Source: Coriobacteriia bacterium (GTDB lineage Bacteria > Actinomycetota > Coriobacteriia > Coriobacteriales > UBA8131). From it: a stretch of DNA of 64,000 bases. Under the pieces are notes generated by a model. The model made no database searches and was not told the origin of the DNA. It was given only the letters and a program-made list of their open reading frames with translations. The stretch is from assembly GCA_009776725.1 (NCBI GenBank), contig WRNE01000002.1:1-64000 (forward strand), read 5' to 3'. A program made the translations under genes and the position numbers. Shown piece after piece: positions 1-64,000 of the stretch (positions are counted from its first letter, which is position 1; each line of letters begins with the position of its first letter).

Positions 1-357
1 TATCGTGTCGTCACCTGCCACCAAGCCGATGACTTTCGGCTCGCCAGCGGCCTCAAGGGCTGCTGCGACTCCTTGGGCAGAGCCCGGGGCGGTCTTGATG
101 ACAACCAGGTTCTGGGCAACCGTGACCTCGATTACCAAGTCTGTGACAAGCCTCTGCAAAAGCAGGTCCTCCGGAAGGATGTAGACTCCTTCGGACAGCT
201 TTCGCAGGTTCATCTCGTTGATGTCACGAGAAACTGTCGCTTGCGTGCAGTTGAAACCCATCTCCTCCAAGCCGTCTACCAGGTCACGTTGGGTACGGAT
301 GGTCCGCTGTCTGATAAGATGCCGGATGGCATCTTGTCTAACCAGTCGTTTCTTCAT
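1..357 (-). CDS. argR: Arginine repressor ArgR. The N-terminal 119 aa are in the window and the C-terminus runs off the window edge.
   Basis: Reverse-complement translation from the ATG at 355-357 gives MKKRLVRQDAIRHLIRQRTIRTQRDLVDGLEEMGFNCTQATVSRDINEMNLRKL...VIGLVAGDDTI. It has a winged-helix N-terminus and the ArgR oligomerisation GDDT motif, and it sits directly downstream of argF as in the actinobacterial argCJBDFR order. It is absent from the ORF track only because it is truncated by the window edge. Confidence 0.85.
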   Translation of the reverse strand, partial: MKKRLVRQDAIRHLIRQRTIRTQRDLVDGLEEMGFNCTQATVSRDINEMNLRKLSEGVYILPEDLLLQRLVTDLVIEVTVAQNLVVIKTAPGSAQGVAAALEAAGEPKVIGLVAGDDTI

Positions 358-718
358 AATTGACCCTTTCCACAAACGAACTTCAGTTCATCCCTCACCT
401 CGCATTATAATGTATATATCTTGTCAGTTATTTATCAATTTGCAAATACCAGCATTCATTTCCTACTCTGTCTGCCACCGGGTCTGATTGCTCTTTATAC
501 TTGGTGCTGCTTGGTCGTCTTACATGCCTTTTACATTCATTATGTGGATAAAACCTCGTGTAAGCCCTTCGTAAAATATAGCTCTATGCCTCGCTTCTGA
601 TACCCATAAATGAGGCTTTCGAGCTTGCCCAAGATGCATAATCATGCAGGATAGGGCATGGCAGGGCATTGCAGGCACTCGCTTTGGGCGCGCTAGAAAG
701 CTCGCTTTAACCTCTTAT

Positions 719-1708
719 TTATCCATCCGCCAACAACAACAAGAGCAGTGCCTGCTGGACGTGCATGCGGTTCTCTGCCTCTTGGTAGATGCAGGAATAG
801 CTGGCATCCATTACCGCGTCTGTTACCTCTTCGCCTCGGTGTGCGGGCAGGCAGTGCATAAAGACCGCACCCGGCTTGGCTAGGTCAAAGAAGGACTCCT
901 TGACTTGATAGGCGTCAAGCAAGGCTGCCCGCTGCTCGTGCTCGCTCTCAAAGCCCATCGACGCCCAGGCATCGGTCACGATGACGTCTGCCCCGTCCAA
1001 GGCTTCCTCGATCTTGTCAGTGACCTCCAGGACCGCTCCCGTCTGCAAGGCTGTCGCACGGGCTTCGGCCAAGTAGGCCGGTACTGGCTGGTATTCTTTG
1101 GGAGAGGCAATCGTCACATGCATGCCAGCCAAGGCCCCGCCCTCCAAGTATGTATGGGCCATGTTGTTGGCACCGTCTCCAAAATAGGCCAGTTTTAGGC
1201 CTTCTAGCTTGCCAAAGACCTCCTCGATGGTAAAAAAGTCGGCCAGGCCCTGACAAGGATGGAAATCATCGGTCAGCGCATTTACCACTGGCATGCTTGC
1301 CCAATGGGCGATCTCTTCGACTCGGGCTTGTTCAAAGCTGCGGATGACCAAGGCATCGACATAACGCTCTAAGACCATCATGGTGTCTTTGATCGACTCG
1401 TCACGGGAAAAAGCAGATGTGCTGTCGCTCATCACGACCGCTTGTGCCCCAAGCCGCCAGACTGCCCGCTCGAAGGAGACGCGGGTGCGTAACGAGGGCT
1501 TCTCCAGAATAATGCTTACCGCCTTGCCCTGGTAGGGAGCCTCGCGCTCGGCGCTCTTCGGGTCAAATGCGAAACGTTGTTTCTCGCTGTAAGCCGTGTC
1601 AAGGACCAGGCGAAACTCCTCTGGTGTGAGATCGAGCATACGTAAGAAGTCCCGCCCGGCCAAGGGGTTGTCCTTATATTGCGAAATGATGCTCATTTTA
1701 ACCTCCAT
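719..1708 (-). CDS. argF: Ornithine carbamoyltransferase.
   Basis: The 329-aa ORF has OTC-type carbamoyl-phosphate and ornithine binding regions (STRTR-like SLRTRVSFE, HCLPA) and sits in the arg operon. The likely true start is the second ATG at 1696 (MSIISQY...), which is preceded by GGAGGT. Confidence 0.85.
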   Translation of the reverse strand: MEVKMSIISQYKDNPLAGRDFLRMLDLTPEEFRLVLDTAYSEKQRFAFDPKSAEREAPYQGKAVSIILEKPSLRTRVSFERAVWRLGAQAVVMSDSTSAFSRDESIKDTMMVLERYVDALVIRSFEQARVEEIAHWASMPVVNALTDDFHPCQGLADFFTIEEVFGKLEGLKLAYFGDGANNMAHTYLEGGALAGMHVTIASPKEYQPVPAYLAEARATALQTGAVLEVTDKIEEALDGADVIVTDAWASMGFESEHEQRAALLDAYQVKESFFDLAKPGAVFMHCLPAHRGEEVTDAVMDASYSCIYQEAENRMHVQQALLLLLLADG

Positions 1709-1735
1709 GATGTGGTCTGCTTTTAATGCCGCTGC

Positions 1736-2983
1736 CTATTGCCTCTGTCCCAGCATGTCGGCCAAGGCTGCTATCAAGAGGTCGATCTCGGCCTCGGTGC
1801 AACACAGTGGGGGAATAAACCTTAGGTTCTGATCGTCTGTCGCATTCAGCACAAAGCCTAGCCCATGCGTTTGGGCACGGTTCAAGGCCGAGTCGACAAT
1901 GGCGTTTGCCGAAATGCCTTCTAGGGTCATACCGGTCATCAGGCCCTGCCCCCGCACATCGACGACGGCAGGCAGGTCGCCCAAGAGGCTGCGCAGATAG
2001 TCGCCGACCTTGGTGGCATTGTTGCCGGCGTCCATGCCCAGCAAGGCCTCGATGGCCGCCCGGGCAGCCGCGACAGCAAGCACCGATCCGCCAAATGTGG
2101 ACCCATGGTCGCCAGCCTCTAAGACGTCGGCTGCCAAGCCGTGGGCACTGAAGGCACCGATCGGCATGCCGTTGCCCAAGCCCTTGGCCAGGGCCACCAC
2201 GTCAGGGACAACGCCATAGGACTGGAAGGCGAAGGCCGTGCCGGTCCTAAAGAACCCGGTTTGGATCTCGTCCAGTATCAACAGCTGGCCCCGCTCGGCG
2301 GTCATTGCCCGGGCAGCCTGCAAGTACTCAGGCGTGCATGGCCAGATGCCGCCTTCGCCTTGTATCGGCTCCAGCAGCAAGGCTGCCACTTTGCCTGCCT
2401 CGGTCTCACCGTCTAGGGCCTGTTGCAAGGCATCGATGTCGTTTAGCTCGACATGGGCGGCAAAACCAGGCAGCAGCGGCTTGAAGATGTCTTGCTTCGA
2501 AGGCTGGCCGGTAGCAGTCAGGGAGCCAAAGGTGCGGCCATGAAAGGACCTCTGGGCAGAGACGATGCCTGCTGCCCCGTCCAGGTAGCGGTAGCCATAG
2601 CGCCGTGCCAGCTTGAGGGTGCCTTCGACAGCCTCGGTGCCGCTGTTGGCAAAAAAGGTCTTCCAGTTAGGCGCCAAGGGGTCGCCTGGCGTTTGCCCGT
2701 CGGCGCTGTTTAGCAATGCCGATATGCTTTGCGCAAGCTCGCCACGGCCGTCTACATAGAAGTAATTGCCTACATGCAAGAGCTTTTCGGCCTGGGCACG
2801 GATTGCTGCACCCACCAAAGGGTCGGCATGGCCCGCATTGACTGCGGCGCTGCCAGCCAGGAAGTCGAGGTACGCATACCCCTCGCTGTCTATAAGGCGC
2901 ATTCCGCTGCCTAAGACAAAGTGGACCGGCTTGCGCTTGTAGGTCTCCATTACATAAAAAGACTCAAGATCTGCTTGATTCAT
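1736..2983 (-). CDS. argD: Acetylornithine aminotransferase, a class-III PLP aminotransferase.
   Basis: The 415-aa ORF shows the class-III aminotransferase fold signature ([14 protein letters not shown]-lysine region [16 protein letters not shown]) and lies between argB and argF. Confidence 0.85.
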
Positions 2984-3136
2984 GGTTTTCTCCCCATAAT
3001 CGTCTTTACTCTTACTATAAGCATCCTATCAGCGGTTATGCCGACTAGGCGATGCATCCTTGATAAACTGTCCAAAAATGAATAATACTTGCCGAATTAA
3101 ACGGTTTGCCCGTTATTTGGGTCTATTGATATCGCT

Positions 3137-4123
3137 TCAGTCACTCATATGGAGCTTTCTGGCCAGGCTGTTCAAGGCAGCGGCCTTGAACTCCTCTGGA
3201 GAATAACTGTCGTCGTCCTGCATGATCATCGTGCCAACGCCCTCGTTGGTGAATATCTCCAGCAAGAGGCTGTGCGGAATGGTGCCGTTTAGGATGTGGG
3301 CGCGCGGGACCCCGGCCTCTAAGGCCTTGATGCAAGCCTCGATCTTCGGGATCATCCCGCTGGAGACGCTGGACATGGCCTCTTTGGCCTCGGTCAGGTT
3401 CAAACGGAAGATGAGGCTGGTCTTGTCCTCGAAGTCGGCATAGAGGCCATCGACGTCGGTTAGGAAGATGACCTTGTGGGCCCCGATAGCAGCAGCTATC
3501 TCGCCAGCGGCCAGGTCGGCATTGATGTTGTAGGACATGCCGTCGTCGCCCAGGGCGACGCTGGCAATCACTGGAATATAGTCGTTGTCGATCAGGTCGT
3601 TTAACAGGGTCGTGTCAACAGCAGTGACCTCCCCCACCATGCCCAGCTCTTTTTGCATCTGCCGGGCCTTCATAAAATGGCCGTCGGCCCCGTTTAAGCC
3701 GACCGCCAGGTGGCCATGCGTGTTCATCTCGGCAACCAGCTCTTGGTTGACCTTGCCGATCAGCACCATCTTCACGACCTCCATCATTTCCGGGGTCGTC
3801 ACCCGCATGCCGTCGACGAACTCTGTCGGCAGGCCGAGCCGGTCGGCCATCTCGGTGATGTCGTTCCCGCCGCCATGTACGATGACTGGCTTGAGGCCGA
3901 TGATCTTCATCAACACGATATCGCTCATGACATCGGCCCGCAGCTTGTCATCGATCATGGCAGCCCCGCCATATTTGATGACCATTGTGTTGCCTGTGGA
4001 CTGCTTGATCCACGGCAAGGCCTCGATTAAGACCTCGGCTAGGCCCGAGCTTGCTGCTTGGGCCGCCCGGATGTTTTCAAGATAAGACAACTTTTCGTCT
4101 TCGGACATCTTCCCTACTCTCAA
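3137..4123 (-). CDS. argB: Acetylglutamate kinase.
   Basis: The 328-aa ORF has an amino-acid kinase family N-terminus (VIKYGGAAM...VHGGG) and sits in the arg operon. The start may be the internal ATG at 4108 (MSEDEK...), which is preceded by AGGGAAG. Confidence 0.85.
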   Translation of the reverse strand: MRVGKMSEDEKLSYLENIRAAQAASSGLAEVLIEALPWIKQSTGNTMVIKYGGAAMIDDKLRADVMSDIVLMKIIGLKPVIVHGGGNDITEMADRLGLPTEFVDGMRVTTPEMMEVVKMVLIGKVNQELVAEMNTHGHLAVGLNGADGHFMKARQMQKELGMVGEVTAVDTTLLNDLIDNDYIPVIASVALGDDGMSYNINADLAAGEIAAAIGAHKVIFLTDVDGLYADFEDKTSLIFRLNLTEAKEAMSSVSSGMIPKIEACIKALEAGVPRAHILNGTIPHSLLLEIFTNEGVGTMIMQDDDSYSPEEFKAAALNSLARKLHMSD

Positions 4124-4140
4124 ATCAAAATGTCAGGCAA

Positions 4141-4195
4141 CTGGCTTTTGCTAACTGCTTTGCTAGCTGCTTTGCTAGCTGCTTTGCTAGCTGCG
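4141..4195. repeat. 12-nt tandem repeat (ctgctttgctag x3 perfect, flanked by degenerate copies) in the argJ-argB intergenic spacer.
   Basis: The sequence shows ctggcttttgctaa | ctgctttgctag | ctgctttgctag | ctgctttgctag | ctgcgatagt directly. The array ends at the argJ stop codon (4187-4189). Confidence 0.8.
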
Positions 4196-5560
4196 ATAGT
4201 CACCGTTAATAGCAATATAGCCATGTGTTAAGTCGCAAGACCAGATCACCGCCGAGCCGCTGCCGCCGGTACCCAGGTCGGCCTCGATGAATACCTCGAC
4301 AAGCTCGTCAAAGAGCCGCAAGGCCTCCTCTTCGGAGAAGGGCACAGGCAGACCGCTTTGCATGACCGGCAGGCCCAAGAAGGTGATATTTACTTGGGAC
4401 TGGTCGAACTCGGCGCCGCTTTTGCCTAAGGCCATGACGATCCTGCCCCAATTGGCGTCGTGTCCGGCAACAGCCGTCTTGACTAACGGCGAGTTAGCCA
4501 CCGACCGGGCTGCCAGGTCGGCCTGGCTGTCGTCGATGGCCCCGCTGATCTTGACGGTGATCAGCTTGGTGGCACCTTCCCCGTCTGCTGCCAGCTGCCT
4601 GGTCAGCTCGACACACAAGGCGGTCAGGCCTTCTACGAAGGCATCAAAGGCTGCTGTCCCGACCTCGATAAGCCCGGTATTGGAGGCTCCCGTGGCCAAG
4701 AAGAAGGCCGTGTCGTTGGTCGAGGTGTCAGAGTCCACAGTGACCTTGTTCAAGCTGGCATTGATCGCCGTCTTGAAGGCTTGGTCGGCAGCTGCCTGGC
4801 TAAGCTGAGCGTCGGTCGCAACCAGGGAGAGCATGGTCGCCATGTTCGGCTGGATCATGCCTGAGCCCTTGATGATGCCGCCGATATGACAGGTCAGCAC
4901 CCCATCGCCCCCACTTGCCGACAGGCCCGTGTCCAAGCTGACCTCTACAGCTGCCTGCTTGGCGAAGGTGTCTGTCGTCATGATCGCCTCGGCTGCTGCC
5001 TGCCCTGCCTGGTAATCTGTCCCGTCGGCTGAGCCTAGCAGCTTGTAGGCGTTTTCCACCCCGGCTTGGAAGAGCTCTTCGTAAGGCAGCTTTCCGATAA
5101 CCCCTGTCGACGCCACCAGGACTTGGTGGGGCTTGCATCCCACGACCCCGGCAACCACCTCGGTGGAGTAGGTGGCCAAGATAAAGCCAGGCTCCCCGGT
5201 CGCTGCGTTGGCCTGGCCGGAGTTGATGAGGACAGCGCAGACGCCCTCGTCCTTCTCCACATCCAAGGCGTCTGCGACCTTGGACTTTTCGATGTTTGTG
5301 CGGGAGACCCGGACGGGCGCGGCAGCAAAGCGGTTCTGGGTAAACATCGCGCTGGCCACCACGGGCTGGTCGGTGACGGCCAGCATGAAGTCGTTGCGGG
5401 TCGGATTGCGCCTGAACCCTGCATAGTGCCCAGACACCCTCAGGCCCTTGACGTTGCCCAGCCCGCCTGCCAAAAAGCGAGCGTTGCCTTGCACGGTCCC
5501 TGGCTTGGTGATGATCAAGGACTCGTCCAAAGTCGGGTACTCGTTAGTGTTATCTGCCAT
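4187..5560 (-). CDS. argJ: Bifunctional glutamate N-acetyltransferase / amino-acid acetyltransferase (ornithine acetyltransferase).
   Basis: The protein is ArgJ-family (self-cleaving ATML-like ATMLS site, 'GMIQPNMATMLSLVATDA'). The likely start is MADNTNEY at 5558-5560, which forms an ATGA overlap with the argC stop. The track ORF extends upstream to 5626. Confidence 0.85.
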   Translation of the reverse strand: MADNTNEYPTLDESLIITKPGTVQGNARFLAGGLGNVKGLRVSGHYAGFRRNPTRNDFMLAVTDQPVVASAMFTQNRFAAAPVRVSRTNIEKSKVADALDVEKDEGVCAVLINSGQANAATGEPGFILATYSTEVVAGVVGCKPHQVLVASTGVIGKLPYEELFQAGVENAYKLLGSADGTDYQAGQAAAEAIMTTDTFAKQAAVEVSLDTGLSASGGDGVLTCHIGGIIKGSGMIQPNMATMLSLVATDAQLSQAAADQAFKTAINASLNKVTVDSDTSTNDTAFFLATGASNTGLIEVGTAAFDAFVEGLTALCVELTRQLAADGEGATKLITVKISGAIDDSQADLAARSVANSPLVKTAVAGHDANWGRIVMALGKSGAEFDQSQVNITFLGLPVMQSGLPVPFSEEEALRLFDELVEVFIEADLGTGGSGSAVIWSCDLTHGYIAINGDYRS

Positions 5561-6636
5561 CAGACTACTACTCCTATTTTCTCTAGGCCCGCGGTCTCTG
5601 GGTGCCCGAAGACGATATTGGCACATTGGACAGCCTGCGTCGCCGCCCCTTTGCCGAGGTTGTCGATCGCACAGCTGGCGATCAGGATGTCGGTGTGCTC
5701 GTCTAGGAAGTAGCCGATGTGGGCCTGGTTGGTTGTGGAAACGCTCGCCGACTGCGGCATCTTGCCATAGGGCAAGAGCTTCACGAAGGGCTCGTCGGAA
5801 TAGGCAGTCTGGTAGATCACCTCGACGACGTCCGGACGCAGGCCCGGCAACATGCTGATCGCCACGTTCGAGACGATACCCCTAGTCATGGGGATAAGGA
5901 CAGGCGTGAACTGCACCAGCACCTGCCTCTGTGCCTCTGTGGTGAGCGTTTGCTCGATCTCTGGCTGATGCCTGTGCGTGCCGACGTTGTAGGCCCGGGC
6001 ATCCTCGTTTATATTCGAGAACAAGCCGGCGTCGGTGGCCGACCGCCCCATCCCGGATGCCCCGGAGACGGCGTTGACGATGACTGGGCGCCCTGGCATC
6101 ACGGCGTCTGCCGCCAAGACCGGCGCAGCAGCCAGCGCGCTGGCAGTCGGATAACAGCCCGGGCAGGCGACCAAGGCCGGCTCGCCTAGGGTGAGGCGCC
6201 GATGGGCCTGTTCGGCAAGCTGGTGGCGGTATAGCTCGGGCAGTCCGTACACGGCCTTGTTCAGCAGCTCAGGCGCCCCGTGCTTGACGTTGTACCATTT
6301 CTCGTAGACTGCTGGGTCTTTGAGGCGAAAGTCGGCGCTCAAGTCAATGACGCTAATGCCAAGCTCCAAAAGCCTGGGCGCGATGTCGAAGGCAGCCGTG
6401 TGGGGCACAGCCAAGAACACAGCGTCCAGCTCGTGCACAGGCAGTTCGGACACCAGGCTGTACTTCAGGTCGGTAAACCCCAGCAAAGCCGGGTACTTCT
6501 CAGCCAAGGGCAAGCCGTTCTCGTTCGTAGAAGTCGCTGCGATCAACTCAAAACCCGGATGCTCCAGCAACAACCGGACCAACTCTGCCCCGGTATAGCC
6601 TGAGCCGCCTACTACTGCAACTTTGAAAGTTTCCAT
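5560..6636 (-). CDS. argC: N-acetyl-gamma-glutamyl-phosphate reductase.
   Basis: It has a Rossmann N-terminus (VAVVGGSGYTG) and the catalytic-Cys region (CPGCYPTA). The start at 6636 (METFKVAVVG) is preceded by GGAGGT, and the track ORF reaches 6672. Confidence 0.85.
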   Translation of the reverse strand: METFKVAVVGGSGYTGAELVRLLLEHPGFELIAATSTNENGLPLAEKYPALLGFTDLKYSLVSELPVHELDAVFLAVPHTAAFDIAPRLLELGISVIDLSADFRLKDPAVYEKWYNVKHGAPELLNKAVYGLPELYRHQLAEQAHRRLTLGEPALVACPGCYPTASALAAAPVLAADAVMPGRPVIVNAVSGASGMGRSATDAGLFSNINEDARAYNVGTHRHQPEIEQTLTTEAQRQVLVQFTPVLIPMTRGIVSNVAISMLPGLRPDVVEVIYQTAYSDEPFVKLLPYGKMPQSASVSTTNQAHIGYFLDEHTDILIASCAIDNLGKGAATQAVQCANIVFGHPETAGLEKIGVVV

Positions 6637-6820
6637 TTGACCTCCAAACAATGGTTTTCTCCCCCTCCCCAATCTCTTGTGTTTTAAAAAAGGATCAGTT
6701 TATGTGGAGAAGCCCTGATTTTCCCTTCCTCAATAACCGCTCTTGTTCGATTCTTAGGAGATTTTGCAAGAGTGTTTTGATATTTTAGCACTGTATTTGC
6801 AAAATGTTAAGTGGTATTTG

Positions 6821-6850
6821 CCTAATATACATAAATAATTGTATATTAGG
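6821..6850. promoter_or_regulatory. Perfect 11-bp inverted repeat (CCTAATATACA-N8-TGTATATTAGG) in the AT-rich arg operon promoter region. A nested TGTATA-N11-TATACA repeat lies at 6840-6862 and an ATTCATTTGAAT palindrome at 6875-6886.
   Basis: The palindromes are read directly from the sequence. They sit upstream of argC (minus strand) and of the divergent lectin-GH73 gene. The ATTCA/TGAAT half-sites resemble ARG-box half-sites. Confidence 0.45.
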
Positions 6851-6987
6851 ATTATTTATACATTATTTTCGTTTATTCATTTGAATTTAACAGATTCCTG
6901 CTTGCCAAACAAGCTTGAGTACGGCAGGTTTTTGCAAATCTAGTCAACGTTTTTTGCATTTTTGCTTGATTCAATTAAAATATAGGG

Positions 6988-9834
6988 ATGTGCATAACTA
7001 AAAACTTAAGAACGGGGAAACACATGAATACTAGTCGAGACAGGTTTCCAGGAGTTTACAGCGTCTTAAAGCCTGCCATTATTGTTTTAATCACACTCAT
7101 CCTAGCCCTTGGCATGATGCCTTTAGGCACTCTGACAGCATATGCAGCCGAGCTCGGCCCGGAAATCCAGGATATGCCCAACGACTATCCTGCCGACCAG
7201 CCCGCTGACCAAAGCGGGCAGGTAATTACTGATCCAAGCGACCCGCCAAGCGAAGTAGATCCGCAGGCCATAGACCCTGCCGATAGCACTACCGAGGCCA
7301 TCGAGCCGCTGGCAGTCTATGTCCCAGACCTCTGCTATATTACTTCCGTCGTCAATAAGAGCAAGGCTATCGATATTCCCGGGGCCTCCAAGAACGACGG
7401 GGCGAGAATCCAGTTATGGGACAGCAACACCACTGTTGCCCAACGGTTTCAAGTAATCGCAAACTCGGACGGCACATACACCTTTGTCAACGTCAACTCG
7501 GGCAAGGCGCTAGACGTCCAAGGCGGAAACGCCTTTAAAGGCGCTGTGGTCTGGCAGCACACCCGAAACGGCACCAATGCCCAGAAATGGTATATCACCG
7601 ACGAGGGCAACGGCTATAAGATCTCGTCAAAAATCGACCCCTATTTCGTCTTGGACGTCCCTGGCGCCCAAGCAGTCAACGGCAACCAGCTGCAGTTGCA
7701 CGACAACAACAACACCCCTGCCCAGCGTTTCTGGTTAAACCCGATCACCCGGTCATTGGCCGATGGGGCCTATATCATTAATTCGGCCTCAGGCACCAAT
7801 ATGGTCTTGGATATCGCCGGCGCCTCCTCCCAGGAGGGGACGATTGCCCAGTTCCACACATCCAACCAGACCCTGGCCCAACGCTTCTTGCTGGCCTATG
7901 ACTCAAGCACGGGCTATTACACCATCACCAATACCCAGTCCAACAGGGTCATTGACATCGCCGGAGGGAGCACGGCCAATGGGGCGAAAGTGCAAATCTG
8001 GCATGCCAACGGCACCCCGGCCCAGAAATGGGCAATCCAACAGACCTCCTTTGGCACGTACACCATAACGTCTGGGCATTCCGGAAAGGTTTTAGGGGCT
8101 CCCCCGGGAGGAGCCAACAACACCACCCCTGTCCAGACCTTCCCCTGGTCAGTGGCCCTTGAGCAGCAATGGAGGTTTACCAGCAGCCAAGCTGCCAATA
8201 ACGGGACTTTCGTCTTTAGGGCCGGGGTAGGGACCGTCTTGGACGCCCGCGGCAACGGCACAGGCAACGGCACCGAGGTATGGGCCTTCCAAGCCAATAA
8301 CACGATTGCCCAAAAATTCTATTTGCAGTACGTCTCGGACGGCTACTTTAGGATCGAGTGCCTGAACTCCCAAAAGCTAGTCACTGCACAAGGCACGAAT
8401 ATCGTGCTCTATGAGAACCAGAACCTCAACAGCCAGCTTTGGAGGCTTGAGCCTTGGGGAGAAGGCCGCTTCTTCCTGATCAACAAAGAGTCAGGACGGG
8501 CTTTGGACGTGATCGGCGGCAGCACGGCCTCGGGGGCCGGCCTCCAAGTCCACACCCCGAACCAGACTCCTGCCCAGCAATGGCGGTTCGAGCCGACAGT
8601 GCCTGTAGCCAATGGCATCTATGTGGTAAAAAGCACTGCGTACCCGTCTTTGGCCCTAGACATCCGCGGGAACTCCAGCGCCAACGGCACAAGGCTTCAG
8701 ATACACACTGCCAACAACACTATTGCGCAAGTCTTCCGTTTCTATAACACCTCGGCCTTCAACTATCGGATCACCTGCTTGAACTCCAACAAGTCACTGG
8801 ACTTGGACAGGGGGATACTTAGCCCTAAAGGCATAATCCACCTATGGGCGACAGTCGAGGACAGCCCGAACAACAACCAGGTCTGGCGGGTCGAGTACTA
8901 TGGAGGCGGTAACTACCGGATATTCAGCCAATGCGGGAACGGCAGCTACTGTATGACTATCGAAGGCGGCATCGGCACGGATATCACTGCCACGGCCTAT
9001 GACAGCAACTCCAACAACCAGCGTTTCACGTTAAACGGCTTAGGTGATGCTTATTACGCACCGATGAATATGACTGTCAGCCAAATGGTCAATTGGCAGC
9101 GTTCTAATCCCTATATAAACAATATTACCGACCAGCAGCTAGCAGATGTCATCGACCCCAACAGGGCAATCAACAACTACACCTTCCCTGGCCACTCCGA
9201 GTACACCAACGGCTTGTACCAGTTTGCAGACTTAAGAAGCTACACGGGCCTAAATGCTGGCCAGATCGACGCCATCATCAACAGCTACACCAGTTCCAGC
9301 AGCGCACTTCGAGGCATGGGCTATGCTTTTGAGAGGGCAGCCAGGACTTACAATATCAACGAAGTCTACCTGCTTGCCCATTGTGCGCTTGAAAGCGGCT
9401 GGGGCACGTCCGACCTAGCCCGAGGCTACGACTATAACGGGACGACCCTAGTTGACGGCAGGACTTGGCCGGCTGCCAGGTACCACAACTTCTTTGGTAT
9501 TGGGGCAGTCGACTCAGGCCCCTTGTCCGGAGGGCGCGCGTACGCCATTATGAACGGCTGGGACTCGATTGAAAAGGCTATCATCGGCGGGTGCAAGTGG
9601 ATAGTGGAGAACTACATCTACCGCGATGTCTACAACCTCCCCTATGCGCAGCCCACCCTCTATGCAATGAAGTGGGACTACAATAGAAGCTATTCCATCT
9701 CAGACTATGGCTGGCACCAGTACGCTACAGACCATCTGTGGGCAAGGAAGATCTCAAAGATGATGGGTGATTTCTACAATCAAGTGGGAGCAAAGCCGAA
9801 TCTGACCTATATTATCCCGCAGTACCGCAACTAG
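6988..9834 (+). CDS. Secreted cell-wall hydrolase with multiple ricin-B (CBM13) lectin beta-trefoil repeats and a C-terminal GH73 N-acetylglucosaminidase domain.
   Basis: It has a hydrophobic signal/TM segment and a proline/acidic linker. QxW-type repeats recur more than 12 times (AQRFQV, AQKWYI, AQRFWL, AQRFLL, AQKWAI...). The C-terminus carries the GH73 motifs ALESGWGTSDLAR, NFFGIGA and YATD. An alternative start lies at 7024 (MNTSRDRF). Confidence 0.75.
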   Translation: MCITKNLRTGKHMNTSRDRFPGVYSVLKPAIIVLITLILALGMMPLGTLTAYAAELGPEIQDMPNDYPADQPADQSGQVITDPSDPPSEVDPQAIDPADSTTEAIEPLAVYVPDLCYITSVVNKSKAIDIPGASKNDGARIQLWDSNTTVAQRFQVIANSDGTYTFVNVNSGKALDVQGGNAFKGAVVWQHTRNGTNAQKWYITDEGNGYKISSKIDPYFVLDVPGAQAVNGNQLQLHDNNNTPAQRFWLNPITRSLADGAYIINSASGTNMVLDIAGASSQEGTIAQFHTSNQTLAQRFLLAYDSSTGYYTITNTQSNRVIDIAGGSTANGAKVQIWHANGTPAQKWAIQQTSFGTYTITSGHSGKVLGAPPGGANNTTPVQTFPWSVALEQQWRFTSSQAANNGTFVFRAGVGTVLDARGNGTGNGTEVWAFQANNTIAQKFYLQYVSDGYFRIECLNSQKLVTAQGTNIVLYENQNLNSQLWRLEPWGEGRFFLINKESGRALDVIGGSTASGAGLQVHTPNQTPAQQWRFEPTVPVANGIYVVKSTAYPSLALDIRGNSSANGTRLQIHTANNTIAQVFRFYNTSAFNYRITCLNSNKSLDLDRGILSPKGIIHLWATVEDSPNNNQVWRVEYYGGGNYRIFSQCGNGSYCMTIEGGIGTDITATAYDSNSNNQRFTLNGLGDAYYAPMNMTVSQMVNWQRSNPYINNITDQQLADVIDPNRAINNYTFPGHSEYTNGLYQFADLRSYTGLNAGQIDAIINSYTSSSSALRGMGYAFERAARTYNINEVYLLAHCALESGWGTSDLARGYDYNGTTLVDGRTWPAARYHNFFGIGAVDSGPLSGGRAYAIMNGWDSIEKAIIGGCKWIVENYIYRDVYNLPYAQPTLYAMKWDYNRSYSISDYGWHQYATDHLWARKISKMMGDFYNQVGAKPNLTYIIPQYRN

Positions 9835-9863
9835 TTGATAAAATACATATCAATGCTTGTTGG

Positions 9864-9910
9864 ATGAAAGCCCTCTGGCCTTAAGCAGGCAAGCGGGCTT
9901 TCATTGTTTA
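9864..9910 (+). terminator. Putative intrinsic terminator after the lectin-GH73 gene.
   Basis: A 10-bp stem (atgaaagccc ... gggctttcat) with a 21-nt loop is followed by tgttta. Confidence 0.45.
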
Positions 9911-9929
9911 ATCGGAAGGTACCAATTAG

Positions 9930-12161
9930 ATGAGAAAACCGCATCTCCGTTCTTTATTGTTGTCGATTGCCGTCATTTGCCTATTGGCTGCCCAGTTTCC
10001 CTATGCCTATGCCGACACAGCCGATGATGGCCCTGCCCTTGACTATGGCGATCAAGCCAAGTACCGAAGCGACCAGATTATCGTTACCTATGAAAGCGAC
10101 GTAGAGCTTGAAGGGCTTTTGCCCCTTGTCGAAGACATTAACCAGATAGCCGAAGACCCAGACGGCAACGAGATCGCCGTCGCTCAGATCACTGACCAGG
10201 CCGATGTGCTGGACGTTATTGCCGCTGCCCTTGACGAGCCCGGTGTGATAGCTGCCCAGCCGGATTATATCTATCAAGCACTGGAAGGGACAAACGACCC
10301 TTTACTGGGGATAAACACGTCTTGGTGGTGGCTAGACGCAGTAGATGCCTACTCGGCATGGGACGTCATACAGACCGACCGCCAGCTTACTGTTGCCTTG
10401 TTCGATACCGGGATAAACATCTATCATGAGGACCTGGCAGCCAACATCGACCTTGACCACGCTTGGGATGCCGTCAACAAGCGACCCCTCCTGACGTCCA
10501 TTGCCCAAGACGGGCCAAATGCCTGTGGCGAGCTAAGCGCATCAGGGCACGGCACGCACGTGGCTGGTATCTTAAGCTCTGTGGCCAACAACGGCATCGG
10601 TGGCGCCGGCGTCTCCTATAACGCCATACTCCTGCCAATTCGTGTTTTCAGCATCGAGGGCGGCAGCCTGGTGTCTAGCACTGCCACATTGATCAGTGCC
10701 TATGACTATCTCATCGACCTGCAAGGCTTGGGCGAGCTGATGGGGCTGCGGGTAGTCAATATGAGCCTCGGCGAGTACAGTTCGGGCAACTACGACCAGC
10801 TGCTGCACAATAAAATCATCCAAGCCGAGTCCTGTGGCTTGATGACTGTCGCTGCCGGAGGGAACCTTGGGGTCAGCAACCCGCTTTACCCCTCTGATTG
10901 GCCAGAGGTCTTTTCAGTCGTCCCGATCGATATCAACAACCAAAAGCCTATCAACTACGACCTCAACGCCAACAAGGACATCTGCGCCCCGGGCATCAAC
11001 ATCTATAGCACGAGCTATTCGCTAAGCAGTCCGAGCAATTCGTACTACCAGCCTAAAAACGGCTCGTCGATGGCAGCCCCCATCGTCTCGGGGATTGCCT
11101 GCCTGGTGTGGAGCGTCAATCCTGGCTTGTCGGTCAATGCTGTAAAACAAATACTTCTTGACACGGCAGACAAGTATGGGGCAGAAGACCCGCTGCTTTT
11201 TGGCTTTAGCCGGGTCAATGCCAAATCAGCCGTGGCAGCAGCCGACTCCAGTATCGTCCCTCCCCCGCCGCCGGTTGCTACCTTGGAAGGCTTTTACAAT
11301 ATCAGCTCCGGGGTCGGGAACAGCCTGGTCTTAGACGTTGCTGGCGCATCCTTAGACAATGGCGCCTCGATCATAACCTTTACCAAGAACCATACTGTCG
11401 CCCAGGTCTTCCAGCTGGTCTACGACAGCAGCGACGACTGCTATGTGATCATCAACCCCCGCTCCCAAAAAGCCATTGACGTCCCAGGTGCCAATGCCTA
11501 TAAAGGCGCCCAGCTGTGGCAACACATGCAAAACGGCACCGATGCCCAAAAATGGAGGATCATCGAAAACGACGACGGCAGTTATATGATCGTGACCAAG
11601 CTCGACCCTGGACTTTGTATAGACGTGCCGGGGGCAAGCAGGGAGCCTAGCTCGCATATGCAGCTGCATCCGATAAACCATACGCCGGCCCAGAAGTTCA
11701 GCTTTGGCAAGGATCTTGCCCATACCGTCCCAGAGGGAGTCTATAGCATTGCCCTAGCGAAAGCCCCAGGACAAATGGTCGATGTCCAATGGGGGTCTCT
11801 GTCAGACGGGGCGAACATCCAGCTCTGGGGTTCGAACCACACTGTCGCCCAACAGTTCCATATCTCTTTCGACCCGGTCACCGGCATGTACCAGATGATT
11901 AACGTGGGATCAGACAAGGCAGTCGATGTCGAAGGCGACGGACTGGTCCGTTGCACCAATGTCTGGCAGCATAGGCAAAACAACACCCTCGCCCAACGAT
12001 GGTACTTCGAGCCAGTGGGCAACAGCTACCGGATCTATGCTGCCCATTCAGGGCTGGCACTGGACGCAGAGGGAGCTGGGGTCGTAAACGGGACCAATAT
12101 TTGGATTTTTACCCCAAATCAAACCCCGGCCCAAGACTGGCTGCTTGTCCAAGTGCCTTAG
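9930..12161 (+). CDS. Secreted subtilisin-like serine protease (peptidase S8) with C-terminal ricin-B (CBM13) lectin repeats.
   Basis: A signal peptide is present. The S8 catalytic triad motifs are DTGINIYHEDL, GHGTHVAGIL and GSSMAAPIVSG. A PPPP linker is followed by two beta-trefoils carrying QxW repeats (AQVFQL, AQKWRI, AQKFSF, AQQFHI, AQRWYF, AQDWLL). Confidence 0.8.
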   Translation: MRKPHLRSLLLSIAVICLLAAQFPYAYADTADDGPALDYGDQAKYRSDQIIVTYESDVELEGLLPLVEDINQIAEDPDGNEIAVAQITDQADVLDVIAAALDEPGVIAAQPDYIYQALEGTNDPLLGINTSWWWLDAVDAYSAWDVIQTDRQLTVALFDTGINIYHEDLAANIDLDHAWDAVNKRPLLTSIAQDGPNACGELSASGHGTHVAGILSSVANNGIGGAGVSYNAILLPIRVFSIEGGSLVSSTATLISAYDYLIDLQGLGELMGLRVVNMSLGEYSSGNYDQLLHNKIIQAESCGLMTVAAGGNLGVSNPLYPSDWPEVFSVVPIDINNQKPINYDLNANKDICAPGINIYSTSYSLSSPSNSYYQPKNGSSMAAPIVSGIACLVWSVNPGLSVNAVKQILLDTADKYGAEDPLLFGFSRVNAKSAVAAADSSIVPPPPPVATLEGFYNISSGVGNSLVLDVAGASLDNGASIITFTKNHTVAQVFQLVYDSSDDCYVIINPRSQKAIDVPGANAYKGAQLWQHMQNGTDAQKWRIIENDDGSYMIVTKLDPGLCIDVPGASREPSSHMQLHPINHTPAQKFSFGKDLAHTVPEGVYSIALAKAPGQMVDVQWGSLSDGANIQLWGSNHTVAQQFHISFDPVTGMYQMINVGSDKAVDVEGDGLVRCTNVWQHRQNNTLAQRWYFEPVGNSYRIYAAHSGLALDAEGAGVVNGTNIWIFTPNQTPAQDWLLVQVP

Positions 12162-12228
12162 CATATAATGTAGTCTCAGATAGTCTTAAAAACTGTGGAA
12201 AGCTCAAATCAAATAGGGAGAAAAGGGA

Positions 12229-15144
12229 GTGATGTGCATGAAAAAACCTAACAAAAGGCACATAAGCAAAAGCTCGTCTGCTTTCGTCAGGCTGGCATCG
12301 TTGTTGATAGCTTTTACCTTGGGCTTCTCGAACCTGGGGATAGTATTTGCCGACGATCCGGAAGCTGCTGCCACAGAGCCCGGCGATACAGGCGAAGGGC
12401 TTACTGACGACCAGCAAGTCGACGAAAGCCTACCAAACGATAATGAAGACAGTGCAGAGGCCAGCCTAGACACTGGGACTTTGGAGCCCACGCTTGATGA
12501 TTCTGCAATCGAGCCAATGGCCAGCACTTATCCATATTACGTGGTTTATGAGCCAGAGCAAAACAGCACTATAGTCAATGTCATACTGCCCAATCTCGAC
12601 ATGCTGACGCTGCTTGGCTCTGCTGACTCAGTCACCATTGAGGCAAGCATGGTATACAAAGGGGCAACGACACGAAGCCCCAAAGCCAGTATGGGCCTGG
12701 CCGACCTGCTCGATGCGGGCACAGACAGTTTTACTATGGACTTTGGCGACTTTGGGCGTTATTCGGTCACTGCGTCATTTTACAGAGGTGAGACGCTGGT
12801 AGCTTTAGGCGACACTACCACAGTAGGAGTTACCGCCGACGAGTACAATATCGCCCCAGTCAGCGCTACGTTGCCGGTCCTGTACTTGTCCCTAGCCTTG
12901 TTTGGGCCTGAGTCGATACGTTATAGCGGGCCAAACTCGACTGGAAGCCTGGTGCCGACTATCCTCTTGCTGGAGCGTCCAAGCCACTTTGACTGGAGCC
13001 ACCTGCCCGAAGGCGTCTATGGCTTGCCCTACCTGTCCCAAAGCGAGACCGTATACCAACCGGACGATTTTGGCCAAGCCGGCCAAAAGTTCATGGGCCT
13101 GGCACCAGCCATGGTCGACTATGTAGCCGACCTTTATCTGATGAACCCGGCCTCGGTCTTTAATCTTTATGTGGTTGACTACTACCTTGGCCTGATCCAG
13201 ATGATCATCTACGCCAATGGCATCCCAGCGAGCCAATACACAATCACAGTGCTCTCCGATGGGGCGTTCTCGTATAACCGGTTCAACACGGTATACGAGT
13301 CAGAAGACCCCGGTGCAACGCACGCTGCGATGGTTGCCGAGTGGAATGCAGCCAAGAGCGCTGCCTATGCCAGCCACACCGTCAGCAGCGGGTTTAGCTT
13401 GAACCAGTGCCATGCCTATCTGTACGTTGCAGTCGACGTCGAGGCCAATGCCGTTTGGTGGCTGGCCAGGCCGGCTTTGTTCAGCAGCGGGGACTCGGAC
13501 TCGTTTGCCGACACAGTCCGGGCAAACCCCAAAGTGAAGGCCTATGTGATCTCCAACACAGACCCTGCTACCCCGGGGCGGCTGCAGCTGTTTTCAAGCG
13601 CCGATCAAATTATGTTTATGCGCCTGTTTGACTTCTCTGGCTCGTATTTTTCCGAGGCAGAGGACTCTGGCAAGCAGATCATGGTCTTTCTGGGCACGAC
13701 TATCTGGTTGGAAGAAGGCCATTTCAGCGACTATGCGCGCTTCACCATGGCTTTTTATGGCGACGACTATGCCTATTACTATAAAGGCCACCCGGGCACA
13801 CCGACCGGTATGTATCCGGACAAGCAAGCCGAGCTGGACACACTGGGGATAATCGATGTCGACTCGTCCATACCAGCCGAGCTGATACTGTTCTTTTATC
13901 CGCAGATCCTCTTGTCTGGGTACAGCTCCAGCACATATGCCAGCGTGCCTGTCGGCATGGGCAAGCTCATGTTCAACATGAGCAAGGCCAGCGGAGAGAA
14001 CAGCCCGCTCTATAAGAACATGGACGCCTGGATTACCAGCGTGACGCCTACGACCCCACAGGCCATACGCAGCCTATGTGTGCCTGGGGACAATAATTAC
14101 CTAGTCGAGTTCTCTGATGCATTCGTCAATAGCGTCAACAACGAGTACACCCACGCTATCTGGGATGCGACGGCCTATACCATCACGTATTACCTCTTTG
14201 ACGGCACCTCGTACAGTTTTGTCAGGACTGAGGATGCCCACATCAATGCCTTGGGTGAAGGCCTGTTTGTCATCAGCCCCAAAGTCAACGCCCTTCTGGC
14301 AGTCGATGTCGTTGGCGGGTCCTTGTCCAATGAGGCCTTGATCCAAGCCTGGACAAACAACCAGTCGCCTGCCCAGACGTTTAGACTGACTGCAGTGGGA
14401 AGCGGTTATTATACTATCCAAAACGTCAAATCCGGCAAAATGCTCGATGCCCAATACGGTGGCCAGACACCAGGCACGATGGTGCATCAATGGACTCCGA
14501 ACGGGACCCCTGCCCAAAAATGGAAACTGGTCGACACCGGTGACGGGGACGGCTCTTTTTATATCATATGCGCTAGCAACGGCCTGTACCTGGACATGCA
14601 ATGGGGCGGTTCTCAAGCTGGGACCTATCTGCATCTATGGAACGGGAACAACAGCACGGCACAGAAGTTTTACTTTGACAGATTGACCGAGAATGTAGCA
14701 AGCGGAACCTATAACATAGTCTCTCTTGTCTCTGGGCCAGACATTGACATGGTTATGGATGTGCAGGGCGGTTCGCTCTCGAACGGCGGGGTCATACAGC
14801 TTTGGCACAGTAACGAAACTCCCGCCCAGCAGTTCGAGCTTCGCTACAACCCGGCAAACGGTTACTATTCGATAATCAATGTCAAATCCGGCCTCTACCT
14901 CGACGTAGCCGGGGCAAACCCAGCATCTGAGTCGACCGTCCAGCAGTTCCAAGGAAACGGCACGCCGGCGCAGATGTGGCGGATCCGGCAGAACAGCGAT
15001 GGGTCCTATACGTTCATCTCAGCCACTGGCCGCGGCACAGCGCTTGATGTCCAAGGGGCAAATAACGCCGATGGCGCAAGGATTTGGACGTTTACCCCAA
15101 ATGACACCCCAGCCCAAAAATGGGGCTTGGTACTGCTGCCATGA
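12229..15144 (+). CDS. Secreted protein with an N-terminal domain of unknown function (about 650 aa) and two C-terminal ricin-B lectin beta-trefoils.
   Basis: It has a signal peptide and an acidic low-complexity linker. The large N-terminal region has no motif I can assign. The C-terminus carries QxW repeats (AQTFRL, AQKWKL, AQKFYF, AQQFEL, AQMWRI, AQKWGL). Confidence 0.6.
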   Translation: MMCMKKPNKRHISKSSSAFVRLASLLIAFTLGFSNLGIVFADDPEAAATEPGDTGEGLTDDQQVDESLPNDNEDSAEASLDTGTLEPTLDDSAIEPMASTYPYYVVYEPEQNSTIVNVILPNLDMLTLLGSADSVTIEASMVYKGATTRSPKASMGLADLLDAGTDSFTMDFGDFGRYSVTASFYRGETLVALGDTTTVGVTADEYNIAPVSATLPVLYLSLALFGPESIRYSGPNSTGSLVPTILLLERPSHFDWSHLPEGVYGLPYLSQSETVYQPDDFGQAGQKFMGLAPAMVDYVADLYLMNPASVFNLYVVDYYLGLIQMIIYANGIPASQYTITVLSDGAFSYNRFNTVYESEDPGATHAAMVAEWNAAKSAAYASHTVSSGFSLNQCHAYLYVAVDVEANAVWWLARPALFSSGDSDSFADTVRANPKVKAYVISNTDPATPGRLQLFSSADQIMFMRLFDFSGSYFSEAEDSGKQIMVFLGTTIWLEEGHFSDYARFTMAFYGDDYAYYYKGHPGTPTGMYPDKQAELDTLGIIDVDSSIPAELILFFYPQILLSGYSSSTYASVPVGMGKLMFNMSKASGENSPLYKNMDAWITSVTPTTPQAIRSLCVPGDNNYLVEFSDAFVNSVNNEYTHAIWDATAYTITYYLFDGTSYSFVRTEDAHINALGEGLFVISPKVNALLAVDVVGGSLSNEALIQAWTNNQSPAQTFRLTAVGSGYYTIQNVKSGKMLDAQYGGQTPGTMVHQWTPNGTPAQKWKLVDTGDGDGSFYIICASNGLYLDMQWGGSQAGTYLHLWNGNNSTAQKFYFDRLTENVASGTYNIVSLVSGPDIDMVMDVQGGSLSNGGVIQLWHSNETPAQQFELRYNPANGYYSIINVKSGLYLDVAGANPASESTVQQFQGNGTPAQMWRIRQNSDGSYTFISATGRGTALDVQGANNADGARIWTFTPNDTPAQKWGLVLLP

Positions 15145-15171
15145 CTTAGCTGTTTTTCGCTCATTACGCAA

Positions 15172-15207
15172 AACAATAGGCTGCCTAGGTAGCCTATTGT
15201 TTTATTG
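15172..15207. terminator. Bidirectional intrinsic terminator between convergent genes.
   Basis: A perfect 10-bp stem (aacaataggc-tgcctaggta-gcctattgtt) is flanked by an A-run (5') and ttattg (3'), so it works in both directions. Confidence 0.6.
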
Positions 15208-15303
15208 TCTTAACACCCGAGCCTGCCTCGGCTATCTACCTGTCAGCGCTTAATAACAAATCCTGTCGGCTGCTTGCCGGCTCCCGACACCAAGGCCGAT
15301 AAG

Positions 15304-15687
15304 TCAGGTGAAGATCACTTTTCGGTATAAGACAAAGTTCCAGGCCACAATACAGGCCATGGAGATTGTTTTGGCAATTACTGGAAGTACGCCCTGGAGG
15401 GCAAGCATGTAAATCAGGCTTGTGGAAAAGACTTGGTTGAACAAGAAAAGCAGTATATACAATAGCGCGCTTCGATATGGCTTGGCTGTCGATTTGAAGG
15501 AGTAGTTCCGGTTCAAAGTAAAATTGACCGCTGTAGAGCAAGTTATAGCAATCGGGTTGGCAAAGCGGACATCCATCGCAAAGCCCGTGTTGAGTAGGAC
15601 AAAGAACACCAGCTCGATTAGTGCAGAAGCCAGTCCGACGAAAATATAACGTTTAACCTGGGCAATCAGTTCACTGTCGATCTTCAA
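15304..15687 (-). CDS. GtrA/GtcA-family small membrane protein, a putative lipid-linked sugar flippase.
   Basis: The 127-aa protein has 4 predicted TM segments and GtrA-like sequence features (FxxVGxxxxxxE..., NFxLNRNYSF). It overlaps the upstream GT2 gene by 4 nt. Confidence 0.7.
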   Translation of the reverse strand: MKIDSELIAQVKRYIFVGLASALIELVFFVLLNTGFAMDVRFANPIAITCSTAVNFTLNRNYSFKSTAKPYRSALLYILLFLFNQVFSTSLIYMLALQGVLPVIAKTISMACIVAWNFVLYRKVIFT

Positions 15688-16661
15688 TATCTTCTCGGCT
15701 TCTCTGCGTTCTTCTCCCGGTTGACCTCGATCTCATACTGTCTGCGGTTCCCTTTGCTGACCACAGCCATAATGAGGCCGCCGAACAATGACAGAAGGCT
15801 GGCGCAGGCAAAAAACCCAGCAACCAGGGCAATGGGAGAGGCACTGCCTGGTGCTGAGGGTGTTCGAGCGAAGACAGCTGTTAATACCAATATCATGCTA
15901 ATAATGAATAATATGATACTTATAGTGGTCAATAACAGTTGCGGACGATACTCCATAAGCAGCATAAACACTGTCCTTATCACCTTAAACCCGTCCCGGA
16001 AGGTCGATAGCTTTGAAACGCTGCCCTGGGGACGGTCTTTGATCTCGACCGGCACCTCGACTATACGCCAGTTCTTGTCTATGGCATGTATGTACATTTC
16101 AGCTTCTATTTGAAAGCCCTTTGAAAGCACCGGCAAAGTCTTGGCGAACAGCTGGTTCATTGCCCGATAGCCGGTCAAGGCGTCATTGATGCGAAAGCTA
16201 AACAGATTGCTTATGAGAAAGCAGACCAGCTGGTTGCCCAGGAGATGGAAAGCACGCTTGTTCTCGCGGTGATAGCTTTTGTTTGACAGCCGGTCGCCGA
16301 TGACAATGTCTGCCCTGTCCTCAAGCAGAGGGCTTAGCATGGCATGTACTGCCGAGGCAGGATGTTGGCCGTCGCCGTCTACGAGTACATAAAAATCCGC
16401 ATCGATGTCCCGGAGCATCTGTCGTATGACATTGCCTTTCCCCTGCCGAGGCTCAAAACGGACGATTGCCCCGTTTTCCCTAGCTATCCTGGCTGTGGCA
16501 TCAGAGGAGTTATTGTCGTATACATATATCAGAGCGTCGGGAAGCTCGTTTCGGAAGTCACTGATGACTGCTGCGATGGTCATTTCTTCGTTATAGCAGG
16601 GTATCAATATAGCTATCGATGCATTTTCTGACATAAAAGCCCCGTATCTGCAAGCGTCCAC
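15684..16661 (-). CDS. GT2-family glycosyltransferase, bactoprenol/dolichol-phosphate sugar transferase type (GtrB/CsbB/DPM1-like).
   Basis: It has the GT-A N-terminus ILIPCYNEE...YVYDNNSSD...VLVDGDGQHP (DxD region) and a C-terminal TM anchor. The start codon is GTG (revcomp of 16659-16661). Confidence 0.8.
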   Translation of the reverse strand: MDACRYGAFMSENASIAILIPCYNEEMTIAAVISDFRNELPDALIYVYDNNSSDATARIARENGAIVRFEPRQGKGNVIRQMLRDIDADFYVLVDGDGQHPASAVHAMLSPLLEDRADIVIGDRLSNKSYHRENKRAFHLLGNQLVCFLISNLFSFRINDALTGYRAMNQLFAKTLPVLSKGFQIEAEMYIHAIDKNWRIVEVPVEIKDRPQGSVSKLSTFRDGFKVIRTVFMLLMEYRPQLLLTTISIILFIISMILVLTAVFARTPSAPGSASPIALVAGFFACASLLSLFGGLIMAVVSKGNRRQYEIEVNREKNAEKPRRY

Positions 16662-16665
16662 TGTT

Positions 16666-16687
16666 AAACTGATATGACAATCAGTTT
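16666..16687. promoter_or_regulatory. Perfect 8-bp inverted repeat AAACTGAT-N6-ATCAGTTT in the divergent promoter between the GT2 gene and the GT-C membrane protein gene.
   Basis: The repeat is read directly from the sequence. It lies immediately 5' of the GT2 start codon. Confidence 0.4.
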
Positions 16688-16752
16688 ATTATATATAAAT
16701 CATAATTGTAGCTGCCAATACAGTAGGAACGATTCACCATGAATGGACTTAG

Positions 16753-18474
16753 ATGAAGATAAGCGAGATTGTCACCGAAGCATACCTAAACATCGTGCCC
16801 GGCAAGCGCCGCTTGGCCCTATGTGCCGCTCTGGCGGCTTTTTTCTCGTCTGTTACCCTTTTCGGGCGCTCGTTCTATTTTTTAGGATCGGCCTCGGCTA
16901 TGTTTGCTACAGCTTTACAGGCGTTATTGACCTTTTTGTGTTTTATCCTCATTTCCCTCCTCTACCTGCTGTTCTTGTTTGTCGTCTTTAAGGCGATCGA
17001 CGAAAAGGACATTGCCCGATTGTTGGCCGATAAGCACGAGAACAGCCAAAAAAGGCATCAGCCAAGCCTGCTCAGAGCCTTCGAGGAGCACCCAGTGCTC
17101 GTACGCACGTTGATAATCCTTGCCTGCTACCTGCCTTTTCTGGTGATACTCTACCCGGGCAATGTGCCTCACGACGCTTACAGCCAGATAAACCAGTTCA
17201 TGGGGATCATCCCCCTAAGCAACGGCCACCCGGTGGCCTCGACAATGATCATGGGCTCGATCTTCTCCTTTGGCAGGTTTCTGGTCGACGACAATTTTGG
17301 GGTCTTCCTCTATGTGCTTATACAGAGCCTGGCCATGGCCTATACATTCGCTAAAACGATAAGCCTTGCCGACAGCTATGGGTTCAAAAAACTCGCCTGG
17401 TTTGGCCTGGTGTTTTTTGCTGTCTGCCCTATATGGCCTATCTATGCAGCCACAATGATCAAAGACACAATGTTTTTGATCGCTTTTGTAGCGTTTTGCC
17501 TGAGGTTGGTTGGGCTTGTCACGGCCAAAGAAGCCTTGTCCCCCAAATCCTGCCTTACTTTCGTCATCGTCACACTGTTGGTCTGCTGGACAAGGCACAA
17601 CGGCATCTATGTCGTAGTCCCTAGCCTTTTGCTAGCTGTTTTCACTGTACAGAAAACCATGCGTAAGCAAAGCCTCTTCCTATTCGCTGCTGTGGTTGTG
17701 GTTTTCCTGGCATGGTCGAGTGTGGTCCTCCCCATATTAGGCGTCGAGCCGTCACCGGCAAACGAGATGATGAGCATCCCCTACCAACAAACGGCACGGT
17801 ATGTGATCAGGTATGCAGACGAGATCACCGATGAGGAGAAACGCATCATCGACACATCGATCAACTACGACTTGATACCTGAGCTTTACAATCCCGAGCT
17901 GTCTGACCCGATCAAATGGAGCAACTCTTTTTACGGCGGCCCATCCAAAGAATATTTGATACTTTGGTGCAAGATGTTTTTTCGACACCCTTTTACCTAC
18001 ATCAGTGCAAGCTTCCATAACACATACGGGTATTACTACCCATTTGAGAACTTCGACGTAATGCGGTCGTTCCAGCTGTACATCAAGGGCGACCCGGTGG
18101 CTACAGGTGATTTTGACATCCATTATTTGTTCAGCAGAGCCACAGAGGGAGAAAATCCGGACAACCCGGACCTAACGGCACCAAAGGCAGTCATCGACTA
18201 TGTTACCTGGTGGCGCAGTCTTCCGGTTATCCGCAGCCTCACCAGGCCGGGAGTCTATCTCTGGGGCCTATTAGTTGCCCTGGTCTACCTGCTCGACAGA
18301 CGGCAATATGCAAAGCTTCCCGCCATCGTGCCCTCAGCGATGCTGTTCTGCACATGCTTGGCCTCACCGGTCAACGGGCTGCTTCGTTATGCCATGCCTT
18401 ATATGGCTAGCACATTCCTCTTGCTGGCTTTTGCTTTAAAGGATAGTGAAAAAAGCCTATATCTGCGAGAATGA
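16753..18474 (+). CDS. Polytopic membrane protein, a putative GT-C-fold glycosyltransferase (YkcB/ArnT/PMT-like). It is the third component of a GtrABC-type lipid-carrier glycosylation system.
   Basis: The 573-aa protein has about 11 hydrophobic helices in the N-terminal two-thirds and a soluble C-terminal third. It is transcribed divergently from the GtrB/GtrA-like genes. The family assignment rests on architecture and context only. Confidence 0.5.
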   Translation: MKISEIVTEAYLNIVPGKRRLALCAALAAFFSSVTLFGRSFYFLGSASAMFATALQALLTFLCFILISLLYLLFLFVVFKAIDEKDIARLLADKHENSQKRHQPSLLRAFEEHPVLVRTLIILACYLPFLVILYPGNVPHDAYSQINQFMGIIPLSNGHPVASTMIMGSIFSFGRFLVDDNFGVFLYVLIQSLAMAYTFAKTISLADSYGFKKLAWFGLVFFAVCPIWPIYAATMIKDTMFLIAFVAFCLRLVGLVTAKEALSPKSCLTFVIVTLLVCWTRHNGIYVVVPSLLLAVFTVQKTMRKQSLFLFAAVVVVFLAWSSVVLPILGVEPSPANEMMSIPYQQTARYVIRYADEITDEEKRIIDTSINYDLIPELYNPELSDPIKWSNSFYGGPSKEYLILWCKMFFRHPFTYISASFHNTYGYYYPFENFDVMRSFQLYIKGDPVATGDFDIHYLFSRATEGENPDNPDLTAPKAVIDYVTWWRSLPVIRSLTRPGVYLWGLLVALVYLLDRRQYAKLPAIVPSAMLFCTCLASPVNGLLRYAMPYMASTFLLLAFALKDSEKSLYLRE

Positions 18475-18517
18475 CTACATACAAGTAAGTAAGTGTGGCG
18501 TGCTTCTACATTGATAA

Positions 18518-19741
18518 TTGGAGTTGATAAGTGTGAAGATTGTTGTTGCTGGTATGGGCTATGTCGGTTTATCGATTGCCTGTTTATTGGCCCAGAAGAA
18601 CTCGGTATATGCAGTTGATATCATCGAAGAGAAAACCGAACGGATCAATAAGCGCATGCCCATTTTCGCAGATGACGATATCGAGCGGTTCTATGCAAGC
18701 AAGGACTTAGACCTCCAGGCAACTACTAGGCTTTCTGAGACCTTTGCTGATGCTGACTTCCTAGTCATTGCCACACCTACCGACTACGACGACGTCTTGA
18801 ACCATTTTGACACCTCATCGATAGAAAGCGTTTTGTCCGAGGCCTCACAGTATTTTACCAAAGCCGTAGTCGTCATCAAGTCCACTTTGCCTGTAGCCTA
18901 TACAGACAAGCTCTGCGAAGACTTCCCGAACATGAGGATCCTTTTCTCACCGGAGTTCTTACGCGAGGGACAAGCCTTGTACGATAACTTGAACCCTTCG
19001 CGGATTATTGTCGGGGTGCCTGCAGGGCATGCGGAACTGGTACCGGACGCGAAGGCCTTCGCCGGCCTTTTAGCCGAGGGGGCTGCTGCAGACAGGCCTG
19101 ACGGCATTGCCTCGCCTGTAATCCCTGAACTGATCGTAGGAGCTGCCGAAGCAGAGGCCATCAAGCTTTTTGCCAACACCTATTTGGCATTGCGGGTCTC
19201 CTACTTCAACGAACTGGACACTTTCGCTGAAATGCGCGGCTTGAGCACTGCAGAGATCATCGAAGGGGTCAGCTTGGACCCGCGGATAGGCGATTACTAT
19301 AACAATCCCTCCTTTGGTTATGGGGGTTATTGCCTGCCCAAAGACACCAAACAGCTTCTTGCGAATTACCATAGCGTACCTCAGAACCTGATTCAAGCGA
19401 TCGTCCAAGCCAACCAGACCAGGATGGACTATATAGTCAGCCAAATTATCGAAAAGAACCCAAAGCTGGTCGGTATCCACAGGCTGATCATGAAAAGCAA
19501 TTCGGATAATTTCAGGCAAAGCTCCATACAAGGAATTATGGAGCGCCTTAAAAACAAGGGCATACCCTTTCTGGTCTATGAGCCTTTGTTAGACGAGAAC
19601 ACCGCCTATGAGTTCGAATACACCAAAGACCTCCAGCTTTTAAAGGATGAGTGCGACCTGATCATCGCCAACCGGGCCAGTGATGATCTAAAGGATGTAA
19701 TGCATAAGACATACAGCCGCGACTTGTGGCAGCGCGACTAA
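18518..19741 (+). CDS. ugd: UDP-glucose 6-dehydrogenase / nucleotide-sugar dehydrogenase.
   Basis: It has a Rossmann motif (VVAGMGYVGLS) and the catalytic Cys motif (GYGGYCLPKDT). The likely real start is GTG at 18533, preceded by GGAG. The track ORF begins at TTG 18518. Confidence 0.8.
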   Translation: MELISVKIVVAGMGYVGLSIACLLAQKNSVYAVDIIEEKTERINKRMPIFADDDIERFYASKDLDLQATTRLSETFADADFLVIATPTDYDDVLNHFDTSSIESVLSEASQYFTKAVVVIKSTLPVAYTDKLCEDFPNMRILFSPEFLREGQALYDNLNPSRIIVGVPAGHAELVPDAKAFAGLLAEGAAADRPDGIASPVIPELIVGAAEAEAIKLFANTYLALRVSYFNELDTFAEMRGLSTAEIIEGVSLDPRIGDYYNNPSFGYGGYCLPKDTKQLLANYHSVPQNLIQAIVQANQTRMDYIVSQIIEKNPKLVGIHRLIMKSNSDNFRQSSIQGIMERLKNKGIPFLVYEPLLDENTAYEFEYTKDLQLLKDECDLIIANRASDDLKDVMHKTYSRDLWQRD

Positions 19742-19784
19742 TAGGCTTAAAACTGCTTTACGCTGCACCTAGAGTTCGGTAAAG

Positions 19785-21656
19785 CTACCTTCCATGCAGC
19801 CTGTTCCAAGCCTTTTGGACCAAAGGCAACCTATATACCCTGTTTACGAAGCTCTTTGTCTTCAAATAGTCTAAAAGGGTTGTTGTTTGTGGAGGCGCCT
19901 CTATCCTCCGTTCCGTGATCTTTTCGTAGAACGGGGACTTTCTGGCGTGCAGCCAAAACTCCTCAGCGTAATCGGAGTCAGGGGCATTCCAGGGCTTTTG
20001 TTCCCCTGCATAATGAATGATCCTTGGATGCTGGCGGGCTGTCAGGTATTGGGCAGCGACCTCAGACGGAGCCCATTTATTGATCAGCCTGAGACGGCCT
20101 TCACCTAATTGATGGTCGACCATGACGTTCCAGCTCGCATCCAGCAAATGGACCCTGCCTGTGCACAGCTTGTTTAAGACATCCTGGTCATAATAGATAA
20201 AGTCATATGAATAAGCCGTGTTTATCAATGTGTCGAAGTCAAAGCTCTTACGCATCTCTTCTAAGTTGAACAGTAAAACCCCTGCTTGGAAGTATGAGTA
20301 TGGGTCTTGCATGCCAAGGATGTTTTTCGTGTAGTTGTATCTTTGCATGCCATTGTTCAACTGTCTGCCTGGAACCATCAGGTCTTCGTTTATGCATGCC
20401 AAGTAATCAGCATCGATCACAGCTCCCAGCAAATTGTCCCCAATATCTTCATAGTATAAGCTAGCAATATCATCCATTATGATTATATCGCAGTCGAGAT
20501 ACACCACTTTCTTATACCCATGCATAATCTCAGGTATCAGGAAACGAAAGAACGTCTCAATGGTCACATGGCTGATGATGCCTGTAGTGCTCATTTCCTT
20601 GCCTTTGAAATACTCGCTGACATCGATAAAGTCCAGGCTTGCTTGAGGGTACCTGTCAAATTGTTTCTTCAAGGCCTGCTGATGGCCAGGGCTGATGTCG
20701 GTATTGAAGATAAAGACTTGGTATTCGTTTTGAATGCTGGTCTTGTCAAGCAAAGACGACAGGCAGACATCAAGGTAAGGCACGAAGTTGTCATTGGCAC
20801 AAAAAACAATGGGGATCGACCTGTCGCTGGCCGGCTTGATCGTATAAGGCTTCTTGGTTGATTTGAAAAGCACAATATCCAGCTCTTTTAGCTTATGCTG
20901 GCCAAGCTCTTTTTCGTATGTGTAAAAAATCCCAAACAAACGTTCTGCTATATGGCCAGTTGTCCTGAGCATCTGTATCGAGTAATGCGACATGTCTACA
21001 CGTTCTTCGTATACTCCAAGTATGTCAAAGAGCACTGGCAGCCATGTGTCCATCATCGCTTTAGACATAATAAACATATTACATGGATAAAATATATCAC
21101 TGTCGAAGTAAGTTACTGCTGTTTGGTATAGCCAGCCATACCTTTCACGGACGATATCAAGGACCTGGTCAATCGCTGAGTCAGGCAATACATCTGCTTT
21201 GCTCCAGTGCTCGCGGACAGAGACAGCATCTAGAAGGTCTGTTTTTATTGCTGCTGACGTGATGAAGTCAAAGCCACTGACTGCCTCAGAAATCGACTCG
21301 TCGTTCCATTGCAGGTCAAACAGAGCCTCGTCGTTTAAGCTCTCATACTCATAAACCCCATAGTTCTTGACCGCTTTTAAGGCCTGGGGGTTAAATGAGA
21401 ACAGTCTACGATAATGGCAAAAACCATAATAGTCAGCAGCTATGTTCTTCCAAGCCCAATAAAGGACAGTCAGCTCACAGTAACTCTTGTTTCTATATGA
21501 GATGTTCTCACCCTGGTTGTCTAGATACATACGGGAATGAGTCTCGCTTGTCTGGAAGTCCGCTCCAGCAATAACATTGTAGACATATGGAGAATCGATA
21601 CAAAAGTTATCGCTATTCGGACTGTGGGATATAAACAGCTTTATATCGGGATTCAC
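19785..21656 (-). CDS. Two-domain glycosyltransferase with an N-terminal DUF4422-like domain and a C-terminal GT8 (LPS 1,3-galactosyl/glucosyltransferase family) domain.
   Basis: The C-terminal half carries the GT8 features IPIVFCANDNF...YLDCDIIIMDDI (DxD). The N-terminal region is about 280 aa. Confidence 0.65.
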   Translation of the reverse strand: MNPDIKLFISHSPNSDNFCIDSPYVYNVIAGADFQTSETHSRMYLDNQGENISYRNKSYCELTVLYWAWKNIAADYYGFCHYRRLFSFNPQALKAVKNYGVYEYESLNDEALFDLQWNDESISEAVSGFDFITSAAIKTDLLDAVSVREHWSKADVLPDSAIDQVLDIVRERYGWLYQTAVTYFDSDIFYPCNMFIMSKAMMDTWLPVLFDILGVYEERVDMSHYSIQMLRTTGHIAERLFGIFYTYEKELGQHKLKELDIVLFKSTKKPYTIKPASDRSIPIVFCANDNFVPYLDVCLSSLLDKTSIQNEYQVFIFNTDISPGHQQALKKQFDRYPQASLDFIDVSEYFKGKEMSTTGIISHVTIETFFRFLIPEIMHGYKKVVYLDCDIIIMDDIASLYYEDIGDNLLGAVIDADYLACINEDLMVPGRQLNNGMQRYNYTKNILGMQDPYSYFQAGVLLFNLEEMRKSFDFDTLINTAYSYDFIYYDQDVLNKLCTGRVHLLDASWNVMVDHQLGEGRLRLINKWAPSEVAAQYLTARQHPRIIHYAGEQKPWNAPDSDYAEEFWLHARKSPFYEKITERRIEAPPQTTTLLDYLKTKSFVNRVYRLPLVQKAWNRLHGR

Positions 21657-21921
21657 TATATACCTCTGTTTCAGCCGCGTTTTAAAAAGTGCTGGTTTTT
21701 AAGACTTCCAAGACAGGCTTAAACTCGATTAGCACATACCTAATGAAACTAGATACGTCTTTTATACTGCATGCAACCTGTCCTCACTACTTGGGCTATA
21801 TTTTACATTATGGTTTAGTAGGATAGTGGTTCTTTTCTTATTGATATTAAAATGACACTTGTAGTTCATACTCTAAAGCAAGCTGACAATGAAACAGCCC
21901 GACTTGGCCTCCAGCCAAGGC

Positions 21922-23028
21922 CTAAGTTTGCATGAACTTGGCATACAGCTCGTCAAAGCTATTAAACACCTCGGCTTCCCTCCCTACTTTTATATATTCT
22001 TTTAGGTACTCGTCCATAATTGTGACAAAGGCTGTTTTGACTGCATGCAGGTCGTCTGGATCGAAATGCCTTAGTAAGTCGAACTTTGGGGTCCCTGAGA
22101 CTTCTCCAGTCATTTCATCAAGGTATTGCTGGGCGTTATAGGCAGCAAAAAAGGTAGCGCTTTTATCCGCTGCATCCGCACTGCGAATGATTTTGTTCCG
22201 GTAGTTGCACCATAGTTCCTCGTAAGTACCTCGGAGGTTATCAGATGTTGGAGATAACTTGTCAACGAACCGGTCGACCATTTCAAGGTATAGCCCCACC
22301 GTGCCCTTAAGCAAGGCAAACGCAGCATCGCGTATATCGTTTAAATCCTTGCTGCTGACAATCGCCAGACAATCCGTTTCGAAGCCTCTCGGCAGATACT
22401 GATAGGCCCGTAGTTCCTCGAGATACTGGCTAGGCCCGTGCTTCAGATAGGTATTGTTCATACTGACCACTGCATTCACAGAGTTATAGAGCACGCCGCC
22501 AACCGCAAGACGGACTGCACTGGTTTCCTCGGCAAGCAGGGCGTTTGCGTACTCTTCTTTGGCTTTGGCGATATATACGGCTGCCCGGTCCAGGCAAGGC
22601 CTCCCTATAGGCTTTGCCAACTCGTCCAAAGCTGCTTGTCGGTATCTCGTGAGCATGTCCAGATGTTCAGGCTTGGCCACATACAGGACTTCCATATCTA
22701 AAAGCTCGGCAGCCATTGGGCTTTCCAAGACAGATTGGGAGGCGAGGCGTGGCTCCCAAGGCGTGCAGTAAATATCGTAGCCCACGTCTCCCAGGATGAA
22801 ACTGAAGTTGATCTCCAAGCCTCTTTCAGTCACGTTGACAATGACCAAGTCTAAGTCGCTAAACTCATGAAAGTCGCCTTGGTTAAACGAGCCTGTCAGT
22901 CCAATCAGCCCAATATCGTCGGCAAAATCCCGTTTCGCCCGCTCAATAACCATTTCGATGATCTGCTGGTTCTTATGCAATAAGGACATTTTTGTCTGCT
23001 CTTCCATCTTTAACCTCGCAGTTTGCAA
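21922..23028 (-). CDS. Polymerase-beta-superfamily nucleotidyltransferase-domain protein of unknown specificity.
   Basis: The N-terminus has the minimal NTase motif GLTGSFNQGDFHEFSDLDLVIV (G-S...D-x-D). The C-terminal roughly 230 aa form a helical domain I cannot assign. Confidence 0.55.
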   Translation of the reverse strand: MQTARLKMEEQTKMSLLHKNQQIIEMVIERAKRDFADDIGLIGLTGSFNQGDFHEFSDLDLVIVNVTERGLEINFSFILGDVGYDIYCTPWEPRLASQSVLESPMAAELLDMEVLYVAKPEHLDMLTRYRQAALDELAKPIGRPCLDRAAVYIAKAKEEYANALLAEETSAVRLAVGGVLYNSVNAVVSMNNTYLKHGPSQYLEELRAYQYLPRGFETDCLAIVSSKDLNDIRDAAFALLKGTVGLYLEMVDRFVDKLSPTSDNLRGTYEELWCNYRNKIIRSADAADKSATFFAAYNAQQYLDEMTGEVSGTPKFDLLRHFDPDDLHAVKTAFVTIMDEYLKEYIKVGREAEVFNSFDELYAKFMQT

Positions 23029-23051
23029 GTACCCTTAAAGTACGGCACTGG

Positions 23052-23606
23052 TTAGCCGTTCTCAAGATTCCATGTTTTTATTTCTTGGTATGGAGTGTAT
23101 TTGTAGGCAACGAGCTTCAAGCGGTTGCTCTTGCCTCTAATGAAGCTAAACTGCCGCATCGCTATGGCAGTCGCCTTTTGTAGCCTGTCATCGTCTAATT
23201 GCATTGCTAGGCTGGTGTGTGGGATCCAATTATAGGGCAAATAGAACCCGTTCTCGCCAGCAGTCGAAAACGGCTCTACGATGCTGTTCGCCCAGATGCA
23301 GGCATTTAACAGGTACTCGTTTAACACAGCAGCAGCAAAAAGGGTGTGAGGCGTGAAAAAGCCTAGTGCAGGCCAGGCTATACTCCCGGTTTTGAGCATG
23401 GTTGTTTGTTTGTCCATCTCGTCTATTATCGGTTCGATATCCTCTGTAGAAAAACAAGCTAGGGATAAGTGCGGCGGGACTCCCACATCGACCAGATAGC
23501 TGCTGAGCCCGCTTTGCGCAATTGACTCGACAATGCTTTTGAACTCCGACTCCACAGCTTCTTCAAAACAGAGCATTAAGGTATAGTCCATATTACTTCT
23601 CCTCAT
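23052..23606 (-). CDS. 2H-phosphoesterase superfamily protein (LigT/ThpR-like RNA 2',3'-cyclic phosphodiesterase or 2'-5' ligase fold).
   Basis: Two H-x-S/T-x motifs (PPHLSLA and IPHTSLA) lie about 90 aa apart in a 184-aa protein. The gene sits 24 nt upstream of the NTase gene on the same strand. Confidence 0.7.
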   Translation of the reverse strand: MRRSNMDYTLMLCFEEAVESEFKSIVESIAQSGLSSYLVDVGVPPHLSLACFSTEDIEPIIDEMDKQTTMLKTGSIAWPALGFFTPHTLFAAAVLNEYLLNACIWANSIVEPFSTAGENGFYLPYNWIPHTSLAMQLDDDRLQKATAIAMRQFSFIRGKSNRLKLVAYKYTPYQEIKTWNLENG

Positions 23607-23780
23607 ATCAGTTCAGCTAAATAGGTTTAGGCTGTGTTTCTGGCTAGCCTACAAACGAAGTGTTCCGGCATACCGAAAGCCTACTGCAAGATCTCCAAAT
23701 CTTACATACGAAGCCAAAAAAGACCCGGGGATTTATATATCATATATGTATGCAAACCAGAAACTAAAAGAGAGACTTAA

Positions 23781-25001
23781 ATGACAAGTGATTATATCGT
23801 TTCAGTGATAATTCCTGCATATAATGCAGAACCTTACTTAAAAAGGTGCCTCGATTCAATTTGTTCACAAAGCCTACGTGAAATAGAGATCATTGTTGTA
23901 GACGATGGCTCGACAGACAAGACTTATGAAATAGCTTGTTCGTATGCTTCACAAGATGACCGAGTCAAGGCTTATACCCAGAAGAACAGTTATGCAGGGG
24001 TTGCCCGAAACACTGGAATGAAATACGCAACAGGAGAGTACCTGTCTTTTTTAGATGCAGACGACTTCTTCGATGCCAACATGCTCGAAAAGCTTGTCGG
24101 CAATGCCCGGGCCTATGATTCGGATGTGGTTATTTGCAGGTCGTTCTCATTTGATGACAATGATGAAAAGATAACACCGATGAATGAGTCGACCCATTAT
24201 TTGGAGCCAGGGACTGTCTATTCGCCTAGTGAGTTGTATGACCATATGTTCGAATACACAGTTGGTTGGGCTTGGGACAAACTCTTCAAACACGAGTTTG
24301 TCAAAATACACAATCTGGCCTTTCAAGACATTCGCAGTACCAATGACGCTTATTTTGTCTATATTGCCCTGGCGTTGGCACAAAGGATTAGCTACCTTGA
24401 CGACTATTTGGTCTATCACCGGGTCGGCAATGCCAATTCAATCGAGAACACTCGCTCCTTGTCCTGGCAAAACGCTTTTATCGCTGCGCAAGCGATTGAG
24501 CAACGTTTGATTGAGGAAGGCTTGTTTCAGTATTATGAGCGTTCCTACCTCCGTTGGCTGGTCTCTTTTAGCTATTGGAACCTTTGCACCTTGCATGGAG
24601 AGGCCAAGTCAGGGGTCTTTGACTCGATACTTGAAAATGTCATACCTCGGGTTTTACGAGAAGAGAAAGACCCTTTGATGGAGGCGTACTATTACGATTA
24701 CATCGACTTGTCTGCAAAGACACATGCCGAATTGCTGCACGACTGCATAAACGACTATTGGGCGAATAGCGAGTTAAAGGAAACAATAGGCATATTGGAC
24801 AGCCAAGCCAACCGATATGGGACAACGATCCTTAAACTGGTCCCTACACTGTCAAACGAGTTAGTCAGGTTAACGAAAGAGATTGAAAAGACCAACCTTG
24901 ACTACCAGACATCGGTATCGTATCGAATCGGCCGCTTCATAACCTACATACCAAGAACGTTGAAAACGTTCTACAACGAACGGCTTGCCAAACAGGGTTA
25001 G
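23781..25001 (+). CDS. GT2-family glycosyltransferase.
   Basis: The N-terminus has VSVIIPAYNAEPYLKRCLDSICSQSL...IIVVDDGSTD and a DAD motif (FLDADDF). Confidence 0.8.
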   Translation: MTSDYIVSVIIPAYNAEPYLKRCLDSICSQSLREIEIIVVDDGSTDKTYEIACSYASQDDRVKAYTQKNSYAGVARNTGMKYATGEYLSFLDADDFFDANMLEKLVGNARAYDSDVVICRSFSFDDNDEKITPMNESTHYLEPGTVYSPSELYDHMFEYTVGWAWDKLFKHEFVKIHNLAFQDIRSTNDAYFVYIALALAQRISYLDDYLVYHRVGNANSIENTRSLSWQNAFIAAQAIEQRLIEEGLFQYYERSYLRWLVSFSYWNLCTLHGEAKSGVFDSILENVIPRVLREEKDPLMEAYYYDYIDLSAKTHAELLHDCINDYWANSELKETIGILDSQANRYGTTILKLVPTLSNELVRLTKEIEKTNLDYQTSVSYRIGRFITYIPRTLKTFYNERLAKQG

Positions 25002-25139
25002 TGAAGCAGGAGATACAGGCAAGCAGGATTGCTGACTGGAGTAATTACAAAGGTTTCATAAAAATCTCACCAAAACTAGACAAACGTTGCATAAGATACC
25101 ATAAGGTTTATTCACTTTTTTAATGAGATTCGCTTCTAA

Positions 25140-25181
25140 CAAAACAGCAGGTCAGAGGCTGCTTTAATCCCTCTGACCTGC
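25140..25181 (-). terminator. Intrinsic terminator immediately downstream of tRNA-Thr.
   Basis: A perfect 12-bp stem (GCAGGTCAGAGG / CCTCTGACCTGC) with an 11-nt loop is followed on the minus strand by UGUUUUGUU. Confidence 0.7.
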
Positions 25182-25190
25182 GCATTCCCG

Positions 25191-25265
25191 TGGAGCTGGT
25201 GACAGGACTCGAACCTGCAACCGATTGATTACAAATCAATTGCGCTACCTTTGCGCCACACCAGC
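25191..25265 (-). tRNA. tRNA-Thr (anticodon UGU).
   Basis: A manual cloverleaf fold gives acceptor GCTGGTG/CACCAGC, D-stem GCGC/GCGC, anticodon stem ATTGA/TCAAT with loop TTTGTAA, and a T-arm containing GGTTCGAGTCC. The CCA end is encoded and the length is 75 nt. Confidence 0.8.
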
Positions 25266-25435
25266 TTACAAAAGATCTGGGACTTGAAAAACCACCCGGA
25301 TCATTAGACCCGGGCTTATCCCCATAAAACACTATACGGAGAGCAATTGCCCTCCTCCTACTCTAACCGCAATGCCATGCGACATTGTATGCGAAAGGCT
25401 CCTGGGATTTAACCCCTTGCATCGTCTAATATTAT

Positions 25436-25801
25436 ATGGTATATAATATTGCAGAAGTAATACTCTCCAAGAAACAGGAGGTGAATGTTTTGGGATTTCC
25501 AATTTCAGCCGCACTGCTCGATGCCTGTGTGCTGGCAAAACTGTCAGACAAAGACAGCTATGGGTACGAGATCACCAATGAGTTAAGTGATAGGCTACGA
25601 ATTTCAGAGTCAACAGTCTATCCGGTATTGCGGCGACTGCAGACTACAGGACTGCTTTCGACTTACGACCAACCCTATCAGGGCCGGATGCGCAGGTATT
25701 ATTCTCTAAGCGACCAGGGTGCTGAGCAATTAAGTGTTTTCCGTGACGATTGGCAGCAATTCGTCGATGACATTAGCGACTTATTAGGAAAGGATGTGTA
25801 A
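25436..25801 (+). CDS. PadR-family transcriptional regulator.
   Basis: It has the winged-helix PadR signature ...SYGYEITNEL...ISESTVYPVLRRLQTTGLL...GRMRRYYSLSDQG. The likely start is TTG at 25490, 8 nt after AGGAGGTG. The track ORF starts at 25436. Confidence 0.8.
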   Translation: MVYNIAEVILSKKQEVNVLGFPISAALLDACVLAKLSDKDSYGYEITNELSDRLRISESTVYPVLRRLQTTGLLSTYDQPYQGRMRRYYSLSDQGAEQLSVFRDDWQQFVDDISDLLGKDV

Positions 25802-26574
25802 TGGATACCAGCACTTATCTTGAACGACTTGAGTTTTTGCTCGCCGACTTGCCAGCAGCAGAGCGCCAGTATGCGATTGCCTATTACACTGAGTACTTGA
25901 TGGATGCTGAGCCTGAAGGAGCCAAGGCAGCCATGGCTGCTTTGGGAACCCCTGAAAGCCTTGCTGCACAGATCAAGGCAGATATCGCCATGCGCAGCAT
26001 GTCCAGTCCATCGACTCCATCGGCTGGCCAAAACAACAGTACAGCTGACACAAATGGGGCTAGTGCGAAAAACACCGGCCCACAAGGCGCATTCAATGCA
26101 GCCAGCCAGGCTTCAAGCCCTGGATACGAACAAGCCTACCCCTACCAGGGGCCAGGACAAAACCCGTCTATACCAGCAGAAAGCCCGAAGGATCAAAGCA
26201 AGTCGCCATTGAAAGTGATCTTGATCGTGCTTCTGGCAATCTTCGCCCTGCCTATCGGTATTCCCCTAGCGGCAGCTATCCTTGGCTTAGTGGTGGCAGT
26301 CTTTGCGACTGTAGGTTCTTTGATCCTTGCGATTTTCGCGATTGGTATATCTCTAATTGTCGCTAGTGTTTTTGTAATCGTAATTGGCTTTATTCTATTG
26401 TTTTCCCAGTGGGCAACAGGCTTGTTCTACTTGGGTTGTGGCTTGTTGCTCTTGTCGTTTACCCTGCTGTTCAACCTAGGGATGTTCTATCTCTTCTATT
26501 GGGTCTTCCGAGGTATCGCATATTTGTTCAATGCGATTCGCATGCGGCTCTCCAACCCGCCCAAAGCTGCTTAA
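25801..26574 (+). CDS. DUF1700-type membrane protein (PadR-associated, HAAS-like N-terminal helical domain plus C-terminal TM helices).
   Basis: The N-terminus is MDTSTYLERLEFLLADLPAAERQYAIAYYTEYLMD. A low-complexity linker follows, then a hydrophobic C-terminal half. Its start overlaps the PadR stop (TAATG). Confidence 0.65.
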   Translation: MDTSTYLERLEFLLADLPAAERQYAIAYYTEYLMDAEPEGAKAAMAALGTPESLAAQIKADIAMRSMSSPSTPSAGQNNSTADTNGASAKNTGPQGAFNAASQASSPGYEQAYPYQGPGQNPSIPAESPKDQSKSPLKVILIVLLAIFALPIGIPLAAAILGLVVAVFATVGSLILAIFAIGISLIVASVFVIVIGFILLFSQWATGLFYLGCGLLLLSFTLLFNLGMFYLFYWVFRGIAYLFNAIRMRLSNPPKAA

Positions 26575-26589
26575 CAGGAGGTTTTACAA

Positions 26590-27537
26590 ATGCCAAAACC
26601 AACAAAAATCATTCTTATCGCATCCGCCTTTTGTCTAGTGTCCGGCTTAGTACTAGGTTGTATCGGGGCAGCTTTTGGTGGAATAAGAGTAGTTTCGATC
26701 GGCTGGGACCACGGGCTTCGAGTGCTTGACCCAGAAGACTTTATAAGGGAAGAAGAGTCTCTTGACATAAGTAAGCCGATTAACCAATTGTCACTTGACG
26801 TTTCGGCCTGTGAGCTGACGATCAAAGAAGGGGTGAAATTCAATGTGACTGTCTACTACAGCAAGGTTTACTGGTCATATAAATATAGCCTGGATGACAC
26901 AAAAGGGGCATTAGATATATCGCTTTCCGCTTCGCTAGGCACTCCGATTGAGTTCGGCTTCTACTTTGCTTCGCCCAATGAACGTATCGCTCAGCTGGTC
27001 ATTACAATTCCTCGGTCAACAACCTTTAGCGAGGCTGACATTACCTGCAATGCTGCCTCTGTTGACTTAAGCGGCTTAAAGGCAGACAAGCTCTCACTGT
27101 ACTTGAATGCCTGTTCTTTTTACGGGAAGGCAATTGCCTGCCAGGAGCTTGTACTGCATATGAATGCCGGCTATATGCAACTCGACGACATAGTTGCTGC
27201 CGACTCAGCAAGCATTTCCTTAAATGCTGGGGATTTAAACATCAATGACTCAAGCTTTAGCAACCTAGGCTTCGATATGCAGGCTGGTGCGGCATATTAC
27301 CAAGGCAAGCTGGGAGGAGTCAATGACTTTGGTATTACGGCTGGATACCTGGAGATAGAGCTAAAGCAGGCCGAAGACGACATTGACTTTCGCTATGAGG
27401 TCGGCTTAGGGGACCTATCTATCAACGATAGAAGCTTTACGGGCATGTCTAGCGGCGGAAATGCCGGCTCTCGGAATGCCGACGTTCGCGTTAGCATCAA
27501 TGTCGAGTTCGGCTCGGTAAATGTCACAACACGTTAG
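26590..27537 (+). CDS. DUF4097-like putative beta-helical 'adhesin/head' domain protein with an N-terminal TM anchor.
   Basis: It has an N-terminal TM, repetitive beta-strand-like segments (ISLNAGDLNINDSSFSNLGFDMQAG...) and a strong RBS (AGGAGG). It sits in the conserved third position after PadR and DUF1700. Confidence 0.55.
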   Translation: MPKPTKIILIASAFCLVSGLVLGCIGAAFGGIRVVSIGWDHGLRVLDPEDFIREEESLDISKPINQLSLDVSACELTIKEGVKFNVTVYYSKVYWSYKYSLDDTKGALDISLSASLGTPIEFGFYFASPNERIAQLVITIPRSTTFSEADITCNAASVDLSGLKADKLSLYLNACSFYGKAIACQELVLHMNAGYMQLDDIVAADSASISLNAGDLNINDSSFSNLGFDMQAGAAYYQGKLGGVNDFGITAGYLEIELKQAEDDIDFRYEVGLGDLSINDRSFTGMSSGGNAGSRNADVRVSINVEFGSVNVTTR

Positions 27538-27629
27538 TATCGGGCCGTCTAGGTTTTAAAGGTTTGCTATATCGGCAGATGGGTATGTGGAGAACCACTT
27601 TGACGCAGCCATGCAGCAAAAAAACGCTA

Positions 27630-28412
27630 TTACAGCAATTGGTCACCCCGTCTTTCATAGTGCACATTCTGTTCGCATAGGTCCCCCCAGAAACGCTTTG
27701 GCATGAAACCCCGCTGTACAGTGGGGTTTTTGCGCTCCGGGATCGCAATCGTCTTAAAGAAGCGTTGCCAGAGCTTTTGGTACTGGTCCTCTTCTGGAAC
27801 CGACACCCTTATTGAGTCAGGTATGCCTTCGACTAGCCACCACTTCTTGGTATTGAAGACTCCAGACAAGCAGTGGGCTGCATCGAAGATTATGAAAGGC
27901 TGGATATTGAAGCGTGAGGCAAAGTGGGGCATGACCAAGGGTATGACATTGGCCTTCGGCTTCATCTGGGCGAAATAGAGCCCGCCTCCAATATCAGCAA
28001 AGCGTACGAACTGGATCATGAACCGGGCCTCTCTTTGCACTATGCGTATGATGTCATTGGCATCGGCAATAGCTGAATGCGAGATATGGGCCAAGGCCTT
28101 GTTGCCGTGCACCAGGCAGTATCGGACAAAGCGCAAGGCTACCCCTCCCCTGTCAGCATCGTCAGACAGGTATAGCCTTTTTACCATGTCATAAGAATCA
28201 GCCCCAGCATGGCCGACTAGCAAGGACTTTAAAGCCAAGGCCATGTCAACACTCGTAACAATCGGTACGTCGATGTTAAAGAGCGCTTCTTGGGGCTCTT
28301 CTCCGACTACAATGCTTGACGGATAGTCATTTGACTCTATGGCAACCTGGATTGCTGTCAACAGGCCCTCCAATGTGCCATCGGTCAAATAACGGAGCTG
28401 GCTTGCTTCCAT
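27630..28412 (-). CDS. TIGR03915/DUF4130-family probable DNA-metabolism protein, the partner of the radical-SAM repair protein.
   Basis: The C-terminal motif ...YQKLWQRFFKTIAIPERKNPTVQRGFMPKRFWGDLCE is characteristic of this family. The gene lies immediately downstream of the radical-SAM gene. Confidence 0.65.
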   Translation of the reverse strand: MEASQLRYLTDGTLEGLLTAIQVAIESNDYPSSIVVGEEPQEALFNIDVPIVTSVDMALALKSLLVGHAGADSYDMVKRLYLSDDADRGGVALRFVRYCLVHGNKALAHISHSAIADANDIIRIVQREARFMIQFVRFADIGGGLYFAQMKPKANVIPLVMPHFASRFNIQPFIIFDAAHCLSGVFNTKKWWLVEGIPDSIRVSVPEEDQYQKLWQRFFKTIAIPERKNPTVQRGFMPKRFWGDLCEQNVHYERRGDQLL

Positions 28413-29887
28413 GGTATCCCGTCTTTAGAAAGACTTATCCGATGCTCTGGGGCCACACTTTGTGCCGACAGGCTTGGGCTTCGGGCCAGCTGGTTAAAGC
28501 TGGCTTGGTTATAGCTGGCTTGGCCAAGGCTTGTGTCCACGGTATTCTCATACAGGCCCAGACTGGGGGCGGCGCTAGCAAAACTGGCCAAGCTAGGCGC
28601 ATCCTCGCTGTCCTCCCCGTACCCATAGCTACTATCGAAAAGAGACAGCTGGCCTTCGGCTATCTTTGGGTTTTGCCTCTGCCTTGCCGAGCTGGTCAGG
28701 GCCTGATGTATGGAAAGCGGGTCAAAAAGCACGCCTTCGTCCATCAAGCCTTGGCAGGTGATGAACAAGCGTGCCCTTTTCAAGGTGATGTTCAGACGCC
28801 GCAGCTCATCAAAACCCAAAGCCCTTTCTTTACGAGCCTTGAAAATGCGCCGCGCACCGGTAGGCCCGATTCCAGGCACACGCAACAACATATCGAAGTC
28901 GGCCTTGTTGACCTCAACGGGAAAAAGGTCGATGTTATTGAGCGCCCAGTTCGCTTTGGGATCCAGCAGCGGGTCTAGCCAGGGATGCTTGGAGTCGAGT
29001 ATCTCGTCTACGTCAAAACGGTAGAAACGCAGCAGCCAGTCTGCTTGGTATAGACGGTGCTCCCGCAGCAAAGGGGCTTCCCGAACGCCTGTCAACAAAG
29101 GGTTGTCACTGACCGGGATGTATGCGCTGAAAAAGACCCTCTTCAACTCATATGCCTTATAAAGGCTTGCCGTCAGGTTCAGTATGTGATGGTCAGTCTC
29201 AGGCGACGCGCCGATGATCATCTGCGTGGACTGGCCAGCCGGCACAAAGCGCGTCCTCTCGCTTCTCGCCAGCCGCTTGTCCTGGTAGTTTTCTTTTATC
29301 CCGTCCCGCACGAACCGCATCGGAGGCAGAATGGCGTCTTTTTGCTTCTCCGGAGCGAGTGTTTTCAAGCTCGCCTCTGAAGGGAACTCGATATTGATGC
29401 TCATGCGGTCGACCAAGACCCCCAGCGAGACCAACAGCTCCTCAGAGGTCCCTGGAATCGCCTTGGCGTGTATGTATCCACGAAAGCCGTACTCGTACCG
29501 AAGGATAGCAATGGCCTCAATCATCCGCTCCGTCGTGTAATCAGGGCTGCCTAGGATCCCAGACGACAAGAACAAGCCCTCGATATAGTTCCGACGGTAG
29601 AAGCCCATCGTCAACTCGGCCAGTTCTCTTGGGGAGAAGGTCGCGCGCGGGATGTCATTGCTCTGACGGTTGATGCAGTAGCTGCAGTCATATGTGCAGA
29701 CATTGGACAGCAAGACCTTGAGCAGCGAGATGCATCTCCCGTCGTCGGCAAAGGCATGGCATATGCCACAGGCAAGGGAACTGCCCAACTGCCCGGCAAC
29801 CGAGCCTCGGTCTACCCCGCTGGAAGTGCAGGCGACGTCGTATTTCGCTGAGTCGGCGAGTATTGTAAGCTTGTCGATCAACTCCAT
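28385..29887 (-). CDS. Putative DNA modification/repair radical-SAM protein (TIGR03916-like) with an HhH motif and an unusual 90-aa low-complexity C-terminal extension.
   Basis: The N-terminus is MELIDKLTILADSAKYDVACTSSG. The radical-SAM CxxxCxxC cluster is CTYDCSYC and the HhH motif is LLRVPGIGPTGARRIF. A Ser/Ala/Gln-rich tail follows, and its last 28 nt overlap the downstream gene. Confidence 0.7.
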   Translation of the reverse strand: MELIDKLTILADSAKYDVACTSSGVDRGSVAGQLGSSLACGICHAFADDGRCISLLKVLLSNVCTYDCSYCINRQSNDIPRATFSPRELAELTMGFYRRNYIEGLFLSSGILGSPDYTTERMIEAIAILRYEYGFRGYIHAKAIPGTSEELLVSLGVLVDRMSINIEFPSEASLKTLAPEKQKDAILPPMRFVRDGIKENYQDKRLARSERTRFVPAGQSTQMIIGASPETDHHILNLTASLYKAYELKRVFFSAYIPVSDNPLLTGVREAPLLREHRLYQADWLLRFYRFDVDEILDSKHPWLDPLLDPKANWALNNIDLFPVEVNKADFDMLLRVPGIGPTGARRIFKARKERALGFDELRRLNITLKRARLFITCQGLMDEGVLFDPLSIHQALTSSARQRQNPKIAEGQLSLFDSSYGYGEDSEDAPSLASFASAAPSLGLYENTVDTSLGQASYNQASFNQLARSPSLSAQSVAPEHRISLSKDGIPWKQASSVI

Positions 29888-29990
29888 TTGTTCCTCCCCT
29901 GTGCTTGATGTTGCTTATTACGATTTGGCAAAGTCTATCGTTCTAGGTTTGTTATTAGGGGCTTTTTTGTATATACTATACGAACATTTG

Positions 29991-30004
29991 TTCTCAGTCA
30001 AGGA
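29991..30004. promoter_or_regulatory. LexA (Cheo/SOS-box-like) operator CGAACATTTGTTCT.
   Basis: The site matches the Gram-positive SOS box consensus CGAACRNRYGTTYC (GAAC-N4-GTTC core). It lies about 100 nt upstream of the radical-SAM repair gene start, in the divergent intergenic region. Confidence 0.55.
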
Positions 30005-30116
30005 GGTTTTTGGCCACCTGGAGCATTTTCTGCCAAACTATCGTAGAGCCAGATAAGTAGCATAAAGGATGGTTTTACTGTATATTCGTTTTCAAGTTTC
30101 GAAGTCGAAGGGAGTC

Positions 30117-32546
30117 GGGATGCCTCTTATCCTAGAACAGCTAAGCAACCTGGTCGGCATTGTGTTCTTTGCGATCTTTTTCTGTATTCTAGCAATCATC
30201 GCACTGGTCTTCTTTAAAAGGTTTTACAAAGTAGCCAGCGCTAACGAGGCTTTGGTTATCTCTGGGGGGCGAAGAGCCAAGCCGCAGGTCATTATCGCTG
30301 GTGGCAGGTTTGTCTCCCCCTTGAAAAAATGCGTAACGTTTCCTTTGAACGTCATGACCATCCGTTCTGACGAACAAGAGACCCAGTCCAGCTCGATGGT
30401 GCCGATCATTGTGCAATGGACAGCGCAGCTGCGGGCTGACACAACTAACGAAGAGACGCTGGAGCAAGCGGTGATCGGGTTCTTGGGATCCAGCGAGAAC
30501 GACATCCGTGACTCACTGAAGCAGACCCTTGACGGCGAAGTCAGGGCGGTTTTGGGCCTGATGACTCCTGAGGACGTGGTGCGCAACAAGGCCGACCTGT
30601 CCACGAAAGTCTCTGACAACGTCAACGACCGGATGAAGGAGCTGGGGTTTATCCTGATATCGTTAAACATTGCCGAAGTCACCGACCGTAACAACCATTA
30701 TCACAACTTGGGAGCCGAAGAGCGCGAGGGGCGCCGCCGCGAGGCCGAGAACATTACAGCCGAAGCCGAGCTGTCCATCGCCGAGACAAAGGCCTCCACC
30801 GAGAAGGCTGCCAGCTTCGCCGACCTAAAGAGGATCGAGGACGTAGCCGAACGCCAGCGTGACGTCGACCTCAAACAGGCCGGTTACAAAGCCGAGGTCG
30901 ATCAGGCGCAGACCGACGCGGTCTATGCCGGGCAAGTCAGGGAGCAAGTCAGGCTGACTGACCTGGCAACCCAGCAAGGCGCTGTTGCCGTCGAGAGGGA
31001 AAAGCAAAGCCAGGCTGCAGCCGAGGCCCGCCGTGAGGTTGTCACCACCGAGGCTGAGACAGCCCGTATGAAACTGGTCATCGAGGCAGAGGCCGCCAAA
31101 GAACAAACCGAGATCGAAGCCGCAGCCAAGGCAGCGATTGCCCAGACTCTTGCAGCTGGCGAGGCCGAGGCTGCCAAAGAGCAGGCCCGAGGCGATGCTG
31201 ATGCGATCAAGGCCCGGGCAGAGGCAGAGGCCGAGCAGATCCGCAAGACCGGACAAGCCAACGCTGACGCTGAGGAAGCCCTAGGCAAGGCCCGCGCGGC
31301 TGCGACCTTGGCCGAAGGCCAGGCTAAAGCGGAAGCCGAGCGTTTGATGGCTGAGGCCTTGGCAGCAAACGACGCAGTCAACCTCCAGGTCACCTTGGCC
31401 GAGATCGAGAGCAAGACACGCATCGAAGTCTCCACCGCCATCGCTACTGCGGTAGCCGAGGTGGGTACCAATACGACAATCATCGACATGGGGTCAGGAG
31501 GATCGGCCAGCGACGCAGACTTGCTCACCCGGTTTCTAGGCAGCCTCCCCGAGACCTTGAAGCGGATGGAGGTAAAAAACGAGGCCTTGAACGGCAAGTC
31601 CATCGCTAGCACGGTCAACGAGCTAAGCACAGCCTTGCTGAACACCGAGCCTATAATTGGCACCCCATCCGACCCAAATGCTTCTTTAGGGGGAGAAGAC
31701 CCTGGCCCTTTGCCGGTTGAAGCCACTAACGATGCCAGCCAAGACATATCTGAAGAGGCTGGCCAAGAAGCAGCCCAGCCGGCAAGCGAGGAAGCTAGTG
31801 GCGAGGAGGCTACTAGCCAGGAAGACTATGCGCAGCTTGATGTAGCCCCAGACGAAGAGGCTCAGATCCCCTTACTGGCAAGCGACAGCCTCTCCGACAG
31901 CCTCCCCGGCCCTGAAGACCCTGCGCCTTCAGACAGCCTGTACATCCCAAATACCGACCCAACAAGCATCCCTGGGCAGGCAGCCGGGCTTGGCACCTCT
32001 CTGGATGCAGCCTACCTGCCTCCTGTCGGAGCTCCGCTTGATATTAGCATTGCTGACATGCCAGCCTACAATCCCGGGCTATCAGGCGGCGAGGCCGGCC
32101 CTTTTGACAGCTATGCTGCAAATACCGCAGACGACTACATTAACGAGACCCTGGTTCTGCAGCAGATCAGCGAGTATAACGAGGGTCAAGACGGGTTCTT
32201 GTTTGACGAGGGCCCTGACGTGCTGGACGAGGCAGTTCCAACTAGGCTACCAGACGTGATCAATGCCTTGGGCCTGACAGCTGAAGAAAGCGAAGAGATC
32301 ACCTACATCGTAAACTCTATTGCAGACAGCGGGCTGATCTCGGAATCCGAGTTGTATGACCTGGCTGGGGTAACAGTCACCACGATTCGCCAACTGCGTG
32401 AGAACGGCCAACCCGTTAACGCCAAAAGCATCGCGCGACTATTGATTGATGCCGACCAAGACGGCAAGGTCAAGATCCGTGACCTTATTGCCAGTGCCCG
32501 CCGCGCCCGTCAAGTAGCCGGACGTATACGTAACCGAAATAGGTAA
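30117..32546 (+). CDS. floT: Flotillin-like SPFH/band-7 protein with an extended coiled-coil and a long acidic, disordered C-terminal tail.
   Basis: It has an N-terminal TM (LVGIVFFAIFFCILAIIALVFF), an SPFH core and EA-rich coiled-coil repeats (EAEAAKEQ...). The last roughly 300 aa are D/E/S/P-rich. The RBS GGGAG precedes the ATG at 30117, and the track ORF starts at 30069. Confidence 0.75.
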   Translation, partial: GMPLILEQLSNLVGIVFFAIFFCILAIIALVFFKRFYKVASANEALVISGGRRAKPQVIIAGGRFVSPLKKCVTFPLNVMTIRSDEQETQSSSMVPIIVQWTAQLRADTTNEETLEQAVIGFLGSSENDIRDSLKQTLDGEVRAVLGLMTPEDVVRNKADLSTKVSDNVNDRMKELGFILISLNIAEVTDRNNHYHNLGAEEREGRRREAENITAEAELSIAETKASTEKAASFADLKRIEDVAERQRDVDLKQAGYKAEVDQAQTDAVYAGQVREQVRLTDLATQQGAVAVEREKQSQAAAEARREVVTTEAETARMKLVIEAEAAKEQTEIEAAAKAAIAQTLAAGEAEAAKEQARGDADAIKARAEAEAEQIRKTGQANADAEEALGKARAAATLAEGQAKAEAERLMAEALAANDAVNLQVTLAEIESKTRIEVSTAIATAVAEVGTNTTIIDMGSGGSASDADLLTRFLGSLPETLKRMEVKNEALNGKSIASTVNELSTALLNTEPIIGTPSDPNASLGGEDPGPLPVEATNDASQDISEEAGQEAAQPASEEASGEEATSQEDYAQLDVAPDEEAQIPLLASDSLSDSLPGPEDPAPSDSLYIPNTDPTSIPGQAAGLGTSLDAAYLPPVGAPLDISIADMPAYNPGLSGGEAGPFDSYAANTADDYINETLVLQQISEYNEGQDGFLFDEGPDVLDEAVPTRLPDVINALGLTAEESEEITYIVNSIADSGLISESELYDLAGVTVTTIRQLRENGQPVNAKSIARLLIDADQDGKVKIRDLIASARRARQVAGRIRNRNR

Positions 32547-32584
32547 GACTATTTTTTGAGCAGATAAAAGAGGAAGGAAGTAAG

Positions 32585-32947
32585 ATGAAATTCCTATGGT
32601 CGACACTACGTGTCAAAAACCTCGAAGAAAGCATCAGCTTCTACGAGGAGGTTCTGGGGCTTAGCGTCAGTCGACGGTTCAGCTCAGGGTCAGGCGGGGA
32701 GATTGCTTTCATGGGAGGAGCCGGAGACACCGAGATAGAGTTGATTGCCGACTCTGAAGGCCGGGACATCAATGTCGGGTCAGACATCTCGTGGGGCTTT
32801 GAGGTAGAGGACCTGGACGGGAAGATGAGCCTTTTAAACCAAAAGGGAATCGCCTTCGAAGGCCCGCGGTCGCCTAATGAGTCCATTCGCTTTATCTTCT
32901 TTACCGACCCGAACGGTATGCGTATCCAGTTCGCAGAAAACCTTTAG
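32585..32947 (+). CDS. VOC-family (glyoxalase/bleomycin-resistance fold) protein.
   Basis: The 120-aa protein has a typical VOC N-terminus (LRVKNLEESISFYEEVLGL). Confidence 0.65.
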   Translation: MKFLWSTLRVKNLEESISFYEEVLGLSVSRRFSSGSGGEIAFMGGAGDTEIELIADSEGRDINVGSDISWGFEVEDLDGKMSLLNQKGIAFEGPRSPNESIRFIFFTDPNGMRIQFAENL

Positions 32948-33052
32948 GGGGATAAGCCCCTGCCCGGCTTGACCGGGCAAAGCATAAACGACCGGCTGCT
33001 CAACTGGTAGCTGGCTGTTGCCTGATAAATACCGTAATCTGCGGCTTTTCTG

Positions 33053-34228
33053 CTAAAGCTCGATCAGTTCTTTGGTAGAGGCAGTGAAATTGTCTATGCC
33101 TTCGGCAGTGATCGCCCCGAAGTCTTCGATCCGTACCCCAACGTCGCCTTCTAGATAAATGCCGGGCTCGACTGTTACCACATGTCCGACCTGAAGCTCG
33201 CCTTCTACCCCTGCAGCCAGGGTTGGGGACTCATGGATGTCGATACCTACCCCGTGTCCTAGCCCATGGGTCAAAGGGCCGTATCCTTTTGCGGCAAAGA
33301 TCTCGTTTACCCTTTGATAGGGCTCGGCATTCGGGATGCCGGCCTTGACCGTGCCAAGCGTTGCCAGTTGGGCTTCTAGCACAGTCTCGTATATCTCACG
33401 TTGTCTAGCGCTGGCCTTGCCTACTGCTACTGTCCGGGTCATGTCGGAACGATAATCGTCAAGCTTTGCCCCAAAATCTAAAACGATCATGTCTCCAGTT
33501 TGTATCTGACGGCTGCCAGGCACAGCATGGGGGTTGGCAGAGTTTGGCCCACTGCCCACGATCGACCCGAATGATACTCCTTCAGAGCCTTGGCGGCGCA
33601 TGAAAAAATCAAGCTCGGTAGCAATCTCGAACTCTGTCTGACCGGCTTTTATGTAATCCAGCAGATATGTATAGGCAGCGTCTGTGATCTTTTGGCTCTC
33701 TTTCATGCTGGCAATCTCTGAAGCGTCCTTGACGGCACGCAACTGGGTAACGAGGCTAGGAACCTCGACAAGCTCATATGACCCAAGGTCTGCCTCGTCA
33801 AAGGCCTTGACCAGCGAGCGGTAGAAAGTCAGTAGAATGTCGGCCTCAATGCCAATGCGCAAAGGCTTGCTGGCAGCCAGGCCTAAGCCAGTTGGCGAAT
33901 TCACACCGCTGAGGCTGACGTTTATCGCTTTTAGCTGCTCGACAATAAATAGGCTATGCGACTTTCGCTCGTCGTCCAAAACATCCAAGACTCCGCTGCT
34001 CAGCGGCTTCATAGCCCCCGAATAGCGCATGTCGGTATGCAAGAGGCGAAGCGGGTCTTTGGTGAGCCTGTCTGATGTAACCAACATGGCATGTGCCGCC
34101 TCGTCGTCAAAGACGTGCGAGAACCCGGTCAGCCAACGGATGTCAGAAGTGTGTGTAGCCAGGTAGGCGTCTAGCTCGTGTTCTCCTAAAGCCTCGTTGG
34201 TCCGCTGTAAACGTTCATCAGTACCCAT
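33053..34228 (-). CDS. pepP: M24-family Xaa-Pro aminopeptidase/dipeptidase.
   Basis: It carries the M24B motif HGLGHGVGIDIHE and the pita-bread fold metal ligands (D...D...H...E...E). Confidence 0.8.
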   Translation of the reverse strand: MGTDERLQRTNEALGEHELDAYLATHTSDIRWLTGFSHVFDDEAAHAMLVTSDRLTKDPLRLLHTDMRYSGAMKPLSSGVLDVLDDERKSHSLFIVEQLKAINVSLSGVNSPTGLGLAASKPLRIGIEADILLTFYRSLVKAFDEADLGSYELVEVPSLVTQLRAVKDASEIASMKESQKITDAAYTYLLDYIKAGQTEFEIATELDFFMRRQGSEGVSFGSIVGSGPNSANPHAVPGSRQIQTGDMIVLDFGAKLDDYRSDMTRTVAVGKASARQREIYETVLEAQLATLGTVKAGIPNAEPYQRVNEIFAAKGYGPLTHGLGHGVGIDIHESPTLAAGVEGELQVGHVVTVEPGIYLEGDVGVRIEDFGAITAEGIDNFTASTKELIEL

Positions 34229-34347
34229 TTATTGTTCCTGCTTTCTGTGTTCTGACTGGCAATGCAAGTCAGTATAGCCCCTTGAGGGCTGGCTGATTGC
34301 GAGTAAACGACAAGTCATGATGCTGCTTTGGCTGCTCGGCTCCCCGC

Positions 34348-34905
34348 CTAGGTGGGCGGGCCATCACTTGAGGGGTAATCGGGATGAAAGGGGTCTATAT
34401 GGTCGGGAAGCTCTGCTTGATGCCCGCTTAACACGATTTTCTCCACATTACGTAAAAGCTTTGTGTGTGTCCGGTCGCTGTCCGTCAAGGGCAGCACTAG
34501 GACAGACTGCATTTTTAAGATCTTCGCTCCGAGAATGTCTGTCATGACCTGGTCGCCCACTATCAGGGCTTCCCTCCGTGAGACACCAAGCCTTTTCATG
34601 GCTCGCACGAAGTTAAAGGGCAAAGGCTTCATTGACTTATAGACAATCGGCAGATCAAGGTGGGCAGCGGTCTCAAAGACTGCATGATGCCAATTGTTGG
34701 TGACCAAGTGCATCAAGAAGCCCTCGGACTTCATTTCGTTGACCCAGTCCAGTATTTCAGCGCCAGCAGCCAAGGTGACTCGGGAGGCCAAGGTATTGTC
34801 GATATCCAGCAGCATGGCTTTGACGTTTTTTGCCCTTAGCCAATCAGCCTTGATCTGTAAGACTGATGTCAGGTACCGGTCAGGTAGTAGAAAGCCGATT
34901 GACAT
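34348..34905 (-). CDS. HAD-IIIA phosphatase, YqeG family.
   Basis: HAD motifs are present: LLDIDNTL (motif I), VTNN (motif II region) and GDQVMTDILGA (motif IV). Confidence 0.7.
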   Translation of the reverse strand: MSIGFLLPDRYLTSVLQIKADWLRAKNVKAMLLDIDNTLASRVTLAAGAEILDWVNEMKSEGFLMHLVTNNWHHAVFETAAHLDLPIVYKSMKPLPFNFVRAMKRLGVSRREALIVGDQVMTDILGAKILKMQSVLVLPLTDSDRTHTKLLRNVEKIVLSGHQAELPDHIDPFHPDYPSSDGPPT

Positions 34906-34917
34906 GGCGCCTCTAGA

Positions 34918-36153
34918 CTACTCCAAGCCAAAGACGCGAATGTACTCAGCAACAGCCTGCTCGTGCTCTTCTTCGGTACAGCTAAAAGTATGGTGGCCGT
35001 CCAGAGAAGTCAGCACATAGAAATAATACCCGGTCTGGGCAGGACTAGCTGCTGCTTGGATCGACTCAAGGCGTGGGGAGCAAATTGGGCCTGGGGGTAT
35101 TCCGGAGTACTTATAGGTGTTGTAGGGGCTTTCGACCTCGAGGTCGCTATACAGCAAGGGTTTTTGGGCGTAATCCCTTTCCTGGTCAGCCAGTGCATAG
35201 ATAATCGTTGCGTCAATTTGCAGGTTCATGCCCTGGCCTAGACGGTTGTATATGACTGATGCGACCAAGGAGCGCTCTTCAGGTATGTAGGTCTCGCGCT
35301 CGATCAGAGAGGCTATAACCAATACATCATGGGGGCTATAGCCCAGTGACCTGGCATAGGCCCAGTCAATGCCAGCCGTCTCATTGGCATACTGGTACAA
35401 CAAGACCCGCACCACGTACTCAGCGTCTGCACCGATTGGGATGCGGTAAGTCTTCGGATACAGGTAGCCTTCCAGCGAATTGTCATAACAGTCCTCTAGG
35501 AACTGGAAGTCGGACGCATATTTAGAGGCATTGTGTACCTCTGCGAGAAATTCATGGGCTGGGATATTACATGCCGCCTCGACCCGCCAAGCTGTCTGCT
35601 CGGCTGTCAGACCCTCCGGGATCGTCAGCCGGTAGCTGTTGTCGGGAGGCCCTGCCACCAGCTCCTGCGCCAGATCCTCCAAAGGCATTCCCGAAGTAAA
35701 GGTGTAATGCCCAGGCTTCAAAACGTCAGTTACGCCCAAGCTGCGGCACACCTCGACGAACTCGTTCGCATCGCGGATAACCCCATTGTCTTTAAGTATT
35801 TTGGCGATCTGTTTGGTCGACGAGCCTTGGGGGATGTAGACATCGACCTCGCGGCCAACCACAAACTCGCTCGGCTTGAACAGTCCCTGCAGTTTGGGGA
35901 TCACCAGATATGAAGCTCCGACCAGCACAGACACCAGGACAAGCACTGTTATTGCTCTCACCAACAATGGTTGGCTGGTTTGTTTGCGCATGTCGCTTCG
36001 GGTATACGTCCCTCGATTCTCCGATGCCCCTTCGGTCATGACACTCACAACGCGCGTGTTCAAGGCCTTGAGGCGAGACGACCGGGAGCGGTTTGCCGCC
36101 TTTTTTGGCCTGGCCACGTTGTCAGGCTCGTTGCGCATATGCCTTGCGGTCAT
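34918..36153 (-). CDS. mltG: Endolytic murein transglycosylase MltG (YceG-like).
   Basis: It has a single N-terminal TM and a YceG domain with the conserved ...YSGIPPGPI... segment, and it lies immediately downstream of ruvX as is typical. Confidence 0.8.
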   Translation of the reverse strand: MTARHMRNEPDNVARPKKAANRSRSSRLKALNTRVVSVMTEGASENRGTYTRSDMRKQTSQPLLVRAITVLVLVSVLVGASYLVIPKLQGLFKPSEFVVGREVDVYIPQGSSTKQIAKILKDNGVIRDANEFVEVCRSLGVTDVLKPGHYTFTSGMPLEDLAQELVAGPPDNSYRLTIPEGLTAEQTAWRVEAACNIPAHEFLAEVHNASKYASDFQFLEDCYDNSLEGYLYPKTYRIPIGADAEYVVRVLLYQYANETAGIDWAYARSLGYSPHDVLVIASLIERETYIPEERSLVASVIYNRLGQGMNLQIDATIIYALADQERDYAQKPLLYSDLEVESPYNTYKYSGIPPGPICSPRLESIQAAASPAQTGYYFYVLTSLDGHHTFSCTEEEHEQAVAEYIRVFGLE

Positions 36154-36585
36154 TTAAAGAGTCCCATCCTTGTCGCTTTGGCTGTCCAAATAACTCTGGA
36201 GAAAAACACCGGCAGCGACCATATCGATTTTCTCACGCATCGTTTTTGCGTTGTATCCCATCTCACGCAACAATTCCTCGGCTTGGACCGTACTTCTCCG
36301 CTCATCATAAAAGACTAGCGGCAGACCGACTAGGCCAGCTATCGACTCGGCAGTGCCACGTACCCAGTTGGCTTGGCTGTGCTCCTCCCCGTTAAGCGAG
36401 ACAGGAAGCCCGACCAACAGGCTAGTCACGTCATAGTCATCTAGCACATGCAAAAACTCGCTTGACCTACTGGTTATCTTGTCGGTCAACAGGACTTTGA
36501 CTGCAGTCGCCACCCGTCCACTCGGGTCGCTTACGGCTAAGCCTGTGCGTACACGGCCAATGTCTAAAGCGAGAATTGTCACCAC
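36154..36585 (-). CDS. ruvX: Putative pre-16S rRNA nuclease / Holliday-junction-resolvase-like RuvX (YqgF).
   Basis: It has the N-terminal ILALDIGRVRTGLAVSD motif and is 143 aa long. Confidence 0.85.
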   Translation of the reverse strand: MVTILALDIGRVRTGLAVSDPSGRVATAVKVLLTDKITSRSSEFLHVLDDYDVTSLLVGLPVSLNGEEHSQANWVRGTAESIAGLVGLPLVFYDERRSTVQAEELLREMGYNAKTMREKIDMVAAGVFLQSYLDSQSDKDGTL

Positions 36586-36799
36586 TATAGTATAACTGTA
36601 TGCAGCTCTACGGGGAACAAGCCAGTTTATACTTGCTGGTTTGTTGCTTCTAGGTTTGATTGTCTTGATCAGGCTTTGACATTTACAAAGTTGCTAGGAA
36701 AATTGCTAAAACTCCTAAAAAAGCTTTCGGATTATACAGGTTTTATACTTCTGAAACGCTACAATATCCATTGATCTTCATGGTGAAGAAAGGGGATAA

Positions 36800-39262
36800 A
36801 TGCAGCTTAAAACATGGAAGAGGTTCCTCGCCTTTGCACTGGTCACAATTCTCTTCATATCAGCATCACCGGCCTATGCCGATGAGCCCATGCAAAATGA
36901 AAATGAAACACAAATCGAACAAAGCGTCCCTGACGATCAAGTATCAGACCCAACGCTGGGCGATGCTTTGGATGACGACGGTTCGACTGGCGTCTCAAGC
37001 GTCACAAACGATGACGCTGCTACTGAAGATGAGGCAGATGACAATGGGTACACGCTAGCCCCTTTGCTTGATGGTACGAGCGAAGAAGACGAGGCTTTTG
37101 ACGATGAAAGCCCAGTCCGACATCCCACGCCCATTGTCGAGGGACGATATGTCATTCGCTCCTCTCTTTCAGACACCCGTGTCATCGACATAACAGGCGG
37201 TAGCCTTATCTCCGAGGCCAATGTCCAGCTTTTCTCCTCAAATATGACTCCCGCCCAGCAATTTGACTTTTCTTATGACGACGAGGGCTTTTATACAATA
37301 AAGAATGTCAAGTCGGGCTGTGTCTTGGACGTTTGTGGAGGCCAAGCAGTTGCTGGCACGAACGTCTGGCAGTACCGGCCCAACGGTACCCCTGCCCAGA
37401 AGTGGATTGCCACCGACCTGGGCAACGGTACCTACCGTTTTACCAGCGCCTTGTCGGACAGCTTGGTCCTAGATGTCACAGGGGGCCAAGACGCCGACCA
37501 TGCCAACATCTGGATCTGGAACCTAAACAACACGAAGGCCCAAGCCTTTTACCTGGTCTCTCTAGCCCCCAAAGCTCCCTCCGAACGGACAATAGCCGAT
37601 GGGCGCTATATCATCTATTCCAGCCTAAACTCTTCCTTGGTAATCGATGTTCCCGGGTCTAGCTGGGACTATGGCATGCAGATGCAGCTCTGGAATGCCA
37701 ACGGGACGATCGCCCAGATCTTCGATATCCGTTACCAGACAAACGGGTACTACGTCATACGGTCGCTGAACTCCGGTCTTGCCCTTGACGTCAGCTTTAA
37801 CAATGTAGTTGCCAGCTCGAAGCTGCACCAATGGGATTTCAATAATTCCGATGCACAGCATTGGGCGATACAGCAAAACGCTGACGGCTCGTTCACCTTT
37901 TTGTCGAAGACCGGCCGCTTGGCTCTAGATGTCTGTGGGGGCAACTCGAATGCAGGCGCAGGCATTTGGATGTGGTATCCCAACCAAACCCCTGCCCAGA
38001 AGTTCATCTTAAAGCCACTTAGCGCAGATGCTTTAAAGGAAGGCATCTATAACATCGTACCGATGATGGCCAGGGGGAAATGCATCGATATCGCCGGGGG
38101 CTCCACGAGCAGCGGAGCCAATGCCCAGGCTTTTGCCAATAACGGCACCCTTGCCCAAAAGTTCCAGATATACCGCATCGAGGACAGTGTCTATAGCATC
38201 CAGTCTATAGTGTCTGGTCATTACCTCACCGCAGGTGGAGGCAATGTCTACCAGTCGGCATTAGCAGCAAACACCCTGACTGCAAACCAAAAATGGACAG
38301 CACAATGGGTGTTTGGCGGCTTTTCTTTAATCAATGTCGGCACCAACCAGGCCATGACTGTAACAGCTGGCGGGATGGATGGCCATGACATAAGGCTTGC
38401 TGCTTTCAGCGGCTTTGAGAACCAAGCTTTTCGACTATTCGATACTCCCCCGCTGGCTATGGGCACCTATGTCGTTTCAGCCTACAGCGGCAAGGTAATA
38501 GACAGTACAGGGGGAATGGTCAGCCCAGGCACGAACACCCAGCTCTGGGTGCCAAACGGCACACCTGCCCAGAAATGGCAGTTGACAGCAGGCACAGGCG
38601 AGTATTTCTCCATACGCTGTGTACGTTCCCTACGTGCGCTTGGTATAGAAGGCAATGCCCGGTACAACGGTGCAAACGTCCAGCTCATGGACTACAACGG
38701 CTCGGACGGGCAGCTTTGGCGGGCTGTGCCAAGCGGTGACGGATGGTTTTATATCCAATCCAAGACCGGCCTGTACCTCTCCGGGACCGGGGCTGCCGAC
38801 TATGATGGCTCCAATGTCATGGTTGTCACAGCCAATAACACGAATGCCCAGAAGTTCCGTTTTGCACCAACCAGCTATACCGGGCCTACTGGCACATATA
38901 TCGACGTCAACCTGACAACACAAAGGATGTACTATGTAAGGGACGGAGTAATCCTACTTGAGTCCAACGTCGTAACAGGCCGAGTATCAGCTGGCTGGTA
39001 TACGCCTACAGGGACTTTTTACATCATGTCCAAGGCTAGCCCGGCTGTCCTGATTGGGCCTTCTTGGTATACTCCGGTAACCTACTGGATGCAGGTTACC
39101 CCTGGTGGGGTCGGTTTTCACGATGCCAATTGGCAGCCGACATTCGGAGGTAATTGGTATTACTACAACGGCTCGCGCGGCTGTATAAACCTGCCCTATT
39201 GGGCTGCTGCTGAACTGTACCGGCTGGTGAGTGTAGGAACTACTGTATACATCCATTATTAG
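36800..39262 (+). CDS. Secreted L,D-transpeptidase (YkuD domain) preceded by four ricin-B (CBM13) lectin beta-trefoils.
   Basis: A signal peptide and acidic linker lead into 12 QxW repeats (AQQFDF, AQKWIA, AQAFYL, AQIFDI, AQHWAI, AQKFIL, AQKFQI, NQKWTA, NQAFRL, AQKWQL, GQLWRA, AQKFRF). The C-terminal LDT motif is GFHDANWQ...GSRGCINL. Confidence 0.8.
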   Translation: MQLKTWKRFLAFALVTILFISASPAYADEPMQNENETQIEQSVPDDQVSDPTLGDALDDDGSTGVSSVTNDDAATEDEADDNGYTLAPLLDGTSEEDEAFDDESPVRHPTPIVEGRYVIRSSLSDTRVIDITGGSLISEANVQLFSSNMTPAQQFDFSYDDEGFYTIKNVKSGCVLDVCGGQAVAGTNVWQYRPNGTPAQKWIATDLGNGTYRFTSALSDSLVLDVTGGQDADHANIWIWNLNNTKAQAFYLVSLAPKAPSERTIADGRYIIYSSLNSSLVIDVPGSSWDYGMQMQLWNANGTIAQIFDIRYQTNGYYVIRSLNSGLALDVSFNNVVASSKLHQWDFNNSDAQHWAIQQNADGSFTFLSKTGRLALDVCGGNSNAGAGIWMWYPNQTPAQKFILKPLSADALKEGIYNIVPMMARGKCIDIAGGSTSSGANAQAFANNGTLAQKFQIYRIEDSVYSIQSIVSGHYLTAGGGNVYQSALAANTLTANQKWTAQWVFGGFSLINVGTNQAMTVTAGGMDGHDIRLAAFSGFENQAFRLFDTPPLAMGTYVVSAYSGKVIDSTGGMVSPGTNTQLWVPNGTPAQKWQLTAGTGEYFSIRCVRSLRALGIEGNARYNGANVQLMDYNGSDGQLWRAVPSGDGWFYIQSKTGLYLSGTGAADYDGSNVMVVTANNTNAQKFRFAPTSYTGPTGTYIDVNLTTQRMYYVRDGVILLESNVVTGRVSAGWYTPTGTFYIMSKASPAVLIGPSWYTPVTYWMQVTPGGVGFHDANWQPTFGGNWYYYNGSRGCINLPYWAAAELYRLVSVGTTVYIHY

Positions 39263-39373
39263 GAAGTTTTGCTGGCAGGCCAGTCTTTTGTGCTTGGCCT
39301 GCCTAAGCTAATCCTGGGCCGATGTTTGCATTTGGCTGGACAGCCGAGCTAGACGGCTATACGCCGGTAAGTA

Positions 39374-39706
39374 TCATTCTTGGGGCGATAACAGCTGGCC
39401 GACAAATAGGATAATCTCAGTATCCTGGGCTAGTTTCTCCCTCTTCATAGCGAAGACATCCTCCCCGCTTGGCAGCTTGGCGGTAAGGACCGTATCGCCT
39501 GAAAGCTGGATGCCGAGCCTTCCTTTTGTTGTAGCTTGAAGTTCTCCGTCCACATATAACTCGAAATTCCCTAAAGTGGGCTTGAGCTCTATCTTGTACT
39601 CTCCATATTGGTACGTCCATGCCTTAGTTTCCATCCCAGCGTCCATATTCATACCTCCTGTTGTGTATTTATGCATGACAAACTGTATTCTGCTAGAAGT
39701 CGGCAT
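39374..39706 (-). CDS. Small hypothetical protein.
   Basis: The ORF's likely start is the ATG at 39646 (MDAGMETK...), which is preceded by AGGAGGT. No recognisable motif was found. Confidence 0.4.
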   Translation of the reverse strand: MPTSSRIQFVMHKYTTGGMNMDAGMETKAWTYQYGEYKIELKPTLGNFELYVDGELQATTKGRLGIQLSGDTVLTAKLPSGEDVFAMKREKLAQDTEIILFVGQLLSPQE

Positions 39707-39847
39707 AAATTGCTAAACCCTGTTTTGACTATATTAAGCCAAGCCGTAAAACCGCTCAACAAACATTAGATGAGGATGCCAGCAAAGCCTGACTGTGACC
39801 GGAGGGCCAAGGGTCTAGACACAGGGCATGTCCCCCTGTCTACCAGC

Positions 39848-42433
39848 CTAGATTTCGCTTTTCAGCACGTCTACGGTATTCTCCCCATTTAATTTAGCCA
39901 GGGAGTAAAGCATGGTGACGAAGACGACTGTGAACACGCCGGCGATGCTGATGGCGATGCTCATCCAGGGCAGCGTAAAGGCGACATCCTCGACGGACAG
40001 CACCGCCAGGTAGAGCCGGTAGGCGACCAGGGCGGCGACCGGCAGGCCGTATAGCAAGGCCTTGCAGCCGTAGAAGACGCACTCGTAGCCCATCATGCGG
40101 CTGAGCCCCCGGTTGGTCATGCCCACCGACTTGAGCATGGCGATCTCGCGCCGACGCAGGATGATGCTGGTGGAGATGGTGTTAAAGACACTGGCCACCG
40201 TGATCAGCGACATCATGATCACGAAACCGTAGGTAAAGACGTTGACCACCAAGATCAAGTCGCGGTTGCGAGCCTGCTCCTCGGCGATGTTTTTCAGCGA
40301 GTAGCCGGTCTGTAGGTTGGACTCGCGCAGGATGGCGGTCATGGAGCTGCCCGTTTGGATGGCATCGGTGGATAGAAAGAGCATCGATATACCGGTCATT
40401 GTATCTGTATCGCCAAGCATCAAGTCCCGTTCCGAGTAGGGAGCGTAGACCACCAGGTTGTCGTAACGCATCGCACTTAACATCTGCGGCGGATCGTCGA
40501 CGATCTGTAGCTCTGCATGCCGCGGCTCGTCCGTCCAGCTCTCTGGTGCCCATCCGGTCGCGAAGTCCAGCTCGACTGACCGGCCTTTGAACATGTCATA
40601 GGCGGTGCCTGTCGGATCGTCTGAGCCAAACCAAGTGAACTGGGCGGTTGCTATCAGACGTCCGCTAGCCAGGCTGTATTCATCTGGGGATAAACCCAAG
40701 CCCTCCAAATAGCTGTTGTAGGTGTCCTCGTCCACAAAACAAAGGGTCAGGTATAAAGGAAACTCTCCGTCCGCTGCGGAGTCGGCTGACCAGGCATCGA
40801 CGAAGCGGGGGTTTAACAGGTTAGAATCAACATAGGCCGAGCAGGCCTGGCTGGTCATAAAGACGCTGTCATAGACCCCCTCGGTACCCGCCAGCTGGCC
40901 ATATAGGCCATACACCTCAGCGTCGCTTTGCCTGTAAGTCGACGGCAGGACCGTTAAGGCGATGTCGTAGTCCTGGTAGTAAGGCACCAGATCGGCTGTC
41001 TTTTGCAGGTAGAGGCCGAAGGAGGAGGCGGAGACGAAGAGCACCACGCTCGTCGCTAACGAGACAACAGTGCTGCGGTAGCGGCGGCGGTTGCGCCGGA
41101 AGTTCTTGATGGCTAGCGTGCCTTCCAGTTTGAAGAGCTGCTCAGCCAGCCTGGATGTCTTGACCCGGCGGGCTTTGATCTGCAGATCCTCGGTCTGGCG
41201 GATGATCTCGATCACCGACTTGGCTATAGCCCGCCGCGCCGGGATGTAGGCGGAGACTAGGATCGTGGCCATGCCGACCATTGCCGCCACCAACAGCGCA
41301 GCGGGTTGGATCGAGAGCGATAGTGGCAGATCGCTTCGGGTGAGATAGCTGAAGATACCGCCGATGTAGCGCAGCGTCAGCCCGATGCCCACTAGACCGA
41401 GCCCGATGCCGGCAGGAATGCCGATCAGGCCAATACAGGCACCTTCGAACAGCACCGATCGGCGCAGCTGGGTTTTAGTGGCGCCGACCGAGGCTAGCAG
41501 GCCGAACTGGCGTGACCGCTCGCTTAGGGATATGGCGAAGGCATTATGGATCAGCAGCACAGAGCCGACCATGATCAGGGCGATCAGTGTCCCGCCCATT
41601 CCGTAGAGCAGCGTATTGAAGCTGTCGCTGTCTGAGAACCCCAGGTAGCGCAGCAGTTCGCGGTTGATCATATAGTTATTAGGGCTGGCGGCAGACTGGG
41701 CGTAGTCATAGACAGACCGGGGATGGCTCAAGGTGATATATACATCAAAGACTGTGCTAGCAGTAGCCGGGCTATCGGCTATTGTGATAGCTGTATAACC
41801 CGGAGCATTGAGAGGCTCAAACCCTGGCCGCCGGTAGATGCCGACCACTGTATATGTCCGGCTGTCGGTTACTGTGAGGCTCTCCGCCAGGTAAGGCTCG
41901 TAGTTGCCGGACATGAACTCCATCGCCTGGCCGACCCGCTCACCGTCGTATTCCCGGTAGCCGAGATCCAATGTCAGGCGGTCGCCGACGTCGTACTTCA
42001 CGCCTCCGTTGGTAAACAGGGGCTCCGGGATAATCAGCTCGGAGCTATTTATGGGGAGACGCCCTTCGACCACCCTGACTGGAAGGTTGTCGAAGGCAGC
42101 CTCGTCAAAGCCTGCCACATAGAGATAGGGCTTCATCCGGTTCGCGCTCATATCCAGCGGGGCGTAGCCGACACTTTGGACAAGCACGGTGCTTTCCACC
42201 TGGCTGTCCGCTGACAGGTCATCGAGATAGGTCTTATCCACATTAGTGATTGCCAGATGCCAGCTGCCGGCCTGCTCGATCTCGCCTTGGATCAGGTATT
42301 GCTGAAGGGAGGCGACCGAGCTGGCCACGGCGGTGACCAGGGCGACTGACAGCATCACGCCGATGATGGTGACGATGGTGCGGACGCGGTTTAGGTGTAG
42401 GTTGGCTAAGGTAGCCTTGTAGATGACATTCAT
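39848..42433 (-). CDS. ABC transporter permease with two FtsX domains (8-TM, two large extracytoplasmic domains; MacB-type fused dimer).
   Basis: Each half consists of a TM helix, an extracytoplasmic domain of about 230 aa and 3 FtsX-like TM helices. It overlaps the upstream ATPase gene by 4 nt. Confidence 0.8.
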   Translation of the reverse strand: MNVIYKATLANLHLNRVRTIVTIIGVMLSVALVTAVASSVASLQQYLIQGEIEQAGSWHLAITNVDKTYLDDLSADSQVESTVLVQSVGYAPLDMSANRMKPYLYVAGFDEAAFDNLPVRVVEGRLPINSSELIIPEPLFTNGGVKYDVGDRLTLDLGYREYDGERVGQAMEFMSGNYEPYLAESLTVTDSRTYTVVGIYRRPGFEPLNAPGYTAITIADSPATASTVFDVYITLSHPRSVYDYAQSAASPNNYMINRELLRYLGFSDSDSFNTLLYGMGGTLIALIMVGSVLLIHNAFAISLSERSRQFGLLASVGATKTQLRRSVLFEGACIGLIGIPAGIGLGLVGIGLTLRYIGGIFSYLTRSDLPLSLSIQPAALLVAAMVGMATILVSAYIPARRAIAKSVIEIIRQTEDLQIKARRVKTSRLAEQLFKLEGTLAIKNFRRNRRRYRSTVVSLATSVVLFVSASSFGLYLQKTADLVPYYQDYDIALTVLPSTYRQSDAEVYGLYGQLAGTEGVYDSVFMTSQACSAYVDSNLLNPRFVDAWSADSAADGEFPLYLTLCFVDEDTYNSYLEGLGLSPDEYSLASGRLIATAQFTWFGSDDPTGTAYDMFKGRSVELDFATGWAPESWTDEPRHAELQIVDDPPQMLSAMRYDNLVVYAPYSERDLMLGDTDTMTGISMLFLSTDAIQTGSSMTAILRESNLQTGYSLKNIAEEQARNRDLILVVNVFTYGFVIMMSLITVASVFNTISTSIILRRREIAMLKSVGMTNRGLSRMMGYECVFYGCKALLYGLPVAALVAYRLYLAVLSVEDVAFTLPWMSIAISIAGVFTVVFVTMLYSLAKLNGENTVDVLKSEI

Positions 42434-43113
42434 CGCCGTACCGCCTGGTCGGAGGTGATGCGTCCGTCTTCGATTTGGATGATGCGGTTGGCTTGCAGGG
42501 CGATGCCTTCGTCGTGGGTGATGACGATCAGTGTCTGCTGGTACTTTTTGTTGGAGAGCTTTAGTAGCTCGACGATCTGTTGGCTGTTCTTGCTGTCCAG
42601 GTTGCCGGTCGGCTCGTCGGCCAACACGATAGCCGGGGCGTTCATCAGCGCCCGGCCGATGGAGACCCGCTGCTGTTGGCCGCCGGAGAGCTGGTTTGGC
42701 AAGTGGTTCTGGCGGTCTTGGAGACCTAGCGTCTCTAGTAGGTCGTTTAGGCGTTCCTGGTTAGGCTGCCAACCGTCCAGCAGCACCGGCAAGGTGATGT
42801 TCTCTGTCACAGTAAGCACTGGGATCAGATTGTAGAACTGGTAGATCAAACCCACCTGGCGGCGGCGGAAGATAGCCAGCTGGTCGGCATTTTGGGCGTA
42901 GACGTCCTGGCTGTCGACAAAGACCTTGCCGGCAGTGGGGCTGTCCACTCCGCCGATGATGTGCAGCAGGGTGGACTTGCCCGAGCCGGAAGGCCCGGTG
43001 ATGGCGACGAACTCGCCCTTATCCACGGTAAATGAGACACTGTCCAGCGCCTTCGCCGCGCCCTCGCCCTTGCCGTAGGTCTTGCTTAGGTTTTCGATCC
43101 TTAGAATTTCCAC
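42430..43113 (-). CDS. ABC transporter ATP-binding protein (MacB/BceA-type).
   Basis: It has Walker A (GPSGSGKST), the signature motif (LSGGQQQRVSIGRAL) and Walker B (VLADEPTGNLD). The probable start is GTG at 43113 (VEILRIENLSKTYG), preceded by GAGG. The track ORF extends to 43203. Confidence 0.85.
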   Translation of the reverse strand: MEILRIENLSKTYGKGEGAAKALDSVSFTVDKGEFVAITGPSGSGKSTLLHIIGGVDSPTAGKVFVDSQDVYAQNADQLAIFRRRQVGLIYQFYNLIPVLTVTENITLPVLLDGWQPNQERLNDLLETLGLQDRQNHLPNQLSGGQQQRVSIGRALMNAPAIVLADEPTGNLDSKNSQQIVELLKLSNKKYQQTLIVITHDEGIALQANRIIQIEDGRITSDQAVRR

Positions 43114-43416
43114 GCACTGCCTCGTCTCCTCGGAATGGTAGTCATGCCTATTCTGATGGTTCTCGGTGACAAGGCAGTGACTGGAAAATAAGCAAAACGT
43201 CACTTTGGGGTGTAGTTGTGATACTGGGGGACAGCGAGGACGGTACGAAATGGGGCAATTCGGACCGTACCCCTTTGTCCTATGTAAATCCTACCGCCAC
43301 CTGGGCTTACCCCAACAATGCTGCGGCGTTATCGAGGATGGGTGGCGGCTGCGCCGCCATAGCCCCGCGCACAAAAGTGCCATTGTGACATGCATCAACC
43401 TTGTTTTAAAAAACGT

Positions 43417-43455
43417 CGTGCTCCGCACGGCAACGCAACCGCACGACTGTCTCAG
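43417..43455 (-). terminator. Minus-strand intrinsic terminator.
   Basis: On the minus strand the sequence reads AGUCGUGC-GGUUGCGUUGCCGUGCGGA-GCACGACG followed by UUUUUUAAAAC. Confidence 0.55.
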
Positions 43456-43556
43456 ACTTAATGCAACGCCTTTGTATTACCGATAGGAATCAAGGCTTAG
43501 CATGCAGATAACTAAACCTCAGCTCAGTAGAGCAAAACATCTGTTAAACTTTTACA

Positions 43557-43655
43557 CGCCAAACGTACATCAGTTCCTTTGAAGGAGCTAGCACAATTCT
43601 CATGCTGAAGGGCATCTGCCCAACAAGGGAATTGTGTGCTCTTGTACGTTTGGCG
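43557..43655. other. A long-range 13-bp inverted repeat (cgccaaacgtaca ... tgtacgtttggcg) encloses about 73 nt containing nested hairpins, so this is a candidate structured RNA or DNA element.
   Basis: The outer 13-bp stem is perfect. Inner partial palindromes are present (agcacaattc/gaattgtgtgct, gggca-tct-gccc, ttcctt-tg-aaggag). A further copy of gccaaacgt lies at about 43697. Confidence 0.4.
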
Positions 43656-43828
43656 ACGCGGGTGGGTGCCCTTCATCCTTGTGATGAAATCAGTTGCCAA
43701 ACGTTTAATTTCATCCCTCCGCATATTCTTTAAGGTTTCCTATCAGTTAAGCATTTGGTAGGTAACACATAGGAGTTACTCATTAACCAGGTTCCATAAC
43801 TGGTTCATATTGAGGGGAGGTGATAAAT

Positions 43829-43981
43829 ATGGCTTCAAAGAGTGTATACTTAGCTGCTATTGCTCGAGTAAGAGCAGGTACTGCTTACCAATGAGATTAC
43901 GAACTATTCCAGGTTGCAGCTAACCGAGCAGCTACTCTTGGTGAAAAAGCACATGATGCAATGAAAAATGCAGGTAGTTAA
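43829..43981 (+). CDS. Small ORF with a strong RBS. It encodes a 21-codon peptide (MASKSVYLAAIARVRAGTAYQ) ending at TGA 43892-43894. The same frame stays open for 28 more codons to the TAA at 43979 (…DYELFQVAANRAATLGEKAHDAMKNAGS).
   Basis: GGGGAGGTG lies 8 nt before the ATG. Ala-rich, protein-like sequence continues in frame after the TGA. The ORF sits inside a locally AT-rich insert. Confidence 0.3.
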
Positions 43982-44046
43982 TTTGTACATGCTTGGAAAT
44001 ATCCATGTTTGTCCAATGAGCAATAAAGAGCATAAAGGAGGGAACA

Positions 44047-44325
44047 ATGGCTCTAAGTGAAAATCAAAAAGCTGAAATTAAGCAACAAATCGCTGTTTAT
44101 CAAAAAGAAATTGATAATGTTACCCAAGCTATTGAAATAATGGAAAATGATTTATATCGAATTAATCAAAGTAGGTCGGAAATTGGAGGACCTGGTGCAC
44201 AAGCTCAACATGCGAGAATAAGTGCGCAGGAACAGCAAGTCCTGAATCAAAGAAATCAAATTGCATCAAGGTTACCCCAGTTGAGTTTTGAACTTGAGCG
44301 TTTGAAAGCTATGCTCAATTCTTAA
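44047..44325 (+). CDS. Small coiled-coil protein (92 aa) of unknown function.
   Basis: A strong RBS (AAAGGAGGG) lies 5 nt before the ATG. The sequence has Q/E/K-rich heptad-like periodicity and sits in the AT-rich insert. Confidence 0.5.
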   Translation: MALSENQKAEIKQQIAVYQKEIDNVTQAIEIMENDLYRINQSRSEIGGPGAQAQHARISAQEQQVLNQRNQIASRLPQLSFELERLKAMLNS

Positions 44326-44398
44326 TAATAGAGTTAAACGACTTTTCACCATATCGATTTATCACCGACTAATTACGCGGCTTTATCTTCCTCACGGA

Positions 44399-44457
44399 AC
44401 AGGGAGACGATCTGTTTTGTCTTCCTGTCCCAAGAGGAAAAACAGATCGTCCCCCTG
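44399..44457. terminator. Long imperfect hairpin between convergent genes, a candidate bidirectional terminator.
   Basis: The arms cagggagacgatctgtttt / aaaacagatcgtccccctg pair at 18 of 19 positions. The hairpin lies just after the + strand 92-aa ORF stop and the minus-strand histidine kinase stop. Confidence 0.5.
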
Positions 44458-44489
44458 TTTGGTGCGCCTTATCACCTGACAGCACACAG

Positions 44490-45497
44490 CTAGAGCGTCT
44501 GTTGGCGATAGAGCTTGATGGTGAAGCGGGCTCCTTGTGGGATGTTGTTTTGCGCTTGGATGGTGCCGTTCTGTTCGCTTAAGATCATACGGCTGAGCGC
44601 CAACCCGACCCCGAAGTTGCCGTTATCGGCTCCGCTGCCCCGATAAAAGCGCTCGAAGACATGCGGCAGGTCGGCCTCGCTGATGCCGCTGCCGCTGTCG
44701 CTGATGACGATCTGGCTGAAGACGGTGTTTTCTGAGGCCTCGATCCTGATCGCAGACCCGTAGCTAGAGTGCTCGATGCAGTTCTTCACGACGTTGCTGA
44801 TCGCTTCCGCCGTCCAAGCCGGGTCGCAGCGGACGCTGCCGCTGACCTCGGCTTCAATCTCGATGTCATGCAGCTCCAAGTTTATAGCAAAAGGCTGCAG
44901 GGCTTTCTCGATCAGGCTGGCTAGTGAGATGTCCTGCTGCACGAAAACCGCAGTGCCGGCATCGATGCGGGAGATCTTCAACAACGCCGTGACCAGCCAA
45001 TCGACATGGGCGAGCAGCGTCTCCTGCTCGCGCAGCAACTCTTGGCTGCGGGCACCTTCGGCTCCTGCCTGAGCCAACAGGGTGGTCAGGATGCCAATCG
45101 AGCTGATAGGCGTGCGTATCTGATGGGCGATATCGGCAATCGAATCGGAAAGATAAAGCTTGTCTCGCCGGAGGCTGTCAGCCTGCTCCCGTAGCTTGAC
45201 GGTCATCTTCTGGATCTCGGTGGCGAGGATGGAAAGCTCGCCTTCGTCCAAGTCTTCGATCTGCAACGAATCATTGCCGTGCAGGATCTGGTCGATCTGT
45301 ACCGAAAGCGCCGCCAGACGGCGGTAACGGCGGCGAGTGAACAGCATGAATATCAGGATAAGGGCAGTCGAGGTGGTTGCGACCAGGATGCCGGCAGCTA
45401 AGCTCATGGCAAAACCTTTAAAGGCAGCGGCAGCAGCCAGCAGCAGCAGCAGGACCAGGAGGTTCCTGACCTCTTTGTTGCGCATCAGGCTGCGCAA
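44490..45497 (-). CDS. Intramembrane-sensing histidine kinase (BceS-like).
   Basis: Two N-terminal TM helices are separated by a loop of about 4 residues. The H-box is IADIAHQIRTPISS and a C-terminal HATPase domain follows (GVGLALSRMI). The protein is 335 aa, the same size class as BceS. Confidence 0.8.
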   Translation of the reverse strand: MRSLMRNKEVRNLLVLLLLLAAAAAFKGFAMSLAAGILVATTSTALILIFMLFTRRRYRRLAALSVQIDQILHGNDSLQIEDLDEGELSILATEIQKMTVKLREQADSLRRDKLYLSDSIADIAHQIRTPISSIGILTTLLAQAGAEGARSQELLREQETLLAHVDWLVTALLKISRIDAGTAVFVQQDISLASLIEKALQPFAINLELHDIEIEAEVSGSVRCDPAWTAEAISNVVKNCIEHSSYGSAIRIEASENTVFSQIVISDSGSGISEADLPHVFERFYRGSGADNGNFGVGLALSRMILSEQNGTIQAQNNIPQGARFTIKLYRQQTL

Positions 45498-45510
45498 GGC
45501 ATTATCCCCA

Positions 45511-46191
45511 TCAACCGTCCACCCGATAACCCAGACCGCGCACCGTCTTGATGATGCCGGGGTTTTGTGGATCGTCCTCGATCTTCTCGCGCAGGCGCTT
45601 GATGTAGACGGTCAGGGTGTTGTCGTTGACATACTCGCCGGCGATGTCCCAGATGGCATTCAGCAGTCGGTCGCGGGTCAGCACGGTGCCGCGGTTGTTG
45701 ACGAAGACCAGGAGGATCTTGTACTCCAAGGCGGAGAGGTAGACTTCACGCTGACCCTTGTGCACCGTCGCGCGCACGGTGTCGATGCGCAAGTCGCCGA
45801 CTGTGAAGACGGATTGCAGCTTGCCGCTGCGCCTGAGCGCTGCCTTGATGCGGGATAGCAGCTCCATCGGGCGGAAGGGCTTGACGATATAATCGTCCGC
45901 GCCCAGGTCGAGCCCGGTGACCACGCTGGCCTCGTCGTCGGAGGCGGTAAGGAAGATGACGGGCGTCTCGGCCTGGCGTTTGGCCGCCGTGCAGATCGAG
46001 TATCCGCTGCCGTCGGGCAAGGCGATATCGGCCAGCACCAGGTCGAAGCCCTCGTTGGCAATGGCGTCCAACGCGGCTTTCAGATTAGTGGCCAGGGTCG
46101 TTTGGTATCCGTCTGCTTCCAGCAGCTCTTTTAGGTTCTTGGCTAGGCTAGGGTCGTCTTCAACCAGCAGGATGTGTTGCATGGGGCTCAA
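45511..46191 (-). CDS. OmpR-family response regulator (BceR-like).
   Basis: The receiver domain has the phospho-Asp context LVLADIALPDGSG. The C-terminal winged-helix domain contains TVRGLGYRV. Confidence 0.85.
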   Translation of the reverse strand: MSPMQHILLVEDDPSLAKNLKELLEADGYQTTLATNLKAALDAIANEGFDLVLADIALPDGSGYSICTAAKRQAETPVIFLTASDDEASVVTGLDLGADDYIVKPFRPMELLSRIKAALRRSGKLQSVFTVGDLRIDTVRATVHKGQREVYLSALEYKILLVFVNNRGTVLTRDRLLNAIWDIAGEYVNDNTLTVYIKRLREKIEDDPQNPGIIKTVRGLGYRVDG

Positions 46192-46452
46192 GCTCCTTTG
46201 CCACGCAGGTCATTAGCTTTTTATGCATAGATTATAAACGTTTGGCTGTTGGAACTAGCACGTCTGCCGGACAGGCCTGACCAAGCTAGATCCTTACGAA
46301 ACGAGCGGTATGCTTCGCAAGCCTAGTCTATATGCTGATCAAACCGTCAGTTTGTAGCAAGTATCAAGTAGACAGCATAAAGCACCAGCTACAAAAAGAG
46401 CGCACCGAAGTGCGCCCTTTTGCTGATTGGCTTGCTTGTTTGTAACTAAGCC

Positions 46453-48093
<1,641 letters not shown>

Positions 48094-48125
48094 TTATCCC
48101 TTCTAGTTTTCTCACTCGACGCCAA

Positions 48126-48413
48126 TTAGTCGACAACAGCATAAATATCGTCGGCACGAAGGATGATCAGTTCTTCCTCATCGATTTTCACCTCTGTACC
48201 GCCATACTTGCTGTAAATAACACTGTCACCCACATTTACCTGGGGTTTAACGAGATTTCCATTGTTGTCCAAGCGACCTTCGCCGACAGCGATAACAACT
48301 CCTCGATCCGGTTTTTCTGTAGCTGTAGACGCTAAAACCAATCCAGACGCGGTCGTTGTCTCCGCATCATCCTGCTTGACGATTACACGGTCGCCCAAAG
48401 GTTTGAGACTCAT
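48126..48413 (-). CDS. groES: Co-chaperonin GroES (Cpn10).
   Basis: The start MSLKPLGDRVIVK is preceded by AGGAGG. The track ORF extends upstream to 48467. Confidence 0.9.
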   Translation of the reverse strand: MSLKPLGDRVIVKQDDAETTTASGLVLASTATEKPDRGVVIAVGEGRLDNNGNLVKPQVNVGDSVIYSKYGGTEVKIDEEELIILRADDIYAVVD

Positions 48414-48460
48414 CGAATAGACCTCCTCTATGCTTTCTTTACAAATTGTTTGTTTTGCTC

Positions 48461-48487
48461 TTAGCACTCCTAAACCAAGAGTGCTAG
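48461..48487. promoter_or_regulatory. CIRCE operator (HrcA binding site) TTAGCACTC-N9-GAGTGCTAG.
   Basis: The site matches the consensus TTAGCACTC-N9-GAGTGCTAA in 17 of 18 positions. It lies about 50 nt upstream of the groES start. Confidence 0.85.
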
Positions 48488-48773
48488 AAGCATGATACTA
48501 TCACCCAGGTCGAATGCAAGTATATCTTCAGAGTGTAATCCTCTTGTCAATAACAAAAGCTATCAAAAAAACTGCTTCGGAAACGCAGAATACAACGGGT
48601 ACGCATCTCAACTTGCATCGGCTTTTTTATACAACACAAACAGCAAATGACCGGGATGAATAGTGCCTACTCCCGATCTTTTGCTGTTTTTCCACAGGCT
48701 GGGCCAGTATTAATACTGTGTGAACAGAGGATTTACGATAAACGATACTAACACCCTCTCTAAAACAGCACAA

Positions 48774-49058
48774 TTACTGCCTAGCCCGATGAACGGCAGT
48801 CTGTAGCGAGCTTAGCAATTCCAAAGCCTTGGGATAAAGCTCGTCAAGCTCGCACCCGCAGTCGCCACATTCTTCGTTTGCCTGTTCGACGGCTTCAATT
48901 AAGACACTTGTTGTCGATTGGCTAAGGCTGTCTTGCGCGCACTCATCCAACCAGGCTTTTGCCGGCACTTCAATCAAGTCCCATTCTGAATCCACGAACT
49001 TTGTAAGTATTTGTACCAACTCCGCATACTTTTCATTCATTGGCTGCTCCAATCCCAA
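48774..49058 (-). CDS. Hypothetical acidic protein with a CGDCGC motif.
   Basis: The 94-aa ORF has no assignable family. Confidence 0.35.
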   Translation of the reverse strand: MGLEQPMNEKYAELVQILTKFVDSEWDLIEVPAKAWLDECAQDSLSQSTTSVLIEAVEQANEECGDCGCELDELYPKALELLSSLQTAVHRARQ

Positions 49059-49117
49059 ATTCCATCAGCTAAGCAACATACTACAGTGTACTGCCTGCAT
49101 ATCCAGTATGTTTCAAT

Positions 49118-49143
49118 GTGCATGATTTAAGTCAATCATGCAC
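49118..49143. promoter_or_regulatory. Perfect 10-bp inverted repeat GTGCATGATT-N6-AATCATGCAC.
   Basis: The repeat is read directly from the sequence. It lies about 80 nt upstream of the RBS-led ORF at 49224. Confidence 0.4.
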
Positions 49144-49223
49144 ATTTCTTGTTTTGAAGGTGACAAAAGGCATGATAATTAAAGCATGGCTCTTAAGCCT
49201 TGGAGCGAGTACGAGGAGGCCGC

Positions 49224-49640
49224 ATGCTTAATGCCAAAGAGAACTATTTGGCTCGTCTTCGTGGAGAACAGCCTGACTATGTACCGCTTTACACCTTTGG
49301 CCGAATGCCTGGGGTGACCGGCCCCGTGTCGAATGCGATGATGGGCCCTCCCTTGTTACAGCCCCAACGCGGCCCTGATGGGCCTGGCAGAAGCAGAAAC
49401 CAGATCGAAAAACATGATTATCCAAGACAAGGCAAGAAGCTACAGTGCTGGCTTCTACACGAAATAACACAAGCGCTAGAGTGTCTTAAAAAAATGAAGG
49501 CTTGGGTTTTTTATAAGCCTGTAAAGCTTAAAAAACACTACTCTGGTGATGAAGTGAGGCAAATAACTGTATGCAACAGAGATACAATGGTAAAGTGTAC
49601 GAATCAGGCAAGTCCAGCAACTTGTAATGGCAGGAATTAA
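49224..49640 (+). pseudogene. Possible remnant of a URO-D/MtaA-like methyltransferase gene. Only the first roughly 25 aa look family-like.
   Basis: The strong RBS GAGGAGG is followed by MLNAKENYLARLRGEQPDYVPLY, which resembles the URO-D-family N-terminus. The rest is low-complexity or non-family sequence. The region has lower GC than its surroundings. Confidence 0.3.
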
Positions 49641-49733
49641 CGAAGGCTCGCCGATAGTTGCAAAACATAGAGCTTTACTTGATGTCTTTAAGCGTTAAGG
49701 AATAGATAGCTTGTCAAGAAAGGGGTAAACGGA

Positions 49734-50333
49734 ATGAACATGATAATTTTAGGAGGATTTCTTGGCTCGGGTAAAACGACTACCTTGTTGTCTTTAGCTA
49801 AGTATTTAGTTGACAACACCGAGTCTGACAAGGAATTCAAAGTAATGATCATCGAAAACGAGGTTGGTGAGATTGGCATTGACGATAGCTTCATCAGCAG
49901 CAGCGGGCTGCAGGTCAGCACCCTCTTTAGCGGTTGCGCCTGTTGCACATTGTCTGGCGAGCTAACGTCGACAGCACAGGTCATCCAGCGTGATTATGAC
50001 CCAGAATGGCTAATAGTCGAAACAACAGGCGTCGCATATCCCCGATCAATGCAAGAGAACTTAGAAAGGGCCTGCAAGACTAAGCCGCAGATTTTCATAT
50101 TGGCCGATATCAACCGCTTTGAACGCCAAATGCGGGCGATGGGCCAATTGATCGCAGACCAAGTCGTCGGATCTGACGCCGTGTTCATGAATAAGATCGA
50201 CTTGGTTGACGATGACACCCAAGCCAGGGTCAAGCTGATGGTCGAGGAAATGGAACCAAACACCAATGTCTACCTAGTCACTGCTAATGCAGGAATCGAT
50301 AGCTCGATTTGGGATACCACCGTTTTGAAGTGA
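49734..50333 (+). CDS. COG0523/CobW-family G3E GTPase, GTPase domain only (N-terminal fragment of a split gene).
   Basis: It has a P-loop (GGFLGSGKTT), the CxCC metal motif (GCACC) and an NKxD-like motif (MNKID). It ends at a TGA, and the following ORF is in the +1 frame. Confidence 0.75.
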   Translation: MNMIILGGFLGSGKTTTLLSLAKYLVDNTESDKEFKVMIIENEVGEIGIDDSFISSSGLQVSTLFSGCACCTLSGELTSTAQVIQRDYDPEWLIVETTGVAYPRSMQENLERACKTKPQIFILADINRFERQMRAMGQLIADQVVGSDAVFMNKIDLVDDDTQARVKLMVEEMEPNTNVYLVTANAGIDSSIWDTTVLK

Positions 50334-50341
50334 GGCAGCAG

Positions 50342-50800
50342 ATGGACGAAAACGAACATGACCACGACGAGCACGACCACGACCATGACCACGACGAGCA
50401 CGACCACGACCATGACCATGACGAGCATGACCACGACCACGAGCACGAACTAGCAAATGGCGAGGTCGAGGTAAACCTCCACGAGGAGGGGGCAATGATA
50501 GCCTCGGGCTCGCTTAGCATAGTCGGGGTTGAAGCCGAAGACATCAGTGCCAAACTAGCCGACGCCTTAAGCCGAGTGGCACACCATGTAGAGGATGCTG
50601 GCGGGATGATTGGGCACCTAAAAGCCACTGTTGCCAGTACTTCCATGCGCATGCTCTCGCATACTGATGCGCATACCGAGGTCTCGATCAAGGTCTCCCC
50701 ACAGTCAGAGGTAGTGGTCAACCTGGTCCTTATCGTCTTTATGGTCGACCAAGACGACCTATTAAAGTGGGGCCAGGAAGTAATGACCGCCCTACAATGA
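50342..50800 (+). CDS. His/Asp-rich linker plus CobW C-terminal domain protein, the C-terminal fragment of a split COG0523 gene.
   Basis: The start MDENEHDHDEHDHDHD... is 6 nt after GTGAGG. The HD-rich stretch is about 35 aa, and a CobW_C-like domain follows. Confidence 0.6.
   Translation: MDENEHDHDEHDHDHDHDEHDHDHDHDEHDHDHEHELANGEVEVNLHEEGAMIASGSLSIVGVEAEDISAKLADALSRVAHHVEDAGGMIGHLKATVASTSMRMLSHTDAHTEVSIKVSPQSEVVVNLVLIVFMVDQDDLLKWGQEVMTALQ
50355..50446 (+). repeat. Tandem 27-nt repeat (gacgagcacgaccacgaccatgaccac x3) encoding (DEHDHDHDH)3.
   Basis: Three near-identical units are visible at 50366-50392, 50393-50419 and 50420-50446. Confidence 0.8.
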
Positions 50801-50883
50801 TTGTTTGACCCCAAAACCCGAGAAAGCCTGTTTCCAAGTTAACAGGCTTTCTCTTTATTTAACGTGCTTTTTTAAGTCTTTGT

Positions 50884-51948
50884 CTAGACTAGGCCCAAAT
50901 ACCTTTTACGGGAGTGGGCATAGACTTCCTCGGAGAAGGCAGGGGTAAAAGCCCATGAGCTGTAAAAGTCGGCGATAGCAACTTTTCCAGGATGGCAGTA
51001 ATACTCGACAAACTCACGCGCCCTTTGACGCTGCTCTTCTTCTGAGGTCGTCTCTGGGTCGAACTCGTCAGGGATAACAGCGATCACGATCTTATCCCCA
51101 TATTTGTCATAAAGCTTCTTGGTATCGTTCATGGCCTGCGGGGTCCATTGGTCGAATCCGCCATCGATGAAGATCTGGATGCGGTCCTCGAGGTGCCCGC
51201 ACGAATGCAGGGTGGCGACGCGGCCTTTGGAATGGATGTAGTCCGTCAAACGCTTGATGTGCGGCAAGAACATCTCTACGCCCACATCATAGGAGAAGAA
51301 GGGGGCACGTTGCGAGCCCCAGTCGTCATGGATGTTAAACCCGTCTAAGGCCGGCCAGTACTCGAGGTACTTGTCTACCAGCTTGCATGCCAGGTCGGTC
51401 ATGGCCTCGAAGATCTCGTGCACAGCAGGCTTTTGGTCCTCGTCGATGATGGCAATGGCTGCTCCTTCGAAGTCCATGAAGGAGATCAGGCGCTCGAACC
51501 AGAAGCCGTTGACCAACGTGACTTGGCTAAACAGCGTCTTGTTTACCTTGCTCTCCTCTGCTGCCGACTCCCAGTCCCACTCGTCAATGTTTGGGATTCT
51601 GATCTTGTCGCGCCATTCGTTGGCGTTAAGCAAGAGAGGGTCGCCTGGCTTGACGATCGACCCGCCGACCATCTCGACCCAGACCCATTCGATGCCAAAG
51701 GCATCGACCGTGCCTTCTGGGCCGCCGCGGCCGAGCAGCTGGTTGTACAAGGGCATGGATACGCCGCCGGAGTTGCCGGGAGCGTACATCCAATACGGGT
51801 GCTTGTTGAAATACATGGCGGCGGCGTTTTCTTTCGCTGTCACCGGAGTGTCTCTGATAGGCATGCCTGGCATGCCGAAGAATCCTGGAAGCTCGTCGAT
51901 CTGCCTAAGCTCTCGCGGCTCAAAGGGGATAGCTCTAGTCATACTCAA
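50884..51948 (-). CDS. Uroporphyrinogen-decarboxylase-family (MtaA/CmuA-like) Zn-dependent methyltransferase, paralogue 1.
   Basis: The 354-aa protein has a URO-D fold and the Zn-ligand context ATLHSCGH...YYCHPGK. Confidence 0.65.
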   Translation of the reverse strand: MSMTRAIPFEPRELRQIDELPGFFGMPGMPIRDTPVTAKENAAAMYFNKHPYWMYAPGNSGGVSMPLYNQLLGRGGPEGTVDAFGIEWVWVEMVGGSIVKPGDPLLLNANEWRDKIRIPNIDEWDWESAAEESKVNKTLFSQVTLVNGFWFERLISFMDFEGAAIAIIDEDQKPAVHEIFEAMTDLACKLVDKYLEYWPALDGFNIHDDWGSQRAPFFSYDVGVEMFLPHIKRLTDYIHSKGRVATLHSCGHLEDRIQIFIDGGFDQWTPQAMNDTKKLYDKYGDKIVIAVIPDEFDPETTSEEEQRQRAREFVEYYCHPGKVAIADFYSSWAFTPAFSEEVYAHSRKRYLGLV

Positions 51949-52019
51949 AGTCCTTTCACTTGGGTCATTGGCTAAGACACTTATAAAAAGCGGTGTGCTT
52001 TGGCTTGTCTTGCACTAGG

Positions 52020-53075
52020 CTAGACCAAACCGAGGTACCGCTTCCGGGAATGCTCGTACACCTCGTCGATAAAGACCTGGGGGAACGATCCGCCGAACGT
52101 GTCCATGACAGCAAACTTGCCAGGATGGCAGAAGTACTCGACATAGTCCCGGGCCCGTTGACGGGCTTCGGCCTCTGAAGTCGTTTCGGCATCGAAGAGC
52201 TCTGGGAGGACGGAGACGATGAGCTTATCCCCATATTTGTCATACAGCATCTTGGTGTCGTTCATCGTCTGGGGGGACCATTGCTGGAAGCCGCCTTCAA
52301 TGAAGACTTCGACACGGTCGACATTGTGCCCGCACGAGTGCAAAGTCACAACGCGGCCTTTGGACTTGATGTGGTTGGTGAGGATCTTCATGTAGGGCAA
52401 GAACATCTCGATTGCGACATCGTTGGAGAAGAAGGGCGAGCGCTGGGAGCCCCAGTCATCGTGGACGTTGAATCCGTCCAGGCCAGGCCAGTACTCGACA
52501 AACTTGTCGACCAGCCGGCATCCCAGGTCGGTCATGGCCTCGAAGATCTCGTGCACAGCTGGTTTTTGGTCCTCATCGATGATGGCAATGGCTGCTCCTT
52601 CGAAGTCCATAAAGGAGATCAGGCGCTCGAACCAAAAGCCGTTCACAAAGGACATCTGGGTAAAGAGGGTCTTGTCGACCTTGGTCTCCTCTGCGGCACC
52701 GGCCCAGTCCCAGGCATCGATGTCGGGGATTTTGATCTTGTCGCGCCACTCGTTGGCGTTTAGCAGCAAGGGGTCACCAGGCGCAACGATCGACCCGCCA
52801 ACCATCTCCACCCAGACCCATTCCAAGCCGAAGGCGTCGACTGTGCCGCCTGGGCCTCCCCTACCGAGGAGTTCGTTGTACATGGGCAGTGAGAACATGC
52901 CTGAGTTTCCCGGCCCTTGCATCCAAAACGGATGGCGGTCGAAATACATGGCTGCTGCGTTTTCTTTCGCTGTTACCGGCGTGTCCCTTATTGGGGTTCC
53001 AGGCCCACCGAAGAAGCCTGGCATTTCGCCGACTTGCCTTAGTTCCCTTGGTTCGAAGGGTATTGGTCTAAACAT
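52020..53075 (-). CDS. Uroporphyrinogen-decarboxylase-family (MtaA/CmuA-like) methyltransferase, paralogue 2.
   Basis: It is highly similar to paralogue 1 (MFRPIPFEPRELRQVGEMPGFFGGPG... versus MSMTRAIPFEPRELRQIDELPGFFGMPG...). The start at 53075 is preceded by AAGGAG. The track ORF extends to 53183. Confidence 0.65.
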   Translation of the reverse strand: MFRPIPFEPRELRQVGEMPGFFGGPGTPIRDTPVTAKENAAAMYFDRHPFWMQGPGNSGMFSLPMYNELLGRGGPGGTVDAFGLEWVWVEMVGGSIVAPGDPLLLNANEWRDKIKIPDIDAWDWAGAAEETKVDKTLFTQMSFVNGFWFERLISFMDFEGAAIAIIDEDQKPAVHEIFEAMTDLGCRLVDKFVEYWPGLDGFNVHDDWGSQRSPFFSNDVAIEMFLPYMKILTNHIKSKGRVVTLHSCGHNVDRVEVFIEGGFQQWSPQTMNDTKMLYDKYGDKLIVSVLPELFDAETTSEAEARQRARDYVEYFCHPGKFAVMDTFGGSFPQVFIDEVYEHSRKRYLGLV

Positions 53076-53288
53076 AGAGGTTCCGCTCCTTTCAGTTGCT
53101 TTGCAATGCGGTTCTATACTCGCTTGACAAGTGTTTACTGACTCACACTGTATGACTACATTGTAGACGAGGCCATAAGGCAAGGGGAGAAATAAGGCAG
53201 GCTTTCATCTATCTTAAAACTAATTGCTGGCAGCATTCGACAGTTTGCCTTAAACGCCCGGTGTCCGGCTTGGTTTCGTAGGCCCGAT

Positions 53289-55640
<2,352 letters not shown>

Positions 55641-55762
55641 TCATGGGGCTGGATGCGCTATCGGGTGTAACAGACCAGCTGGCTTGAGAGGGCTGTGATA
55701 GCCTGGGGCCCTCTTAGTCTTGGAAGGGTATAGGCACTCGTGGGTTTCTCCACATATTGGCC

Positions 55763-57634
55763 CTACATCCTGACCATCAAGGAGACCATGAACTGCCCGT
55801 TGGTGATCTCGATCTTCATACTGCCGTCATAGCGGTCGACAATGGCCTGGACGGAAGTCAGCCCGATTCCGCGGCCTTGGCGTTTGCGGGAGAAGAACAC
55901 GCCGTCATGGGTCTCGTAATGGCCGTCGAACGCGTTGTCCACCGTGATCGTGAGGTTGTTGCTCACCACCTGGCTGCGTAGCTTTATCACCCTTTGGCCG
56001 ACAGGCAGGTACATTGACGCCTCGATGGCGTTCTCGAAAAGGTTGCCGAAGACAATGCTCATGTCGCTTTCGCTGATCCGGCCCAGGTCGGAGGGGACCA
56101 CCAGGCTCAGATCGGTCTCGATCTGGTTCGACTCGGCCATTAAGAGGTAGTGCGAGACCACTGCGTTGACTGAGAAATTGTCCGTCAGGATGAGTTGGGC
56201 GAAAGTAGGCGTATAGTCTTCCAGCTCGTCGATGTAGGCCAAGGCCCCCGGGTTGTTCCCGCTTTCGATGTAGCTGCGGATAGCCGAGAGCTGGTGGCGC
56301 ATATCGTGTCGCATCATACGGACCTGCTCGGCAGACTCGGACAGCTGCTGGTACAAGACCCGTTGTTTTTCCAGGTTGCCGGCCATTGCCTCGACCTCGA
56401 TGGCCAGCCTTTCGCTTTGCCGGGCAGCTGCGAAGCGCTGGTTGACCAAGCGTCCGCCAAAGACCGACATCCAGGCAGTGAAGACCATGAACCCAAGCAG
56501 CAGCAAGCCGTTTTGGAAAGGCCCGCCGATGGCTATGTTCACTAGGTCCAAAACCGCAAAAGCAGCCAGCAAGGCCGCTGGACAAAGCAAGCGGCTAGCC
56601 AAGACGGCTTTGAGCCTCAGGTAGTTATAGACGATGACCAGCCCGAGGGCCACCAGCGCGGTCGGGATAAAAAGCCTAATCAGCAGGCCGCTTAGGGCAA
56701 AGGGCAGCACTCCGCTAAGGTGGAGCACCACGGTGCAAATGGCTATTATTGCTGCAACAATACTCACCAAGCGCAAAGCACGCGACTCTTGCCTGTCCAT
56801 CACCAAGCGGTAAAAGACCGTCAAGGGAGGGACTACCGCCAACATGCTGACATAGGTGACGGTATAGACCAAAGACTTCAAGGGTATGAAATAGACTGCC
56901 AGGTCGTTGGCCGAAAGGTTCCAGATGCCAAAAGCCAGGCAGCTTAGGCCCATCCAAGCCATGGCATAGGCGACTGACGTGGCCCTAATCGAGATCACCG
57001 ACACAAGCACCAGCACCAGCCCAGCAATAAAAAGCCCCAAGGCAGCCACAAAAGAGACGCCGCTTGACCGGAGGAGGCTTAAAAAAAGGACCGCCGAGTC
57101 CCCCACATAAAACGGATAGACATCGATCGAGCTGACCAGCTCGCCGATCGTGTATACGAACCGGAACTCCTTTACCCCGTCGGCTGTGGGAAGGTCCATC
57201 ATCGAAACCTGCGGCGAGGGGACCCTTTGAAAGCTCGGATAAGTGTCAGCTTGCCCGGTTGAAAGGTACAAGACATCGTCGATATAGATATCTAGGGATG
57301 CCCCGACCACACGAAACAACAAATTGTCATAAAGGATCGTGTTCTCGTAGCAGGTGAGCACGATCTTATCCCCTTGTTTAAGGCTGTCTACCCGGCAAGG
57401 GAGCCCGACTTCAGCCGCCTCTTGGCCGTTGACAGACAGCGAGCCGCTGTCGAGGGCCCGCATTTCAGTCCAGTGATAAGTGACATTGTTACGGTCGGCG
57501 CTGGCCACGCCGATCATCAAGACAACGAGCAGCAGCATGACCAGGACATAGGCTAAGCGTATGAACTGACTGATCCGGCTCACAGTGCTAGACATCACTG
57601 CGGACCTTATTGAAGACATAGTCCTCATAAGCAC
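55763..57634 (-). CDS. Sensor histidine kinase of the AgrC/LytS-like (HPK10) type. It has an extracytoplasmic N-terminal domain of about 170 aa and a polytopic membrane domain.
   Basis: The C-terminal GHKL/HisKA_3-like region is RMMRHDMRHQLSAI...NLFENAIEAS...GRGIGL. After the N-terminal domain there are 6-7 TM helices. The start may be a downstream Met (57619 or 57595), which would reduce the 47-nt overlap with the response regulator. Confidence 0.75.
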   Translation of the reverse strand: MLMRTMSSIRSAVMSSTVSRISQFIRLAYVLVMLLLVVLMIGVASADRNNVTYHWTEMRALDSGSLSVNGQEAAEVGLPCRVDSLKQGDKIVLTCYENTILYDNLLFRVVGASLDIYIDDVLYLSTGQADTYPSFQRVPSPQVSMMDLPTADGVKEFRFVYTIGELVSSIDVYPFYVGDSAVLFLSLLRSSGVSFVAALGLFIAGLVLVLVSVISIRATSVAYAMAWMGLSCLAFGIWNLSANDLAVYFIPLKSLVYTVTYVSMLAVVPPLTVFYRLVMDRQESRALRLVSIVAAIIAICTVVLHLSGVLPFALSGLLIRLFIPTALVALGLVIVYNYLRLKAVLASRLLCPAALLAAFAVLDLVNIAIGGPFQNGLLLLGFMVFTAWMSVFGGRLVNQRFAAARQSERLAIEVEAMAGNLEKQRVLYQQLSESAEQVRMMRHDMRHQLSAIRSYIESGNNPGALAYIDELEDYTPTFAQLILTDNFSVNAVVSHYLLMAESNQIETDLSLVVPSDLGRISESDMSIVFGNLFENAIEASMYLPVGQRVIKLRSQVVSNNLTITVDNAFDGHYETHDGVFFSRKRQGRGIGLTSVQAIVDRYDGSMKIEITNGQFMVSLMVRM

Positions 57635-58325
57635 GCTTCATTTTGCGGTGGTTCTTCACGGTAATATAGGCAACCGAGCCGTCATCCATGATAAAATCGT
57701 CGCTCACCTCGTCGACCCGGTCGAAGTTCACCACGAACGAACGGTGCGACCGGGTGAACCGAGGCGATGGCAGGAGCTTGGCCAAGGCGTCGATAGTCAT
57801 TGTGGTGGTATAGACGTCGTCATCGGTATGCACCAAAGACCTCCGGTTGGACGACTCGATGTAGAGGATCTCGTTTAGGGGGATAAGAACGGGCACGTTC
57901 TCATAAACGATAGCCAAAGTCGCCCCCTGCGCCTTGTCGCGCTTGAGGATCGCCAGTTCCAGGGCGTCAAAGACGTCTTTGGCCACCAATGGCTTTACCA
58001 GGTACTTATACGCGTTTAGCCGGTAGCTCTCGCGAGTGAAGTCCTCGCTAGTGGTAGTAAAGACAATGACTACTTGGGTGTCTATGTCTCGGATTCGCTC
58101 TGCCGTCTCTACCCCATTGATCTCGTACATGTAGATATCTAAGAACAGCAGGTCATACTGGCTTTTATGGAAATCTGCCAGCAGCTCTTCGCCCGAGTGG
58201 TAGACCCTAATCTGCTTGTTCGTTTGATAGTCATTTATAAAACCAACGAGAATATCTATATCCGATTGGGTATCCTCAGCAATTGCTATTCGCAATACCG
58301 GATTGTCAACCGTCCCGTCTGCCAT
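57588..58325 (-). CDS. LytTR-family response regulator (AgrA/LytR-like).
   Basis: It has a receiver domain (LFLDIYM) and a C-terminal LytTR DNA-binding domain (...RSHRSFVVN). Confidence 0.85.
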   Translation of the reverse strand: MADGTVDNPVLRIAIAEDTQSDIDILVGFINDYQTNKQIRVYHSGEELLADFHKSQYDLLFLDIYMYEINGVETAERIRDIDTQVVIVFTTTSEDFTRESYRLNAYKYLVKPLVAKDVFDALELAILKRDKAQGATLAIVYENVPVLIPLNEILYIESSNRRSLVHTDDDVYTTTMTIDALAKLLPSPRFTRSHRSFVVNFDRVDEVSDDFIMDDGSVAYITVKNHRKMKRAYEDYVFNKVRSDV

Positions 58326-58463
58326 GAGCTACCTCCACGTGCCTTGCTCCCCATAACTCTAACTGACTATTACAATATTTATTTCTCGAACGCCATTTCG
58401 TGCAGCTGTCTTATGCTGCTGCCTGAAATACGTCCTTATGTTTAATAACCTTGGCTGTTTCGG

Positions 58464-59612
58464 TCAGGCGCGGTACCTCAAAACAAGAGCGACCAACAAC
58501 TGGGTGATGTTTACCAAATCGGCAACCGCCAAGCTCTCGTCCTTGCTGTGCACTGCAGTCATTCCGGTTGCGAGCACCAAGGGTTTTAAGCCCTTCCCCG
58601 CGTATATGTTAGCATCCGACCCTCCGCCTGTATAGCTGGCAGCAGGAGCCAGACCCAATTCACGGGCAGTCTCTAACACCAACTGCACCAGCGCATCGTC
58701 CTCTGCCAGCTTAAACCCTGGATAGGCCAATGTGAACTCGGCTTGCACTTCTCCACCGAAATCGGACGCTGCCTTGTCCATTAAAGCGCCGATTTTTTCC
58801 TTGACTTCGTATACCCTGTCTTCTGAAAGCGAGCGCATCTCCCCTGTTACCAGGCATTCTTCAGCAACGACATTGTTTGCGCTGCCGCCTTGGATGGTCC
58901 CGACATTGGCTGTAGTCATCTCGTCAAGCCGGCCCGTAGGCAGCGAGGCAATGGCTTGGGCAGCCATCGAGATCGCCGAGATGCCGGTCTCTGGGCTCAC
59001 CCCCGCATGGGCTTGCCGCCCAATGAAGCGGGCAGTGTACTCGATGTGGAAGGGAGCGCCAATGATCACGCCGCCCGGCAGGCCGCCGGCATCTAAGACA
59101 AAGCAAGGCTCGCCATTAAAGCCTAAGGCTTGGCCGTCTATGGCTTTTGCCCCTTTCAGGCCGACTTCTTCAGCTACCGAGAACAAGATGACGACCTCCG
59201 GGTGTGATTGATCGGACTCAATTAAGACACGGACGGTTTCGACAATCGCAGCAATCCCCACCTTGTCGTCCCCGCCAAGGACAGTGTCGCTGCTAGACGT
59301 GATGACCCCGTCAGTAACGACAGGCATGATGCCCTCGCCGGGAGAGGCTGTGTCGGTGTGGGCCGACAAGTAGACACGGTCAGTGCGTCCCGGCGTAGCA
59401 GGCAGGACCGCTATCAAGTTACCAGTCTGCGAGCCTGTGTGCATTGTGCTGTTATCGATAGTCAACTGCAAGCCGGCATCCCCCAATACGCCCGACAGCC
59501 ACTGCATTACCCCTGCCTCTGAGTACGAAGGGCTGTCGATTTGCACCAAGGCCAAAAAGTCTGCAAGCAAACGCTCTTTGTCAGGAAGCGGGTATTGCGC
59601 TAAGGAATTCAT
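58464..59612 (-). CDS. M20-family metallopeptidase (peptidase T / ArgE-DapE-like).
   Basis: The metal-binding motifs are HTDTASPGE and GGDDKVGIAAI. The protein is 382 aa. Confidence 0.7.
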   Translation of the reverse strand: MNSLAQYPLPDKERLLADFLALVQIDSPSYSEAGVMQWLSGVLGDAGLQLTIDNSTMHTGSQTGNLIAVLPATPGRTDRVYLSAHTDTASPGEGIMPVVTDGVITSSSDTVLGGDDKVGIAAIVETVRVLIESDQSHPEVVILFSVAEEVGLKGAKAIDGQALGFNGEPCFVLDAGGLPGGVIIGAPFHIEYTARFIGRQAHAGVSPETGISAISMAAQAIASLPTGRLDEMTTANVGTIQGGSANNVVAEECLVTGEMRSLSEDRVYEVKEKIGALMDKAASDFGGEVQAEFTLAYPGFKLAEDDALVQLVLETARELGLAPAASYTGGGSDANIYAGKGLKPLVLATGMTAVHSKDESLAVADLVNITQLLVALVLRYRA

Positions 59613-59640
59613 TGACGACCACCTATCTGTCGGTTTGAAC

Positions 59641-61293
59641 CTACTTGGAATCTGCCTCCGAAGCCCTTATGCCAGCAGCCTGGACAAAGCCGCAAAACAA
59701 GGGATGCGGGCGCGTCGGCCGGCTCTTGAACTCAGGATGGGCCAGCGTCGCTACATACCAGGGATGGTCAGCAAGCTCCACGATGTTTATAAACACATTA
59801 TCTGGAGAAGACCCGCTGATCACCATGCCGGCATCGGTCAATTGGTCGCGATAGTCGTTGTTGACCAGATAGCAATGGCTATAGCGTTCGGACACGAGGC
59901 CTTGGCCATATAAGGCAAATGCCCTTGTTCCCTCAATCAGCGCTGTGGGATATGCGCCTAAGCGGCCAGGGATCTCCCTTAGGGCAAGCGAGCGTGTGAT
60001 GCTTGATGTCGCTGCTGCTATCTCGTCATGAGACATCTGCCTGATGACTGGATCAATCACTTGGGCGCTCCCATCGCAGTTCTCTGTCGTGTTGGCTGCC
60101 TTCAAGCCTGCTACATTGCGGGCAAACTCCACCACTGCAGCTTGCATGCCGAGGCAGATCCCTAGTAAGGGGATATCATGCTCGCGCGCAAACTGGGCAG
60201 CTAGGACCTTGCTCTCAAAAGCCGATTTCTCATAACCTCCCGGCAGCAGGATACCGTCCAGCTCGCAAAGCGCCTCGTCGATCTGGGAGCCTGTCATCGT
60301 CTCTGTGTCAATGTACTCGATATTGACCCTATACCCGGTGCCGACTCCAGCATGCTCCAAGGCCTCTGAGATACTGCGGTAGGCATCTGGCATCGAAGCG
60401 TATTCGCCGACAATGCCGATGCGGACAGTCTGGGGCAGCTCCCTTAGGCTGACAACGTATTTTTCCCAATCGCTTAGATCGGCGGGGGTCAGCGGAAGGC
60501 CTAAGGCCTCTAAGACATTGACATCGAAATTCTGGTCGCGCAAGACCAAAGGCACAGTGTAGATGCTGTCAACGTCTTGGCAACTGATGACGTTTTCAAT
60601 CCGCACATCGCAGAACAAGGCGATTTTTTCTTTGACCCCGTCGTTGATCTCATGGTCCGAGCGACAGACAATGAAGTCTGGCTGGACACCGATTGACCGC
60701 AGCTCCTTGACAGAGTGCTGTGTCGGCTTAGTCTTCAACTCGTGGGCCGAGGCAACATATGGGACCAAAGTAACATGCACGAAGAGCACATCGCCATGAG
60801 GCTTGCTCATCTTGAACTGGCGGGCTGCCTCAATGAAAGGCAAGGACTCGATGTCGCCGACAGTCCCTCCGATCTCAGTGATGACGATATCGATGTCATC
60901 GTCAGCCACGCTGTTAAACAGCTCCCGGATGGCATTGGTCATGTGCGGGATGACTTGGATTGTCCCACCCGAAAAGTCGCCACGCCGGTCATTGTCCAAA
61001 AGGCTTTGGTAGATACGGCCGGCTGTAAAATTGCTTTCTCGGGTCAGGCTCTCGTCCACGAAGCGCTCGTAGTGCCCAAGGTCCAAATCGCCTTCATGCC
61101 CGTCGTCGGTGACGAACAGCTCGCCATGCTGGGTTGGGCTCATAGTGCCTGGGTAGACGTTTAAGTAGGGATCAGCTTTCTGCAGAGTCACTTTGTAGCC
61201 ACGTGACTTCAGCAGCCTGCCCAATGAAGCAGCTGTGATTCCCTTGCCTAACGACGAAACAACACCTCCAGTAACAAAAATAAACTTAGTCAT
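59641..61293 (-). CDS. pyrG: CTP synthase.
   Basis: The N-terminus is MTKFIFVTGGVVSSLGKGI. A C-terminal glutamine amidotransferase domain (GICLGMQ) is present. Confidence 0.95.
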   Translation of the reverse strand: MTKFIFVTGGVVSSLGKGITAASLGRLLKSRGYKVTLQKADPYLNVYPGTMSPTQHGELFVTDDGHEGDLDLGHYERFVDESLTRESNFTAGRIYQSLLDNDRRGDFSGGTIQVIPHMTNAIRELFNSVADDDIDIVITEIGGTVGDIESLPFIEAARQFKMSKPHGDVLFVHVTLVPYVASAHELKTKPTQHSVKELRSIGVQPDFIVCRSDHEINDGVKEKIALFCDVRIENVISCQDVDSIYTVPLVLRDQNFDVNVLEALGLPLTPADLSDWEKYVVSLRELPQTVRIGIVGEYASMPDAYRSISEALEHAGVGTGYRVNIEYIDTETMTGSQIDEALCELDGILLPGGYEKSAFESKVLAAQFAREHDIPLLGICLGMQAAVVEFARNVAGLKAANTTENCDGSAQVIDPVIRQMSHDEIAAATSSITRSLALREIPGRLGAYPTALIEGTRAFALYGQGLVSERYSHCYLVNNDYRDQLTDAGMVISGSSPDNVFINIVELADHPWYVATLAHPEFKSRPTRPHPLFCGFVQAAGIRASEADSK

Positions 61294-61477
61294 GACAAAC
61301 CTTCTTAGTGCGCATATATCCCCATTTCGATACTTAAATGGATTTTAAAACCGGCTCGCTTCAATAGATATGCCTTAGCATAGTTATTCCAAGGATATAG
61401 TTATTCAAAGACATAAGCCAAGCCAGTGGCACGACTGTCCCAAGCTTTTAAGGAGTGCGCCTTAACAATGTTATCAT

Positions 61478-63202
61478 ATGAACATGAGCTTTTTGCTGAC
61501 TCAAAACAAGGATAAGACCACATCTACCGATGGTGGGACGTCAGACGGACAGGTCACGCCACCACAAGGGCATGATGGGCAAAACGCCGGCAACAGCCAA
61601 CCGGGTATGCTAGAGCCTTCCGTGTCAAAAGCCACAGCAGTCATGTCGGCAACGATCTTCGTGTCTCGGATTACCGGTTTCATACGTACTTGGGCAATGG
61701 CCTTTGCCCTGGGGAACACCTTGTTGACCTCCGCTTACAGTGTAGCTAACAACCTGCCGAACCAGATATTCGAACTGCTTGCCGGCGGTATCATCTCGTC
61801 TGTTTTTCTCCCTATGTACCTCTCGGAACGGGAAAAGGAAGGCCAGGCGGCAGCTTCTGATTTCGCTTCGAACCTTTTCTCCATCGGGCTTGTTGTCTTA
61901 GGTGCAGTCTCTTTGTTAGCGACGCTGTTCGCTCCCCAACTGGTCTTTACCCAGACCTTTCTGTCGCAGGACCTGGAGCCGGAAGCTGTGCGAATGGCTG
62001 GATTTTTCTTTCGCTACTTTGCTATTCAAGTGCTCTTTTACGGTATGGGCGGGCTTATGAGCAGCCTGCTCAATGCCCATCGTGAGTTCTTTTGGCCAAT
62101 GGCTGGGCCGATTTTCAACAATCTGGTAGTTATTGTCACGATGTTCAGCTATCCCTTTGTCAGCAACGCCAATACCGAGCTGGCCAGGATATGCCTGGCG
62201 ATAGGCACTACTTTAGGGGTAGCAGTCTCATTTGCCGTCCAAATCCCTGCCTTGCTTCGTTTGAGGATACCCTTGCGCTTTCACATCCGCCTAAGGGACC
62301 AAGCCTTAAAAGAAAGCCTGGCTATGGCCTTGCCGGTCAGTGCCTTCGTCATGATAAACCTGATAGTAGCGAGCGTCTTGAATGCTGTGGCTTTGAAGAC
62401 CAGCGCAACGGGGCCGGCTACAATACAATATGCGTGGTTGTGGTACCAATTACCCTACGGGCTGATTGCCGTAGCCTTGTCAACTGCCCTTTTTACAGAA
62501 ATGGCAGAGGCGAGCGCAGCAACCGACTTAGAAAAACTACGTGACAATGTGCGCATCGGGCTGAGGAACACCCTCTTTTTCATCGTCCCTTTGGCTGTAG
62601 CGATCATTGTCCTGGCCAAGCCCTTGGCAGGCTTGTACCACGCTGGCGAGTTTACCGAGCATGATGTGTCAATCGTCTCCCAGGTACTTAGGGTATGGTG
62701 CATAGCCCTGCCTTTTTTTGCAGGCTATCGGTTCTTGTATCGGGTTTTCAGCTCGCTTCGCGACCTCAAGCTGTTCATAGTGATTGATTTTGTCGGCAGG
62801 ATAGTCCAAATCACCCTTTATATACTTTTATCTGGAGGAGCAGGGCGATGGCCAGGCTGGGGACTGATAGGCTTGGCCCTAACTGATGCCATCGCGCATT
62901 TTATCCTGCTTGTTGCCATGCTCTTGTTACTACGTACCAAAATCGGCCAATTTGGCCTGTCCCAGATAGTTATTGACATACTCAAGTATATTGTTGCTGC
63001 CTTAGTCGCTGCCAGCCTGCCTTTGTTGTTGAGCCTGCTTGGCTTTGAGCCGAGGGCGGCTAGTATTGCCACCTCGTTTATCACGGTACTCGCTTGGGGC
63101 TCATACATCCTAGTCATATATTACTTTGTCTGTCGGGTTTTGCGACTCACCGAAATAGAGATGATCAACAGCCTGCTAAGCAGGCTGTTCAGAAGGACAT
63201 AG
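61478..63202 (+). CDS. murJ: Lipid II flippase MurJ (MviN).
   Basis: The signature is ...SRITGFIRTWAMAFALGNTLLTSAYSVANNLPNQIFELLAGGIISSVFLP.... The protein has 14 predicted TM helices and is 574 aa. Confidence 0.85.
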   Translation: MNMSFLLTQNKDKTTSTDGGTSDGQVTPPQGHDGQNAGNSQPGMLEPSVSKATAVMSATIFVSRITGFIRTWAMAFALGNTLLTSAYSVANNLPNQIFELLAGGIISSVFLPMYLSEREKEGQAAASDFASNLFSIGLVVLGAVSLLATLFAPQLVFTQTFLSQDLEPEAVRMAGFFFRYFAIQVLFYGMGGLMSSLLNAHREFFWPMAGPIFNNLVVIVTMFSYPFVSNANTELARICLAIGTTLGVAVSFAVQIPALLRLRIPLRFHIRLRDQALKESLAMALPVSAFVMINLIVASVLNAVALKTSATGPATIQYAWLWYQLPYGLIAVALSTALFTEMAEASAATDLEKLRDNVRIGLRNTLFFIVPLAVAIIVLAKPLAGLYHAGEFTEHDVSIVSQVLRVWCIALPFFAGYRFLYRVFSSLRDLKLFIVIDFVGRIVQITLYILLSGGAGRWPGWGLIGLALTDAIAHFILLVAMLLLLRTKIGQFGLSQIVIDILKYIVAALVAASLPLLLSLLGFEPRAASIATSFITVLAWGSYILVIYYFVCRVLRLTEIEMINSLLSRLFRRT

Positions 63203-63363
63203 CCTGACGCCGTCTTTATAGGTGAATAGGTTATACAGACCCCGGCTAAGACAGGCCTGTTGTTGTTTTTGGCAGGTCTGGATTTGCTTTTAAATCTAGT
63301 TGAACCCTAAGAAATCCTCTATACTTGTTTGTATTCAAGCCTATATCAACGGAGGGGGTTACC

Positions 63364-64000
63364 ATGGATCTCTATGATTCTATTTTTAGCCGCAAGTCTA
63401 CTCGAAAATATAATTTGGAAGCCCTAGGCAATGAGGATATCTTAAAGATCGAGGATGCCCTTGGTACTTTCCAAGAACTTTATGAAGGGATAGGCTATCA
63501 GCACCGCATCATCCCCGGCATACGCGGCCTGCTGAGTGTAAAGGCCCCGCATTATCTGATGATCAGCGGGTCTGGGGCGGCCAACGAGCTAGAGGCTGTC
63601 GGTTTTTTCTATGAGCAGTTCGTTTTGTGGCTAAATGCAAACGGCTACGGAAGTGTTTGGTTGGGTGGGGCAAAAGACGCTGATGCCCCGAGCGACAACG
63701 ACCTTATTGCTATTGCCTTTGGCATAGCCGCCGACTCCCCACATCGGGACTTGGGCGATTTCGACCGCAAGCCCATGGAGGAGATAACAAACTCCCCTGA
63801 CGACCAAGTCATAGCAGCTGTCCGCCTTGCCCCCTCAGGGATGAATGCCCAGCCTTGGTATTTTGAGAAGGCAGACGGGCAGGTATTGGTTTATCGAAAA
63901 AACCTCAATACACCGATCTCGCAGTTCTATAGACAGTCTGACCTGGACATGGGCATCGCTTTAAGCCACTACGCGATAGCCCTAGCGCATGAAGGCCAGG
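63364..64000 (+). CDS. Nitroreductase-family protein (partial, continues beyond the window).
   Basis: The N-terminus has SRKSTRKY and the motif APSGMNAQPW typical of the nitroreductase fold. Confidence 0.6.
   Translation, partial: MDLYDSIFSRKSTRKYNLEALGNEDILKIEDALGTFQELYEGIGYQHRIIPGIRGLLSVKAPHYLMISGSGAANELEAVGFFYEQFVLWLNANGYGSVWLGGAKDADAPSDNDLIAIAFGIAADSPHRDLGDFDRKPMEEITNSPDDQVIAAVRLAPSGMNAQPWYFEKADGQVLVYRKNLNTPISQFYRQSDLDMGIALSHYAIALAHEGQ

Follow-up and report, generated by a model that had tools for sequence, protein, structure and literature searches.

Four proteins encoded in the window, the whole 64,000-nucleotide stretch of DNA analyzed here from an uncultured actinobacterium of gut type in the class Coriobacteriia, carry arrays of ricin-type lectin domains that probably serve as non-covalent modules holding a conserved set of secreted enzymes (GH73, S8, YkuD, and an extracytoplasmic GT80-like protein) on the producer's own wall, a reading to which we assign a probability of roughly two in three. 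Comparison with relatives suggests, rather than proves, this own-wall anchoring, which would be a role not previously assigned to ricin-type domains. The building of the cell surface is little understood in two groups with common gut, oral, and veterinary species among them, the Coriobacteriia and the Actinomycetaceae. If the arrays do anchor to walls, the small repertoire of Gram-positive wall-binding modules would gain a fold, some wall glycan would be implicated as the receptor, and a targeting tag would be gained for probes, display systems, and lysin engineering against these hard-to-study anaerobes.

Architecture and secretion signals of the four proteins

The original prediction had located ricin-type arrays in four ORFs, and all four were recovered on the + strand, with Pfam RicinB_lectin_2 E-values of 1e-95, 1e-44, 6e-63, and 6e-82 for P1, P2, P3, and P4, respectively. 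P1 (7024-9834, 936 aa; 948 aa from an alternative upstream ATG at 6988, the gene call being 7024) begins with sequence features of a signal peptide (aa 1-41) and an acidic, Pro-rich linker (aa 42-94), followed by four ricin-type trefoils (aa 95-668, nt 7306-9027) and a C-terminal GH73 N-acetylglucosaminidase domain (nt 9028-9831). P2 (9930-12161, 743 aa; NCBI MCL2135966.1, 'RICIN domain-containing protein') comprises a signal peptide (aa 1-28), a fervidolysin-like propeptide with an S8 subtilase (aa 29-446), and two C-terminal trefoils (aa 447-743, nt 11268-12158). P3 (12238-15144, 968 aa), for which an alternative start lies at 12229 and the deposited gene starts three codons downstream of the GTG start, has a signal peptide (aa 1-38), an acidic linker (aa 39-88), an Ig-like beta-sandwich with a GT80-like GT-B domain (aa 89-667, nt 12502-14238), and two trefoils (aa 668-968, nt 14239-15141). 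The more distant P4 (36800-39262, 820 aa) contains a signal peptide (aa 1-27), a long acidic linker (aa 28-107), four trefoils (aa 108-686, nt 37121-38857), and a C-terminal YkuD L,D-transpeptidase domain (aa 690-820).

Each protein has a basic N-terminus, then a hydrophobic core, and a cleavage-like site (AYA↓A, AYA↓D, VFA↓D, and AYA↓D in P1-P4). These signal-peptide features led us to reject a cytoplasmic location and indicate that all four are probably exported, as had been proposed along with the observation that the array is the only domain they have in common. None of the four contains an LPXTG/LP.[TSA]G motif, a lipobox, or an extra TM-like segment (KD>1.8, 19-aa window, past residue 60), so any surface retention must be non-covalent. 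P1, P2, and P3 may form one transcription unit, since no terminator-like hairpin was found by consensus scan in the P1-P2 gap (95 nt) or the P2-P3 gap (76 nt). The same scan placed a hairpin with a 15-bp stem at 15170-15203, between the convergent P3 and gtrA genes, although its total of terminator-like sites was not above shuffled expectation.

Ricin-type trefoils and their predicted sugar pockets

Pfam searches returned matches to all of the families named in the original prediction, that is, Ricin_B_lectin, Glucosaminidase, Peptidase_S8, and YkuD. Across the four proteins, bit scores were 151-315 for RicinB_lectin_2 (cut-off 25.6) and 71-144 for Ricin_B_lectin (cut-off 29). We counted 4, 2, 2, and 4 trefoils in P1-P4, which corrects an earlier estimate of two to five, made up of 12, 6, 6, and 12 sub-repeats. 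All 36 sub-repeats are 41-58 aa long, occur in multiples of three per protein, and are closed by Q-x-[W/F] (17 W, 19 F). The expectation of more than ten QxW motifs per protein was borne out, in the form Q-x-[W/F], for the two proteins with 12 each, but not for the other two, with 6 each; strict Q-x-W motifs number 8, 5, 5, and 7 in P1-P4. When an HMM was trained on these 36 sub-repeats and searched against the six-frame translation of the window, only P1-P4 were matched (next best E 1.9), a restriction far beyond chance.

Among structures in the PDB, phmmer matched solved beta-trefoils, of which 3vsf (3e-17) and 3pg0 (1e-16) were closest, with further matches to 8bad, MOA lectins, mistletoe lectin B, HA33, and the Xyn10A CBM13. 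By these sequence comparisons the repeats are of the beta-trefoil fold, and the Pfam ricin and solved beta-trefoil matches together rule out a beta-propeller or other fold. Recent internal duplication was also rejected as the origin of the arrays, the trefoils being 21-47% identical and their best matches lying mostly between proteins.

Pocket residues were assigned in ricin B numbering, with the roles of Asp22, Gln35, Trp37, Asn46, and Gln47 taken from PMC1458353. The equivalent of Asp22 is present in 29 of the 36 sub-repeats, an aromatic at position 37 in 31, and Gln47 in all; the three occur together in 28, and the pockets of 8/36 sub-repeats are degenerate. The aromatic accompanies Asp in 29/29 sub-repeats that keep the latter, versus 2/7 that lack it, a pattern consistent with each pocket being retained or lost as a whole. 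Degenerate pockets in P1 and P4 cluster in the trefoils proximal to the catalytic domain (with 2, 2, 1, and 1 of 3 intact in T3 and T4), and the distal trefoils of both proteins keep 3/3. The residue equivalent to Asn46 is Ala in 29/36 sub-repeats.

Catalytic domains and an extracytoplasmic GT80-like family

The Pfam match to Glucosaminidase in P1 (E 9e-16) is accompanied by a resemblance to the NCBIfam SagB-type glucosaminidase (3e-35, under the curated cut-off), and the catalytic motifs ALESGWG and YATD are intact. P2 matches Peptidase_S8 (E 1e-40) and has the Asp/His/Ser triad motifs VALFDTGI, HGTHVAG, and GSSMAAP, while P4 matches YkuD (E 7e-22) with a His...SRGC motif. YkuD L,D-transpeptidases cross-link the cell's own peptidoglycan, and hence a targeting module on P4 points to the self wall. 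The proposal that all of the catalytic modules act on the wall agrees with the GH73 and YkuD domains, which act on peptidoglycan, but is unsupported for S8. Indeed, neither the S8 protease nor CotH, a partner of ricin-type domains in relatives, is obviously a wall enzyme, which counts against the self-wall reading.

The large domain of P3, previously regarded as uncharacterized, has a GT-B fold for which fold searches placed GT80 structures closest. Residues ~95-665 matched no Pfam or NCBIfam family, and the best PDB phmmer match of the domain was not significant (E 0.068), with 13-16% identity to GT80 enzymes. An alignment-profile search of the PDB using full-length homologues returned no GT80 match, ricin columns having dominated the profile. 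The domain is GT80-like in fold and not a demonstrated member of GT80 (PF11477 unmatched), a family that includes the sialyltransferase PmST1 of Pasteurella multocida and the alpha-2,3 and alpha-2,6 enzymes of Photobacterium. Its YKGHP motif aligns with KGHP of PmST1, and its GYSSST with GVASSL, which we take to be the catalytic His of the His-Pro motif and the phosphate-binding Ser-Ser, respectively, from the roles known for PmST1. Across 68 sequences of the P3 domain family, there is no variation at H430 and P431 and almost none at S476. A further motif, S252-D253-G254, follows a beta-strand in the N-terminal Rossmann half, and its D and G are invariant; compared with the D/E-D/E-G motif of GT80, the first acidic residue is Ser in P3, and D253 may correspond to the catalytic base Asp141 of PmST1.

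We recovered an unexpected family of extracytoplasmic GT80-like enzymes, unannotated and comprising ~270-380 sequence clusters, of which no description was found in the literature searched, where most subscription journals were out of reach. All members are extracytoplasmic in monoderms, bearing a Sec signal, a lipoprotein signal, or a TM anchor. Use of a CMP-sialic acid donor is doubtful, since CMP-sugars are not expected at an extracytoplasmic site in a monoderm. Their genes lie inside loci for wall polysaccharides in Collinsella, Olsenella, Actinomyces, Trueperella, and Firmicutes-like lineages. A bolder proposal, which we hold to be speculative and on balance unlikely, is that the four genes represent a conserved extracytoplasmic wall-remodeling toolkit of Coriobacteriia with a swappable, lineage-specific anchor (ricin, ChW, or choline-binding), the fourth member being a true extracellular GT80-type GT-B enzyme that transfers glycosyl groups. 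Such an enzyme might, for instance, take acidic sugars, nonulosonic or other, from host or polymer donors and attach them to wall glycopolymers, or it might instead remodel phosphodiester-linked polymers. Were this so, both an extracellular GT-B class and a use of the ricin fold would need to be accommodated that are absent from current models of Gram-positive envelope assembly.

Module replacement, gene neighborhoods, and a possible ligand

Homologues of the P3 GT80-like domain carry ricin-type modules in Coriobacteriia, Actinomyces, and Trueperella, and elsewhere carry choline-binding repeats, CWB2, ChW, SLH, BspA-type LRR (LRR_5), or a lipoprotein or TM anchor. The nearest GH73 homologues of P1 similarly bear ricin, DUF5648, SLH, choline-binding, CWB2, SH3_3/SH3_4, or Big_2 domains. 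Neighboring genes share the module type, whether ricin with ricin, ChW with ChW, or choline-binding with choline-binding. Specifically, the ricin neighbors in ricin-type loci are fused to VanW, CotH, or no recognized domain, and a choline-type locus encodes a choline-binding hydrolase-like protein and LicD. Loci of Collinsella encode ChW-GH25, ChW-YkuD, ChW-NlpC/P60, and ChW-C39-like proteins, with 153 ChW ORFs and zero ricin ORFs in 57 loci; the agreement counts come mostly from this one genus, only ~6-7 independent lineages contributing. The Collinsella ChW-YkuD proteins were rejected as orthologues of P4 (BLASTP E 0.04, with the catalytic motif alone aligned), which makes the YkuD parallel one of architecture and not of descent.

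In one relative (L089/L090) all four ricin genes are contiguous, the P4 orthologue adjoining the other three. Identity to the window's proteins is 43-59% in the ricin arrays and 52-62% in the catalytic domains, so that conservation is roughly equal in arrays and enzymes. The partners of ricin-type modules were GH73, S8, YkuD, and the GT80-like domain in the window, VanW and CotH in relatives, and Amidase_2 on unassigned metagenomic contigs; no dietary or host glycan-degrading domain was found among the ricin neighbors examined. A word-indexed search with a double trefoil as query gave 37 proteins, mostly fragments, a sample too small to support a count of partners. One of the Amidase_2 proteins, P0128, ends in a single C-terminal trefoil of the same kind, and its gene lies directly downstream of Phage_holin_5_2 on a 5.7-kb metagenomic contig, a placement which suggests that of an endolysin. 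P0139 has the same architecture. Searches of annotated phage genomes by tblastn gave only two matches, both to unannotated human-faecal contigs, and P0128 as a query found no relatives among viral contigs.

Immediately downstream of P3 are Gtr-like three-component glycosylation genes (15304-18474), encoding a GtrA-family protein (15304-15687, - strand; Pfam GtrA_DPMS_TM, 3e-17), a GtrB-like polyprenyl-phosphate GT2 (15684-16661, - strand; Glycos_transf_2, 3e-17) that resembles AglJ (5e-56) and PpgS (2e-25) under the equivalog cut-offs, and a DUF6020/DUF2142 polytopic membrane protein (16753-18474, + strand; DUF6020, 7e-52). Gtr-type systems include GtrA/GtrB/GtrC, the mycobacterial PpgS system, and CsbB/GtcA/YfhO of Firmicutes. 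The window locus is like them in its grouping of three genes, for a GtrA-family protein, for a polyprenyl-phosphate GT2, and for a large polytopic membrane protein, and unlike them in that the last is a DUF6020/DUF2142 protein, assigned by Pfam and not by a GT-C fold. Beyond these genes, a low-GC stretch (18518-25001; GC 0.43-0.50), defined by Pfam matches and composition, contains further glycopolymer genes, for UDP-glucose dehydrogenase (18518-19741, +), DUF4422+GT8 (19785-21656, -), a nucleotidyltransferase-like ORF (21922-23028, -), and GT2 (23781-25001, +), with a tRNA-Thr near its end (25191-25265, -). The corresponding region in L089 holds other genes (RmlA/B-like, FdtA, DegT, an acetyltransferase, and GT2s). 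The GtrB-like GT2 adjoining the P3 orthologue (60% identical in L089; 52-54% in L003, L010, and L011) is the only conserved neighbor, the rest of the glycopolymer locus varying among relatives with orthologous ricin arrays. The earlier suggestion that the arrays recognize the polymer decorated by this Gtr-like locus is unsupported. Wall-glycopolymer neighborhoods accompany the GT80-like gene whichever module is present. A specific link of the Gtr genes to ricin was rejected, as GtrB, GtrA, or DUF6020 lies close to the GT80-like gene in just a subset of the ricin loci, one that includes none from Actinomyces or Trueperella, and GT2 and GT8 genes also lie beside ChW versions.

For own-wall anchoring, we envisage that Sec would export each protein, the signal peptide then being cleaved off, and that the acidic linker would set the N-terminus apart from the folded domains. 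Through its 5-9 predicted pockets in which Asp, the aromatic, and Gln of the ricin-B site are intact, each protein would attach with high avidity to a repetitive wall glycan, leaving the catalytic domain to act on nearby peptidoglycan or glycopolymer, and the array would fill the role that choline-binding, CWB2, SLH, SH3b, or ChW repeats have in other lineages. From the sequences we infer own-wall binding, its multivalency, and its ligand, and it is only a guess that the last is likelier to be a secondary wall glycopolymer than peptidoglycan itself. Direct binding to the peptidoglycan strands (GlcNAc/MurNAc) of the own wall, in the manner of LysM and with the Gtr-like or any other glycopolymer locus irrelevant to it, seems to us unlikely. 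An invariant ligand of this kind would more easily account for arrays that stay orthologous (43-59%) where the adjacent polysaccharide genes differ, and peptidoglycan is the substrate of GH73 and YkuD, yet the modules that replace ricin include binders of secondary polymers, namely choline-binding repeats (with LicD in the locus), CWB2, and SLH (PMC5817068), and the GtrB-like gene is a conserved neighbor. At the level of single residues, the evidence favors neither ligand.

The usual ligands of ricin/CBM13 domains are glycans of plants, fungi, or hosts, which counts against the self-wall reading, as does the replacement of Asn46 by Ala noted above. The arrays could target foreign surfaces, with released enzymes binding competitor walls or host or dietary glycans, and GH73 and S8 enzymes could serve as weapons; for lysis of live yeast, actinobacterial lytic enzymes depend on a CBM13 at the C-terminus (PMC1458353), and the nearest structures are CBM13 modules of glycan-degrading enzymes (3vsf, 1knl, 3wmy), lectins, and toxins. 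We judge this to be improbable, given that neither a YkuD L,D-transpeptidase nor a glycosyltransferase-like enzyme would serve an evident purpose on a foreign wall, that the same catalytic domains elsewhere bear self-wall anchors (choline-binding, CWB2, SLH, lipoprotein, TM), that the genes sit inside the cell's own wall-polysaccharide loci, and that partners acting on dietary or host glycans were missing from the ricin neighbors. Less credible still is a mainly structural role, in which the arrays would have scant lectin activity, or none, and would act as stalks or spacers that carry the catalytic domains across a thick wall or past it. The general loss of the ricin-B Asn46 and the degenerate pockets near the catalytic domains of P1 and P4 would suit stalks, but 28/36 pockets keep Asp, aromatic, and Gln, the distal trefoils are complete, the joint loss of Asp and aromatic implies selection on the remaining pockets, and a spacer would be senseless in the holin-adjacent Amidase_2 protein, which ends in a single trefoil.

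The likeness to modular wall-targeting systems that had been pointed out gained comparative backing from the module replacement, the agreement within loci, the four-gene cluster, and the holin-linked Amidase_2. As in the non-covalent modules of Gram-positive walls (choline-binding/CWB1, CWB2, SLH, SH3b, LysM, GW, and ChW), tandem repeats occur on secreted proteins without a covalent anchor, are common to several wall enzymes per genome, and lie N- or C-terminal to the catalytic domain; unlike them, the window's arrays are ricin-type beta-trefoils (PF14200/PF00652), for which wall binding is proposed from sequence. The reviews of Gram-positive walls examined list no ricin domain among the wall-binding domains they catalogue, and ChW itself is without a proven ligand (PMC5817068). 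The earlier statement that no ricin-type wall-anchoring system has been described stands for the literature searched, most subscription journals being beyond its reach. The window's sub-repeat motif 'GkaLDV...G..v.qw..nG..nQ.W' also occurs in the CBM13 of the Clostridium thermocellum exo-beta-1,3-galactanase (3vsf) and in the designed ThreeFoil (3pg0), but these are single trefoils, on a plant-glycan hydrolase and a designed protein, with no link to bacterial wall enzymes. The yeast-lytic CBM13 proteins (beta-1,3-glucanases of Cellulosimicrobium cellulans and protease I of Rarobacter faecitabidus) resemble the window's proteins in pairing an actinobacterial secreted glycosidase or serine protease with a ricin-type module, and in a pocket pattern that keeps Asp22, Gln35, Trp37, and Gln47 but not Asn46 (PMC1458353). 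Their module attaches to the cell wall of a microbe and is required for attack on intact cells. These are single trefoils with conserved disulphide cysteines that target the wall of a prey, yeast, whereas the window's arrays comprise 2-4 trefoils free of cysteine, the enzymes that bear them include one that cross-links peptidoglycan, and the genes lie in the cell's own wall-biosynthesis loci.

Ricin-array proteins of the window

Four ORFs, all on the plus strand, had been predicted to carry arrays of ricin-type lectin repeats, and both their positions and Pfam matches on every one of them confirmed this. Specifically, P1 (6988/7024-9834), P2 (9930-12161), P3 (12229/12238-15144), and P4 (36800-39262) matched RicinB_lectin_2 at E-values of 1e-95, 1e-44, 6e-63, and 6e-82, respectively, and Ricin_B_lectin as well. 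The attached catalytic modules were likewise recovered by Pfam, namely Glucosaminidase (GH73) in P1, Peptidase_S8 with a fervidolysin-like propeptide in P2, and YkuD in P4, with motifs intact in each (GH73: ALESGWG, YATD; S8: VALFDTGI, HGTHVAG, GSSMAAP; YkuD: His...SRGC); residues ~95-665 of P3 had no Pfam match. An HMM built from the window's own sub-repeats and run against its six-frame translation matched just these four ORFs (12 sub-repeats each in P1 and P4, 6 each in P2 and P3; next best E-value 1.9). The remaining large ORFs were ordinary chromosomal genes (arg operon, GroEL, LigA, CTP synthase, MurJ, MltG, two-component systems), among which no other wall-binding modules were found. 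The window is a metagenome contig, and its proteins MCL2135966/67/87 are labeled 'MAG: RICIN domain-containing protein [Coriobacteriia bacterium]' at NCBI; as databases already use this label, identifying the domain is in itself no novelty.

Each of the four N-termini has a basic segment, then a hydrophobic core, and then AYA|A, AYA|D, VFA|D, or AYA|D, and acidic linkers containing 26-36% Asp+Glu come after the signal peptides. Because of these signal-like N-termini, and because neither LPXTG nor a second TM-like segment was found in P1-P4, the proteins are very probably secreted and held by no covalent or membrane anchor.

The array sub-repeat is ~47 aa long, with the consensus dG.Y.I.s..sg..LDV.GGs...Ga.iqlw...NgTpAQk[F/W]. 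Altogether, 36 sub-repeats make up 12 trefoils, distributed as 4, 2, 2, and 4 over P1-P4, so that the 2-5 trefoils of the original prediction were slightly off, as were its more than 10 QxW motifs per protein: strict QxW motifs numbered 8, 5, 5, and 7, and terminal Qx[W/F] 12, 6, 6, and 12. Since the trefoils are 21-47% identical to each other and their best matches are usually between different proteins (the first trefoils of P1 and P2, 47%; the second trefoils of P3 and P4, 45%), they represent an old shared module family and not a recent duplication. The closest solved sequences were the CBM13 of the C. thermocellum galactanase (3vsf, 3e-17) and ThreeFoil (3pg0).

Module replacement around the GT80-like enzyme

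In a weak alignment (E-value 0.07), YKGHP of the P3 domain falls on the His-Pro motif of PmST1, the Pasteurella multocida GT80 sialyltransferase, and in the same weak alignment a Glu and a Ser-Ser fall on its CMP ribose/phosphate-binding residues. Sequence comparison did not place the domain within GT80, and we therefore call it GT80-like; no Pfam or NCBIfam model covers it. The His, the Pro, the aligned Glu, and, within SDG, an Asp-Gly do not vary across the family, which comprises, at 50% identity clustering among 1.84 billion representatives, 376 clusters at E<=1e-3 and 268 at E<=1e-10. Every member inspected is extracytoplasmic: some have a Sec signal together with wall modules, others are lipoproteins by their signal or are anchored by an N-terminal TM segment. 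This extracytoplasmic GT80-like family adds to the value of the result.

GT80-like homologues with ricin modules came from Coriobacteriia, Gordonibacter, Thermophilibacter, Olsenella, Actinomyces, Trueperella, and Pauljensenia, and those found elsewhere carry choline-binding repeats, CWB2, ChW (Collinsella, Eggerthella), SLH, BspA-type LRR, or Flg_new. The nearest homologues of the P1 GH73 domain similarly carry ricin, DUF5648, SLH, choline-binding, CWB2, SH3_3/SH3_4, or Big_2 modules. Among these GH73 homologues (P0143-P0177), the DUF5648 (PF18885) fusions are Actinomycetaceae-type proteins of the same GH73 subfamily, in which these uncharacterized repeats stand where a wall-binding module would.

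Agreement of modules within loci was assessed around GT80-like genes, in a non-redundant set of 84 loci. Most of the ChW-type loci are from the single genus Collinsella, so that only ~6-7 lineages in the whole comparison are independent. In the ChW-type loci, 153 additional ChW ORFs were spread over 57 loci and ricin ORFs were absent; the partners included ChW-GH25, ChW-YkuD, ChW-NlpC/P60, and a ChW-C39-like peptidase. No orthology was detectable between the YkuD domains of ChW and ricin proteins. In parallel clusters of Collinsella aerofaciens (L026, 252-12460; L047) and Collinsella sp. An2 (L007, 10001-17966), ChW repeats replace ricin on every secreted enzyme (GH25 muramidase, YkuD, NlpC/P60, C39-like peptidase, and GT80-like); these clusters could help to define the role of ChW, which has no established ligand.

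Ricin-type loci carry ricin-VanW, ricin-CotH, and one ricin-only protein. The VanW-domain protein, with ~4 trefoils, is from an uncultured member of the Coriobacteriia (L008, 3151-5859), and the 1219-aa CotH-kinase-like protein, not an obvious wall enzyme, is from Olsenella (L010, 12855-16511). In a choline-type locus on metagenome scaffold LUND18-1 (L002, 7450-21142), the GT80-like homologue and a neighboring VgrG3-like hydrolase both have choline-binding repeats, and the locus also encodes LicD (phosphocholine transfer), UDP-galactopyranose mutase, GT2s, and an ABC-2 polymer exporter. This locus thereby encodes an anchor alongside the genes that decorate its known ligand.

The YkuD-ricin, GH73-ricin, S8-ricin, and GT80-like-ricin genes were contiguous in two relatives, L089 (1874-13883; JGI 3300002834) and L090 (272-12281; ENA ERZ27257340), with arrays colinear with those of the window and 43-59% identical to them, and catalytic domains 52-62% identical. 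A further locus, L091, has the order DUF6020, 946-aa ricin protein, GT80-like-ricin. The window's YkuD gene (P4) lies 22 kb from the other three, beside ruvX and mltG, and has simply moved away from the cluster. Additionally, P0128 combines Amidase_2 with the same kind of trefoil (LDV...NGT.AQ.W, as in the window arrays) and lies immediately after a Phage_holin_5_2 gene (L088, 3535-4935; Logan SRR33454302 contig). Because of this position and its C-terminal trefoil, P0128 is probably a phage lysis gene (endolysin); P0139 has the same domain architecture.

Proposed wall targeting and its alternatives

An L,D-transpeptidase acts on the peptidoglycan of its own producer. Together with this enzymology, the module replacement, the agreement within loci, the conserved gene set, and the likely phage lysis gene argue for ricin arrays that would target the enzymes to the producer's own wall. 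We give this reading, with the mechanism as follows, a probability of roughly 65%, the comparative signal coming in good part from one genus, Collinsella, and the window census spanning 64 kb. Export would be by Sec; each protein would then be retained by its multivalent array, through 5-9 intact pockets, on a repeating glycan in the producer's wall, where GH73 would trim glycan strands, YkuD form 3-3 cross-links, S8 process surface proteins or wall peptides, and the GT80-like enzyme modify a wall glycopolymer. The original interpretation is supported in part, its analogy to modular wall-targeting systems gaining support from the comparison with relatives. The function proposed is that of the choline-binding, CWB2, SLH, and ChW modules, although the fold differs.

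That the arrays are an inert stalk is very improbable. The equivalents of Asp22, the position-37 aromatic, and Gln47 (ricin-B numbering) are jointly present in 28 of the 36 sub-repeats, and the aromatic is retained in all 29 repeats with the Asp versus two of the seven without it (Fisher probability ~6e-5, of descriptive value only, the repeats being mutually related). In P1 and P4, degenerate pockets are concentrated in the trefoils adjoining the catalytic domain; distal trefoils have three of three intact. It is unlikely that the arrays direct the enzymes to foreign or host glycans, in the manner of the CBM13 of actinobacterial yeast-lytic enzymes. These enzymes are the closest ricin-module precedent, and the yeast-wall-binding modules of Cellulosimicrobium share the pocket pattern, including the loss of Asn46 (PMC1458353), the equivalent of which is Ala in 29 of our 36 sub-repeats. 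The yeast-lytic CBM13 binds the wall of prey and consists of one trefoil with disulphide bonds; it has no link to enzymes building the bearer's own wall (PMC1458353).

Slightly less doubtful is a variant of the own-wall model in which the arrays bind peptidoglycan directly and the neighboring locus is irrelevant. Downstream of P3 are GtrA, a polyprenyl-phosphate GT2, and a DUF6020/DUF2142 membrane protein. The GtrB-like GT2 is a conserved neighbor, 60% identical in L089, where it follows the four-gene cluster shared with L090, and 52-54% identical in Gordonibacter and Olsenella loci. Because no Gtr genes were present within 10 kb of the Actinomyces and Trueperella ricin loci, and GT80-like genes of the ChW and choline types likewise sit among wall-polysaccharide genes, the link is one of the GT80-like enzyme to glycopolymer synthesis in general, by which no candidate for the ricin ligand is either singled out or eliminated. 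The original proposal, in which the arrays would bind the polymer decorated by this Gtr-like locus, was not supported by these comparisons.

The terms ricin, trefoil, and CBM13 are absent from broad reviews that cover surface display in Gram-positive bacteria, wall hydrolases, and the architectures of autolysins. A full-text literature search found no ricin-type wall-anchor system described in Coriobacteriia or endolysins. Ricin as a wall anchor is plausible, testable, and apparently undescribed, if not startling to a specialist.

Genome composition near the locus

Window positions 18001-26000 form a low-GC stretch (0.43-0.50 versus 0.51-0.60 for most of the remaining window) that holds genes for a UDP-glucose dehydrogenase, a DUF4422+GT8 protein, a nucleotidyltransferase-like protein, and a GT2, and that stops close to a tRNA-Thr (25191-25265, minus strand). 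L089 has a dTDP-sugar/FdtA-type locus in its place, and its ricin arrays are nonetheless orthologous. The stretch looks like a variable polysaccharide island, possibly horizontally exchanged.

Between P3 and gtrA, which converge, a hairpin with a 15-bp stem and A-rich/T-rich flanks (15170-15203) could terminate transcription in both directions; the short P1-P2 and P2-P3 gaps had no comparable hairpin. Finally, the strongest AT skew of the window (+0.19) was at 30069-32546 (plus strand), which encodes an 825-aa protein with an N-terminal TM segment, an SPFH/Band-7 domain (aa 56-234), a long Ala/Glu-rich region that is probably a coiled coil, and a C-terminal extension that is acidic and rich in Pro and Ser.
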